NCBI GenBank assembly: GCA_944331945.1
Contig: CALVJC010000068.1
Coordinates: forward strand, 1 to 37,238
Length of the DNA: 37,238 nt
From: an uncultured Bacilli bacterium
GTDB lineage: Bacteria; Bacillota_I; Bacilli_A; RF39; UBA660
Reading direction: 5' to 3'
Each line of letters begins with the position of its first letter. The first letter of the stretch is position 1. Shown piece after piece: positions 1 through 37,238 of the stretch. A model generated the notes under the pieces. The model was given only the letters and a program-made list of their open reading frames with translations, did not search any database and was not told where the DNA came from. The translations under genes were made by a program, and so were the position numbers.

Positions 1-627
1 TATCAAAAGAGTAAAGAGATTGGGACGACGATTTATGTGGCGATCGATCAGAGGTTTGAGGGTTCTATTACCATAGCGGATAAAATTAAAGCGGATTCTT
101 ATTCTGCAGTGAAAAAGTGGCGTGAAAATCATGTTCGTAAAATTGTTATGTTAACAGGGGACCTGGAAGAGATAGGCCGGGAAGTGGCGAAAGAGTTGGG
201 CCTAGATTCTTATTATGCCGAATTATTACCTCAAGATAAGGTGGAGAAAGTAGAAGCGTTGATGAAGGAGAAAACAGGTAAGGGTAAGTTACTCTTTCTT
301 GGGGATGGAATTAATGATGCGCCTGTTCTAGCTTTATCCGATATTGGTGTAGCGATGGGAGGCGTAGGTAGTGATGCGGCGATTGAAGCGAGTGATATGG
401 TCATTATGACAGATGAACCTTCTAAGATAGCAGATGCTATTCAAATTAGTAAAAAAACAATGAAGATTGTGAAAGAAAACATTCTTTTTGCCATCGTTGT
501 TAAAATTGTTGTTTTGCTTCTTTGTACTTTGGGAGTTGCTAGTATGTGGGCTGCTGTATTTGCTGATGTTGGGGTATCGGTGTTAGCGGTTTTGAATGCT
601 CTTCGTGTGCTAAGAATTAAGTATTAA
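1..627 (+). CDS. Heavy-metal translocating P-type (P1B) ATPase, C-terminal ~208 aa; 5' end lies outside the window
   Basis: Frame 1 is open from base 1 (YQKSKEIGTTIYVAIDQRF...), so the listed GTG at 37 is internal. It carries the MLTGD, LLPQDK and GDGINDAPVLA hinge motifs of P-type ATPases, then two hydrophobic C-terminal helices. TAA stop at 625-627. Confidence 0.85.
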   Translation, partial: YQKSKEIGTTIYVAIDQRFEGSITIADKIKADSYSAVKKWRENHVRKIVMLTGDLEEIGREVAKELGLDSYYAELLPQDKVEKVEALMKEKTGKGKLLFLGDGINDAPVLALSDIGVAMGGVGSDAAIEASDMVIMTDEPSKIADAIQISKKTMKIVKENILFAIVVKIVVLLLCTLGVASMWAAVFADVGVSVLAVLNALRVLRIKY

Positions 628-659
628 AAGTTTCTTTTGCAAAAATTAAGAAAAAGAGC

Positions 660-687
660 TTGGAAAAAATTAAAAATATGATACAAT
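660..687 (+). promoter_or_regulatory. Putative sigma-A promoter of the T-box/HAD/tyrS operon
   Basis: TTGGAA (660-665), 16-nt spacer, TACAAT (682-687) preceded by TGA (extended -10-like). Lies just upstream of the T-box leader. Confidence 0.4.
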
Positions 688-693
688 GGTAGT

Positions 694-894
694 AGATTTT
701 CGATGAACAATGGAAGTAGTAGAAAGAATATTTTCAAAGAGACTTAGTGGTGGTGTGAACTAAGAGGTATCTTTTTATGAAATACACATTGGGAGAAAAG
801 CGTGTCAAAGCGTTAATTTGAAGAAGTGCATAGTCTCTATGAACTAAGGTGGTACCGCGGGGAAACTCGTCCTTAGATTATAGGGGCTTTTTTT
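694..894 (+). promoter_or_regulatory. T-box riboswitch leader, tyrosine specifier (UAC)
   Basis: Conserved T-box sequence AACTAAGGTGGTACCGCGG at 842-860. Stem I elements are present: AGTA, AGAGA at 738-742, distal GGTGTGA. A candidate specifier TAC at 783-785 is followed by A. Antiterminator pairing CTAAGG (844-849) with CCTTAG (871-876) competes with a terminator hairpin GTCCTTA(869-875)/TAGGGGC(881-887) followed by a T-run at 888-894. tyrS lies downstream. Confidence 0.8.
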
Positions 895-904
895 GGGGGA
901 GAAT

Positions 905-1537
905 ATGATGGAAAAAAAGCGAATTATTTTTGATATTGATTATACTTTGTTAGAGCCAAATTATCATCGGGAGAAGGCTTTTTTTAGACAGGTGACACCT
1001 CATAGTGGAGAATATTTTTTTACGCATATGGGAGATATTTTAAAAGATTATGAGAGTCGTTATTCCTTTTATAATAAGGATCAGTTATTATGGCATTTGA
1101 ATCAATATAGTAATGTTCCTTTGCCACCTTATTTTATTGAAGATTGGTTTCAATTTAATACGGATTTAGATCCTCAGCCAATGGAAGAGGCGAAGAGAGT
1201 TCTTGCTTATTTACAAGAAAAGGAATATGAAATTGTCGCTCTTACGAATTGGTTTAAAGAACCACAAGAAGAGAAATTACGGGTAGTTGGTATTCGGTCT
1301 TATTTTGATGAGATTTATGGGGGAGATACTTTTTTGAAACCAAATCCTGAAAGTTATCGTGTAGCGATGGGAAAACACAAAGCAGAAGATTGTTGTATCG
1401 TAGGAGATGATTATCTTAATGATATTCAGGGAGCTGCTTTTGTGGGGCTTGATGGTATTTATTTAGAACGCAAAGAAGAGCCGAAATGTTCTGCTCCGAA
1501 AATTAAGCGTCTTGGCGAATTGAAAAAATATTTATGA
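905..1537 (+). CDS. HAD-superfamily (subfamily IA-like) phosphatase/hydrolase
   Basis: Motif I FDIDYTLL (DxDxT), LTNW, KPNPESY and GDDYLNDIQGA. ATG at 905 sits behind GGGGGAG; the listed TTG at 893 lies inside the T-box terminator T-run. Confidence 0.8.
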   Translation: MMEKKRIIFDIDYTLLEPNYHREKAFFRQVTPHSGEYFFTHMGDILKDYESRYSFYNKDQLLWHLNQYSNVPLPPYFIEDWFQFNTDLDPQPMEEAKRVLAYLQEKEYEIVALTNWFKEPQEEKLRVVGIRSYFDEIYGGDTFLKPNPESYRVAMGKHKAEDCCIVGDDYLNDIQGAAFVGLDGIYLERKEEPKCSAPKIKRLGELKKYL

Positions 1538-1550
1538 AAGAAGGGATTTT

Positions 1551-2783
1551 ATGACATTGTTTGAAGAATTAGAATGGCGTGGTTTGGTAAAAGATACAGC
1601 AGGAGATGATATTGCCGATAAGATAAATAGTGGAAATATTACTTTTTATTGGGGAACGGATCCTACTGCTGATAGCTTACATCTTGGACATTATTCCTCT
1701 TTAGTAACGGCAAAGCGTCTTGCAAAGGCTGGACATCATCCGATTTTACTTTGTGGAGGGGCGACCGGATTGATTGGTGATCCTAGACCTACCGCCGAAC
1801 GAGAGATTATTTCAAAAGAGACTTTAAATAAAAATTTGGAAGGAATTAAAAATCAGGTAGAGCGTATTTTTGAAGGAAAAGCCGAAGTTGTTAACAATTA
1901 TGACTGGTTTAAGGGTTATGAAGTAACGGATTTTCTTCGAGATGTAGGGAAATATATTAATGTTAATTATATGCTTGATAAAGATATTATTAGAAGACGT
2001 CTTGATAGTGGAATTACCTTTGCTGAATTTGCTTATACCTTAATTCAAGGTTATGATTTTCTTCATTTGTTTGAAGAAAAAAATTGTATTATGCAGGTAG
2101 AAGGTAGTGATCAATGGGGAAATATTACGACAGGCATTGATTTGATTCGGAAAAAGTTAGGAAAGCAAGCTTATGGCTTTACGATGCCTTTGGTTCTTGA
2201 TAAATATGGAAATAAATTTGGTAAAAGTGAAGGGAATGCTTTATGGCTTGATCGGAATAAGACTTCTAGTTATGAGTTATACCAATACCTTATTAATGTC
2301 GATGATGAAATGGTAATTGATTATTTAAAAATCTTTACCTTTCTAAGTAAAGAAGAAATTGAAGAATTCGATCGAAAAAATAAGGAGCATCCAGAGTTAA
2401 GGGAAGCACATAAAATGCTTGCAAAGTGTATTATTACGGATTTACATGGCGAAGAAGCTTATTTGGAGGCTGAGAGGATTAGTGAGAATTTATTCCGAGG
2501 TGATATTGCTTCCTTTACGGGAAAAGAGATTGAAGATGCGTTTAAAGGCCTTCCTCGAAAAGAAATGCATGAAGAGAAGAATATTGTTGATTTCTTAGTT
2601 TCTTTTGGTATTTGCAGTAGTAAAAGGGAAGCGAGAGAGTTTATTTCGAATGGTAGTATTTTATTAAATGGTCAAAAAGTAAGTGATATTTCTTTGATGG
2701 TGACAAAGGAACTTGCAATCGAAGGAAAATATTTAGTGGTTCGTCGTGGAAAGAAGAAGTATTCTATTGTTATCTTCTCTTAA
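1551..2783 (+). CDS. tyrS: Tyrosyl-tRNA synthetase
   Basis: Class I HIGH motif (LHLGHY), KMSKS-type motif (KFGKS), C-terminal S4-like RNA-binding domain, 410 aa. Preceded by a Tyr T-box. Confidence 0.95.
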   Translation: MTLFEELEWRGLVKDTAGDDIADKINSGNITFYWGTDPTADSLHLGHYSSLVTAKRLAKAGHHPILLCGGATGLIGDPRPTAEREIISKETLNKNLEGIKNQVERIFEGKAEVVNNYDWFKGYEVTDFLRDVGKYINVNYMLDKDIIRRRLDSGITFAEFAYTLIQGYDFLHLFEEKNCIMQVEGSDQWGNITTGIDLIRKKLGKQAYGFTMPLVLDKYGNKFGKSEGNALWLDRNKTSSYELYQYLINVDDEMVIDYLKIFTFLSKEEIEEFDRKNKEHPELREAHKMLAKCIITDLHGEEAYLEAERISENLFRGDIASFTGKEIEDAFKGLPRKEMHEEKNIVDFLVSFGICSSKREAREFISNGSILLNGQKVSDISLMVTKELAIEGKYLVVRRGKKKYSIVIFS

Positions 2784-2814
2784 TTTATGATAAGATAAAT
2801 AGGAGGGTGATAAG

Positions 2815-4158
2815 ATGAAAAGAAAAGAAACTAAAGAGCAGAAAAAGAAAAAGTTAGAGTCAGAAGATCAAAGAAAAATTGTGAAGTGGCTTAAACTGGT
2901 CATTGTGTTATGTGTTCTTATTTTAGTTGTAGAGGTTGTTTTCATTATTTTAAAAGCATATCAAAATAGCCAAAATCAAATTTATATCGATACTTTTGGA
3001 TCGGTAGAAAAAATCGATGATGGTTACCTTGGGGTAGGAAGTAGTGATTTTCATTATAGTGATTTTAATTCTTATACCAAGGAATATGAAAAAGCGAAAC
3101 TTGTTAAATATAATGAAGAGAAAGAAATTGTTTTTGAATCCGCTTATACGGAGGCAGATTATAATTCTTATTTCTATGATGTAGCAGAGACGAATGATTC
3201 TTATATTGCTGTTGGAGGGGCTCAATATGATAAAGAGCAATTGGAATATAATTTAACGGAAGGTATTATTGTAGAGTATGATAAAGAAGGAAAACAGCAG
3301 AAAGTAACCAGAGTAGAAGTATTGGATGATACGATTTTTACGCATATTGAAGTGGTTGATGATGGATATCTTGTTTCAGGGCAAAGTATTCTTGAGAATA
3401 TGACGGTTGGTGTAGATGATCGTGGTGGTGCACTTTTGATTAAATACGATTTTGACGGAAATGAAGTCTGGAGAGCAAATTATGGTGGTTCTAAGTCAGC
3501 TATTTTCAATGACTTTGTGGTAACGGATGATGCGATTTATGCTGTCGGAAAAGATGCTACTCGGTATGGTATGATTGCTAAATATACGCTTGATGGTGAA
3601 AGAGTTTTTGCGAAATCTTATGAATATACGGATACGGTTGGTTTTAGTTCTATTGTACAAGATGGTGATGATTTTGTCGTAGTGGGAAGTAAGACTTTAA
3701 ATATTGAAGCTTCCGATCAAGATAAAATTACTGCTGGTTTGTTGTTAAAATACGATTCTGATGGCAATATTATTTATGAGAGAACGTTTGATCAGAATAA
3801 TACTGCACGCTTTAATAGTGTGATTCTTGATGGAGATGATATTGTTGTCGTAGGTCATACTGCCAAAAAAGATGAAGAGGAATCAACGGATCAATACAAT
3901 GTGTTCCGTTATAGTGGTATTTTGGCAAAATATGATCAAGATGGTAATTTAGTAACGAGTCAAGTCGAAGAAGGAAGTCGGGATACTTACTTTAGTGATT
4001 TGTTGAGTGTTGATGATACTTATCTTGTGGTAGGACAAACGTCATCTTCTGAATTGGGTGGAAATAATAAAGATTTTGTTCCGTTCTTTTTAACCTATGA
4101 TAAAGAAGGAAAGGCTTTAAATAGTGAAACTATATTTGAAGAAAAAGTTTTCGATTGA
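2815..4158 (+). CDS. Membrane-anchored protein with about 7 beta-propeller-like repeats, function unknown
   Basis: Lys-rich N-terminus and one TM helix (LVIVLCVLILVVEVVFIIL). A recurring unit follows: DDxYxxVG ... (K/E)YDxDGN (LIKYDFDGNEVW, IAKYTLDGERVF, LLKYDSDGNIIY, LAKYDQDGNLVT, FLTYDKEGKAL, IVEYDKEGKQQ, LVKYNEEKEIVF). Strong SD AGGAGGGTGA. Confidence 0.7.
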   Translation: MKRKETKEQKKKKLESEDQRKIVKWLKLVIVLCVLILVVEVVFIILKAYQNSQNQIYIDTFGSVEKIDDGYLGVGSSDFHYSDFNSYTKEYEKAKLVKYNEEKEIVFESAYTEADYNSYFYDVAETNDSYIAVGGAQYDKEQLEYNLTEGIIVEYDKEGKQQKVTRVEVLDDTIFTHIEVVDDGYLVSGQSILENMTVGVDDRGGALLIKYDFDGNEVWRANYGGSKSAIFNDFVVTDDAIYAVGKDATRYGMIAKYTLDGERVFAKSYEYTDTVGFSSIVQDGDDFVVVGSKTLNIEASDQDKITAGLLLKYDSDGNIIYERTFDQNNTARFNSVILDGDDIVVVGHTAKKDEEESTDQYNVFRYSGILAKYDQDGNLVTSQVEEGSRDTYFSDLLSVDDTYLVVGQTSSSELGGNNKDFVPFFLTYDKEGKALNSETIFEEKVFD

Positions 4159-4498
4159 TTCTTCGGTGAAAAAAAATCCACCTTTAAGTGAAAAGGGAAT
4201 TCGAGAAGCTCGTTTATTTCAATTGATGATGTCTTCTCTTCCTATTGATTTTTGTTTTACGGATTCTTCTGTCGCTGGTATCGGTAGTGCGATGCTTTTG
4301 GTCGGAGATAAACTTGAAATTGGACGGGATTCTCGTTTGGAAATGAAAAAATCCACAGAGCTTGTGGAAAAAAATGTTCAATCTTTTCTTAGTGATCTAA
4401 AAGAACTATCCTCTTCAGCTGTTGTACTTATTTTAGCGGAAGAAAATATTTTATCTATTATTGAAAAGAATTTTTTTGATACTACGGTTTTGCTGTAG
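4124..4498 (+). CDS. Histidine-phosphatase (PGAM-family)-like remnant or pseudoenzyme lacking the RHG catalytic motif
   Basis: MKLYLKKKFSIDSSVKKNPPLSEKGIREARL...IDFCFTDSSVAGIGSAMLL follows the family pattern MKiyLvRHGeT...D.PLte.G..QA...fD.iysSpl.RA.qTA, but the catalytic residues are replaced and it is only 124 aa. GTG start overlaps the upstream gene by 35 nt. Confidence 0.35.
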   Translation: MKLYLKKKFSIDSSVKKNPPLSEKGIREARLFQLMMSSLPIDFCFTDSSVAGIGSAMLLVGDKLEIGRDSRLEMKKSTELVEKNVQSFLSDLKELSSSAVVLILAEENILSIIEKNFFDTTVLL

Positions 4499-4505
4499 TA
4501 TTTTT

Positions 4506-5258
4506 TTAAAAGGGAAGTTGAATTCGTAAAGCGAATTTCCAAAGGGGCATATTGTTTGAAATATTTAAGCGTGGTATTTCATAGTTTGAATCAAAATATT
4601 GCATTTTGCGATGCTCTTTATTGGGACCAAAAGTAAAAGCAAGCTTATATTTTCTTTCTTTTAGGATTTCTTTTATCTTTTTATTATGATCTCCATAAGG
4701 ATAGGCTAAATATTTTGTTGATATGATAGTATCCATTTTGTTAAAGTCTTCTTCTAATTCTTCTTTGTCTTTTTCTATTGAGCCTTTTTTGTGAAGTTGA
4801 TAGGTATGTGAAGCAATCTCAATATTAGGGTATTCTGTCTTGACTTTTTCTAATATTTCTTTTGACATATAGTTTTTATCATTTTTTTCTATGTTTTCGC
4901 CAATATAGAAAACAACTGCCTTCATATTATATTTTTTTAATAAGGGAAAAGCTAAGTCATAATTTGATTGATAGCCATCGTCCATTGTAATGAGGACACT
5001 TTTTATGGGTATTTTTTTCTTTCCTTGTTTGTATTGATAAAGTTCATCTAGGCTTAAAGTATAATAATGATTCTCTTTCAAATATTGTAGTTGCTCTTCA
5101 AATTGGTTAATGGGAATGGTTAGATCATCCGTTGATTCGTTGTTTTCTGTAAAATTGTGGTATCCAAGAATAGCAACGCTTGGATATCTGCAGTAAAAAA
5201 AGAAGATAATTAATATAAGAGTTAAAACAATAACAATTATTACAAGTTTTTTATTCAT
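4506..5258 (-). CDS. Polysaccharide deacetylase (NodB-homology domain), membrane-anchored
   Basis: N-terminal TM helix. NodB motifs: ITMDDGYQSNYDLAFPLLKKYNMKAVVFYIG, and HTYQLH downstream. SD AAAGGAG before the ATG. Confidence 0.8.
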   Translation of the reverse strand: MNKKLVIIVIVLTLILIIFFFYCRYPSVAILGYHNFTENNESTDDLTIPINQFEEQLQYLKENHYYTLSLDELYQYKQGKKKIPIKSVLITMDDGYQSNYDLAFPLLKKYNMKAVVFYIGENIEKNDKNYMSKEILEKVKTEYPNIEIASHTYQLHKKGSIEKDKEELEEDFNKMDTIISTKYLAYPYGDHNKKIKEILKERKYKLAFTFGPNKEHRKMQYFDSNYEIPRLNISNNMPLWKFALRIQLPF

Positions 5259-5289
5259 TTTTTCTACTCCTTTTAGTATAACAAATTAA

Positions 5290-5320
5290 AAACTAAAAAG
5301 CATCTTTTTGAGGATGCTTT
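5290..5320 (-). terminator. Rho-independent terminator of rpsD
   Basis: On the minus strand: AAAGCATC-loop-GATGCTTT, followed by TTTTAGTTTT. The stem overlaps the rpsD stop codon. Confidence 0.65.
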
Positions 5321-5921
5321 ATTTGTTATAGAATTCAACAATTAATGCTTCATTGATATCCATGTTAAGTTCATTTCTTTCAGGATATCTTACATAAGTA
5401 CCTTCTAGTTTATTTTCATCAAAGGTAACATATTCAACTCGTTTATTTACTTTTGCTAAAGCTTCTAGTGCTGCTTTATGATCTTTTGAGTTTTCTTTTA
5501 AAGCAATTTTTTGTCCTGGTTTTACACGATAAGATGGGATATCAACTTTTTTACCATCTACTGTGATATGTCCGTGGTTTACAAGTTGTCTTGCTGCTCG
5601 ACGTGTTGTTGCAAATCCTAAACGATAAACTAAGTTATCAAGACGAGACTCTAAACAAATTAAGAAATTGGTACCATGAACACCAGCCATTTTTTTCGCT
5701 TCATCAAATGTTTTACGGAATTGTCTTTCGTTCATTCCATACATGAAACGTACTTTTTGTTTTTCTTTTAATTGAGTAGAATAATCACTAGGTTTTCCTT
5801 TTCTAGCTTGTCCGTGTTGTCCTGGGCCATAAGGTCTTTTCGCAAGTTCTTTTCCAGTCTCACTAATAGAAAAACCAACTCTTCTAGCTTGTTTATAACT
5901 AGGTCCTGTATATCTAGACAT
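5319..5921 (-). CDS. rpsD: 30S ribosomal protein S4
   Basis: [19 protein letters not shown]... N-terminus, S4 RNA-binding domain ([34 protein letters not shown]), 200 aa, SD GAAAGGAG. Confidence 0.95.
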
Positions 5922-6082
5922 TCTTTTTCTCCTTTCTTTCGCAATTCTTGAACGTTACTTTCAACACTTATGCAGGGAGTTCTTGTTTGGTTCGTTCCCT
6001 TCCAGCAAAAAAGATACTAGAACCTTTCAAAAAACACATTGAATAAGGCAAAGTATTGCTGTCAAGTCAATCTGCAGTTACT

Positions 6083-6111
6083 ATCATATTATGAAATAAA
6101 GGTTTTGTCAA
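6083..6111 (-). promoter_or_regulatory. Putative sigma-A promoter of rpsD (gives a ~150-nt leader)
   Basis: Minus strand: TTGACA (6111-6106), 17 nt, TATGAT (6088-6083). Confidence 0.55.
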
Positions 6112-6182
6112 GAAAATTTGAAAAGTGGTAGATCAAAATAAGACTTTATGATATTATTATGATAGTAGAGGTGATCGACAAA

Positions 6183-7901
6183 ATGAAAGGACAGACTTTG
6201 TTTCTTATTACAGCGATAGTTGTTGTTTTTATTTTAATTCTTGTTGTGATCACTGTTTTGAAAAAGCGTCGTAAAAACTTTTATATACAAATTTGTAACG
6301 ATTTGGAAAGAGAAAAAAACTTGATTGGAAGTACCCCTGTTCTTTTAGAACTTTCCAAACTAGAACCCATTATTAAGAATGAAAAAATGGAAGAAAAGTA
6401 TCAAAAATGGCAAGATAAGTTTGAGGAAATTAAAACAAAAGAAATTCCCAAAATTGATGATATGTTGATTGAACTTGATACTTTAATTGATAAAAAAGAA
6501 TATAAAACTGCTAAATTTCGAATTGCAAAATGTGAGATGGAAGTTTATAAAGTAAGAGAACAAGCGAATGATTTGTTAGATCAAATTAAAGAAATTACTT
6601 TAAGTGAAGAAAAATATCGTAGTATTATTACGAAGTTAAAAACACAATATCGTAAATTAAATCAAAATTATCAAGAACATAAAAACTTATATGAATCGAT
6701 GGCTGAAGCGGTGGAATTACAACTAGAGAATATTGAAAAAAGATTCCTTGATTTTGAAAAGGCCATGGATCAAAATGAATATAATGAAGTGGTTCATATT
6801 GTGAAAGCGCTTGATACCATGATTGATCATATGAGTATTGTGATTGAAGAAGTTCCTGATTTGCTTTTAATGTGTAAACAATTAATTCCTCAACGTTTAA
6901 AAGAGATTGAAGAAACAAAGAATACGATGACAGAACAAGGTTATCCTTTAGAATATATGAATCTTGATTATAACTTAGAAGAAGCGAAAAAAAATGTAGA
7001 GACGATTCTTGATCGAATTAAAGTTTTAAATCTTGAAGATTGTATGTTTGAACTTAAGACTATTTTAGATTATTTAGATAGTATTTTTGTTGATTTTGAG
7101 AAAGAAAGATTATCTCGTAAAGTTTATGAAGAGACTTCGGTTGATTTTGCAAAGAAATTAAAGAAGACGAGTAAACTTGTAAAAGATATCTATGATCAAT
7201 TGGATGATATTAAAAATATGTATGATTTAAATGCAGAGGATGTTAAGATTATCGATGAAGTAAATAAAGATTTAGTGGGAATTCAAGATGATTATAAAAA
7301 GATGGATGATCAAGTGAAGAATCAGGCGACTCCTTATTCTTTGGTTCATAAAGAGGTAGATGCTTTATCGATTCGTTTAAAGCAAGTCGAAGCGACGCTT
7401 GATGTGGCTTTAAAATCTCTTGGTAATATGTATGAAGATGAACAAAGAGCGAGAGAACAGTTAACGGAAATTGATAATATCTTAAAAGAATGTAAAGAAC
7501 GAATGCGAGAATATAAATTACCGATTATCAGTGATCATTATTTTGTAGAACTTTCTGAAGCGAATGAAGCGATTCAAGAAGTGATTCGGGAATTATCACG
7601 GAAACCGATTGTAATTAAAACTTTAAATACAAGGGTAGATACCGCAAGAGATTTGGTTTTAAAATTATACCATACTACCCTTAGTATGATTAAAGAAGCA
7701 AAATTAAGTGAAATTGCGATTGTTTATGGAAATCGTTATCGAGGATTACATGAAGATATTGCAAGAGGATTAGAGCGTGCCAGTCATATGTTTTTTAAAG
7801 GAGATTATGCCACCTCCTTACAAGTATGCGTTGAAACCTTAAAATTAGTTGATGAAAATATAGAAAGAAAGATTTTAGCTTATGAAACAGAAATTAAATA
7901 G
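6183..7901 (+). CDS. ezrA: Septation ring formation regulator EzrA
   Basis: Single N-terminal TM helix, then ~540 aa of coiled coil. The C-terminal patch IVYGNRYRGLHEDIARGLERASHMFFKGDY matches B. subtilis EzrA (IIQFGNRYRSQNHILSEQLKEAERRFYAFDY). Synteny with rpsD/tyrS as in Bacillus. ATG at 6183 follows AGAGGTGA; the listed 6159 start lacks an SD. Confidence 0.85.
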   Translation: MKGQTLFLITAIVVVFILILVVITVLKKRRKNFYIQICNDLEREKNLIGSTPVLLELSKLEPIIKNEKMEEKYQKWQDKFEEIKTKEIPKIDDMLIELDTLIDKKEYKTAKFRIAKCEMEVYKVREQANDLLDQIKEITLSEEKYRSIITKLKTQYRKLNQNYQEHKNLYESMAEAVELQLENIEKRFLDFEKAMDQNEYNEVVHIVKALDTMIDHMSIVIEEVPDLLLMCKQLIPQRLKEIEETKNTMTEQGYPLEYMNLDYNLEEAKKNVETILDRIKVLNLEDCMFELKTILDYLDSIFVDFEKERLSRKVYEETSVDFAKKLKKTSKLVKDIYDQLDDIKNMYDLNAEDVKIIDEVNKDLVGIQDDYKKMDDQVKNQATPYSLVHKEVDALSIRLKQVEATLDVALKSLGNMYEDEQRAREQLTEIDNILKECKERMREYKLPIISDHYFVELSEANEAIQEVIRELSRKPIVIKTLNTRVDTARDLVLKLYHTTLSMIKEAKLSEIAIVYGNRYRGLHEDIARGLERASHMFFKGDYATSLQVCVETLKLVDENIERKILAYETEIK

Positions 7902-8514
7902 AATGGGTTTTGGGGCATATGAATTATTATCGGTGGCACTTGTTTGTCTTCTGTTATCTTGCATTTTATTAATGACTATTTTGGGAAATATTGATACAGA
8001 AAAATTTCAAGTTTTCTGTTATAATGCTAGAATTATGGCATTAAATGCTGTCAATGTACAAAATAGTACGGATCAAAATACTGTATATCTTTATCAAATG
8101 ATTGATAATGGTTTAATTTCTCCCATTAAAAATCCTTTTTCAGGAGATGATTATTGCGATCCTTATGAATCTAAAGTTACTTTTCAAGGAGAAGAGCGAA
8201 CCGTTACCTTACAGTGTGGAAATTATTTAATTTCACAAGAAAATATCGGTGATAGTGTTTATAATATCTATAAAGTTGGAGAATGGAAGGAAGGATATAA
8301 TCAAAAGAATGCCGAGACTAAGACAGTATATAATGTTAAAATAGAAAATAAATATCTGTTATCGGATTTTTATGAGGAAGATTTGTTTTTGTCTTTACTA
8401 AATGATTCCTTAAACAGTTCCTTTGCTTCCCTTGAAAAATTAGAGGATGAGTATGATATTTCCTCGAAGGAAGTATATCGCAGTAAAGAATGGGTGAAAG
8501 AGATAGATTATTAA
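7882..8514 (+). CDS. Hypothetical secreted/membrane protein with a prepilin-type (class III) N-terminal motif
   Basis: MKQKLNRMG|FGAYELLSVALVCLLL: a short basic leader, Gly at -1, Phe at +1, Glu at +5, then a hydrophobic helix. Overlaps the ezrA 3' end by 20 nt (alternative ATG at 7903). Confidence 0.55.
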   Translation: MKQKLNRMGFGAYELLSVALVCLLLSCILLMTILGNIDTEKFQVFCYNARIMALNAVNVQNSTDQNTVYLYQMIDNGLISPIKNPFSGDDYCDPYESKVTFQGEERTVTLQCGNYLISQENIGDSVYNIYKVGEWKEGYNQKNAETKTVYNVKIENKYLLSDFYEEDLFLSLLNDSLNSSFASLEKLEDEYDISSKEVYRSKEWVKEIDY

Positions 8515-8568
8515 GAAAATTTCGAATTATGTAAGATTATGTAAGTTCGGAATTTTCTTCTTTTTTTT
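8514..8568 (+). terminator. Rho-independent terminator
   Basis: AGAAAATTTCGAA (8514-8526) pairs with TTCGGAATTTTCT (8546-8558), 13 bp with one G-U, followed by TCTTTTTTTT. Confidence 0.7.
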
Positions 8569-8604
8569 GTGAATTATGATATAATGGAATAGAATGGTGG
8601 TGAT

Positions 8605-9465
8605 ATGATGGAACAAAATAAAAAAGAAAAGGACTGGTTTGATAGTCCCAATATTGTAACCTATGTGATCATTGGTTTGTTAATTATTCTTATTCTTGCT
8701 TCGCAATCTTTTGCAATTCAAAATCGATTAAGTTTTGGAGAGATTTTTCGTTCTATTATTAATCATAATGCGATTTATTTCATTACTTTAATTTATTTTG
8801 TTTTGTTGCGATTTAAGATAGGGAAAAAGTATTTTGATTATTTGAATGTTTTAATGGCTATTTTATATTTGCTTTTATCTTTTGCGTCCGTATTTACGAT
8901 TTTTCAATCTTTTGGACTAGCTTCTTTGCTTAATCTAGCTTTAACTGTTGTTCTTACTCTTTATTTTATTTATGCTTTTATTTGTAATACTGTGATTGGA
9001 AAAGAATTGAAAATTTCCAATACTCCTTTAAATGAAATCAAGAATCAACAATATTTTTCCATTATTTGTGTTCTTCTTGCTCTTATTTTGGTTGTTGATT
9101 TGATTGCTGCAACAGATTTTGAAGGGGTAGTTATTTCGTTATTAGAAGTGATGTATCAAGTTCTTTTCGCTCGTTATATCTATTTATATAAAGAGTATTC
9201 GGATACAAAAGCGAAGAGGAGAAAGGAAAGTTTAAAACAGGAAGAGGTTGTAGAAGAGAAAGAAGAGCCTGTTATGGAAAAAGAAGAAAAGACTAATGTA
9301 GAAGAAGCTCCAAAAGAAGAAAAAACGGAAAAAATAACAGAAGTTAAAATAGAAGTTGAAGAGACAAAAGTAGAAGAAGGAAAGCAAGAGGAAGAAAAAG
9401 AAGAACCGAAAAAGCCAAGAACGAGAAAAAAGAAAGAAGAAGATAAGGGAGATGAAGTGAAGTGA
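8605..9465 (+). CDS. Polytopic membrane protein with a C-terminal Glu/Lys-rich disordered tail
   Basis: Five to six hydrophobic helices, then ~90 aa of E/K low complexity (KEEPVMEKEEKTNVEEAPKEEKTEK...). SD GGTGGTGAT. Confidence 0.7.
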   Translation: MMEQNKKEKDWFDSPNIVTYVIIGLLIILILASQSFAIQNRLSFGEIFRSIINHNAIYFITLIYFVLLRFKIGKKYFDYLNVLMAILYLLLSFASVFTIFQSFGLASLLNLALTVVLTLYFIYAFICNTVIGKELKISNTPLNEIKNQQYFSIICVLLALILVVDLIAATDFEGVVISLLEVMYQVLFARYIYLYKEYSDTKAKRRKESLKQEEVVEEKEEPVMEKEEKTNVEEAPKEEKTEKITEVKIEVEETKVEEGKQEEEKEEPKKPRTRKKKEEDKGDEVK

Positions 9466-9806
9466 AAGATTTATTTGATGAAATTGATCAAGAACGAAAA
9501 GAACTTCCTCATTTAAAAAATATCCAAGATGAAGTCCAAAAACCACGTTATCATAACTTTTATCAGAAATTAGCTTTTTGGTTATTTGTTTTTCTCTTTG
9601 GGGTGGGAATTGTTTTAGGAAATTTATTTCCATCTTGTAGTGAAACTTCTAATCTTTTTTCTACCTGTACGAGAACAGAATATAATTTAACTCTTACTGT
9701 GATTAGTTGGTTAATTAGTTTTGTCTTTTGTAGTATGATTTATGCAGTTGGAGAGATTATTAGTTTATTAACCTCTATTAATGAAACATTGAAAAAAAGA
9801 AAATAA
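9462..9806 (+). CDS. Small membrane protein (2-3 TM), unknown function
   Basis: GTG start overlaps the upstream stop (GTGA, 9462-9465). Hydrophobic segments LAFWLFVFLFGVGIVLGNLF and LTVISWLISFVFCSMIYAVGEII. Confidence 0.6.
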   Translation: MKDLFDEIDQERKELPHLKNIQDEVQKPRYHNFYQKLAFWLFVFLFGVGIVLGNLFPSCSETSNLFSTCTRTEYNLTLTVISWLISFVFCSMIYAVGEIISLLTSINETLKKRK

Positions 9807-9818
9807 TTCTTTTATGAG

Positions 9819-9839
9819 ACACCTCTAAGGTGTTTTTTT
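9819..9839 (+). terminator. Rho-independent terminator
   Basis: ACACCT-CTA-AGGTGT hairpin followed by TTTTTT. Confidence 0.65.
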
Positions 9840-9886
9840 GTGTTTATTTTAGGGGAATAAGTATATACTAATAGCGGTGATATTAT

Positions 9887-10486
9887 ATGGCAAAAAGAGT
9901 GTATCATTTTATTCTCGTTTTCATCATGTTACTAGCAACAGGCTTTTTTTGTATTCGAGACTTACAACTAGAGAATTATATGCGTCTTTTTTCTTATCTT
10001 TTTTTGTTACCACTTCTTTTTTTACCTAAAATTTCGGAAAAAATATTTTCTTTTTCTTTTGATCGTCGTTTAAAAGTTTTGTATTTTACTTTTGTCTTCT
10101 TGGCTTATTTTTTAGGGGGACTTGCAAGTTTTTATGTGCGTTTTCATTGGTATAATACTTTTGTGCATTTTCTTTTTGGTTTTCTGGGGAGCTTTTTTGC
10201 GATTGCTTTGATGAAACAGTTTTTTCCTGCTGACAAAAAATTCTTTTATTTTCTTTTTTCTCTTGCTTTTATTTGTTTGTTAGCGGTTTTTTGGGAAGTT
10301 TTTGAGTATCTTGTCGATTTCTTTCAAGGGACTAGTATGCAACATGTATTTGAAACGGGGATTCATGATACTATGATTGACTTTTTGGTGGCTTTAGGAG
10401 GAAATATTCTCTTTTCGTTCTTTTTCTTTTTTTCTTCTTCGTTTTATCATTTTGCAACTACAACTAGATTTTTGTACAAAAAGTGA
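9887..10486 (+). CDS. Polytopic membrane protein (possibly YjdF/DUF2238-like)
   Basis: Five to six TM helices, with conserved-looking acidic patches FWEVFEYLVDFF and HDTMIDFLVALGGN. The family assignment is tentative. Confidence 0.6.
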   Translation: MAKRVYHFILVFIMLLATGFFCIRDLQLENYMRLFSYLFLLPLLFLPKISEKIFSFSFDRRLKVLYFTFVFLAYFLGGLASFYVRFHWYNTFVHFLFGFLGSFFAIALMKQFFPADKKFFYFLFSLAFICLLAVFWEVFEYLVDFFQGTSMQHVFETGIHDTMIDFLVALGGNILFSFFFFFSSSFYHFATTTRFLYKK

Positions 10487-10522
10487 TAAACTATTATTAG
10501 AGATAGAAAGAAGTTGAAGTAG

Positions 10523-11158
10523 ATGGTTTCAGAAGGATTATTAGAGGATGATGGCTCTTTTTTTGAAAGGGATTTTATGGCTTATTTTGAAGAATGTTCT
10601 TTGACGGAGATTATGGCTATTTCCGATTTTTCTTTGCGGAGGAAAGGGCTTTCTTTTTATCAGGAATTTCTTAATACTTTTCCTAAAAATTACCTTACTG
10701 CTCCTTTTTTAGCTTCCGGAAGGTCTATTCATGATATCTTAGAGTCGTGTCAGGAATTTCAGGATAAGAATGGGGATTTTGTAGCTTTTTATCCGGGGAT
10801 TAAAGAAGTAAAGGCGAAGAGTAGACGTCTTTGTCAAATTAGTGGAGGGATTATTTCGCTTGGTTCTTCTTATTATACGTATCGTCCTTTTTTTGAAAAT
10901 CTTCATACGGGGAAAAAATATATTTTAAAGAATACGATTCATGCGGAACTTAGTTACTATGATTTCTTTCCAAAGAATATTCAAGAATTTGAAACATTAG
11001 CTTTCTATTTAGAAAATCCTTCTTTTGCTCCTGATGATGGGATTGATTATTATTTCTTAGGACAACAGATAGGGGAGACGTTACCTTTACTGGAAGTGAA
11101 ATCAAATCATGAAAAGCAGAAGATTCGCAGAAAGTTAAGACAAATGAAAAAGAAATAG
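10523..11158 (+). CDS. Hypothetical cytoplasmic protein
   Basis: 211-aa ORF with core-like codon usage and a basic C-terminal tail. No recognisable motif. The start is uncertain (alternative ATG at 10577). Confidence 0.55.
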   Translation: MVSEGLLEDDGSFFERDFMAYFEECSLTEIMAISDFSLRRKGLSFYQEFLNTFPKNYLTAPFLASGRSIHDILESCQEFQDKNGDFVAFYPGIKEVKAKSRRLCQISGGIISLGSSYYTYRPFFENLHTGKKYILKNTIHAELSYYDFFPKNIQEFETLAFYLENPSFAPDDGIDYYFLGQQIGETLPLLEVKSNHEKQKIRRKLRQMKKK

Positions 11159-11178
11159 GGTTCGCTCTATTTCTTTTT
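11151..11178 (+). terminator. Rho-independent terminator
   Basis: AGAAATAG (11151-11158) pairs with CTATTTCT (11167-11174), then TTTT. Confidence 0.55.
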
Positions 11179-11273
11179 GCGATAGGCAAGGATTAGAAAA
11201 AAGAGAAAGAGGAGGAGTAAGGGTCCTAGAGTTGGGAGATAGAAGGAAGTAAGTTCTTCTAAGATTGTTGTTA

Positions 11274-13328
11274 TCATCGTTTCTCTTTTATAATATTTTT
11301 ACTGCAGAAGTAGGTGATCAAGAAGTATCCTCCATAAATAAAGATTAAGAAGATTGCTGTCATGGTGACAGAAGCCATAAGTTGTTCTTTTCCAAAAGTT
11401 TCTAGGACTTTTTGACAGAACATGATACCAAAGATGGAATGAACGATAGCAAGGGAAAGGGGAAGTAAGAAGAAGATGGCGATTTGTTTAAAGAGGGCTC
11501 CATTGATTTGTTTTTCATCGGCTCCAATTTTGCGAAGGATAGAAAAACGTTCGACATTATCGGTGCTTTCCGATAATTCTTTTAAAGCGAGTATGGCAGC
11601 GGATGATATTAGGAAGATAATTCCTATATATAGTCCAATAAAGGTAACGACAGCTCCTAAACCAACACTTGCTTCATAAATAGCTAGTTTTGAATTGGCA
11701 CTTAACAAGATATTGGTATTTCCTTCTTGGGTTTGAAGAAGACTTTCTATTTTCTCTTTTTCTTCTTGTGTATTGGCCTTATAGTTTGCTAGTAGAATTT
11801 CACTTTCTATCATGGAATCGTTTACCGCGTCATCATTTACAATAATAATACCTGTATTAATATGACTATTGGACATATCCACGAATCCTTCTTCACAGTG
11901 ATCATATTTGGGATAATAGGTTTTTCCGTTTAGGGTAATGGGATTATTTTGCTCTAAAGCACGGTTTCTTACTTCTACCATACTATCAAAGTCAGCGACA
12001 ACCATGTATTCACCTTCATTCAAATCATAAGTCTTATTTCCATAGAGTCTAGCTACTTTATTATAATCACTTTCACTCATGATGATTTCTCTTGAAGTAT
12101 AGTCTAAAGCGGTATAGGTATCTTTGACTTCTTCATAAATATTACCTAGTGATTTACTTATAGTTACTTCGTCATCTGTGTAATAATAAACAAGTGTTTC
12201 ATCTTTTAAATACTTTTCAGGGTCAAAGTTAATTTTCTTTAAGCTTTCTTCAATGCTCTGATAAGAGTCTTGTCGTAGTTCCTCGCTAAAACCGTAGTCA
12301 TCTCTTTCTTGTTCGGTTAAATTCCTCAATTTGGTAAACTCGATATCGACTTTGGCTAGTTCGGTTAAATTGGCTGACATGGCATTTTTCATGGATAAGC
12401 AACTAGAAAAAACACAAATGGTGACGAAGAGCATTAAGCAGATCATGCCCATGGAAACGACAGTCGTATTTACTTTGCTACTAATTTGGCGAAAGGTAAA
12501 GCAGTTTAATCCTTTGTAATAAACTTTTTTTAAGGAATGGAATACTTTTAATAATAGTCCTGAGATCGAGAAGAAAAATAAGAAGGTGGCTAGGATTCCA
12601 ATTAAAATAATTTGATAAATTTCAGCGGTGCTTTGAATGGTATCATAACCAAAAGATACTTTATAGTAGGCATAGATTAAAAGGACTAGCGATAGGATAA
12701 AGATAATAATACAAAGAATTGGATTTTTCATCTTTACTTTTTCAGTCTTTTTATTGGCATTAATGAGATTAATGAGTTTACAGCGACTTACTTGAACGGT
12801 GTTAAAAATCATAACTAGTAAATAGATGATACCAAAGTAGAAGCCAGTTTTTATTAAAGCTGATTGAGAGAAGACAAAGGTGAATTCACTCATGTTGGCT
12901 TCAAAGAGGTTGGCTACTAAAATACTCATAAATTGAGAGATTAAAATACCAGCTCCTATACCAACGATAAAAGATATGATTCCGATAAAGAGTGTTTCTA
13001 GAAATAAGATCATTGAGATTTTTCTTTTACTCATACCGAGGGTTAGATAGATGCCGAATTCTTTCTTCCTTCGTTTCATGAGAAAACGACTGGCATAGAT
13101 GATTAAGAAGCCTAGGATAAAAGAAACCATAATACTAACACCAGAGAGCATACTATTTAAAAGATCAATTAAATCTCTTGTTCCTTGGCTTACTTCTAAC
13201 ATTACTGTTTGACTATCAATGGCATTAAATACATAGAAGATGGCCACACCTAGAATGAGTGTAAAAAAGTAGATGGCATAGTCTTTTACACTCTTTTTTA
13301 AGTTCTTTAAGGATAGTTTAAAGAGCAT
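11274..13328 (-). CDS. BceB-type ABC transporter permease (FtsX-like domains, 10 TM, large extracellular domain)
   Basis: 684 aa. Four TM helices plus a second FtsX block, with a ~230-aa soluble domain between TM7 and TM8. Overlaps the upstream ATPase gene by 11 nt. Sits in the Bce-type context. Confidence 0.85.
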   Translation of the reverse strand: MLFKLSLKNLKKSVKDYAIYFFTLILGVAIFYVFNAIDSQTVMLEVSQGTRDLIDLLNSMLSGVSIMVSFILGFLIIYASRFLMKRRKKEFGIYLTLGMSKRKISMILFLETLFIGIISFIVGIGAGILISQFMSILVANLFEANMSEFTFVFSQSALIKTGFYFGIIYLLVMIFNTVQVSRCKLINLINANKKTEKVKMKNPILCIIIFILSLVLLIYAYYKVSFGYDTIQSTAEIYQIILIGILATFLFFFSISGLLLKVFHSLKKVYYKGLNCFTFRQISSKVNTTVVSMGMICLMLFVTICVFSSCLSMKNAMSANLTELAKVDIEFTKLRNLTEQERDDYGFSEELRQDSYQSIEESLKKINFDPEKYLKDETLVYYYTDDEVTISKSLGNIYEEVKDTYTALDYTSREIIMSESDYNKVARLYGNKTYDLNEGEYMVVADFDSMVEVRNRALEQNNPITLNGKTYYPKYDHCEEGFVDMSNSHINTGIIIVNDDAVNDSMIESEILLANYKANTQEEKEKIESLLQTQEGNTNILLSANSKLAIYEASVGLGAVVTFIGLYIGIIFLISSAAILALKELSESTDNVERFSILRKIGADEKQINGALFKQIAIFFLLPLSLAIVHSIFGIMFCQKVLETFGKEQLMASVTMTAIFLIFIYGGYFLITYFCSKNIIKEKR

Positions 13329-14085
13329 CGGAGTAGTCGCCTCCTAGAAGAGTTACGACGTCGATAATTTTATCAAAAAATTCTTTTCGTGAATCATTTC
13401 CGCGATTTAATTCATGAAAGATTTTACCATCTTTGATAAAAATGACACGGGTGGCATAACTAGCGGTAAAAGCATCATGGGTGACCATTAAAATAGTCGC
13501 TTTTAAACTTTGATTAAGGTATTGAAAGCGTTCTAGGAGCATTTTAGAAGATTTTGAATCCAAAGCTCCTGTTGGTTCATCTGCTAATACTAGTTTTGGA
13601 TTGGTAATAATGGCTCTAGCACTCGCTACTCTTTGTTTTTGCCCTCCACTCATTTGGTAGGGATACTTCTTTAAAACCTCAGTAATATCTAGTTCTTTGG
13701 CTACTTTTTTAATACGTTCATGCATTTCTTTATAGCCAACGTTTTGAATGGATAACGCTAAAGCAATATTTTCATAAGCGGTTAGCGTGTCTAGAAGATT
13801 AAAATCTTGAAAGATAAAGCCAAGATCTTCTCGACGAAAACGATTTAAGTCATTTCCTTTTAATTTGGTAATATCTTTATTATCCACAAAGATATGGCCA
13901 GAAGTGACACGATCAATGGTGGAAATACAATTTAGTAACGTTGTTTTTCCAGAGCCCGAAGCTCCCATGATCGCTACAAATTCTCCTTCTTTGACGGAAA
14001 AAGAAATGTCATCGATGGCTTTTGTTAGATTGGATTTGTTTCCATAATATTTTTCGATATGTTCAATTGTCAAAATATTTTCCAT
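13318..14085 (-). CDS. BceA-type ABC transporter ATP-binding protein
   Basis: Walker A GASGSGKTT, Q-loop, signature LSGGQKQRV, Walker B LVLADEPTGALD, H-loop HD. ATG at 14085 follows AAAGGAGGAAAAAAT; the listed 14109 start has no SD. Confidence 0.9.
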   Translation of the reverse strand: MENILTIEHIEKYYGNKSNLTKAIDDISFSVKEGEFVAIMGASGSGKTTLLNCISTIDRVTSGHIFVDNKDITKLKGNDLNRFRREDLGFIFQDFNLLDTLTAYENIALALSIQNVGYKEMHERIKKVAKELDITEVLKKYPYQMSGGQKQRVASARAIITNPKLVLADEPTGALDSKSSKMLLERFQYLNQSLKATILMVTHDAFTASYATRVIFIKDGKIFHELNRGNDSRKEFFDKIIDVVTLLGGDYSDAL

Positions 14086-14154
14086 ATTTTTTCCTCCTTT
14101 TGTTAACATTGTAAGGGAATCTCGTTCCTTTTTACCATCGATTTGGCTTACAAA

Positions 14155-14174
14155 AGCTTACATTTTTGTAAGCT
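14155..14174 (-). promoter_or_regulatory. Putative BceR-type response-regulator binding site upstream of the ABC transporter genes
   Basis: Perfect 20-bp palindrome AGCTTACA-TTTT-TGTAAGCT. It contains TTACA-N4-TGTAA, which matches the TNACA-N4-TGTAA consensus reported for Bce-like regulators. It sits about 70-90 nt upstream of the ATPase start, and a TACAAT -10 candidate lies downstream of it. Confidence 0.6.
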
Positions 14175-15194
14175 TTATTTTACAACATCATAAAAGTTGT
14201 TTTTTGTAAAAGTAATGACTACTTCTGTAAATTCGTTTTGTCTTGACGTTATGCTGATCTTGTGTCCCAATTTTTTACACAAATTTTGACAAATATAAAG
14301 TCCCATTCCAGTGGAAACACTACTATTTCTACCATTATAACCAGTAAAAGACTTGTCAAAGACTCTTGACAAGTCCGAAGCTTTGATGCCAATGCCATTG
14401 TCTTTTATTTTTAGGAGAATTTTATTATCTTGATGACTTTCTGTTATGGTGATTTTGGCATTTTCTTCTTTGGCATATTTGATACTATTGTTAATAATTT
14501 GATTTAAAATGAATTCTAACCATTTGCTGTCGGTTAAGACGTTACTTTCGATATTTTTTCTTTCGATGCTTATTTTTTTGTAAAGTAAAATATCTTTATT
14601 TTTTAATATTACTTGATTGATTACTTTTTTTAAAGAAGTTTCTTTGATTAAATAGTCTTTTTCGGAATTTTCAGAGCGGACATAATAGAGGATTTGATCA
14701 AGGTCATTTTCTAGGCGTTTGATTTGTTCCATGATTTTTGGTTGTTGTAAGGCTTGATTATTGTGGATGGTTAAGACTAGGCTCGAAAGAGGAATCTTTA
14801 CTTCATGAATCCATAATTCTAAGTAATCTTTAAAGTCTTTCATTGATCCTTTTACTTGATTCATATTTTCTATCATCGATTTATTCGCTTCATATAAAGC
14901 TTCATAGGTGATTTTTCCTTCTAGAAAGGAAGGAGAGGTTAGGACTTCGGTAATAAAATATTTTTGATCCAGTTCTTCGAGTTTGGTGGTTAAATCATGG
15001 TAAAATTTGTTTTTTCTTATATAGTCAAAGAAGAAGAAAAATAAGAAAAAGAGAATTAAGAGAATTAGGATCATAAAGAGGAAGGCCCTATTGGCATGAT
15101 AGAAGGCATTTAAGAAAAGAATAATGCAAAGGGTTAAGAGGGCATAGCCTACAACGAAAAAGAGATTGTCTTTGAGATAGTTTTTTAATTTCAT
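14175..15194 (-). CDS. Intramembrane-sensing histidine kinase (BceS-type)
   Basis: Two N-terminal TM helices with almost no extracellular loop. H-box LWIHEVKIPLSSL and an HATPase_c domain (DNGIGI, GMGLYI). ATGA overlap with the response-regulator gene. Confidence 0.85.
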   Translation of the reverse strand: MKLKNYLKDNLFFVVGYALLTLCIILFLNAFYHANRAFLFMILILLILFFLFFFFFDYIRKNKFYHDLTTKLEELDQKYFITEVLTSPSFLEGKITYEALYEANKSMIENMNQVKGSMKDFKDYLELWIHEVKIPLSSLVLTIHNNQALQQPKIMEQIKRLENDLDQILYYVRSENSEKDYLIKETSLKKVINQVILKNKDILLYKKISIERKNIESNVLTDSKWLEFILNQIINNSIKYAKEENAKITITESHQDNKILLKIKDNGIGIKASDLSRVFDKSFTGYNGRNSSVSTGMGLYICQNLCKKLGHKISITSRQNEFTEVVITFTKNNFYDVVK

Positions 15195-15853
15195 AGAATA
15201 ATATAACCTTGTCCTTTCCTTGTTTCAATCATGTTTTGGTAACCAATGGATTCTAATTTGTTGCGGAGTCTACTAATATTTACAGTTAGAGTATTATCAT
15301 CAATAAATTCATCGCTTGTCCAAAGATAAGTCATAATTTTTTCTCTTGAGACAATTTTTCCTTGGTTTTGAAGAAGCAGTTTTAAGATTAACATTTCATT
15401 TTTGCTAAGGTAGATCGTTTCATTTGTCGTTTCGATGATTCCTCGATCGGGAGTAATTTTTAGTTCTTTATAGAAAAAAGTATCGGTATTTGGGGTTAGA
15501 CGTTTTAAAATGGCTTCGATATGTAGAAGTAGGATAGTGGGATTATATGGTTTTGTAATATAGTCATCCGCTCCATAACTCATGGATAGCACCTCATCGC
15601 TTTCACTATTACGAGAAGTGACCATGATGACAGGAGTGTTTTTTTCTTTTCGTAATTCTTTTAAAAGGAATTCTCCATTGGTACCAGGTAAGTTGATGTC
15701 TAGGAGAATTAAATCAGGCTCTATTTCTTTTATTTTGTTGACAATATGTTCAAAACTTTCTAATAGGAAAGCTTGATAACCGGCATTTTCTAGTAAAATT
15801 TGTAATTCTTTTCGTAATTCTTTGTCATCTTCAATGATTAATATTTTTTTCAT
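15191..15853 (-). CDS. OmpR-family response regulator (BceR-type)
   Basis: Receiver domain (MKKILIIEDD, DLILLDINLPG, K in ITKP) and a winged-helix output (TLTVNISRLRNKL). ATG at 15853 follows AAAGGAGGACATT. Confidence 0.9.
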   Translation of the reverse strand: MKKILIIEDDKELRKELQILLENAGYQAFLLESFEHIVNKIKEIEPDLILLDINLPGTNGEFLLKELRKEKNTPVIMVTSRNSESDEVLSMSYGADDYITKPYNPTILLLHIEAILKRLTPNTDTFFYKELKITPDRGIIETTNETIYLSKNEMLILKLLLQNQGKIVSREKIMTYLWTSDEFIDDNTLTVNISRLRNKLESIGYQNMIETRKGQGYIIL

Positions 15854-15906
15854 AATGTCCTCCTTTTGGTCTATTATAACACACAAAGAAAAAAGAGGAG
15901 TTTTCT

Positions 15907-16470
15907 TTATCCTCTATTTTCTTTCTGTAGAACTTTTCCTTGATAAGTGGTTGCTTTTTGGTATGGGAACCCAATATGATAAATTTGTTTTCCTTGATAG
16001 TAAATTGATTTATCACTGTGTCTTGTTAATAAATGCTTCATGACTTGATCTTTTTCTTCGGTTATGGCAATGATTTGATAATCTTTTAGTTTCTGTTCGT
16101 ATTCGATTAAAGGAAGTTCTTGTTCGGTTGTATTGCCAAGCTGTTTATGATTTAGAATAAATAATGCAAAGTCCATGTAATGTTTGTTTCTATCTTTTCG
16201 TTTGGTTTCACAGTATAAATCTAGTATTTTTTGATTTTCATTTGGTTGCCTTAATAGAATAACCCCTTTGGTATCATGGAAAATTCCATTGTCTCTTTCT
16301 TCATTTTCTCTTTTGGTGTATTCTTGGATTAGAAAAATAAAAGGGCTTTTTTCGATATCATCGGTGTGTTTCATCAAGTCTATTTCTTCAAATATTGTTG
16401 CAAGGTCCCATAAGTCATCGGCATTGTCTTTATCAAATAGTTCTAACGTTACCCACTGATATACTGCCAT
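15907..16470 (-). CDS. Hypothetical protein (187 aa), no recognisable motif
   Basis: ORF with SD AGAGGTG, immediately upstream of and co-directional with the Bce regulator genes. Confidence 0.55.
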   Translation of the reverse strand: MAVYQWVTLELFDKDNADDLWDLATIFEEIDLMKHTDDIEKSPFIFLIQEYTKRENEERDNGIFHDTKGVILLRQPNENQKILDLYCETKRKDRNKHYMDFALFILNHKQLGNTTEQELPLIEYEQKLKDYQIIAITEEKDQVMKHLLTRHSDKSIYYQGKQIYHIGFPYQKATTYQGKVLQKENRG

Positions 16471-16524
16471 TTTACTACACCTCTACTACATTTTATTATT
16501 TTTTCTTTTCATTTGGTTGTGTTT

Positions 16525-17619
16525 TTATTCAAAGGTTGGAGTTTCTTCTTCTGGTTCTATTTGAATAAAAGTATTGCCATCGTTTATTTTTACTTCAGTT
16601 CCATCGGTATAGGTATAAGTTGTTTTTCCACTTCTGCTGTTTTTATGCCAGGTGATTGGTCTAGCATAACCACCCGTGATGTAATAACCATTTCCTGTTC
16701 CGGTGGTGTCTAGGTCTTGTCTTCCATCTTGATCAAGACTGTAATTGTTTACTTTTAGAATGATAATATTTTTGTAATAGTATTGTTGTTTGGTATCTCT
16801 ATCGCTATGTGGTTCCCCATTCATAAAACGAAGGTAAACGCCTCTTGTAGCATCGTATTGATAGCTTCGTTCTTGATAATAGGAGTATGGAATGGTGATG
16901 TTGTTTGCTGTGATAATGTCACTTTCGCAGGTAGCATCTTCTGCTTCACAAGTATTGTAACTGTTGAGATCAACCGAGTCGGTTGTGAAGTTTAAGTTTT
17001 CCCAATTGCTTGAAGTTGTGGAGTAACCTAAATTTGCAGCACTTTGATAGAGTGTTTCGATATTGGTAAAGACATTATGTGGTGCGGCATAGTTATAATC
17101 ACGCCAATAAGCACTATCTACATAAAGACCATTGATATTATCAACTCCTAAGCTACTGATATCTCTTTGGGCATAAGTACTCCAGCCATAATGAGCATAA
17201 AGAGCATCGTTTTCAAGAGCATAATCTAGAAAATAATGGCGAGATGAGCGAACCGGTCCAATTAAGGATGTGCTCTTGTCTTTAAAAACGGCCATGATTC
17301 TAGTAAGACCACCTTCTACAATTGCTTCATAAGTAATGTAAGCATCTTGTAGTCCTACATGACTATTGTTTCCTACGTTATTATCAATCATAATCGCGAT
17401 AGGACGTTTATTACTATCTTCATCGACGATGGTTAATTTTTTTCGTTCTACCTCATTTTGAGAGGGCTTTAAGAAATTGTTATCTTCTTTCAGGTAAAAG
17501 AAATAGAAACAAGCTAAGAAGGCAAGAAGTAATAAAGTAATGATGGAAAGAAGAATAATTTTTTTCTTTTTTTTCTTTTTCGGTTTGATTCGAACATCTC
17601 CAATATTTTTCTTTTTCAT
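16525..17619 (-). CDS. DUF3048-domain protein (YerB-like), membrane-anchored
   Basis: Lys-rich N-terminus and a TM helix. Then PIAIMIDNN...GLQDAYITYEAIVEGGLTRIMAVF and RSSRHYF, which are typical of DUF3048/YerB. Confidence 0.7.
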   Translation of the reverse strand: MKKKNIGDVRIKPKKKKKKKIILLSIITLLLLAFLACFYFFYLKEDNNFLKPSQNEVERKKLTIVDEDSNKRPIAIMIDNNVGNNSHVGLQDAYITYEAIVEGGLTRIMAVFKDKSTSLIGPVRSSRHYFLDYALENDALYAHYGWSTYAQRDISSLGVDNINGLYVDSAYWRDYNYAAPHNVFTNIETLYQSAANLGYSTTSSNWENLNFTTDSVDLNSYNTCEAEDATCESDIITANNITIPYSYYQERSYQYDATRGVYLRFMNGEPHSDRDTKQQYYYKNIIILKVNNYSLDQDGRQDLDTTGTGNGYYITGGYARPITWHKNSRSGKTTYTYTDGTEVKINDGNTFIQIEPEEETPTFE

Positions 17620-17799
17620 ACAACTACCTCTATTCTAATTTTAGTTTATCATAAACTAGTCTTTTTGAAACGATTTTCTTTCTGATTTTACAGAAAATGT
17701 CATATTTTAAGAGATGGGTTCTCTTTGAAATTAGCTTGAAAAATACTTGTTCTGATGATACTATGGAATTATGAAAAGACTAGAAGAAGGAGAATAGGT

Positions 17800-18186
17800 A
17801 TGGAGTTTATAAAAAAGAATCTTGTTTTGTTTGAACTAGGAAGTTCTGTTTTCATGATTTTAGGGTGTTTCCTTCCTTTTATTACAATTCGCGCAGGTGA
17901 TTTGAGTCAATCTATTCAATTTCTTTCGGGATTAAGTAATGGTATTTTAGTTTTGGTTTTAGCTATTGCTGTTTTGGTTCTGTTCTTATTTCAAAAGCCT
18001 GTTATTGCCTTCATTCTTTCTATTATTATTTTGATTACTACTCTTTATTCTGGAATTTCTACTTTCCAGTTTTATCAGTCTGCGTCAAATCTTTCTGTTT
18101 CTTTTAGTTTTGGTTTTTTCTTTTTGATAGCAGGGTGTATTTTGACTTTTGTTTCTTTTGTGGCTGCCCTTGATCGGAATCGGTAA
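17800..18186 (+). CDS. Small polytopic membrane protein
   Basis: ATG at 17800 follows GAAGGAG. Four hydrophobic helices. The upstream extension to 17755 has no SD. Confidence 0.6.
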   Translation: MEFIKKNLVLFELGSSVFMILGCFLPFITIRAGDLSQSIQFLSGLSNGILVLVLAIAVLVLFLFQKPVIAFILSIIILITTLYSGISTFQFYQSASNLSVSFSFGFFFLIAGCILTFVSFVAALDRNR

Positions 18187-18493
18187 AGATGTATGGATAG
18201 TGTGAAAAATGAAAACTCAAAAAGAAGTAAAAGAAGAAAACTTTAAAATAAGTAAATTAATTAATTAATGAATTATTAAAAAAGATTAAAGGACAAAAAA
18301 GGTAATGATTTTATAGAGTAATTCATTTCTTTTTTATATTATTATAAATTACCAAAATCATTGAAATTAGATAGGTTTTATTGTTTTATCTAATTTTGTT
18401 AAGTTTTAGCATAATAAGAATGAGAAATTTGTTATAAAAATATTGAAGAAAGGGAAGTAGTAATATTATATATGTATAAGGAGAAGTTTGAAT

Positions 18494-19585
18494 ATGTCAC
18501 ATTATAATGCTTATGATAGTTTTAAAACCAAAAAAAGTATAGAAAAAAAACAGCGAGCTAAAGCAAAAGCATTGGGGGAAAAAAGTGAATTAGTAGATGA
18601 TTTTGTTATTAATACTTGTGAAGAATATGGTGTTGCTATAGAAGTTAGATATGATGATGCATATATATTGTACAAAGGAGAAGTAGTGATAGCAAAACTA
18701 AGAAGAGATATTAATTTGGTTTGTAATCAAGTTGTTTTTCCAGGAGATAAAGTTGATGTCGAAAAATCAAATGACACATATATTATTAATCACTTATTAA
18801 AAAGGACTTCAATATTATCAAGAATAAAAAAGGATAGTACCAGATTAAATGATGTAGGGTTAACGAAAAAGATTGCTTCCAATATTGATTTAGCTGTTAT
18901 CGTAGTAGCTGCACAAGAGCCCCCTTTGCATCCGAAATTTATAGATAGATATTTAATGATTCTTCAAAATAGTAATATTCCTGCTGTAATTTGTTTAAAC
19001 AAATGTGATTTGAAAACAGACGAAGATGAAAAAATTTTAGATACATATAGAAATTTGGGAATAGATGTAGTTGAAACTTCCACATATGGTAATATTGGCA
19101 TTGATAATCTAAAAAGCAGATTAATTAATAAGCAAGCAATATTTGTTGGAAATAGTGGTGTTGGCAAATCTTCTCTTACGAATGCTATAATGGGTGATAA
19201 TGAAATAAAAACAAGTCATGTAAGTGATAAAAGTAAACGTGGGAGACATACAACAACTACTTCAAAGTACTATGTATGGGAAGAAAATTCTTCTATTATA
19301 GATACACCAGGTATAAGAAGTTTAGATGTTTCGTCATTTAATCCAATTGAGATTCAAGACTATTTTCCTGAGTTTGAAGGTTGGAGAGATAAATGTAAAT
19401 ATAGTGATTGTATTCATTTTAATGAGCCTTATGATTCTTGTATAGTTAAACAAGGAGTTGCTAATGGATTAATAAATGCAGAACGTTATGAAAGCTATTT
19501 AAGAATAATGAGTGATTTGCTTGGTGAAAAAGATTATGAAGTGATATTGGAAGAAGTAGCTTCAAGAAAACTTCAAAAAAACTAA
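18494..19585 (+). CDS. rsgA: RsgA/YjeQ-family circularly permuted ribosome-biogenesis GTPase (island copy)
   Basis: OB-fold region (VVFPGDKVDV...IINHLLKRTSILSR), G4 LNKCDL, G1 GNSGVGKSSLTNAI, GRHTTT, G3 DTPGIRS, and a C-terminal zinc knuckle CKYSDCIHFNEPYDSC. ATG at 18494 is 10 nt after AAGGAG; the listed TTG at 18488 is too close to the SD. Confidence 0.8.
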   Translation: MSHYNAYDSFKTKKSIEKKQRAKAKALGEKSELVDDFVINTCEEYGVAIEVRYDDAYILYKGEVVIAKLRRDINLVCNQVVFPGDKVDVEKSNDTYIINHLLKRTSILSRIKKDSTRLNDVGLTKKIASNIDLAVIVVAAQEPPLHPKFIDRYLMILQNSNIPAVICLNKCDLKTDEDEKILDTYRNLGIDVVETSTYGNIGIDNLKSRLINKQAIFVGNSGVGKSSLTNAIMGDNEIKTSHVSDKSKRGRHTTTTSKYYVWEENSSIIDTPGIRSLDVSSFNPIEIQDYFPEFEGWRDKCKYSDCIHFNEPYDSCIVKQGVANGLINAERYESYLRIMSDLLGEKDYEVILEEVASRKLQKN

Positions 19586-19670
19586 TTTTCTCTTTGATAA
19601 AGAAGCATGTTATTTTTCCTGGTATAGAATCAATATTTACTCTTTTCATGATTGTAAAAGATTCATGTTT

Positions 19671-20456
19671 TTATAATCTTTGACGATGAGTTAATTTCTC
19701 TGTATTATTTCTTTCGATTTTTCTCATTAATTCTTCACAGGTTTGCTCTGGGTTTTTATTTTTAGTATATAAAGTAATAGTTGCTAACTGTTCATTACAA
19801 GGCACTGATATAAAATGTTTATTATCATTTAATTCTTTTAAAGATACATTTCTTGAAGTAAGTCGATCATTTAATATTTGAATGGATTCTTCTTTATTCT
19901 CGCTTGGTATTATATATACAACATTAGAAAATTTACTTATCAATTTTTGAAATTCAAAAAACATTATAGGATTTTCATAAACGGAATGTCCTGCACCAAA
20001 ATCAATAACAGAAGGTTCTGTTAAATTAGTAAGTATAGAACATGTTAAATAAAATTCGAAATCTTTAAAGTCATTAAAATAATTTCTTTTATCATAAAAA
20101 CTTTTCAATTGTTCTCTATTATCAAGAGAAATTCTTGGCATTTTTAAATTAGTGCTAATCATTTTAGAAAGCGTAGATTTTCCTGTTCCCATTGGTCCTA
20201 TTAATAACACACTATTTTTAATAATATTTTCATCTATATTTTGAGAAACTAATTTTTCCATTAATGATAATTTATGTGCTTGATTAGTTATTTCTTTTTC
20301 AATTTCTTGAATATTTCGCTTATCATTAGCATAGTGTATCTTTACCTGCTCAACATATCGTTTTGGTATATCAGGAAACTTAGCGGATAATAAATCAATA
20401 ATATTATTAGTCTTTTCGTTTTTATTCTGTAAATTATTATAAAATTCCTTGTCCAT
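19671..20456 (-). CDS. Shikimate-kinase-fold P-loop NTPase/kinase with an ~85-aa N-terminal extension
   Basis: Walker A LLIGPMGTGKSTLSKMIS (the GxMGxGKST flavour of the AroK family). ISLDN sits at the DxD position and FGAGHSVYENP at the GGG-lid position. SD GAAGGTG. Confidence 0.6.
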   Translation of the reverse strand: MDKEFYNNLQNKNEKTNNIIDLLSAKFPDIPKRYVEQVKIHYANDKRNIQEIEKEITNQAHKLSLMEKLVSQNIDENIIKNSVLLIGPMGTGKSTLSKMISTNLKMPRISLDNREQLKSFYDKRNYFNDFKDFEFYLTCSILTNLTEPSVIDFGAGHSVYENPIMFFEFQKLISKFSNVVYIIPSENKEESIQILNDRLTSRNVSLKELNDNKHFISVPCNEQLATITLYTKNKNPEQTCEELMRKIERNNTEKLTHRQRL

Positions 20457-20744
20457 ATTGCACCTTCTATATTTTTAATAGTCTATTTGAATTATAACAT
20501 ATAATTAAAAACTTTTTTGTTCAATTTTCATGATTTAGTTAGTGTTTCCAAAGTGTGGAGATTTATGAAAGAAACCTTTACAAAAAAACGATTAAAAACC
20601 TAAAAAGCTTTATAATTGAATTAATGATAAACAATAGAAAGCGGGGTTTTAACTACATGAATATTATACCTTATTAATGAAATTGCTAATCGTTTTAATG
20701 AAAGATTTAAAATTAAGGTTATTATTTTTATTTATAAAAATAGT

Positions 20745-20773
20745 TTTACTTCTCATAAATACCTGTGTATAAT
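20745..20773 (+). promoter_or_regulatory. Putative sigma-A promoter of the HipA-like operon
   Basis: TTTACT (20745-20750), 17 nt, TATAAT (20768-20773). This gives a leader of about 80 nt. Confidence 0.5.
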
Positions 20774-20860
20774 ATATATAAGAATGATTCGTACGGACGT
20801 TCGGTTGAATAATGTAAAAAAATATTATAAAATATATTTAAAATAGGGGGTGGGTCGGTT

Positions 20861-21718
20861 ATGGATAAATATAAAATTTATGAAGAAGGCACTGACTTTA
20901 TTTTCGAGCAAATACAAGATGCTAATACAAAGGGGACAAGAGTAAAAAAGATAGCAATAGATACTTCTTCATATGAAACAGCATATTTTAAATATGAGAT
21001 GTACAATTGTAGCGAATCTTGTTCTGAAAAAATGAGCTATGAAATAGCAAAAGTCTTGGATTATCCATGTGCACATATAGAACTAGCAAGAGATAGAAGA
21101 GGCAATATTGGTATTTTAAATTATTTATTTATCGATAAAGAAAAAGAAGAACATCATGATGCTATTGACTTTATAAATAAAGATGAAAATGAAGCAAAAG
21201 AATATTATACAATTGAAAATATAAAAAAGTGCTTAGATAATATCGATGAAAATTTGTTCGCTGATTTTCTGAAAATAATGGTGTTTGATGCATTAGTTGG
21301 TGAAACAGATCGACATGCTGAAAATTGGGGTATAACAAAAGATAATATCGGTTACAAGTTATCTCCTTTATATGATAATGGAACCAATTTATTAAGAAAT
21401 TTTAAAAATGAAGCATATGCTGAGAAATATTATAGTGGAGTAAGACCATTTGATATATACATAAAAAGGGCAGAATCCCTAATATTTAAAGGTGATCACT
21501 CTAAACAATATAAACTACACGAATTAATACAATACTTATATACAAAATATCCTGAACAAATTGCCCATGAAATTAAAAACCTAGAAAAGCTAACAGCTGA
21601 TAAAATTAGTGAAATTGTAAACAAAATACCAGACGAATTATTGACGGAACAGCATAAAAAGTTTATAATACTCTACCTAAATGAGCGCAAGAAACTACTG
21701 GAAGATATAATAAAATAA
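20861..21718 (+). CDS. HipA-family Ser/Thr kinase, N-terminally short (HipT-like core)
   Basis: Catalytic loop FDALVGETDRHAENWGI (HipA D-x-H-x-x-N), LSPLYDNGT (Mg-binding Asp) and a KGTRVKK loop region. At 285 aa it is much shorter than E. coli HipA (440 aa). SD GGGGGTG. Confidence 0.8.
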   Translation: MDKYKIYEEGTDFIFEQIQDANTKGTRVKKIAIDTSSYETAYFKYEMYNCSESCSEKMSYEIAKVLDYPCAHIELARDRRGNIGILNYLFIDKEKEEHHDAIDFINKDENEAKEYYTIENIKKCLDNIDENLFADFLKIMVFDALVGETDRHAENWGITKDNIGYKLSPLYDNGTNLLRNFKNEAYAEKYYSGVRPFDIYIKRAESLIFKGDHSKQYKLHELIQYLYTKYPEQIAHEIKNLEKLTADKISEIVNKIPDELLTEQHKKFIILYLNERKKLLEDIIK

Positions 21719-21732
21719 AAGAGGGTGATAAT

Positions 21733-22416
21733 ATGTTAGAAAAACTATTGATGATTTGGAAAGCACCAGTCAGTAGAAGAAGATTTATCATTGGGGAATT
21801 ATCAAAAAGTGAAGAAGAGTACTGCTTTAAATATATTAATCCAGAATTAGAAGCAGCTAAAGAAAATGGTTTTAGCTATTTTCCAGGATTTAATGATTTA
21901 AGTAAAACTTATACATCAAATACGTTGTTTAAAAATATTGAAACAAGATTGCCAAATCCATCTAGACCAGATTATTTAGAAATTTTAAATTTATATGATT
22001 TGGAAACAGATTCGAATCAGATGGAGATCTTAAGAGCGACAAAAGGGAGGCTTTTAACAGATAATTTTGAATTTGTACCACCATTTGATAGAAATAAGAT
22101 TGAATTCGATATTGCAGGAACAAGTCATCACTTACTAGATAAAGAAGTGAGAAAAGTATTAAGGGTAAATGATAATTTAGAATTAGAACAAGAACCGGAC
22201 AATAAAGAAGATAGATATGCAATCAAAGTTCTATATGAGTTGGAAGATAAAAAAGTTCTTTTAGGGTATGTTCCCAGATATTATAGCAAAGATCTAACAG
22301 GTTTGTTAGAAAAAGGAACAAAATACTCTGCGAAAATTGAAAGTTTAAAACTAGATAGTGAAATTAGCGATGAAGACGTAACAGCAAGTGTCAAACTTAT
22401 TTTTGAAAACAAATAA
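21733..22416 (+). CDS. Fusion of a HipS-like (HipA N-terminal subdomain) region with a HIRAN domain
   Basis: N-terminus: FIIGELSK..YCFKY..LFKNIETRLPN..EILRATKGRLLTDNFEF parallels HipA VGELTK..HTFKY..FFDNLLPD..LLSEIGRDSVGAV. C-terminus: IAGTSHH..LELEQEPDNKEDRYAIKV..LLGYVPRYYSKDL fits the HIRAN pattern. Starts 14 nt after the kinase gene, with SD AGAGGGTGA. Confidence 0.7.
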   Translation: MLEKLLMIWKAPVSRRRFIIGELSKSEEEYCFKYINPELEAAKENGFSYFPGFNDLSKTYTSNTLFKNIETRLPNPSRPDYLEILNLYDLETDSNQMEILRATKGRLLTDNFEFVPPFDRNKIEFDIAGTSHHLLDKEVRKVLRVNDNLELEQEPDNKEDRYAIKVLYELEDKKVLLGYVPRYYSKDLTGLLEKGTKYSAKIESLKLDSEISDEDVTASVKLIFENK

Positions 22417-22668
22417 TAACAGAGAAACTCTCTCATTCTGATAGTGTAAATAAAGTGTGTAAGTAATGGAAAGACTACACCTTTTTTATATACTCTTTTA
22501 ATAAAAAATCAAATTTCTTCTTCTTTTATTGATTTTATTATATCAGTCAGTAGTTGCTAGGTCAAAAAGAGACATAATCAACTTAAAGTTTACCTAGATC
22601 AATCGAAGAAGTTATGTTATTATAAGTTTGTGAAAAATAAGCAAAGAAAATTTAATGGGGAGAGGAAA

Positions 22669-22705
22669 CAAAAAAACGATTTCTCTTTGATAAGAAAAAT
22701 CGGTT
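22669..22705 (-). terminator. Probable terminator of tRNA-Trp
   Basis: Minus strand, just after the CCA end: CGATTT-14 nt loop-AAATCG followed by TTTTTTT. The stem is short. Confidence 0.45.
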
Positions 22706-22713
22706 ATTTTTCA

Positions 22714-22787
22714 TGGCAGGGGATGAGAGAATCGAACTCCCAACAAAAGTTTTGGAGACTCCTATTATACCATTTAACTAATCCCCT
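22714..22787 (-). tRNA. trnW: tRNA-Trp (anticodon CCA), CCA end encoded
   Basis: Reverse complement reads AGGGGAT-TA-GTTA-AATGGTA-TAAT-A-GGAGT-CTCCAAA-ACTTT-TGTT-GGGAG-TTCGATT-CTCTC-ATCCCCT-G-CCA. This is a full cloverleaf with a 7-bp acceptor stem, a TTCGATT T-loop, anticodon loop CT-CCA-AA and discriminator G. Confidence 0.9.
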
Positions 22788-22799
22788 AGGCATGCTTTG

Positions 22800-22828
22800 A
22801 TTATAGCAAAAATTCTGAAACTAGACAA
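22800..22828 (-). promoter_or_regulatory. Putative promoter of tRNA-Trp
   Basis: Minus strand: TTGTCT (22828-22823), 17 nt ending in TGC, TATAAT (22805-22800). This is about 12 nt upstream of the mature tRNA 5' end. Confidence 0.5.
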
Positions 22829-22867
22829 TACTTTTCTTTAAAATCATATAGTATATTAGGTGATTTT

Positions 22868-23299
22868 ATGACGAATTTATTATCTTATACAAGTAAAGAA
22901 TTGGATTTGTTAGCTAGACTTATGCGTGCTGAGGCAGTTGGTGAAGGGGAATATGGTATGTTGATGGTAGGAAATGTAGGAGTGAATCGGGTTTTGACGA
23001 ATTGTTATACTTTTCGTAATATTAAAACAATTACGCAGATGGTTTATCAAAATCCTGGTGGGTTTGCAGGAATTAATAGTTCGCTTTTTGCCTCTGGTTC
23101 CACAATCAAAGAACGTGAGTTGGCGCAGAGAGTTTTAAGTGGGGAATATTATTATCCTGCTACGAATGCTCTTTGGTTTTATGCTCCTAGTGGTAGTGCT
23201 TCTTGTATTGCTACTTGGTATGATCAAGCTTTGGCTGGGCGCTTTAAAAATCATTGCTTTTATGAGCCAGATCCTGGAATTTGTCCCCCTCTTCATTAG
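22868..23299 (+). CDS. cwlJ: Spore cortex-lytic / cell wall hydrolase CwlJ (SleB/CwlJ family)
   Basis: DLLARLMRAEAVGEGEYGMLMVGNVGVNRV ... WFYAP ... RFKNHCFYEP closely parallels B. subtilis CwlJ (DLMARLLRAEAEGEGKQGMLLVGNVGINRL ... RFKSHCFYQP). 143 aa, SD AGGTGA. Confidence 0.8.
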   Translation: MTNLLSYTSKELDLLARLMRAEAVGEGEYGMLMVGNVGVNRVLTNCYTFRNIKTITQMVYQNPGGFAGINSSLFASGSTIKERELAQRVLSGEYYYPATNALWFYAPSGSASCIATWYDQALAGRFKNHCFYEPDPGICPPLH

Positions 23300-23336
23300 A
23301 AGGCCTTTGCTTATTAGAAGATATAAGGAGAGAATT

Positions 23337-24341
23337 ATGGAATTTATCGAAACAATTAAGGATAGAGTACGTCATTTAAAAAGAAAAAGAATTGTATTAC
23401 CAGAAACGGATGATATTCGGGTTTTAAAGGCGGCTAGTATCGTTTTAAAAGAAGATTTTGCAGATATTATTTTAATTGGGAAAAAGGAAGAAATTTTGTC
23501 TATTTCTAAACAAGAGAACCTTGATTTGGAGTCTTGTTCTTTTGTGGATCCCGAGACTTTTTTCGATAGAGAACTTTTGATTGATCATTATTATGAACTA
23601 CGAAAGCATAAAAATATTACTCATGAGGAAGCAGAAAAAGCTTTACTTGATTATCCTACCTTTGGTGCTATGCTTGTTCGTCTTGGTTATGCGGATGGAA
23701 TGGTTAGTGGGGCTGTTCATTCGAGTGCGGATACCTTGCGCGTTGCTTTACAGATTATTAAGACTTCAAAGATTCAAACGGCTTCTTCTTTCTTTTTGAT
23801 GGTTACACCGCGGGTAGAATATGGAAGTGATGGGGTTTTTGTTTATTCTGATTGTGGAATGAATCAGAATCCTACTAGTGAACAACTTGTGGATATTGCT
23901 TATAGTAGTGCGGAAACATTCCGCTTGTTAGTGGAAAAAGAACCTAAGATCGCGTTTTTATCGCATTCTACTTATGGTTCTTCGAAATGCTCTGATCAAG
24001 AGAAAGTGGTACGGGCGGTTGCTTTGGCGAAAGAGAAATATCCTGATCTTTGTCTTGATGGAGAATTACAATTTGATGCGGCCATCATGGAAGAAGTTAG
24101 AGAGAAGAAAGCGCCAGGTAGTCCATTAAAGGGGAGTGCTAATGTTTTGATTTTCCCTGATTTGGATGCAGGAAATATTGCTTATAAAATTACCGAACGG
24201 TTAGGTCTTGCGAAAGCCTATGGTCCTATTACACAAGGGTTAGCGAAGCCAATCAATGATTTATCAAGAGGATGTAACGAATTTGATATTGTGGGTGCCA
24301 TTGCTATTACGGCTTTACAAGCGGAAGAAGTAGATTCATGA
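23337..24341 (+). CDS. pta: Phosphate acetyltransferase
   Basis: 334 aa from the ATG behind AAGGAGAG. Short-form Pta pattern: RIVLPE.DD.RVLKAA, GYADGMVSGAVHSSADTLR, PDLDAGNIAYK, and DLSRGC near the C-terminus. The listed ORF start at 23139 is an in-frame read-through overlapping cwlJ. Confidence 0.9.
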   Translation: MEFIETIKDRVRHLKRKRIVLPETDDIRVLKAASIVLKEDFADIILIGKKEEILSISKQENLDLESCSFVDPETFFDRELLIDHYYELRKHKNITHEEAEKALLDYPTFGAMLVRLGYADGMVSGAVHSSADTLRVALQIIKTSKIQTASSFFLMVTPRVEYGSDGVFVYSDCGMNQNPTSEQLVDIAYSSAETFRLLVEKEPKIAFLSHSTYGSSKCSDQEKVVRAVALAKEKYPDLCLDGELQFDAAIMEEVREKKAPGSPLKGSANVLIFPDLDAGNIAYKITERLGLAKAYGPITQGLAKPINDLSRGCNEFDIVGAIAITALQAEEVDS

Positions 24342-25225
24342 TTTTAAATGTTAGTGGTCGTACGGATATTGTTGCTTTTTATAGCGAATGGTTTTTTCGA
24401 CGAATGGAGGAGGGGTATCTTGATGTGAGAAATCCCTTTTATCCAAAGCAAGTAAGTCGAATCTTTTTTTCTTGTGTGGATGCGATTGTTTTTTGTACGA
24501 AGAATCCAATCCCTTTGTTACCTTATCTTGATAAAATTACGATTCCTTATGTGTTACAAGTTACTTTAACGGGATACAAAAGAGATATTGAACCTTTTGT
24601 GCCAGATAAGAAAAAAGTAATAGAAGCGATTAAGAAGATCAGTGAGAAAATAGGGAAAGAGAATGTTTATCTTCGTTATGATCCTATTTTCTTAAATAAA
24701 AAGTATACCTTGTCTTATCATATTCGAGCATTCGAAAAGTTAGCATCTTTGCTTTCTTCTTCGGTGTCTTGTGTTATTATTTCTTTTTTAGATGATTATA
24801 AGAACGTACGAGAGCATCAAAGTGATTTGCAAGTAATTCCTTTTGCGGAAGAGGATTATAAGACGTTAGGTCTTTCTTTTTCATCGATTGCCAAGAAGTA
24901 TGGGATGACGATTCAAACTTGTGCGGAAGAGAAAAATTTAGCTTGCTATGGCTTTCAGATAGGAAGTTGTGTGGATGCTTTTTTGGCTTATCGTTTAACC
25001 GGGAAAACGAAGTGGAAAAAATGGAGTGCCAGAAAGAATTCTTTTTGTCATTGTGTTCAGATGACGGATGTAGGGGTTTATAATACTTGTAGACATTTTT
25101 GTCGTTATTGCTATGCTAATTATGATGAGAAAAAAGTACGAGAGAATCAAGAGAAACATATTCCTTCTTCTTCTTGTTTAATTGGTACGGTAGAGGAAGA
25201 AGATATTGTTAAAGTTTGGAAATAA
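24338..25225 (+). CDS. DUF1848-family protein (Cys-rich C-terminus)
   Basis: N-terminus ILNVSGRTDIVAFYSEWFFRRMEEGYLDVRNPFYPKQVSRI is typical of DUF1848. C-terminal cluster CHC...CRHFCRYCYA. ATGA overlap with the pta stop. Confidence 0.65.
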   Translation: MILNVSGRTDIVAFYSEWFFRRMEEGYLDVRNPFYPKQVSRIFFSCVDAIVFCTKNPIPLLPYLDKITIPYVLQVTLTGYKRDIEPFVPDKKKVIEAIKKISEKIGKENVYLRYDPIFLNKKYTLSYHIRAFEKLASLLSSSVSCVIISFLDDYKNVREHQSDLQVIPFAEEDYKTLGLSFSSIAKKYGMTIQTCAEEKNLACYGFQIGSCVDAFLAYRLTGKTKWKKWSARKNSFCHCVQMTDVGVYNTCRHFCRYCYANYDEKKVRENQEKHIPSSSCLIGTVEEEDIVKVWK

Positions 25226-25304
25226 ACTTGTCTATCTTTGTCAAATTTTCTCTTTTTTTATCATTTTCTCTTTTCTCCTTTTTTTCTTTCCTATATAATT
25301 AATA

Positions 25305-25335
25305 GTACGCCTCTAAAAAAAGAGGGGTACTTTTT
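25305..25335 (+). terminator. Rho-independent terminator of the pta-DUF1848 unit
   Basis: GTACGCCTC (25305-25313) pairs with GAGGGGTAC (25322-25330), 9 bp with one mismatch, then TTTTT. Confidence 0.6.
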
Positions 25336-25350
25336 CTTGGAGATGATGAA

Positions 25351-26481
25351 ATGATTAATAGTAATAAACAGAATGAAAAAGCTTATACCGTGACAATTGT
25401 TTCTAGTAAAAAGAAAAGCCGGAAATTATATTTTATTCCTATTTTGATAGTTCTTTTCTTTTTCTTAGTAACAATTAATTATTTTACGAATCAATTACAA
25501 AGCAAAAAGATATTTGCTGAAAGTGTAGAGAAATTATCCACAGAAATTGTGGATATTTTTTCCCTTGATGAAGGGAGTATTTCTTCTTCTTTTTCCTTTC
25601 AGTTTGATGTTTCTATTGCTTCGAAATTAAAGGAAGAAAAGCCAGCTTTTTTACCATATTATCAATTGATTGAGAATCTTTCTCAGTTTCAATATCTTTT
25701 TCAAATGACAGAGAACAATACAAGTAAAAATTTAAATTTCATGGGATTTAAAGAGGGGGAAGAGCGTTTTGCTTTTCAATCTAGTTATCAAAATCAACAT
25801 CTTTATTTTTCTTTTGCTCCTTTTACTTCTTCGATTATAGATTATGGTGTTATTCCTTCTTTTATTACGAATCTATCTTCTTTTAAAACAGTGCTTACTC
25901 AAAAGTATTTGAGTGAGGAAGAAGGTGTTTTTTCTTCCTCTTCTCAAAAACAAAAACGTCTTCGTCTTAGCTTTTCCAAAGAAGAATTAGAAGAGTTTTC
26001 TCCTTTTCTTGCTTCGCTTCTTAGTTCTTATTTTGATCTAGAAACATTAGCGGTTCAGGTTTATTTGAATCCGGTTACGGAAGAAGCAGAAATGCTTGAG
26101 GTCTTGTTAAAAGATACAAAAGGACAAATTCTTTCGTTTGGTTATCGTGATTCTACCTTTGTTTTTATGAGAGAGGGGCAAGTTCTTTATCATCTTTCTT
26201 ATGAAAAAAGAGAAGGGGAAGTGCTGTTTACTTTAACCAATAAAAAAGAAAATACCCTTGCTTCTCTTTCTCTTAAGAAAGGGATAGGGTATTCTCTTAC
26301 CTTTGTTGGTTTTGAAAATCAAAAGGAAGTTTTCCGTCTTTCAGGAAGTTTTGAAAAGATAGAGGTAGTGCCTCGTTCTTTTGAGGTTACTTCTTCTGTT
26401 CCATGGGATCAAGTAAGAGATTCTGTTTTACAAACGATGAAAAAAACATTTTATTCTTACTTATATCAAATGGATTTCTAA
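25351..26481 (+). CDS. Membrane-anchored hypothetical protein
   Basis: 376-aa ORF with one N-terminal TM helix (LYFIPILIVLFFFLVTINYF) and a Ser/Phe-rich body. No known motif. Confidence 0.55.
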   Translation: MINSNKQNEKAYTVTIVSSKKKSRKLYFIPILIVLFFFLVTINYFTNQLQSKKIFAESVEKLSTEIVDIFSLDEGSISSSFSFQFDVSIASKLKEEKPAFLPYYQLIENLSQFQYLFQMTENNTSKNLNFMGFKEGEERFAFQSSYQNQHLYFSFAPFTSSIIDYGVIPSFITNLSSFKTVLTQKYLSEEEGVFSSSSQKQKRLRLSFSKEELEEFSPFLASLLSSYFDLETLAVQVYLNPVTEEAEMLEVLLKDTKGQILSFGYRDSTFVFMREGQVLYHLSYEKREGEVLFTLTNKKENTLASLSLKKGIGYSLTFVGFENQKEVFRLSGSFEKIEVVPRSFEVTSSVPWDQVRDSVLQTMKKTFYSYLYQMDF

Positions 26482-27645
26482 ATCAGGATTTTCTTTCAGA
26501 GATTGGGTGAGTTTTTTCTTGTAAATTTCTACTCCATTTTGATTGTAGTATGGTACCTCTAAAAGGTATGATCCCATCATAGTAGAAAGGTAGAAAAAGA
26601 AGATTAGATAACCCATGTTCCATTCATTTTTTTCATCCATCGTGATTCGAATATTTGGAATATTATTTTCTAAATGTGAGTTACAAATACTTTCTTCTAG
26701 TTTTTCTTCTAAGAAGTTAAAATCTTTGTTTTTTTGGATCGCTCTAATGTGGGTTTCAAAGCAAAGGGATGGTCCTTCTTGTAAGTATTGTCCTAGGGAG
26801 TGAAGATCTCTACTATAAACAAGAGAGATAGGGAAGAGTCCTTTTCCTTCTTTTCCTTCCGATTCGGCCAAGAGTTGTTTGAGCCATTCGGTGAAGTAAG
26901 ATAGTTTTTCATCATAGATGGTGAAGGCTTCTAGACTTTTTCCTTCTTGATAAAATTTGTGGCGAAGAAAGGCGTAGGTATAAGCCTTTTCTTCGTCTTT
27001 TTTTGCTTGTTTGGCTCCTTCTAGTAGAGATTTTATATCAAGTCCTGCTACTTCAAGGGGAAGAAGTCCTACGGTTGATAAAACAGAGAAGCGACCCCCA
27101 ATATCTTCTTCAATGGTAAAGCGTTTGATTTGATATTGGTTTGAGAACTCATATAATTGTCCTTTTTGTTGATTAGTAGTAATTATGATTCTTTCGTTCC
27201 ATTTTTCCTGATATTTTTCTTTTAAAAGGGGAAGAAGTTCTTTTAAAGTGAGGATCGTTTCAAGGGTATTTCCAGACTTTGAAATGACATTTAGAATGAT
27301 TTCTTTTTCTTTTAAATAGTCTTTTAATTCCTCTAAGGAGTCTCTAGGAATGGTTGTTCCGGTAAAAATGATTTCTGGTGTTTCCTTTTGATAAGGATTT
27401 CGCATCGCTTCATAAAGAGCTTTGGCTCCAAGGAAGGAACCGCCAATTCCGATGACGAGGAAAATATCGCAGTTCTTTTTGATCTCTTGTGCTGTTGTTT
27501 CTATTTCAGTTAAGTTTTTTTCTTGGCGCTCTAAATCATACCATCCTTTCATGTTGTCTTCTTCTAAGAATGTTTTTTTGATTTTTTCTTTTTTCTTTTG
27601 CTCTTCGCTATTTAGACTATAGTGATGAAAGTCAAATGTTATCAT
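26461..27645 (-). CDS. pgi: Glucose-6-phosphate isomerase (short form)
   Basis: SIS/PGI motifs IGIGGSFLGAKALYEAM, ISKSGNTLET, GGRFSVLSTVGLLP and ESEGKEGKG. ATG overlaps the stop of the upstream giant gene (ATGA) and follows GGGAGGA. Confidence 0.85.
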   Translation of the reverse strand: MITFDFHHYSLNSEEQKKKEKIKKTFLEEDNMKGWYDLERQEKNLTEIETTAQEIKKNCDIFLVIGIGGSFLGAKALYEAMRNPYQKETPEIIFTGTTIPRDSLEELKDYLKEKEIILNVISKSGNTLETILTLKELLPLLKEKYQEKWNERIIITTNQQKGQLYEFSNQYQIKRFTIEEDIGGRFSVLSTVGLLPLEVAGLDIKSLLEGAKQAKKDEEKAYTYAFLRHKFYQEGKSLEAFTIYDEKLSYFTEWLKQLLAESEGKEGKGLFPISLVYSRDLHSLGQYLQEGPSLCFETHIRAIQKNKDFNFLEEKLEESICNSHLENNIPNIRITMDEKNEWNMGYLIFFFYLSTMMGSYLLEVPYYNQNGVEIYKKKLTQSLKENPDLEIHLI

Positions 27646-30600
27646 ATTTTTCCTCCCTTGATTTCAATCGAATGCGTTTTTTTATCATTACTTAACGGAA
27701 TGTCGTTCTTGATTTCTTGTTGGTCTAAAGTAATTTTGGTTGTTTTGCTTTGCTGAAAGGTAATTTCATAAGTTGTATCTTTATAATGATAGGTTAAGTG
27801 ATAGCTTTGGAATGGAATCTTATCTATGTCGAAATGGAGGGTTTTTCCATATTTGCGGAAGCCGAGAAGTTCTTCGATTCCTACTTTATAGAACCATGCG
27901 CTACTACCGGTATACCAAGTCCAACCACCTTTGGCATAGAAAATCTTATGGGTGTAGATGTCAGCAGGAATGACATAAGGTTCTACTTGATAGATTTGGC
28001 AGTCTTCTTTGTTCATGGTATGAGAGATTGGATTTAACATAGTGAAGACATTTAGGGCTTCTTCTTTTTGGCGAAGATGAGAAAGCGCCATAATATACCA
28101 AGCGACAGCATGCGTATATTGACCTCCATTTTCTCTTAGACCTTGAGCATAGTTTTGAATATAGCCAATATCGTGCCAATTTTGAGTAAATGGTGGGGTT
28201 AGAAGTTTTACTAAGCCATGTTTGGTATCAACTAATTTTTCTTCGACGGCTTCTAAGATTGTTGGTATTTGTTCTTCGGTAGCGATATCGGTTAAGATAG
28301 CAAAGCTTTGAGAAATCAGATCGATTTGGCATTCTTGACTATCCATGCCTCCTATTTTGGTACCATCATCGGCGATGGCTCTTAGATAATAGGTTTTGTC
28401 CCAACCATTTTTTAAGAGGGCTTCTTTTAGATCTTGTTGTTGTTTTTGATAAGTTTCTACTTCCTCTAGATTTGTTTTTTGACAAAGTTTGATGTAACGA
28501 GATAATACTTCATAAAGGAAGAATCCTAACCAAATACTGGTTCCTTTTCCTTTGATTCCGATATGGTTCATACCATCGTTCCAGTCTCCACCTCCCATGA
28601 GAGGGAGTCCGTTTTCGCCCATTTCCTTTTTAGTTTTTTGCATAATGATCTTTAAGTGTTCTTTTAAAGGCCATTTTTCTTCTGTATAGTAGTATTCCAT
28701 TCCGCGTTCTTCTTCGTGTTCTTCTAATAGTGGTCCGACGACAAAAGGAATTGGTTCTTCTAAAATACTGGTATCATTTGTTTTTTCTATATATTCATAA
28801 GTTGCATAGACTAACCATAAGTAGTCGTCTTTGAAGCGAGAACGAAGTCCAAAGCGACTTGTTTCATGCCACCAATGTAAGACATCTCCTTCTCTAAATT
28901 GATGCATAGCACAGTTGATAATTTGCTTTTTGGCATATTCTTGATGGGTGGTAGCAATGTTCATACAGTCTTGTAATTGATCGCGGAATCCAAAGGCTCC
29001 TCCGACTTGATAGAAACCAGAACGTGCTAGAATACGGCAGGCAAGTGATTGATATAAGTACCAACCATTCATCATATAATTGAAGCGATTGTCTTCTGTT
29101 TCTATGGTGATTTTACCTAATTCTTTTTCCCAATGTTCTTTGGTTTGCTTCTCTAATTTTATGGCTTCTTCTACTGTTGTGATTTCAAAAGGATCTTGAT
29201 TTTCTTTGCAACCAAGGAAGAATGCTATCGTTTTTTGTTCTTTGGCTTTTCCTTTGACTTTTATGGTAATTCCTTTGATGACTGGTTGATCGATAAAGGA
29301 GATAATTGGTTCGGTTGCTTTTAAATATACGATATTGTCTCGGAATTGTTTGGTATAACCATTTTGAATTAAGAGAGCATTTTGATTTTGGTCAAAAGTA
29401 GTGATTAAATGGCGGATGGTTGTATCTTCGCTTTCTCCTAGAACTGGATTCATAAAGTAGGTTAGGTTGAATTCTTGATCTTGTTCAAAGGTAATGGTTA
29501 AGAGATTTACTTTTACCTTTTTCTCTTTTGGAACAAAGATGGTGTTCTTGAAGAAATTTTCTTTGGTTTTGGTTTCGAAGATACTATAGCCAAATCCATG
29601 CGTACACTTGCTAAAATCAATTCGAATGTTATCTTGGAAGAATCCTTCCGATGGATCATCTAGCATGGTGTCATTGGTCCAGGTGGTGAGTTTGTATTCT
29701 TTGCTATTAAAGGCATAAGTGAAGCCATTGTTGGTGTTGGTAATGACGGTACCAAAGTTTTCACTAGCTAAGACATTGCTCCAAGGCATAGGGGTGTTCC
29801 GATTATAGATGACGTATTCTTTTCCATTGTTTTGAAAGCCGCCAAATCCATTGTCAAATTCTAGTTTTGGTTTTTCTATTGGTAGATATTCTAAAGATTT
29901 GCCTTCTTCTTTTTTCTTGGCTTTGTTTTGGACTTGTAAAGAGTCAATATAATCTTTTAGGGAGTGTGTTTTTTTGGTATCAAAGTATAGTCTTGCAATG
30001 CCACGAAGTAAGTTTCGTTCTTCTTCGGTGATTTCATTTGCTTCGATGACTTTGATCATTCCTTTATAAGAAGCGGGATCTTGATAAGAATAGATATAGA
30101 ATAATTCATTTTGAATGACTTCTTTGATCATGCTGGCATGTTCTTCGTCTTTACTGTTTAAAAGAATCATATCCACATAGATACCTCTATTTTTATAATA
30201 TTCGAACATTTTTAAGAGTTCTTTGGTCAAGCCAAGAGAGGTTAAATCGTCAATTTCTACTAAGATGATGGGAATATCTCCAGAAATACCAAAGCGCCAT
30301 AAGTTTTGTTGTGATAGGCGATTGTTTAATAAATAGTCTCTTCTTTCTTGAGATAGGTTGATTTTCGTCGTTTGATAGAGATAATTTAAGGCTTTGTTGT
30401 AACGATTGACATCTTCCGAATTGACGCCTAGTTGTTTGATCATTTTATCCGTGGTTAAGGTGACCATGCGGAAGGCATCTTGAATTTCTTCTTCGTTTTG
30501 ATAGTCTTTTAATATCTCTAAGATTTGTTGTTTACTAGTACCAAAACCATTTAAGATATAGACGGTTTTCTTTTCTCCTGCTAGTAAGGTGATTTTATTT

Positions 30601-33600
30601 CTGATGGAAGCGATCGGATCTAAGTTATCCCCCGTATAATTGGTAAGTGATTTTAAAAGACCACTTGGATTACTATAACTATCATTTCGAGTTAAGAAGT
30701 TTGAACGTTCGGTTTCATAAGTATTTGGTTCTTTAAATTCTTTGCTCCAAAGTTTATGAACAAAGTAGTAGTTATTTTTGTTTCGTTCTTTTCGTTCGAA
30801 AATGAGCGCTTTTCCTTCTTCGCTATATTCTGAGGTTAAGAACATACTATTGAATACTCGATGACTGATATCATTGCGGTTGTTACAAACGATTGGTTCG
30901 GTATAAGTGGTAAGTTCTAGGGTATGAGGTGTTTCACCTAAGTTTTTAAAGGTGATTTTGCGAATTTCGGCATTGTGTTTTTGGGTTACGATAATTTCGG
31001 TGTTGGTTACAATCTCCTGATCAAGTCGTTGATATTTTAAGCGGTCAAGGGCAAAAGTTACTTCGTAACGATCGGGTGTTTTGTTTACTGGGGCATAGGT
31101 GTTTGACCAAATGTTATCGTTTTCTTTCATATAGAGATAGCAGCCATAATCTTGTTCTGATATTTTACGATAACGATTTAATTGAATGTCTTTATAACGA
31201 CTAAATCCATTTCCTTTTTCATTCATTAAAATCATATATCTCGCATTGGATAGAGCGGATACTTCAGGATATTCTTGAATTTCCCGGTAGATTCTAACGT
31301 CGTTTTCAAGGGGTTCTTTCCGATATTCTTGGGCTTTATAATGTCTTATTTTCATGTCAATCATAGGCTTGATTTGTAATTTTTCTTTATTTAAGATGTC
31401 AAAAGCTTCGATTTGAATATCATGCTGAAAATATTTTTGAATGGTTTGATTAGCTAGATAGTTGGCAAGACTTGTTAGGATCATACCTTGATGATGGGCG
31501 AAATAGGCATAAACGATTTCTTGATCATCTATGTCATAGGATTCATAGCATCCAAGTTCTCCAACCATATTGATTTTTTTCCATTTTTGATAGTTCTTAT
31601 AAACTTCTTCTGGATTTTTCGTAAGGGCAATAAAAGAAGCATAAGGACTAATGACTTTTCGATCGGTATCAATGCTTTGAAATTTTAAATAAGGAGTTCC
31701 AAAGGCTTTATATTTGTAATTTTTGGCATCATCTAGAACATTGTATGCTGCTTCACTGATTCCCCAAGGAAGATTTGGAGCGATTTCTTTTTGATATTCT
31801 TTTTGACAATACATGGCAAAGTAATAGCTTTCATCAATTAAGGTATTCGGGTAATCATTCATGAATAAAAGAGGCATATAGTATTCGAAAGAAGTTCCAG
31901 ACCATGAAAGAAGTCCTTTATATTGATGAAATTTGGTTAAGGACTTATCAAGAGCGAACCAGTGTTTATAGGAAACATCTCCTTTGGCAATGGCAATATA
32001 GCTCGTTAGTCTTGATTCACTTGCGAATTTGTCATAATGATACGGTGATTTTTTCTCTTCTAGACTGTCATAACCTACGGTAAAAGTATTTGTTTGCTTA
32101 CTGAATAATTTACTAAAGTCTGCTTTTTTGATTAGTATTTCACAACGCTTTTCAAAGGCTTCTTCTTGTTCTTCTTGATAAAGTTCTTTTAAAACGATAA
32201 GGCTAGCGATGAAGTTTCCACTGTCGATGGTCGATATATAATAAGGAAACATTGGTTCTTTGGTTTTGATATTGTACCAGTTATATAGATGACCATTCCA
32301 TTTTTTTAGTTCTTCTACGGTTGTTAAAATATTATCAAGAAGGGTAAAGGCTCTTTTTCTTGAGATGATTTGTAATTTATAAGCTGATATAATGGCAAGA
32401 ATTGAAAAACTAATATCAGTGGCAGAAGTTTTGATATCGTAAACTTCTTCTCTATTTTTTTGATAATTGTCTGGTATTAAGTAGTTATTTTCTTTGGTTA
32501 GGGCTTGATCAAAGTATTTCCAAGTTTTTTTGGCTAATTCAAATAAGTCTTCTTGATTTTTCTTTGAGAGAGAGATGGTTCTCTCTGTTACTGGTTGTCC
32601 CATGAGATAGAAATAAAGAGGACTTGCTAAGAAGACAATGGAAATCATCAAAACAGCAAAGATATTGACGGGATTTAACCAAAGGACTAAGAGAAGCAGA
32701 AGAATACAAAACCAATAATTACTTTGGAATTTGATCAAGTAGGTATCTAGGGTATTATTGGTGTTATTGGCCGCTTCTTCTGAGGTAACCCAACTAAGAA
32801 GTTTTTTGTGGCTAAAGTACATGCGCCAGATGGATCTTAGAAAAGCATCGAGATATAATTTGGCATGGTAAGGAAGAGAAGAAAAGTCAGCGACAATTTT
32901 TAAGACAATAGATTGTAGTCCGACAATGGTGTTCTGGTATTGTTTGGTTTTGGTGGACCGTTTGTTTTGCGATTTTATTTTTTCAAAGATGAAAAAGAGA
33001 ATTGGTATTAATAAAATAAAGATAACAAAGAGGATCCAAAAATGAGGGGCAGTAGGACTAATGGTGTAAGCTAAAACGATAATAAGAAGTAAGAAGAAAG
33101 GTAAAAGTCCTCGTCTGATATTATCGATAAATTTAAAGCGATGAATGCTATTTAAAGGATTTTTTTTGAAAGCCCAAGATAGTATTTGCATGTCACCTCT
33201 TGCCCAACGATGTTGTCTTTTGGAATCAACTAAGAAGTCACTTGGAAAATCATCGTAAACATCAACATCGGAAACATAACCACACCGAGTATAACTTCCT
33301 TCTAATAAGTCATGGCTTAAGATTCGGTTTTTCGGGAAATGATTGTTTAAAATGACTTCGTTAAATACGGCTAAGTCATAGATGCCTTTGCCATAGAAAT
33401 TACTTTCTTGAAAAACGTCTTGATAAAGATCGGGTACGACACTGGAATAAACATCATATCCTCCTAAACCGGCGAAGGTTTGAGAGTAGGTTGATTGATT
33501 TTCTAAAGAAAGATCAAAGGTTACTTTTGGTTGCATCATACCATAACCTTGAATGACTTTGGTTCTTTCCTTATTTAGTACTGGTTGATTCATCGGATGA

Positions 33601-35228
33601 GCCATCGTACCAATTAAACGAGAAACACATCCTAAACCTAATTTCGTATCAGCATCTAAGGTAATGACATATTTTATTTTTAAATCTTCTTGAATGGTAT
33701 TGATTTGGAAATAATCTTCTTGTTCTTCTTTGGTTAATTGGCCTAAGAGAAGTTGATTAAAGTCTTGTAAAGCCCCACGTTTTCTTTCCCAGCCAAGATA
33801 GGTTTCTTCACTGTTACTATATTTTCTTTTCCGATAGACGAAATGAAAGATTTGACTTTTGTATTTTTTGTTTAAAGCTTCACAACATTTTAATCCTTCT
33901 TCGATGATTTCTTGATCAAGAGGATAATTTTCGCTCTTATAGCTGGTAGCATCTCCTAATAGGGTGAAGAAAACATTTTCTTTTGGACTTAAGAGATAGT
34001 TTGCTTCTAAGTCACGAAATACTTTTCTTACTTTCTTTTTATCTTTTACGATTGTTACAATGACAAACATGGTTCTATATTCGTCTTTAATTTTATCTTT
34101 TAAGTCTAATTTTGGGAGGGGATGAGGGGGAAAGAATTTTAAGATAATTTTATTGGTTAATTGAATGACTAATTCACTTACGGGAATGAGAAGAAGAATA
34201 AAACTAAGAAAAACTGGACGAATTAAGTAAGGCGCTAAGAGAAGAGAAATAATACAGGTTGCAACAAGGATAAAAGCTAGATAACAGAAATTTCTTCTTT
34301 TCATATTTTTCTTTGGAAATAATAAGAAACCAATATGTTCTTCTTCTTTTCTTTCTTGCATTAACTTTTTTATATATTCTAATTCGGTTAATTTTTCTTT
34401 TTTGGCATTTTTCTTAATTTCAGTTCGATAGTATTCCTTACTTTCATCACTCATAATTTTGTAGGTTTTATCTTTCCAAAGTGTTTTTTCGGTCAAAGAA
34501 ATTTTGGCATATAAGGTTTCGTTTTTTACTTTGGATAATTCTTGGATAGAATAGAAGATATTAGAAATTAAAATACTGTTTTTCGCCATATCTTCATAGT
34601 AAGTTTCGATTTGTTCGTTTAAATTAAGATTTTCTTCTTTTAATAATTGATGGAATCGTTCTAAAACGGAAAGGTTTTTTTGTCCACTTTCTCTTACGAT
34701 GTTATAGAAATGTTCTAAAAAGGCCGGGGAGGTTAGTTTTTCTTTCGTTAAAAGAAGTGGATTGTTTTCTTTTTCTATTTGAGATAGAAGAATTTCGGCT
34801 TTTTCTCTTTGTTCTTTTCTTTTTTCTTCCTTTTGGCAAACCTTAGTTAATTGTTCTAAAATAACTAAGAAAGTAACTTGGCGAAAGGTAGAAATTTTGT
34901 CATAAGAAAAATAATCTTCCTGTTCTTTTTGATATTTGGTTAAATATTTCGTCATTTCCTCTGGTTGAAAACGACAGTGCTCTTTTTCAAATTCTTTTTT
35001 GATAATTGGGTATAAATCGGGTTTTGAAAAAGCATTGGCATAGTTTTTCTTTCTTTTAAAAAAACCTTTTAAGTCTTGCTTTTTTTCTACGATCATATAA
35101 TAGTTATCGACAATCCATTCATTGGTGGTGCCGATCAATTCATTTTGTTTTATTTGATAGACGAGTTTTTCATAATAACTTTCTAGATATTCTATTTGTT
35201 TTTGATAATTTCTAAAGTATGTCTTCAC
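27642..35228 (-). CDS. cgs: Cyclic beta-1,2-glucan synthase (Cgs/NdvB/ChvB family): GT84 glycosyltransferase + cyclization module + GH94 phosphorylase module
   Basis: 2528 aa. N-terminal EWIVDNYY motif and TM helices. GT84 signatures VITLDADT, ILSHDLLEG, RQHRWARGD. Central module: IPDNYQ, GHLYNWYN, STIDSGNF, SWSGTSFEYYMP, PWGISEAAY, AHHQGM. GH94 module: NGFGGF, TPMPWSNV, GFRDQLQD, GDVLHWWH, GGGDWNDGMN, ENGGQYTHA, GGWTWYTGSSAW. GTG start behind AGGTGA. Confidence 0.85.
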   Translation of the reverse strand: MKTYFRNYQKQIEYLESYYEKLVYQIKQNELIGTTNEWIVDNYYMIVEKKQDLKGFFKRKKNYANAFSKPDLYPIIKKEFEKEHCRFQPEEMTKYLTKYQKEQEDYFSYDKISTFRQVTFLVILEQLTKVCQKEEKRKEQREKAEILLSQIEKENNPLLLTKEKLTSPAFLEHFYNIVRESGQKNLSVLERFHQLLKEENLNLNEQIETYYEDMAKNSILISNIFYSIQELSKVKNETLYAKISLTEKTLWKDKTYKIMSDESKEYYRTEIKKNAKKEKLTELEYIKKLMQERKEEEHIGFLLFPKKNMKRRNFCYLAFILVATCIISLLLAPYLIRPVFLSFILLLIPVSELVIQLTNKIILKFFPPHPLPKLDLKDKIKDEYRTMFVIVTIVKDKKKVRKVFRDLEANYLLSPKENVFFTLLGDATSYKSENYPLDQEIIEEGLKCCEALNKKYKSQIFHFVYRKRKYSNSEETYLGWERKRGALQDFNQLLLGQLTKEEQEDYFQINTIQEDLKIKYVITLDADTKLGLGCVSRLIGTMAHPMNQPVLNKERTKVIQGYGMMQPKVTFDLSLENQSTYSQTFAGLGGYDVYSSVVPDLYQDVFQESNFYGKGIYDLAVFNEVILNNHFPKNRILSHDLLEGSYTRCGYVSDVDVYDDFPSDFLVDSKRQHRWARGDMQILSWAFKKNPLNSIHRFKFIDNIRRGLLPFFLLLIIVLAYTISPTAPHFWILFVIFILLIPILFFIFEKIKSQNKRSTKTKQYQNTIVGLQSIVLKIVADFSSLPYHAKLYLDAFLRSIWRMYFSHKKLLSWVTSEEAANNTNNTLDTYLIKFQSNYWFCILLLLLVLWLNPVNIFAVLMISIVFLASPLYFYLMGQPVTERTISLSKKNQEDLFELAKKTWKYFDQALTKENNYLIPDNYQKNREEVYDIKTSATDISFSILAIISAYKLQIISRKRAFTLLDNILTTVEELKKWNGHLYNWYNIKTKEPMFPYYISTIDSGNFIASLIVLKELYQEEQEEAFEKRCEILIKKADFSKLFSKQTNTFTVGYDSLEEKKSPYHYDKFASESRLTSYIAIAKGDVSYKHWFALDKSLTKFHQYKGLLSWSGTSFEYYMPLLFMNDYPNTLIDESYYFAMYCQKEYQKEIAPNLPWGISEAAYNVLDDAKNYKYKAFGTPYLKFQSIDTDRKVISPYASFIALTKNPEEVYKNYQKWKKINMVGELGCYESYDIDDQEIVYAYFAHHQGMILTSLANYLANQTIQKYFQHDIQIEAFDILNKEKLQIKPMIDMKIRHYKAQEYRKEPLENDVRIYREIQEYPEVSALSNARYMILMNEKGNGFSRYKDIQLNRYRKISEQDYGCYLYMKENDNIWSNTYAPVNKTPDRYEVTFALDRLKYQRLDQEIVTNTEIIVTQKHNAEIRKITFKNLGETPHTLELTTYTEPIVCNNRNDISHRVFNSMFLTSEYSEEGKALIFERKERNKNNYYFVHKLWSKEFKEPNTYETERSNFLTRNDSYSNPSGLLKSLTNYTGDNLDPIASIRNKITLLAGEKKTVYILNGFGTSKQQILEILKDYQNEEEIQDAFRMVTLTTDKMIKQLGVNSEDVNRYNKALNYLYQTTKINLSQERRDYLLNNRLSQQNLWRFGISGDIPIILVEIDDLTSLGLTKELLKMFEYYKNRGIYVDMILLNSKDEEHASMIKEVIQNELFYIYSYQDPASYKGMIKVIEANEITEEERNLLRGIARLYFDTKKTHSLKDYIDSLQVQNKAKKKEEGKSLEYLPIEKPKLEFDNGFGGFQNNGKEYVIYNRNTPMPWSNVLASENFGTVITNTNNGFTYAFNSKEYKLTTWTNDTMLDDPSEGFFQDNIRIDFSKCTHGFGYSIFETKTKENFFKNTIFVPKEKKVKVNLLTITFEQDQEFNLTYFMNPVLGESEDTTIRHLITTFDQNQNALLIQNGYTKQFRDNIVYLKATEPIISFIDQPVIKGITIKVKGKAKEQKTIAFFLGCKENQDPFEITTVEEAIKLEKQTKEHWEKELGKITIETEDNRFNYMMNGWYLYQSLACRILARSGFYQVGGAFGFRDQLQDCMNIATTHQEYAKKQIINCAMHQFREGDVLHWWHETSRFGLRSRFKDDYLWLVYATYEYIEKTNDTSILEEPIPFVVGPLLEEHEEERGMEYYYTEEKWPLKEHLKIIMQKTKKEMGENGLPLMGGGDWNDGMNHIGIKGKGTSIWLGFFLYEVLSRYIKLCQKTNLEEVETYQKQQQDLKEALLKNGWDKTYYLRAIADDGTKIGGMDSQECQIDLISQSFAILTDIATEEQIPTILEAVEEKLVDTKHGLVKLLTPPFTQNWHDIGYIQNYAQGLRENGGQYTHAVAWYIMALSHLRQKEEALNVFTMLNPISHTMNKEDCQIYQVEPYVIPADIYTHKIFYAKGGWTWYTGSSAWFYKVGIEELLGFRKYGKTLHFDIDKIPFQSYHLTYHYKDTTYEITFQQSKTTKITLDQQEIKNDIPLSNDKKTHSIEIKGGKI

Positions 35229-35293
35229 TTCATCTCACCTTCCTACTCGCTACTATTATAACAGATAAGTACTGTTTTTAAAATGAAAAATTG

Positions 35294-35322
35294 TTGAAAG
35301 AGAAGATGTCTTTTTATATAAT
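35294..35322 (+). promoter_or_regulatory. Putative sigma-A promoter of the transglutaminase-like gene
   Basis: TTGAAA (35294-35299), 17 nt, TATAAT (35317-35322). Confidence 0.5.
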
Positions 35323-35339
35323 GATAATAGGTGAAGGAT

Positions 35340-37199
35340 ATGCAATATGTTCCGCTAGTGGATATTCAAAAAGATCTTGTTTCTGTTTCGGATTTAAAGG
35401 ATGAACGATTGAAGATGGTTTCTATGATTGCAGTGGGAGAATCTTATACTCTTGCACAGTATCCGGATATTACTTTTTGCTATCATTCCAAAGAAAAGCC
35501 TTTTACGCTTCAAGATGATGTTTTTGCAGGTCAAATTTTATATATTAATCCGGAATATTATCAAGAGCATAAAGAGGAAGTAGACTTAGAACTTTCTCAT
35601 CTTTTGGCATCTGTACAGGGGAAAGAGCTTATTGTAGGTAAGAGTTTTATTAATGAGAAAACGGCTTTGGGAATCGCTCAAAATCAAAATCTTACGGAAG
35701 TGAGTTTGCAAAATTATTCTTTAGAAAAAAATGTCTTTGATCTTTTGAGTCAAAGTAAAAGTATTAAAAAAATTATAACTCCAAGTGTGGAAAGTGAGCT
35801 TGCCAATAGTTATGATCCAAGAATTGCTTATCGGATGAATCAGAAGATAGGGATAGGAACTCGATTCAATACTTTGGAAATGTTATTGACGAGTAAGGCG
35901 ATTAGCGTTGATAGTTGTGATTTGGAAGAAGTTTTCGACGTATTAAAACATCGGAATAAGGATTTACCGCAATTTATTGATATTAAAGTGACGGATTATT
36001 CTTTCTTAGAAAGTTTTGTCAAGAATATTGATTCTTTGTATGCGGGTGGTCCTTCTAAAGAAGATGAGGTTTTATCTGAATCAACATCAAATTCTTTTGA
36101 GGATAATCTAGGGCCAGTCACTGTTTCTTTTGAATTAGATCCGGTGAATATTGACCTTTCTGTTTTAAAACGGATAGAGGAAAGGGAATGTGAAAATATT
36201 CGGAAGATGATTAAGGAGAATTCTGAAACGTTATCTTTTTCTCAAACGATTCAGACAGAAGAAAAAATAAGATCTTTGTTGGAGCCTGTTATGGCAATTC
36301 AGGATCAACTTTCTCCTTTTGAATTATATACAAAATTGTATGAAGTTGCCAAAGATTTTAAGTCCTATCAAAAAGAAGATGAGAAAATAATGAGTCCTTG
36401 GGAATCTCGCTCTGTGTCTAATATTTTATTCAATGATTATATTGTTTGTGCTGGTTATGTTAATTTATTGCAAACATTTTGTCATCGTTTTGGTTTGGAT
36501 ACAAGCGATATGCATCTTTCTGTTATGCATGAAGAACAAGAAAATGTTGCTGTATCGGGTCATGCTAGATTACTGGTTCATATAAAAGATGAAAAATATG
36601 GTATTGATGGAGTTTATGTTAGTGATCCTACTTGGGATTCGATGGGAGATTATAAATATAATCATCTATTGATGACTTTTGAAGAGGTTGGACGCGAAAG
36701 AGATTCGGAAGGAATTTTTGATGTTACTTTCCATCCTTATGATTTTTTAAAAGTGAAAACGAAAGAAGAATTGGATGAAATGTTAAAGAATCCTACTCTT
36801 CGGGAAATGTTTCGAAAGTTGCCTACTTCGTTGCGGTCTATTGATAAAGGTGAGTTTTTAAGCTCTTGTGGATATGATTATAATCTAGAAAAAGAAGAGA
36901 CAAAAGAAAAATTAAAAGATTATTGTGTTTCGTTTCAGCAGGAACCAGTTGGTGGGGATAAGATTTTATCTTCTCTTGTTCATATTTATCAGTTAGAACA
37001 TAAAGAGGCTACGGAAGAAGAGATGATCGCTCATTTTCGGCCGATTCGGGAAAATTTGAAAAAGCTTGAGGATATTTACTATCCGACGATTGAAACGGTT
37101 TCAAGAAGAGGGAGAGCTTTTGATTTTGTAAAGAATAAATATGATAGTGCGAATGTGGAGCAGATCGTTCAAGAGGAAGTTCGAAGTGCTAAGATATAG
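35340..37199 (+). CDS. Large hypothetical protein with a C-terminal transglutaminase-like Cys-His-Asp core
   Basis: YIVCAGYVNLLQTFCHRFGLDT ... SGHARLLVHIKD ... GVYVSDPTWDS matches the transglutaminase-like cysteine protease fold pattern (C...H...D). The N-terminal ~350 aa is unrecognised. ATG at 35340 follows AGGTGAAGGA. Confidence 0.6.
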   Translation: MQYVPLVDIQKDLVSVSDLKDERLKMVSMIAVGESYTLAQYPDITFCYHSKEKPFTLQDDVFAGQILYINPEYYQEHKEEVDLELSHLLASVQGKELIVGKSFINEKTALGIAQNQNLTEVSLQNYSLEKNVFDLLSQSKSIKKIITPSVESELANSYDPRIAYRMNQKIGIGTRFNTLEMLLTSKAISVDSCDLEEVFDVLKHRNKDLPQFIDIKVTDYSFLESFVKNIDSLYAGGPSKEDEVLSESTSNSFEDNLGPVTVSFELDPVNIDLSVLKRIEERECENIRKMIKENSETLSFSQTIQTEEKIRSLLEPVMAIQDQLSPFELYTKLYEVAKDFKSYQKEDEKIMSPWESRSVSNILFNDYIVCAGYVNLLQTFCHRFGLDTSDMHLSVMHEEQENVAVSGHARLLVHIKDEKYGIDGVYVSDPTWDSMGDYKYNHLLMTFEEVGRERDSEGIFDVTFHPYDFLKVKTKEELDEMLKNPTLREMFRKLPTSLRSIDKGEFLSSCGYDYNLEKEETKEKLKDYCVSFQQEPVGGDKILSSLVHIYQLEHKEATEEEMIAHFRPIRENLKKLEDIYYPTIETVSRRGRAFDFVKNKYDSANVEQIVQEEVRSAKI

Positions 37200-37238
37200 C
37201 ATTTCTTTTTATTTTGGTTTATACTCTTGGTAAGAGAG

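Follow-up and report, generated by a model that had tools for sequence, protein, structure and literature searches.

The window analysed here is a stretch of 37,238 nucleotides from an uncultured Bacilli bacterium, in which four intact genes lie between a small membrane protein gene and the 3′ end of a tRNA-Trp gene. This arrangement had been described in the initial annotation, and the open reading frames, Pfam and ARAGORN all agree with it (Table 1). Because the tRNA is read from the minus strand, its CCA end points towards the four genes (the island), and the hairpin of its terminator lies at 22677-22702 (-11.5 kcal/mol, z -3.6). It is the anchor of a variable site. The cell-wall hydrolase and pta genes on the right flank are core and syntenic, the hydrolase having 93% amino-acid identity to the closest species, Ca. 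Onthousia faecigallinarum (loci L001 and L026); the membrane protein on the left flank has no match in a Pfam scan. The absence of an integrase, which had been reported from the sequence, holds: Pfam finds no integrase or recombinase in the four island proteins and four flanking proteins, and a tblastn search of the window with the integrase of a relative gave only matches with an E-value of at least 0.9.

Table 1. Coordinates of the features of the tRNA-Trp slot, in order along the window.
Feature	Position	Strand	Description
Membrane protein gene, left flank	17755..18186	+	small multi-pass, 143 aa; ORF
AT-rich spacer	18187..18412		contig-specific; within the 19%-GC spacer 18187-18493
rsgA cassette	18413..19585	+	about 80 bp of upstream region plus gene; ORF 18488/18494-19585; Pfam RsgA_GTPase 6.5e-51
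Left repeat copy	19574..19622		overlaps the rsgA stop codon
Orphan P-loop kinase gene	19671..20456	-	261 aa; Pfam SKI 6.4e-06, 26.8 bits (cut-off 22.1); AF2 model; Foldseek
AT-rich spacer	20457..20763		contig-specific; no match in the compared loci
hipIN cassette	20764..22439	+	about 97 bp of promoter region, hipI, 14-bp gap, hipN, 23 bp of 3′ sequence
hipI	20861..21718	+	285 aa; short HipA-family Ser/Thr kinase; Pfam HipA_C 2.7e-11
hipN	21733..22416	+	227 aa; N-terminal domain of about 120 aa plus C-terminal HIRAN, residues 123-207; Pfam HIRAN 2.6e-12
Spacer	22440..22576		contig-specific; carries a sigma-70-like site
Block X, conserved non-coding	22577..22668	+	common only to L106
Right repeat copy	22669..22716		tRNA-Trp intrinsic terminator plus encoded CCA
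tRNA-Trp, CCA anticodon	22714..22787	-	ARAGORN; Rfam 60 bits
Cell-wall hydrolase gene (Hydrolase_2), right flank	22868..23299	+	Pfam 5.8e-15; pta next

The first gene encodes a 30S-assembly GTPase of the RsgA/YjeQ type, in a long form of 363 amino acids that starts at the ATG at 18494 with the ribosome binding site AAGGAG. Like RsgA, YjeQ and YloQ, it has an N-terminal OB region, a circularly permuted GTPase domain (G4-G1-G3) and a C-terminal zinc finger, and its motifs are intact (G4 NKCD, G1 GNSGVGKS, G3 DTPG, zinc C-x4-C-x-H-x7-C). The protein scores 207 bits against TIGR00157 (cut-off 100). It stands nearer in score to enterobacterial RsgA than to the RsgA of Bacillus and Staphylococcus, the closest solved structures being those of Salmonella and E. 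coli RsgA (155 and 152 bits, compared with 128 for B. subtilis YloQ). For a housekeeping rsgA, it is unusual to lie in a variable site and to be 97% identical at the nucleotide level to a copy in a differently organised genome. That match (18413-19581, 96.8%) is to locus L106, a lone metagenome contig of 2.4 kb at low coverage that may be a chimera; the coding sequences are 97.4% identical and their third codon positions 96.5%, whereas the shared flanks outside rsgA are just 71-89% identical. In L106 the order is a radical-SAM gene, rsgA, a block X′, a different intact tRNA-Trp, a truncated tRNA-Trp remnant and a hydrolase gene, rsgA being about 280 bp from the tRNA-Trp 3′ end, and the locus has neither an SKI-like gene nor hipIN. 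The left flanks are unrelated, with a radical-SAM cluster in L106 and, here as in L001, a DUF3048 gene and the membrane gene.

The orphan P-loop kinase consists of a helical N-terminal extension of about 80 amino acids followed by a shikimate-kinase-like NMP-kinase fold (AF2 model, pLDDT 91.8), and its best Foldseek matches are shikimate kinases (E ~1e-5, TM 0.62-0.72). It shares the NMP-kinase fold of AroK/AroL and has positional equivalents of their Walker A motif, substrate Asp and lid Arg. However, shikimate kinases have no such N-terminal domain, no aro genes lie nearby, and the protein falls far under the cut-off of every NCBIfam shikimate-kinase equivalog. The family alignment has the invariant motifs GPMGxGKS, LDxR, FKxFE and DFGAGHS; compared by eye with the motifs of M. 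tuberculosis shikimate kinase, GAGHS presumably takes the place of the GGG substrate loop and a Lys that of the substrate Arg. In L107-109 and L014, homologues with 75% nucleotide identity to the gene are found downstream of a NUDIX gene, within an element that also encodes a serine recombinase and a Mob_Pre relaxase. These homologues are cargo of a mobilisable element.

The remaining two genes match, by their sequences, a predicted and already described module, known as the toxin-antitoxin system hipIN or, in PADLOC, as the phage-defence candidate PDC-M03. [quoted passage not shown] HipI, at 285, is likewise a core that is without the N-subdomain-1 of HipA, its catalytic and Mg-binding motifs are intact, and hipN follows 14 bp downstream with the expected N-terminal domain and C-terminal HIRAN. 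Of the four HipI subclades described so far, three occur in Firmicutes, to which the host also belongs (PMC8262856). D150, H152, N155 and D172 of HipI, a putative toxin, are invariant in an alignment that includes E. coli HipA, in which the corresponding motifs are GATDGHAKN and TPFYD; the closest solved structure is H. pylori CtkA (6e-9). HipN, the putative antitoxin and sensor, matches PDC-M03B over its full length (7.7e-65) and HipI matches PDC-M03A (1.5e-66), so that both profiles are matched nearly full length by adjacent genes in the expected order. PDC-M03 is a pair of HipA and HIRAN proteins (PMC13245101, PMC11706625), one of the PDC candidates put forward on genomic association alone, and in actinobacteria a diDNase gene often accompanies it (PMC11706625), although none does so here. 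Among phage families, HipI matches phrog_8728 (5e-34), HipN matches phrog_8026 (5e-44), and both match phrog_26212, a fused 547-aa protein of a kinase-HipN-like family. The N-terminal domain of HipN has been described as HipS-like (PMC8262856); our own tests gave no confirmation of this, and its likeness to residues 12-36 of HipA falls short of statistical significance. The literature gives no target for HipI and no ligand for HipN (PMC8262856), and no hipIN member, the present one included, has so far been assigned a toxic effect, a target, neutralisation or a role in defence. The earlier labels "aaRS-targeting-type kinase" and "DNA-end binder" stand at the level of the family and are overstated as specific activities (PMC8262856).

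The hipIN cassette, with a promoter-like site TTTACT-17-TATAAT at 20745-20773, has 92.2% nucleotide identity across 1687 bp to L110-112 and 78% to L113/114, and its neighbours differ between each of these loci and the present contig. Elsewhere the module keeps defence-like company: in L110-112 it adjoins an SRA-HNH (type IV restriction) gene in a neighbourhood of SRA-HNH and NUDIX genes, in L113 it lies again on the 3′ side of a tRNA-Trp with an AEP-TOTE/DEAD helicase gene in between, and an Apyc1-like gene is also found beside it.

The composition of the island deviates from the rest of the contig, as had been proposed. Its GC content is 26.5% against 32.9%, the lowest of 328 sliding 4.5-kb windows, and with GC3 values of 0.14-0.19 it supplies 4 of the 6 lowest among 31 genes (Mann-Whitney p 9e-4), measured against a background (0.252 +/- 0.046) of only 37 kb. 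The described shift in codon usage is significant: Arg is encoded by AGA at 36/49 positions in the island and at 134/371 elsewhere (p 8e-7), Ala by GCA/GCT in 93% against 60%, Thr by ACA/ACT in 84% against 48%, and NCG codons make up 6.3% against 15%. Across the slot the gene-to-gene spacers are 307, 85, 404, 14 and 297 bp; the one first put at about 250 bp is the last of these. The three long spacers (19-26% GC) exceed all others in the window, the next being 265 and 237 bp. The left one contains a segment (18187-18412) that has no nucleotide match in any fetched locus and is likely to be a cassette junction, and 13 nt of the 404-bp spacer (20581-20593) are identical to the beginning of the right repeat, a match of borderline significance. 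The best sigma-70-like match of the region (22565-22537, minus strand, 11/12 with TG) is antisense into hipN, and promoter-like sites are not enriched in the region (40, compared with 35.5 +/- 6.2 in shuffles). The loci with the closest homologues of the cargo have 26-27.5% GC and GC3 values of 0.10-0.19, and so match the island, not the host. For rsgA, composition is weak evidence of transfer, since in L022 and L025, where the gene seems to be resident, its GC3 likewise ranks among the lowest; between L018 and L025 it co-diverges with its neighbours, which indicates residence in that low-GC lineage.

Genomes of relatives point to a horizontal origin, because the closest species has the same flanks and unrelated genes in the slot: L001/L026 keep DUF3048, the membrane gene, tRNA-Trp, the cell-wall hydrolase and Pta around four genes unrelated to those here. 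The membrane gene has only 27% identity to its positional counterpart in L001, against 74-93% for the other flank genes, and may already belong to the fast-changing zone. At the same tRNA, a more distant relative (L034) carries a tyrosine integrase, a C5-methylase and an SDH protease, an integrase and restriction-modification island bordered by a 42/43-nt repeat of the tRNA, and in L001, L034, L035, L037 and L038 the tRNA-Trp stands directly upstream of the same hydrolase gene. The slot thus resembles tRNA-anchored genomic and defence islands in its position at a tRNA 3′ end, its deviant composition, its different content in sister taxa and the integrase-bearing island of relatives. It differs from them in having no integrase and no repeat at its left end, and in being a mosaic of separately derived cassettes instead of one element. 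All three cassettes are essentially absent from the plasmid and phage collections searched.

An imperfect 49-nt direct repeat (19574-19622 and 22669-22716), overlooked earlier, brackets the P-loop kinase, hipI and hipN genes; by local alignment it scores 53, and the best of 769 control windows scores 28. Its left copy is a decayed duplicate of the tRNA-Trp terminator and CCA end that no longer folds (-2.5 kcal/mol, z +1.5; right copy -11.5 kcal/mol, z -3.6), and the ~17 nt at its start, which L106, L025 and L018 share, are native to the 3′ end of rsgA. Classical integrase att sites are unlike this repeat, and only the terminator and CCA are duplicated here, not the tRNA body. Of the tRNA itself the repeat includes just the CCA, the rest being downstream sequence, and this counts against the reading that we favour, as does the lack of an att-type repeat at the left edge of the island. 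Beside the right copy, block X is about 90% identical to L106 over its first ~62 nt and 71% over the whole 236-nt match into the tRNA; read from its sequence it resembles a plus-strand promoter (TAGATC-17-TATTAT) facing the tRNA terminator, and an Rfam search gave no match.

Taken together, the low-GC stretch beside tRNA-Trp is supported as foreign DNA, and L001/L026, L034 and the GC content of the homologue loci uphold the earlier proposal of horizontal cargo at a tRNA-linked variable site without a mobility gene of its own. What does not survive is the single four-gene island: the slot is a fairly ordinary variable hotspot, a patchwork of three cassettes with different closest relatives and neighbours, and only hipI and hipN travel together. 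For each unit the closest relative is a different one, found in another context. The tRNA-Trp 3′ flank is probably a recombination hotspot where at least three foreign cassettes were separately acquired, with only hipI and hipN working together.

An alternative that we regard as unlikely is that only the SKI-like gene and hipIN (~19623-22668) were inserted and that rsgA was inherited vertically, having long stood beside tRNA-Trp as in L106. The direct repeat encloses exactly the three kinase-side genes, L106 has rsgA near tRNA-Trp and a hydrolase gene without them, and rsgA is intact and under purifying selection. Its numerous homologues at 72-86% identity fit a conserved resident gene, and its low GC3 is seen again in lineages where it is resident. 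Against this, the syntenic slot of the closest species (L001) has no rsgA, the 97% identity to L106 is set in adjacent shared sequence of 71-89%, the left flank is wholly different, and the left spacer matches no fetched locus. The differing identity to L106 of block X (71-90%) and rsgA (97%) counts against the reading of separate acquisitions, being compatible with more than one order of events.

It is very improbable that the whole region is ancestral and that its low GC comes from weak expression together with relaxed selection in a genome biased to AT. Two further genes in the window (5319-5921 and 9462-9806) do match the island's low GC3, the adjacent run 22868-26481 has a stronger G-test deviation than the island (apparently towards higher GC, its genes being the GC-richest in the window), and neither a mobility gene nor clean att sites are seen; but the closest species fills the slot differently, 92-97% nucleotide matches to cassettes in foreign contexts do not fit long vertical residence, and the terminator duplication is a rearrangement scar. 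Least credible of all is the earlier suggestion of a single functional stress-switch or translation-shutdown system made up of all four genes, which comparison of the sequences has already largely refuted: the genes are adjacent, share a composition and are all conceivably tied to translation or nucleotide chemistry, with the small-subunit assembly ATPase Fap7 among the folds that the P-loop kinase matches, but that match reflects only the generic NMP-kinase fold, the three units lie apart among unrelated neighbours in every other locus examined (L106 has rsgA near tRNA-Trp without the other three genes), here they lie on alternating strands with contig-specific spacers of 85-404 bp between them, and the nearest-relative identities differ (97%, 75% and 92%).

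Under the preferred reading of separate acquisitions, cassettes would accumulate and swap at this hotspot in a lineage of uncultured gut Bacilli whose nearest named relative is Candidatus Onthousia, all of them sharing the composition of lower-GC (26-27%) relatives. The rsgA cassette probably arrived recently, from a lineage in which rsgA normally follows an ornithine-decarboxylase/ATP-grasp/radical-SAM cluster. The second unit, the orphan shikimate-kinase-fold P-loop kinase that is elsewhere cargo of a mobilisable element, and the third, the two-gene hipIN module, would have entered between rsgA and the tRNA, leaving the decayed terminator/CCA duplicate at the rsgA stop codon. The integrase of relatives may have been lost, or may have been unneeded if entry was by homologous recombination via the conserved tRNA and flank. 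By analogy with its family, and following the working model proposed with the description of hipIN (PMC8262856), HipI would be a toxin with Ser/Thr kinase activity whose phosphorylation of an essential translation component stops growth, and the N-terminal domain of HipN would keep it inactive. The HIRAN domain would sense free DNA ends, for example those of phage DNA, and free the kinase, a release that may result in abortive infection or addiction.

Four intact open reading frames lie between the stop codon of a 143-aa membrane gene (position 18186) and the gene for tRNA-Trp. The initial annotation had described four genes at the 3′ end of this tRNA without an integrase, and the open reading frames, the tRNA and the domain scan agree with it: no integrase was found among the Pfam domains of the scanned open reading frames or by a tblastn search for a remnant in the window. 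Over the island, Rfam returned the tRNA only. The spacers measure 307, 85, 404, 14 and 297 bp, and the three long ones are the longest gene-to-gene spacers of the contig, with a GC content of 19–26%.

Features of the island and its tRNA boundary (forward-strand positions)
Feature	Position	Strand	Evidence or remark
rsgA ORF	18488/18494-19585	+	Pfam RsgA_GTPase 6.5e-51
P-loop kinase ORF	19671-20456	-	Pfam SKI 26.8 bits vs cut-off 22.1
hipI ORF	20861-21718	+	Pfam HipA_C 2.7e-11
hipN ORF	21733-22416	+	Pfam HIRAN 2.6e-12, residues 123-207
tRNA-Trp	22714-22787	-	CCA end and terminator towards island

The same annotation had noted a deviant codon usage, and measurement bears this out. Against the rest of the contig (37 kb in all, the only background used for composition), the island has a GC content of 26.5% versus 32.9%, the minimum among 328 sliding 4.5-kb windows, and the GC3 of its genes is 0.14–0.19 versus 0.252 ± 0.046, so that all four rank within the bottom six of 31 genes (Mann-Whitney p 9e-4). 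AGA accounts for 73% of Arg codons in the island and 36% elsewhere in the window (p 8e-7), GCA/GCT for 93% and 60% of Ala codons, ACA/ACT for 84% and 48% of Thr codons, while NCG codons fall to 6.3% from 15%. The hydrolase-pta run beside the island deviates more than the island by a G-test, apparently towards higher GC. A promoter scan of the region gave a site count not above that of shuffles and gives no basis for transcription units. The region's best sigma-70-like site lies on the minus strand at 22537-22565 (TTGACC-17-TATAAT with a TG), antisense into hipN, and coincides in part with 22529-22558, 30 nt with 83% complementarity to the hipI stop/hipN start region (21690-21719). Elsewhere in the window, a T-box leader at 694-877 (Rfam, 111 bits) precedes an open reading frame starting at 893, and a single minus-strand open reading frame of 2528 aa (27642-35228) takes up a fifth of the sequence.

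When species-representative genomes were scanned with Pta, the nearest organism was Candidatus Onthousia faecigallinarum, whose Pta is 76% identical and whose classification is an uncultured Bacilli genus and nothing finer. Its locus (L001) and a metagenome twin (L026) keep the window's flank genes at 74–93% identity. The left flank consists of a 187-aa gene, DUF3048 and a membrane gene of low conservation; the right flank comprises tRNA-Trp and continues through a cell-wall hydrolase and Pta into the following genes. The slot between the membrane gene and tRNA-Trp holds four genes unrelated to those of the window: three encode proteins of 191, 80 and 643 aa in which Pfam recognises no domain, and the fourth an ABC exporter. 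Farther off, in the group L028-L032, the gap between DUF3048 and the hydrolase is 76–94 bp long and empty. At L034 and similar loci, a classical island occupies the same tRNA-Trp and adjoins the same hydrolase gene; in L034 (1897-7683) a tyrosine integrase (Pfam 2.6e-28) abuts the tRNA, the island further encodes a C5 cytosine methylase, a probable endonuclease and a ClpP-like protease of the SDH type, and at a distance of 5.7 kb it is closed by a direct repeat (42/43 nt) of the 3′ part of the tRNA. Since the slot differs in L001, is empty in L028-L032 and holds an integrase island in L034, the tRNA-Trp flank is, within this clade, a true insertion hotspot. Thus far the earlier inference of insertion at the tRNA is supported, and the unrelated slot genes of L001 and the integrase island of L034 likewise favour the horizontal origin that had been proposed. 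The island shares with integrase-type tRNA genomic islands its position at a tRNA 3′ end and its absence or difference in close relatives; such islands also have a tyrosine or serine integrase by the tRNA, as L034 does and the window does not. Direct repeats of the tRNA 3′ part flank such islands; the window has a significant 49-nt repeat pair, which covers the CCA and the terminator only. The region is a tRNA-anchored variable or defence-type hotspot, of an already known kind. The membrane gene at 17755-18186 is 27% identical to its positional counterpart in L001 (3835-4218), compared with 74–93% for the neighbouring genes, and the variable zone may accordingly start near 17660 instead of 18187.

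The 49-nt repeat is direct and imperfect (19574-19622 against 22669-22716), encloses the P-loop kinase, hipIN and the adjoining block 22577-22668, and aligns with a score of 53; none of 769 control windows taken from this contig scores above 28. The right copy, which comprises the tRNA-Trp terminator and the encoded CCA, folds at -11.5 kcal/mol (z -3.6); the left copy, in which the hairpin is lost (-2.5 kcal/mol, z +1.5), begins within the last rsgA codons, and ~17 nt at its start belong to native rsgA and are present also in L106, L025 and L018. This left copy is internal to the island, at the stop codon of rsgA, and does not mark the left edge. No third copy or tRNA-derived att repeat was found at the left end of the island or in the spacers, beyond this pair and a 13-nt exact match at 20581-20593 of borderline significance. 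The arrangement is consistent with an earlier state in which rsgA would have abutted the tRNA terminator, followed by an insertion of ~3.1 kb that would have duplicated the terminator/CCA segment. The block 22577-22668 is 71–90% identical to L106, a 2.4-kb metagenome contig, and within it the non-coding stretch 22577-22645 is ~90% identical amid diverged surroundings. This stretch is promoter-like on the plus strand (TAGATC/TTGATC-17-TATTAT), directed towards the bidirectional tRNA terminator, and could drive a transcript of ~90 nt; it has no Rfam match.

Judged by sequence relationships, the island is a mosaic and not one unit, each component having its nearest relative in a different setting. 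The loci with the closest relatives of the cassettes have a GC content of 26.2–27.5% and a GC3 of 0.10–0.19, which is the composition of the island and not that of the host. The spacers at 18187-18412, 20457-20763 and 22440-22576 have no match in the fetched loci and look like cassette junctions. Decayed copies of the companions that these cassettes have elsewhere (NUDIX, SRA-HNH, helicase, radical-SAM and integrase genes) were sought in the window and are absent.

In the rsgA cassette, positions 18413-19581 are 96.8% identical in nucleotides to L106, and the coding sequence 97.4%, with third codon positions at 96.5%. In L106 the end of a radical-SAM gene directly precedes rsgA, and this gene belongs to a cluster that precedes rsgA in L018-L021 and L025, in the order ornithine decarboxylase, PALP, ATP-grasp, arginase, ATP-grasp and radical-SAM. 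Downstream of rsgA, ~120 bp peculiar to L106 lead to a homologue of the window's segment 22577-22713. Next come an intact tRNA-Trp that differs from the window's, the 5′ 50 nt of a window-like tRNA-Trp as a truncated remnant, and the beginning of the hydrolase gene; the P-loop kinase, hipI and hipN are absent. What the two have in common to the right of rsgA is only 71–89% identical, and at the hydrolase N-terminus L106 differs at 3 of 12 residues, where the window equals L001. With 97% identity set amid an unrelated left flank and a far more diverged right flank, the rsgA cassette is best read as recently transferred into the window's lineage. Composition alone is weak evidence for such a transfer, because rsgA is also the gene with the lowest GC3 in L022 and L025. 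Between L018 and L025, rsgA (89% aa identity) diverges in step with its cluster neighbours (90–96%), and it therefore appears to be a resident gene of that 26–27% GC lineage. In three lineages (L018:169-9104, L025:1488-9119, L106:1-1555) rsgA is the last gene after the conserved cluster, whose first gene is an ornithine/arginine decarboxylase and which looks like a small-molecule biosynthetic cluster; the downstream side varies, with NUDIX and type I restriction-modification genes or an integrase element. In L106 the two tRNA-Trp sequences lie within 1837-2143, the intact one at 1837-1910 and the remnant, 88% identical to the tRNA-Trp of the window, ~180 bp away, and this pair is a sign of replacement or recombination within the tRNA gene itself.

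The island gene is predicted to encode a complete RsgA of the long form. The protein reaches 207 bits against TIGR00157 (cut-off 100), its translation contains NKCD, GNSGVGKS and DTPG in the permuted G4-G1-G3 order as well as CKYSDCIHFNEPYDSC, and it carries a C-terminal zinc finger, C-x4-C-x-H-x7-C, so that score, permuted motifs and zinc finger of the RsgA/YjeQ family are all present. It aligns over its full length with Salmonella RsgA, and enterobacterial RsgA proteins score higher (155 and 152 bits) than B. subtilis YloQ (128) and S. aureus RsgA (99). Metagenome relatives form more than 120 clusters at 72–96% identity.

The P-loop kinase is 75% identical in nucleotides and 62–66% in amino acids to its closest relatives, which sit downstream of a NUDIX gene; the relative in L014 belongs to an element that also encodes a transposase, a large serine recombinase and a Mob_Pre relaxase, and remoter homologues occur in miscellaneous accessory contexts without rsgA nearby. 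The family is well conserved, with the invariant motifs GPMGxGKS, LDxR, FKxFE and DFGAGHS, and the confident AlphaFold model (pLDDT 91.8) combines a helical N-terminal extension of ~80 aa with an NMP-kinase fold. Fold matches were led by shikimate kinases (E ~1e-5, with moderate TM scores of 0.62–0.72), followed by gluconokinase and Fap7; viral fold matches were generic only, and no close solved relative was found. A true shikimate kinase (aroK), which the fold might suggest, is rejected, since all cut-offs of the NCBIfam shikimate-kinase equivalogs failed (the best at 23.6 bits against a cut-off of 186) and the motifs differ. Comparing motifs by eye and not by structural alignment, we take GAGHS and Lys of the family consensus to stand in the places of GGG and the substrate Arg of shikimate kinases. 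From fold and motifs, we infer a small-molecule or nucleotide kinase.

The hipI-hipN pair (20764-22439) is 92.2% identical over 1687 bp to L110-L112, where an SRA-HNH (ScoMcrA-type) gene and a NUDIX gene follow it, and 78% identical to L113/L114, where an AEP-TOTE/DEAD helicase follows; in L113, tRNA-Trp and DUF3048 come after the pair and the helicase. In this low-GC relative (L113:10001-15771), hipIN thus lies again 3′ of tRNA-Trp, with the AEP-TOTE/DEAD-box helicase gene between; DUF3048 lies beyond the tRNA, and upstream there is a gene for a metallo-beta-lactamase that is Apyc1-like (anti-Pycsar family). PADLOC assigns PDC-M03A to HipI residues 16-284 (1.5e-66) and PDC-M03B to HipN residues 3-224 (7.7e-65), and the two genes fit PDC-M03 in being adjacent. 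PDC-M03 is a candidate phage-defence system (PMC11706625, PMC13245101); a literature search found no experimental paper on phage protection by it. Known hipIN modules consist of a short core kinase without the HipA N-subdomain-1, followed by HipN with a HipS-like domain and HIRAN, and toxicity of the kinase with neutralisation by the downstream protein has been proposed but reported for no module (PMC8262856). HipI, at 285 aa, falls within the 279–321 aa given for the core kinase without N-subdomain-1, and it has the D-x-H-x-x-N motif, the Mg-binding Asp, the Gly-containing N-terminal loop and, immediately downstream, a gene with a C-terminal HIRAN domain (Gerdes 2021). The first ~150 residues of E. 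coli HipA are unmatched in the alignment, D150, H152, N155 and D172 are invariant in 15 HipI sequences and E. coli HipA, and K24, G25, R27 and K29 (NTKGTRVKK) are nearly so, with Thr residues beside the loop; the best solved relative is H. pylori CtkA. The 14-bp gap between the genes is conserved in L110-L114. The pair is autonomous, with conserved operon spacing and intact catalytic residues.

The N-domain of HipN has no Pfam match even at E ≤ 10, an hhalign probability of 0.2 against HipA and a Smith-Waterman score of 32 against HipA residues 1-115, equalled by 274 of 2000 shuffles; a single-sequence AF2 model (pLDDT 34.5) is unusable, and GEL(S/T)K...FKY.PE aligns with HipA residues 12-36 by eye only. 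By analogy with the family, HipI would be a growth-arresting kinase toxin acting against the translation apparatus, the HipN N-domain would neutralise it, and the HIRAN domain would be a DNA-end sensor that triggers abortive infection. Of the initial labels, an aaRS-targeting-type kinase and a DNA-end binder, the HipA_C and HIRAN domains stand, and the roles are family-level inference. Among phage families, phrog_8728, phrog_8026 and a 547-aa fused family matched by both proteins were recovered. No relatives of HipI, RsgA or the P-loop kinase turned up in scans of viral contigs, and phage and plasmid collections gave distant matches only, with no vector identified: at most 32% identity for HipI (a C. 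difficile phage and Vibrio elements), 28–35% for the SKI-like protein (cyanobacterial and Priestia plasmids) and at most 36% for RsgA. Exact-protein look-ups of HipI and the hydrolase found nothing on record.

The proposal that all four genes form a single island with a joint function in translation shutdown is not supported, the nearest relatives of the cassettes lying in separate, different settings. A shared system marked by recurrent NUDIX neighbours is rejected, since the NUDIX proteins reach only 28–37% identity from one context to another and the window has none. NUDIX genes do occur by relatives of all three cassettes (L014:6770-7309, L107:137-670, L018:9123-9518, L110:3284-3670), and those of L014 and L107 are 98% identical. 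The contents of the hotspot are a predicted new member of hipIN/PDC-M03, a known candidate toxin-antitoxin/defence family, and two unrelated passengers.

The near-identical rsgA cassette in differently organised genomes is the one non-routine feature, and there is a small chance that a ribosome-assembly GTPase is exchanged as cargo. We consider it improbable that either a long-form rsgA cassette is mobile between gut Bacilli or the P-loop protein represents a new defence or resistance kinase that modifies small molecules. If the former were true, the cassette (promoter and gene) would move between gut Bacilli lineages into defence or variable hotspots and may supply a replacement or extra 30S-maturation factor countering translation-directed toxins or drugs; if the latter, a widespread orphan SKI-fold protein, repeatedly beside NUDIX on a mobilisable element, would be such a kinase. 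The region offers a clear, well-bounded case of cargo gain without retention of an integrase, at a tRNA flank in uncultured gut Bacilli with small genomes, and the window, L106, L001, L034 and L113 provide natural 'with' and 'without' states, with cassette ends defined within a few bases. It also enlarges hipIN/PDC-M03 by a Firmicute member whose catalytic residues are intact, in a defined 1.68-kb unit (20764-22439), directly clonable for the proposed roles of HipI as toxin, HipN as neutraliser and HIRAN as DNA-end sensor.

Follow-up and report, generated by a model that had tools for sequence, protein, structure and literature searches.

[quoted passage not shown] The features of the locus are as follows.

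Gene layout and transcription signals

20861..21718, + strand: hipI, short HipA-family Ser/Thr kinase, putative toxin (Pfam HipA_C, PADLOC PDC-M03A)
20924-20947, + strand: Gly-rich loop of HipI, N22-T-K-G-T-R-V-K29
21299-21331, + strand: catalytic loop of HipI, G147-E-T-D-R-H-A-E-N-W-G157
21374-21376, + strand: Mg-binding D172 of HipI
21733..22416, + strand: hipN, two-domain putative antitoxin/sensor (PADLOC PDC-M03B, AlphaFold model)
21733..22089, + strand: HipS-like domain (Couple_hipA superfamily) of HipN, aa 1-119 (fold match and intermediate sequences)
22099..22353, + strand: HIRAN domain of HipN, Pfam match at aa 123-207 (Pfam, Foldseek and profile match)
20745..20773, + strand: promoter candidate P1, TTTACT-17-TATAAT (10/12)
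20805..20833, + strand: promoter candidate P2, TTGAAT-17-TAAAAT (9/12), 28 nt upstream of the hipI start codon
21641..21669, + strand: internal promoter-like element, putative separate hipN promoter, TTGACG-17-TATAAT (11/12)
20764..22439, + strand: hipIN cassette, the transferable unit, from a -10 box to 23 nt beyond the hipN stop codon
22714..22787, - strand: tRNA-Trp (CCA) gene, context only, its 3' end facing the cassette

The two genes, hipI (ORF1, 285 aa) and hipN (ORF2, 227 aa), lie on the same strand with an intergenic gap of 14 nt. Each is preceded by its own G-rich Shine-Dalgarno sequence, AGGGGGTG at 20845-20852 for hipI and GAGGGTG at 21721-21727 for hipN, so that positions, spacing and ribosome-binding sites are exactly as an earlier, sequence-only reading of this DNA had given them.

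The same reading had placed the promoter of the operon at P1. This match to the consensus is present, but the AT-rich region shows no excess of promoter-like matches (20 versus 16.2 +/- 3.8 in shuffled sequences), and P2 corresponds better to the position of the promoters of relatives. Many relatives carry an extended -10 element (TGnTATAAT) at the P2-equivalent distance from the start codon, and homology with a 78%-identical copy (L010) starts at 20805. In a 92%-identical copy (L003), the -10 box of P1 is kept and its -35 region is different. A search for an operator palindrome upstream of hipI found low-complexity AT-rich repeats, none of them conserved across relatives. Downstream of hipN, a scan of the + strand identified no intrinsic terminator, and the predicted fold was no better than that of shuffled sequences (z -0.93).

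The internal promoter-like element lies in the 3'-terminal part of hipI and precedes the hipN start codon by 64 nt. Of 34 non-redundant relatives, 23 have an element of at least 11/12 in the same place. Its -35 box is formed by a Leu codon, which is TTG in 23 of 27 loci against a background of 17% (binomial p 1.8e-14), and the Ile codon of its -10 box is ATA in 26 of 33 against a background of 50% (p 6e-4). This conservation at synonymous sites suggests that the element probably drives hipN separately.

The kinase HipI and its two-domain partner HipN

Profile searches identified the domains proposed in the sequence-only reading, with HipA_C in ORF1 and HIRAN in ORF2 both above the Pfam cut-offs. 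For ORF1, the HipA_C match starts at aa 30 (E 2.7e-11; 44 bits, cut-off 30.5), and the PADLOC profile PDC-M03A is matched at 1.5e-66 over aa 16-284, corresponding to profile positions 10-276 of 280. The kinase core that had been read from the letters is intact: D150, H152, N155 and D172 align with D309, H311, N314 and D332 of HipA, and 48 homologues show no variation at G25, R27, K29, K44, D150, R151, H152, N155 and D172. Position 26 in the Gly-rich loop is Thr or Ser in 46 of the 48. HipI is 155 aa shorter than E. coli HipA (440 aa), close to the difference of about 150 aa first estimated. On these features, HipI is probably a short Ser/Thr kinase of the HipA family that is active and has no counterpart of HipA N-subdomain-1.

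The earlier label "HipT-like" holds for the HipA-family core but is imprecise, as the best PDB profile match of HipI is CtkA (3akj; E 1.6e-14), followed by Legionella HipT (HipT(Lp); E 2.9e-4) and HipA (E 7e-4), and HipT(Lp) is matched in the catalytic loop only. Placement of the protein in a HipI subclade of clade XI is indirect and comes from the PDC-M03A match together with the cognate partner.

HipN matches PADLOC PDC-M03B at 7.7e-65 over aa 3-224, and its AlphaFold model has a mean pLDDT of 90.4 and a pTM of 0.85. A search with the whole model returned mostly HIRAN folds and a poor HipA match (4pu4_B, rmsd 13 A). When the N-terminal domain was modelled by itself (pLDDT 92), the only good fold match in the PDB was Legionella HipS (7vkb_B; TM 0.63/0.73, rmsd 3.4 A, prob 1.00), with a Foldseek E-value of only 0.013. 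Intermediate sequences point the same way, since the Pfam family Couple_hipA is matched by 29 of 75 diverse proteins recovered with a profile of this domain (best E 1.8e-8). Direct comparisons, all made from a shallow alignment (Neff ~2), did not show the likeness: hhalign of the 28-sequence profile with E. coli HipA gave a probability of 1.2% over 22 columns, the profile found no HipS or HipA match among PDB sequences at E<=10, and Couple_hipA was matched by one of 28 close homologues (E 0.14). The proposal that ORF2 residues 1-115 resemble the missing HipA subdomain is thus borne out by fold and by intermediates, but not by direct sequence comparison. The assignment of the N-terminal domain as HipS-like, and as the subdomain missing from HipI, is supported by the predicted fold and by transitive sequence matches.

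The C-terminal HIRAN assignment is confirmed by Pfam (E 2.6e-12; 46.9 bits, cut-off 24.7), by fold matches to the HIRAN domain of HLTF (4xzg, 4s0n and 5bnh; Foldseek E 3e-5 to 1e-4) and to lp_0118 (3k2y), and by a profile match to 3k2y (4.2e-5). The fold extends beyond the Pfam match to about aa 224. All 48 homologues share N157, D160, G178-Y-V-P-R182 and Y184, and 44 of them have H132. The pocket in which HLTF holds a DNA 3' end is formed by R71, Y72, N91, Y93, D94 and K113, of which Y93 stacks and D94 reads the 3'-OH. D160 of HipN aligns with HLTF D94. S131 and E159 map to HLTF R71 and Y93, and occupy positions that are Arg in 24 and Tyr in 26 of the 48 homologues, respectively. Because S131 and E159 replace Arg and Tyr, DNA-end binding by HipN of this copy may be weakened.

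Distribution, gene loss and genomic setting

HipN homologues form 586 clusters at 90% identity, and 1,217 representatives of the HipS-like domain were recovered at 50% identity. The family ranges over gut Bacilli, Clostridioides phages, Vibrio elements, P2-like coliphages, and actinobacterial and cyanobacterial plasmids. Co-occurrence of the two genes, which was counted on metagenome contigs, extends beyond this genome: an intact same-strand hipI-hipN pair with a gap of 14-74 nt is present in 29 of 49 non-redundant HipN-anchored loci, and a HIRAN gene lies directly downstream of the kinase in all three kinase-anchored locus families. In single-chain fusions of 506-530 aa, some of which match HipA_C, the HipS-like domain spans about aa 290-410.

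The kinase appears to be lost recurrently. Clean kinase-only deletions that keep hipN distinguish L073 from L074 (about 846 bp) and L043 from L039 (about 852 bp); in two further loci the kinase is truncated (L027) or disrupted (L028) and hipN is retained. Seven locus families have an orphan hipN, and no kinase-only locus was seen in this small sample of relatives. Loss of the kinase alone, retention of hipN and the lack of kinase-only loci fit a toxin/antitoxin relationship at the level of gene content.

The 1.68-kb cassette (20764..22439) is all that this locus has in common with L003-L005, at 92.2% DNA identity; the flanks are unrelated and contain SRA-HNH and NUDIX genes in those loci. Within the window, its neighbours encode a SKI-like P-loop protein, an RsgA-type GTPase, tRNA-Trp and a cell-wall hydrolase. 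In agreement with the earlier reading, neither the operon nor its surroundings gave an HTH or HipB-like gene. The tRNA-Trp gene beside the cassette is likely an insertion hotspot: hipIN likewise lies on the 3' side of tRNA-Trp in L010, and a 47-nt fragment of the tRNA-Trp 3' half is located about 460 bp upstream of the cassette in L003. A tRNA-Trp-derived direct repeat bounding an island was sought in the window, and none longer than 14 nt was found. A functional meaning of the tRNA-Trp adjacency, considered because TrpS is the target of the relative HipT, was rejected in favour of the insertion hotspot as the better explanation. Taken with the unrelated flanks, these observations suggest that hipIN is probably a small, horizontally mobile cassette that was inserted beside tRNA-Trp in this genome.

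A defence-island setting was also rejected for this copy. The window is ordinary chromosome without flanking defence genes, and PADLOC returned for the neighbours weak P-loop cross-matches and one DUF1848 match. The diDNase (DEDD) neighbour that has been reported in the literature for actinobacterial HipA-HIRAN clusters is absent from the window. Elsewhere, relatives adjoin type I restriction-modification and GmrSD genes as well as toxin-antitoxin genes, and one lies directly downstream of recG. The genes immediately beside the module vary in kind over 38 loci, and those for surface polysaccharides are found as often as those for defence or mobile elements. Temperate phages also carry the pair or the fusion at accessory-gene positions: the pair is found within the lysogeny module of C. 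difficile phage phiCDKH02, and the fused form in the gpA-portal region of the P2-like Escherichia phage 899. In a Vibrio element, a further pair adjoins the integrase gene. This copy, like many others, is chromosomal and has no mobility genes next to it.

Proposed mechanism and comparison with known systems

The sequence-only reading proposed a kinase toxin gated by aberrant DNA ends. Its domain assignments are correct, and with a function that we infer it provides the best available model, to which, taken as a whole and including horizontal mobility, we assign a probability of about 0.6. HipN would supply HipA N-subdomain-1 in trans as its HipS-like domain, with HIRAN at the C-terminus, and by analogy with HipS it would dock on HipI and inhibit the kinase. 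Extra transcription of hipN from the promoter within hipI could keep the inhibitor in excess. HipI would be released when HIRAN engages free 3'-OH DNA ends, such as those of phage replication or packaging intermediates or of damaged DNA; alternatively, HipN might be titrated or degraded. Released HipI would then phosphorylate an essential host protein, which, to judge from HipA and HipT, is probably a component of translation, and the resulting growth arrest would abort an infection or stabilise the carrier element. In favour of the model, a role in phage defence has been validated for other HipA-family kinases (PMC13092281). The narrower version, a working abortive-infection system in which HIRAN senses 3'-OH ends and allosterically frees the kinase from its detached N-subdomain while the separately promoted hipN sets the firing threshold, is possible, and we put it forward tentatively.

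The opposite role of HipN deserves consideration, because in HipA the corresponding subdomain belongs to the active enzyme, so that HipN could be an activator. As an obligate subunit, its HipS-like domain would complete the kinase fold, and HIRAN would recruit the holo-kinase to DNA ends, where it would phosphorylate DNA-associated host or phage proteins. Natural single-chain, HipL-like fusions and the rigid two-domain arrangement of the HipN model (pTM 0.85) are consistent with such a subunit; because single-chain fusions exist, the HipS-like domain is not a constitutive inhibitor in cis. Both stand-alone HipS proteins that have been studied experimentally are, however, inhibitors: HipS(Lp) blocks ATP binding through remodelling of the HipT P-loop (PMC9325769), and the E. 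coli protein inserts its Trp65 next to the Gly-rich loop (PMC10627512). Kinase-only deletion with hipN kept, and no kinase-only loci, would be expected if the kinase is harmful without HipN, and a separate conserved hipN promoter fits an antidote made in excess. We regard an activating HipN as quite unlikely.

In a plain addiction module (post-segregational killing), HipN would be an unstable antitoxin to the stable toxin HipI, and HIRAN a DNA-binding or autoregulatory domain that replaces HipB and not an infection sensor. Such a pair would stabilise the prophages, islands or plasmids on which it resides. The occurrence of the pair on temperate phages beside integrases, on plasmids and beside toxin-antitoxin genes, the different flanks of the cassette and the lack of a HipB to autoregulate would all suit such a module; yet characterised HIRAN domains bind DNA 3' ends and not specific operators, no palindromic operator is conserved upstream across relatives, and the many chromosomal copies without mobility genes argue against it, so that it seems unlikely. 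Addiction and defence roles of hipIN are not mutually exclusive. A phage-independent switch, by which HIRAN would sense stalled or broken host forks and the kinase would pause growth for persistence or tolerance, appears improbable. It draws on the action of eukaryotic HIRAN domains at stalled forks, on the persistence caused by HipA-family kinases and on the relative downstream of recG, whereas the frequent deletion of the kinase speaks against it, and the patchy, mobile distribution with phage, prophage-hotspot and restriction-modification adjacency fits conflict systems better.

If the DNA-end-gated model is true, hipIN couples a translation-arresting kinase to a sensor of DNA ends that is conserved as far as human HLTF/Rad5, and offers a simple example of a toxin-antitoxin pair switched on by an infection cue and not by antitoxin decay. 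If the abortive-infection reading is true as well, hipIN would provide the first demonstration of an immune sensor based on HIRAN and of ligand gating in a HipS-type antitoxin. The locus is a clean, compact cassette suited to experiments, for which the promoter-like element inside hipI, the repeated loss of the kinase alone and the carriage on phages provide handles.

The locus is a genuine hipIN/PDC-M03 module, and nothing in it is conceptually new with respect to the 2021 description. Gerdes et al. [quoted passage not shown] The possible novelty raised there does not stand, as both the architecture and the DNA-end-gated model were already published, and PDC-M03 (= hipIN) is one of 145 candidate systems in PADLOC. 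We found no paper in the literature that reports experimental work on any hipIN module. New here are the internal promoter-like element, the kinase-only deletions, the temperate-phage positions and the 92%-identical cassette in unrelated flanks; as far as we found, the 2021 paper describes neither the putative hipN promoter nor the pattern of kinase deletion.

In its architecture this copy does not differ from hipIN: a short core kinase with the Gly-rich loop near the N-terminus is followed by a gene for a HipS-like N-domain with a C-terminal HIRAN, there is no HipB, and adjacent genes match both PADLOC HMMs over their full length at about 1e-65. What sets it apart is S131/E159 in place of the Arg/Tyr of about half of its relatives. 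The N-to-C order of HipL, a single-chain kinase-HipS-like-HIRAN protein (Gerdes et al., 2021), equals the gene order hipI-hipN, but HipL is one polypeptide, whereas here two are encoded by genes 14 nt apart and hipN has its own candidate promoter.

HipBST of E. coli O127, Legionella and Haemophilus likewise splits HipA and encodes N-subdomain-1 separately from the kinase core; its HipS neutralises the kinase at the Gly-rich loop, and the N-domain of HipN has the HipS fold (7VKB_B). In contrast to the bicistronic hipIN, however, HipBST is tricistronic and includes the HTH protein HipB, and its stand-alone HipS (about 100 aa) is encoded upstream of the kinase, whereas here the kinase comes first and the HipS-like domain is fused to HIRAN. 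[quoted passage not shown]

CtkA (JHP0940) of Helicobacter pylori (3AKJ) is the closest solved structure to HipI by sequence profile. The alignment spans aa 116-282, in which the catalytic loop and the helical C-terminal region lie, and leaves the N-terminal lobe unaligned; CtkA has 325 aa against the 285 aa of HipI. It has been described as a host-directed kinase that acts on host cells, not as a toxin of a toxin-antitoxin pair, and we know of no HipS-HIRAN partner of CtkA. HipAD / DS-6, a validated anti-phage system, resembles hipIN in pairing a HipA-family kinase with a partner other than HipB, and its kinase activity is required for phage defence, but that partner (DUF3037/DUF1829) is unrelated to HipN and has neither a HipS-like nor a HIRAN domain (PMC13092281). 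With the HIRAN domains of HLTF/Rad5 and lp_0118 (4XZF, 4S0N, 5BNH and 3K2Y), HipN shares the fold, the invariant Asn and Asp of N-x-x-D-x-x-A-I-K, and the G-Y/H-V/L...R/K motif, although the stacking Tyr (HLTF Y93) is E159 in this copy. In HLTF/Rad5 the domain is fused to an SNF2 helicase/RING, whereas in HipN it is fused to a kinase-regulatory domain.

The hipIN locus and its surroundings

The two genes read from sequence alone as a split HipA-family kinase operon are a genuine hipIN/PDC-M03 module, with full-length matches of ORF1 (hipI) and ORF2 (hipN) to the PADLOC-DB PDC-M03 HMMs at 1.5e-66 and 7.7e-65, respectively. This architecture has already been published (Gerdes, Baerentsen and Brodersen, 2021; PMC8262856) as a short clade XI kinase, HipI, followed by HipN (HipS-like domain plus HIRAN) without HipB, with members in Firmicutes, Actinobacteria and other groups, and accompanied by a fused form, HipL. 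The same authors proposed that HIRAN recognises invading-phage DNA ends or replication intermediates, and that the kinase is then activated to cause abortive infection (PMC8262856). The sequence-only reading of the locus is thus supported as correct, but not as novel, its mechanistic hypothesis included. No experimental characterisation of hipIN was found in the full-text literature, a coverage that leaves out most subscription journals. According to a 2025 NAR paper, one-third of diDNase genes adjoin HipA plus HIRAN pairs, a link that its authors left open (PMC11706625).

Features of the locus:
18488-19585, + strand: RsgA-type GTPase, neighbour gene
19671-20456, - strand: SKI-like P-loop protein, neighbour gene
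20861-21718, + strand: ORF1 (hipI), 285 aa
21641-21669, + strand: strong promoter-like element TTGACG-17-TATAAT (11/12, sigma-70-like), within the hipI 3' end
21733-22416, + strand: ORF2 (hipN), 227 aa
22714-22787, - strand: tRNA-Trp (CCA), 3' end towards the cassette
22868-23299, + strand: cell-wall hydrolase, neighbour gene

The coordinates first read for both ORFs are exact, with 14 nt between them and a G-rich Shine–Dalgarno sequence before each, and an HTH/HipB-like gene is indeed absent within and beside the operon. The window is ordinary Bacillota-type chromosome, with a T-box and TyrRS, ribosomal protein S4, EzrA, Pta, a large GH94 glucan enzyme, and an ABC transporter accompanied by a two-component system. 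GC content drops to 0.24-0.28 around the hipIN copy, and PADLOC identified no convincing defence genes adjoining the pair among its neighbours in the window.

Several other genes of the window deserve mention. In the low-GC (0.24-0.28) stretch upstream of the cassette (18488-20456), the RsgA-family GTPase carries an N-terminal extension of ~100 aa, and the divergently oriented SKI/AAA-like P-loop protein, 261 aa in length, has no PADLOC matches beyond weak cross-hits (IetA, mad8). A DUF1848 protein gene (24338-25225), overlapping the end of pta by 4 nt, matches the PADLOC model for the DRT-associated protein RTasDUF1848 at 5e-37; the window ORFs that were compared with Pfam include no reverse transcriptase. 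At 694-877 and 893-2783, the T-box leader (111 bits) is followed by a HAD-family hydrolase gene, an unusual leading gene for a tyrS T-box operon, and then by the tyrosyl-tRNA synthetase gene. On the - strand, 27642-35228 encodes a 2,528-aa protein with glycosyltransferase, DUF3131, glucoamylase-like and GH94 domains, which resembles cyclic beta-1,2-glucan synthase and is uncommon among low-GC Bacilli-type genomes.

Domains of HipI and HipN

ORF1 contains the HipA kinase core (Pfam HipA_C, E 2.7e-11, over the gathering score) and, as had been estimated, is about 150 aa shorter than E. coli HipA (440 aa in K-12, a difference of 155 aa). In a profile of 48 ORF1 homologues, D150, H152, N155 and D172 correspond to HipA D309, H311, N314 and D332 and are invariant in 48/48 sequences, as are K44 and the N-terminal Gly-rich loop residues G25, R27 and K29. 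From these invariant catalytic and loop residues, HipI looks catalytically competent. Position 26 is a candidate autophosphorylation site because it is Thr or Ser in 46 of the 48 homologues and lies inside the Gly-rich loop. The kinase, first read as HipT-like, is not particularly so: its best solved relative in searches with the 48-sequence profile is H. pylori CtkA (3akj, E 1.6e-14, aa 116-282), whereas HipT(Lp) (2.9e-4) and HipA (7e-4) aligned around the catalytic loop only.

The identity of the HipN N-terminal domain was tested separately because it is the crux of the split-kinase reading, which had assigned ORF2 residues ~1-115 to the missing HipA N-subdomain. Comparing sequences directly gave no clear support: a 28-sequence N-domain profile aligned to E. 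coli HipA by hhalign reached a probability of 1.2% over 22 columns, which coincide with the equivalent N-terminal hairpin (HipA 12-34); neither HipS nor HipA was found by the profile search among all PDB sequences; and Pfam Couple_hipA matched one of 28 close homologues (E 0.14). The assignment stands by fold and by intermediate sequences. The AlphaFold model of aa 1-119 (pLDDT 92) has a sole clear PDB match, 7vkb chain B (TM 0.63 by query and 0.73 by target, rmsd 3.4 Å, probability 1.00, E 0.013), with all others at TM < 0.3; the 7VKB structure shows Legionella HipT in complex with HipS, the latter built in full (102 residues; PMC9325769). Searched exhaustively as an HMM, the N-domain profile recovered 1,217 representatives (E<=1e-3), and 75 diverse ones included 29 with Couple_hipA (best E 1.8e-8), 28 with HIRAN and three with HipA_C. 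The fold match and these intermediates place the domain in a divergent branch of the HipA-N/HipS superfamily, in agreement with the separate HipL/HipN branch of the published HipS tree (PMC8262856).

Proteins of other sizes also have the HipS-like domain at their N-terminus: P0242 (425 aa), P0374 (734 aa), P0307 (331 aa), P0385 (351 aa) and P0361 (311 aa). Within the 75-protein sample, HIRAN is replaced in single members by HD, DUF4062, HDOD, HEPN_Apea or DSPc. Such proteins may represent fusions to other sensors or effectors.

The C-terminal domain of HipN is a solid HIRAN fold, detected by Pfam at aa 123-207 (E 2.6e-12, over the gathering score), with fold matches to HLTF (4xzg/4s0n/5bnh, E 3e-5 to 1e-4) and lp_0118 (3k2y). 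The confident full-length model (pLDDT 90.4, pTM 0.85) suggests that the two domains are fixed relative to each other. The invariant N157, D160 and G178-Y-V-P-R182 are kept in the window copy, and D160 aligns by HMM with D94 of HLTF, the residue recognising the 3'-OH. In the same alignment, positions 131 and 159 map to HLTF R71 and Y93; Arg and Tyr occupy them in roughly half of the relatives, and the window copy has S131 (22123-22125) and E159 (22207-22209). DNA-end binding by this HipN is therefore plausible but not assured. S131 and E159 also occur in its closest relatives, which may represent a sub-lineage with altered DNA-end binding.

Pairing, kinase loss and mobility among relatives

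The HipN-anchored set, drawn from 75 metagenome loci, three viral-contig loci and further contigs fetched by exact protein look-up, comprised 49 non-redundant locus families. The pairing is tight and conserved: an intact same-strand kinase lies immediately upstream of hipN in 29/49 families (gap about 14-74 nt), and a HIRAN gene lies directly downstream in all three kinase-anchored families. The remaining HipN-anchored families have a partial kinase (six, some at contig ends), a fragmentary hipN (five), a full-length orphan hipN preceded by 1 kb or more of sequence that lacks a kinase (seven) or too little sequence for judgement (two). In otherwise collinear, 93-99% identical loci, the kinase alone has been cleanly excised and hipN kept, with ~846 bp missing in L073 relative to L074 and ~852 bp in L043 relative to L039. 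L027 retains only the last 53 kinase codons, and in L028, collinear with L022 (95.7%), the kinase match is limited to codons 1-159. No kinase-only locus was seen in the small kinase-anchored sample (three families). This asymmetric decay lends indirect support to a toxin/antitoxin relationship, being the pattern expected if the kinase were harmful without HipN and HipN harmless alone. Kinase-loss or orphan-hipN loci also include L017-L020, L048, L049, L064 and L083, and some orphan hipN genes are part of O-antigen or polysaccharide clusters and precede an AAA_14/DUF4143 ATPase gene.

The promoter-like element in hipI lies 64 nt before the hipN ATG, and an element of at least 11/12 occupies the equivalent position in 23/34 non-redundant relatives, including those whose kinases are only 42-58% identical. 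At the Leu codon forming the -35, 23/27 loci use TTG, compared with 17% of Leu codons across these genes (binomial p ~2e-14); at the Ile codon within the -10, 26/33 loci use ATA, compared with 50% (p ~6e-4). These p-values are optimistic given the relatedness of the loci, yet saturation of synonymous sites is to be expected at this divergence. The codon choices depart from background usage, coding constraint does not account for the conservation, and the element is probably a dedicated hipN promoter. We infer that a separate promoter maintains a surplus of the inhibitor encoded downstream, an arrangement with known examples among toxin-first TA operons.

Only 20764-22439 of the window, the cassette, is common to the relatives' loci L003-L005 (92% identity), where it is flanked by an SRA-HNH type IV restriction-like gene and a NUDIX gene. 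The pair again lies 3' of tRNA-Trp (11649-11722) in L010, with an AEP/DEAD helicase gene between, and L003 has a 47-nt piece of the tRNA-Trp 3' half (6524-6570) ~460 bp upstream of the cassette. Together with the tRNA-Trp adjoining the window copy, these arrangements are suggestive of an insertion hotspot linked to tRNA-Trp; the window showed no att-like flanking repeat that would bound an island.

Mobile elements and phages also carry relatives, which lie between the integrase and ImmA/repressor genes in C. difficile phage phiCDKH02, beside the integrase in a 14-kb Vibrio Vinavirales element, on cyanobacterial and mycobacterial plasmids and, as a 519-aa fusion between replication and portal genes, in the P2-like Escherichia phage 899 (L109, PV533660.1). 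Others adjoin type I R-M and GmrSD genes or Gp49/HTH and HicB-like TA genes, or lie within capsule or polysaccharide loci. A census of 139 immediate neighbours at 38 loci, made with no control set and no claim of enrichment, was heterogeneous, with surface-polysaccharide genes at least as common as defence/mobile-element families (type I MTase, AbiEi, SspH-like, PDC-S07/S16, FtsK/SpoIIIE and ResIII/DEAD). At 1959-4163 of phage 899, the fused kinase-HipS-HIRAN gene immediately follows a gene annotated '3'-5' exoribonuclease', which recalls the DEDD diDNases adjoining HipA-HIRAN pairs in Actinobacteria (PMC11706625).

Proposed mechanism and comparison with known systems

An apparently active HipA-family kinase core is paired here with a partner of HipS fold and HIRAN fold. 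Binding of HipS(Lp) converts the P-loop loop of HipT into a helix and abolishes ATP binding (PMC9325769), and E. coli HipS places its Trp65 as a wedge next to the Gly-rich loop (PMC10627512). By analogy, HipN aa 1-119 would inhibit HipI as HipS does HipT, and engagement of free 3'-OH ends by HIRAN, judged from domain function, would relieve the inhibition; translation factors offer a precedent for the kinase target. Single-chain fusions rule out constitutive inhibition by the HipS-like domain, which favours a regulated, ligand-gated switch. The same fusions keep alive the competing reading of HipN as an activating subunit, and a plain addiction module and a DNA-damage/persistence switch are further rivals.

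To the published description, this analysis adds fold-level confirmation of the HipS-like domain, the affinity of the kinase to CtkA, a probable internal promoter conserved at synonymous sites, recurrent kinase-only deletions, and carriage on phages and as a cassette. With the kinase encoded first, the gene order of hipIN is opposite to that of hipBST and is a permutation of the order in HipA.
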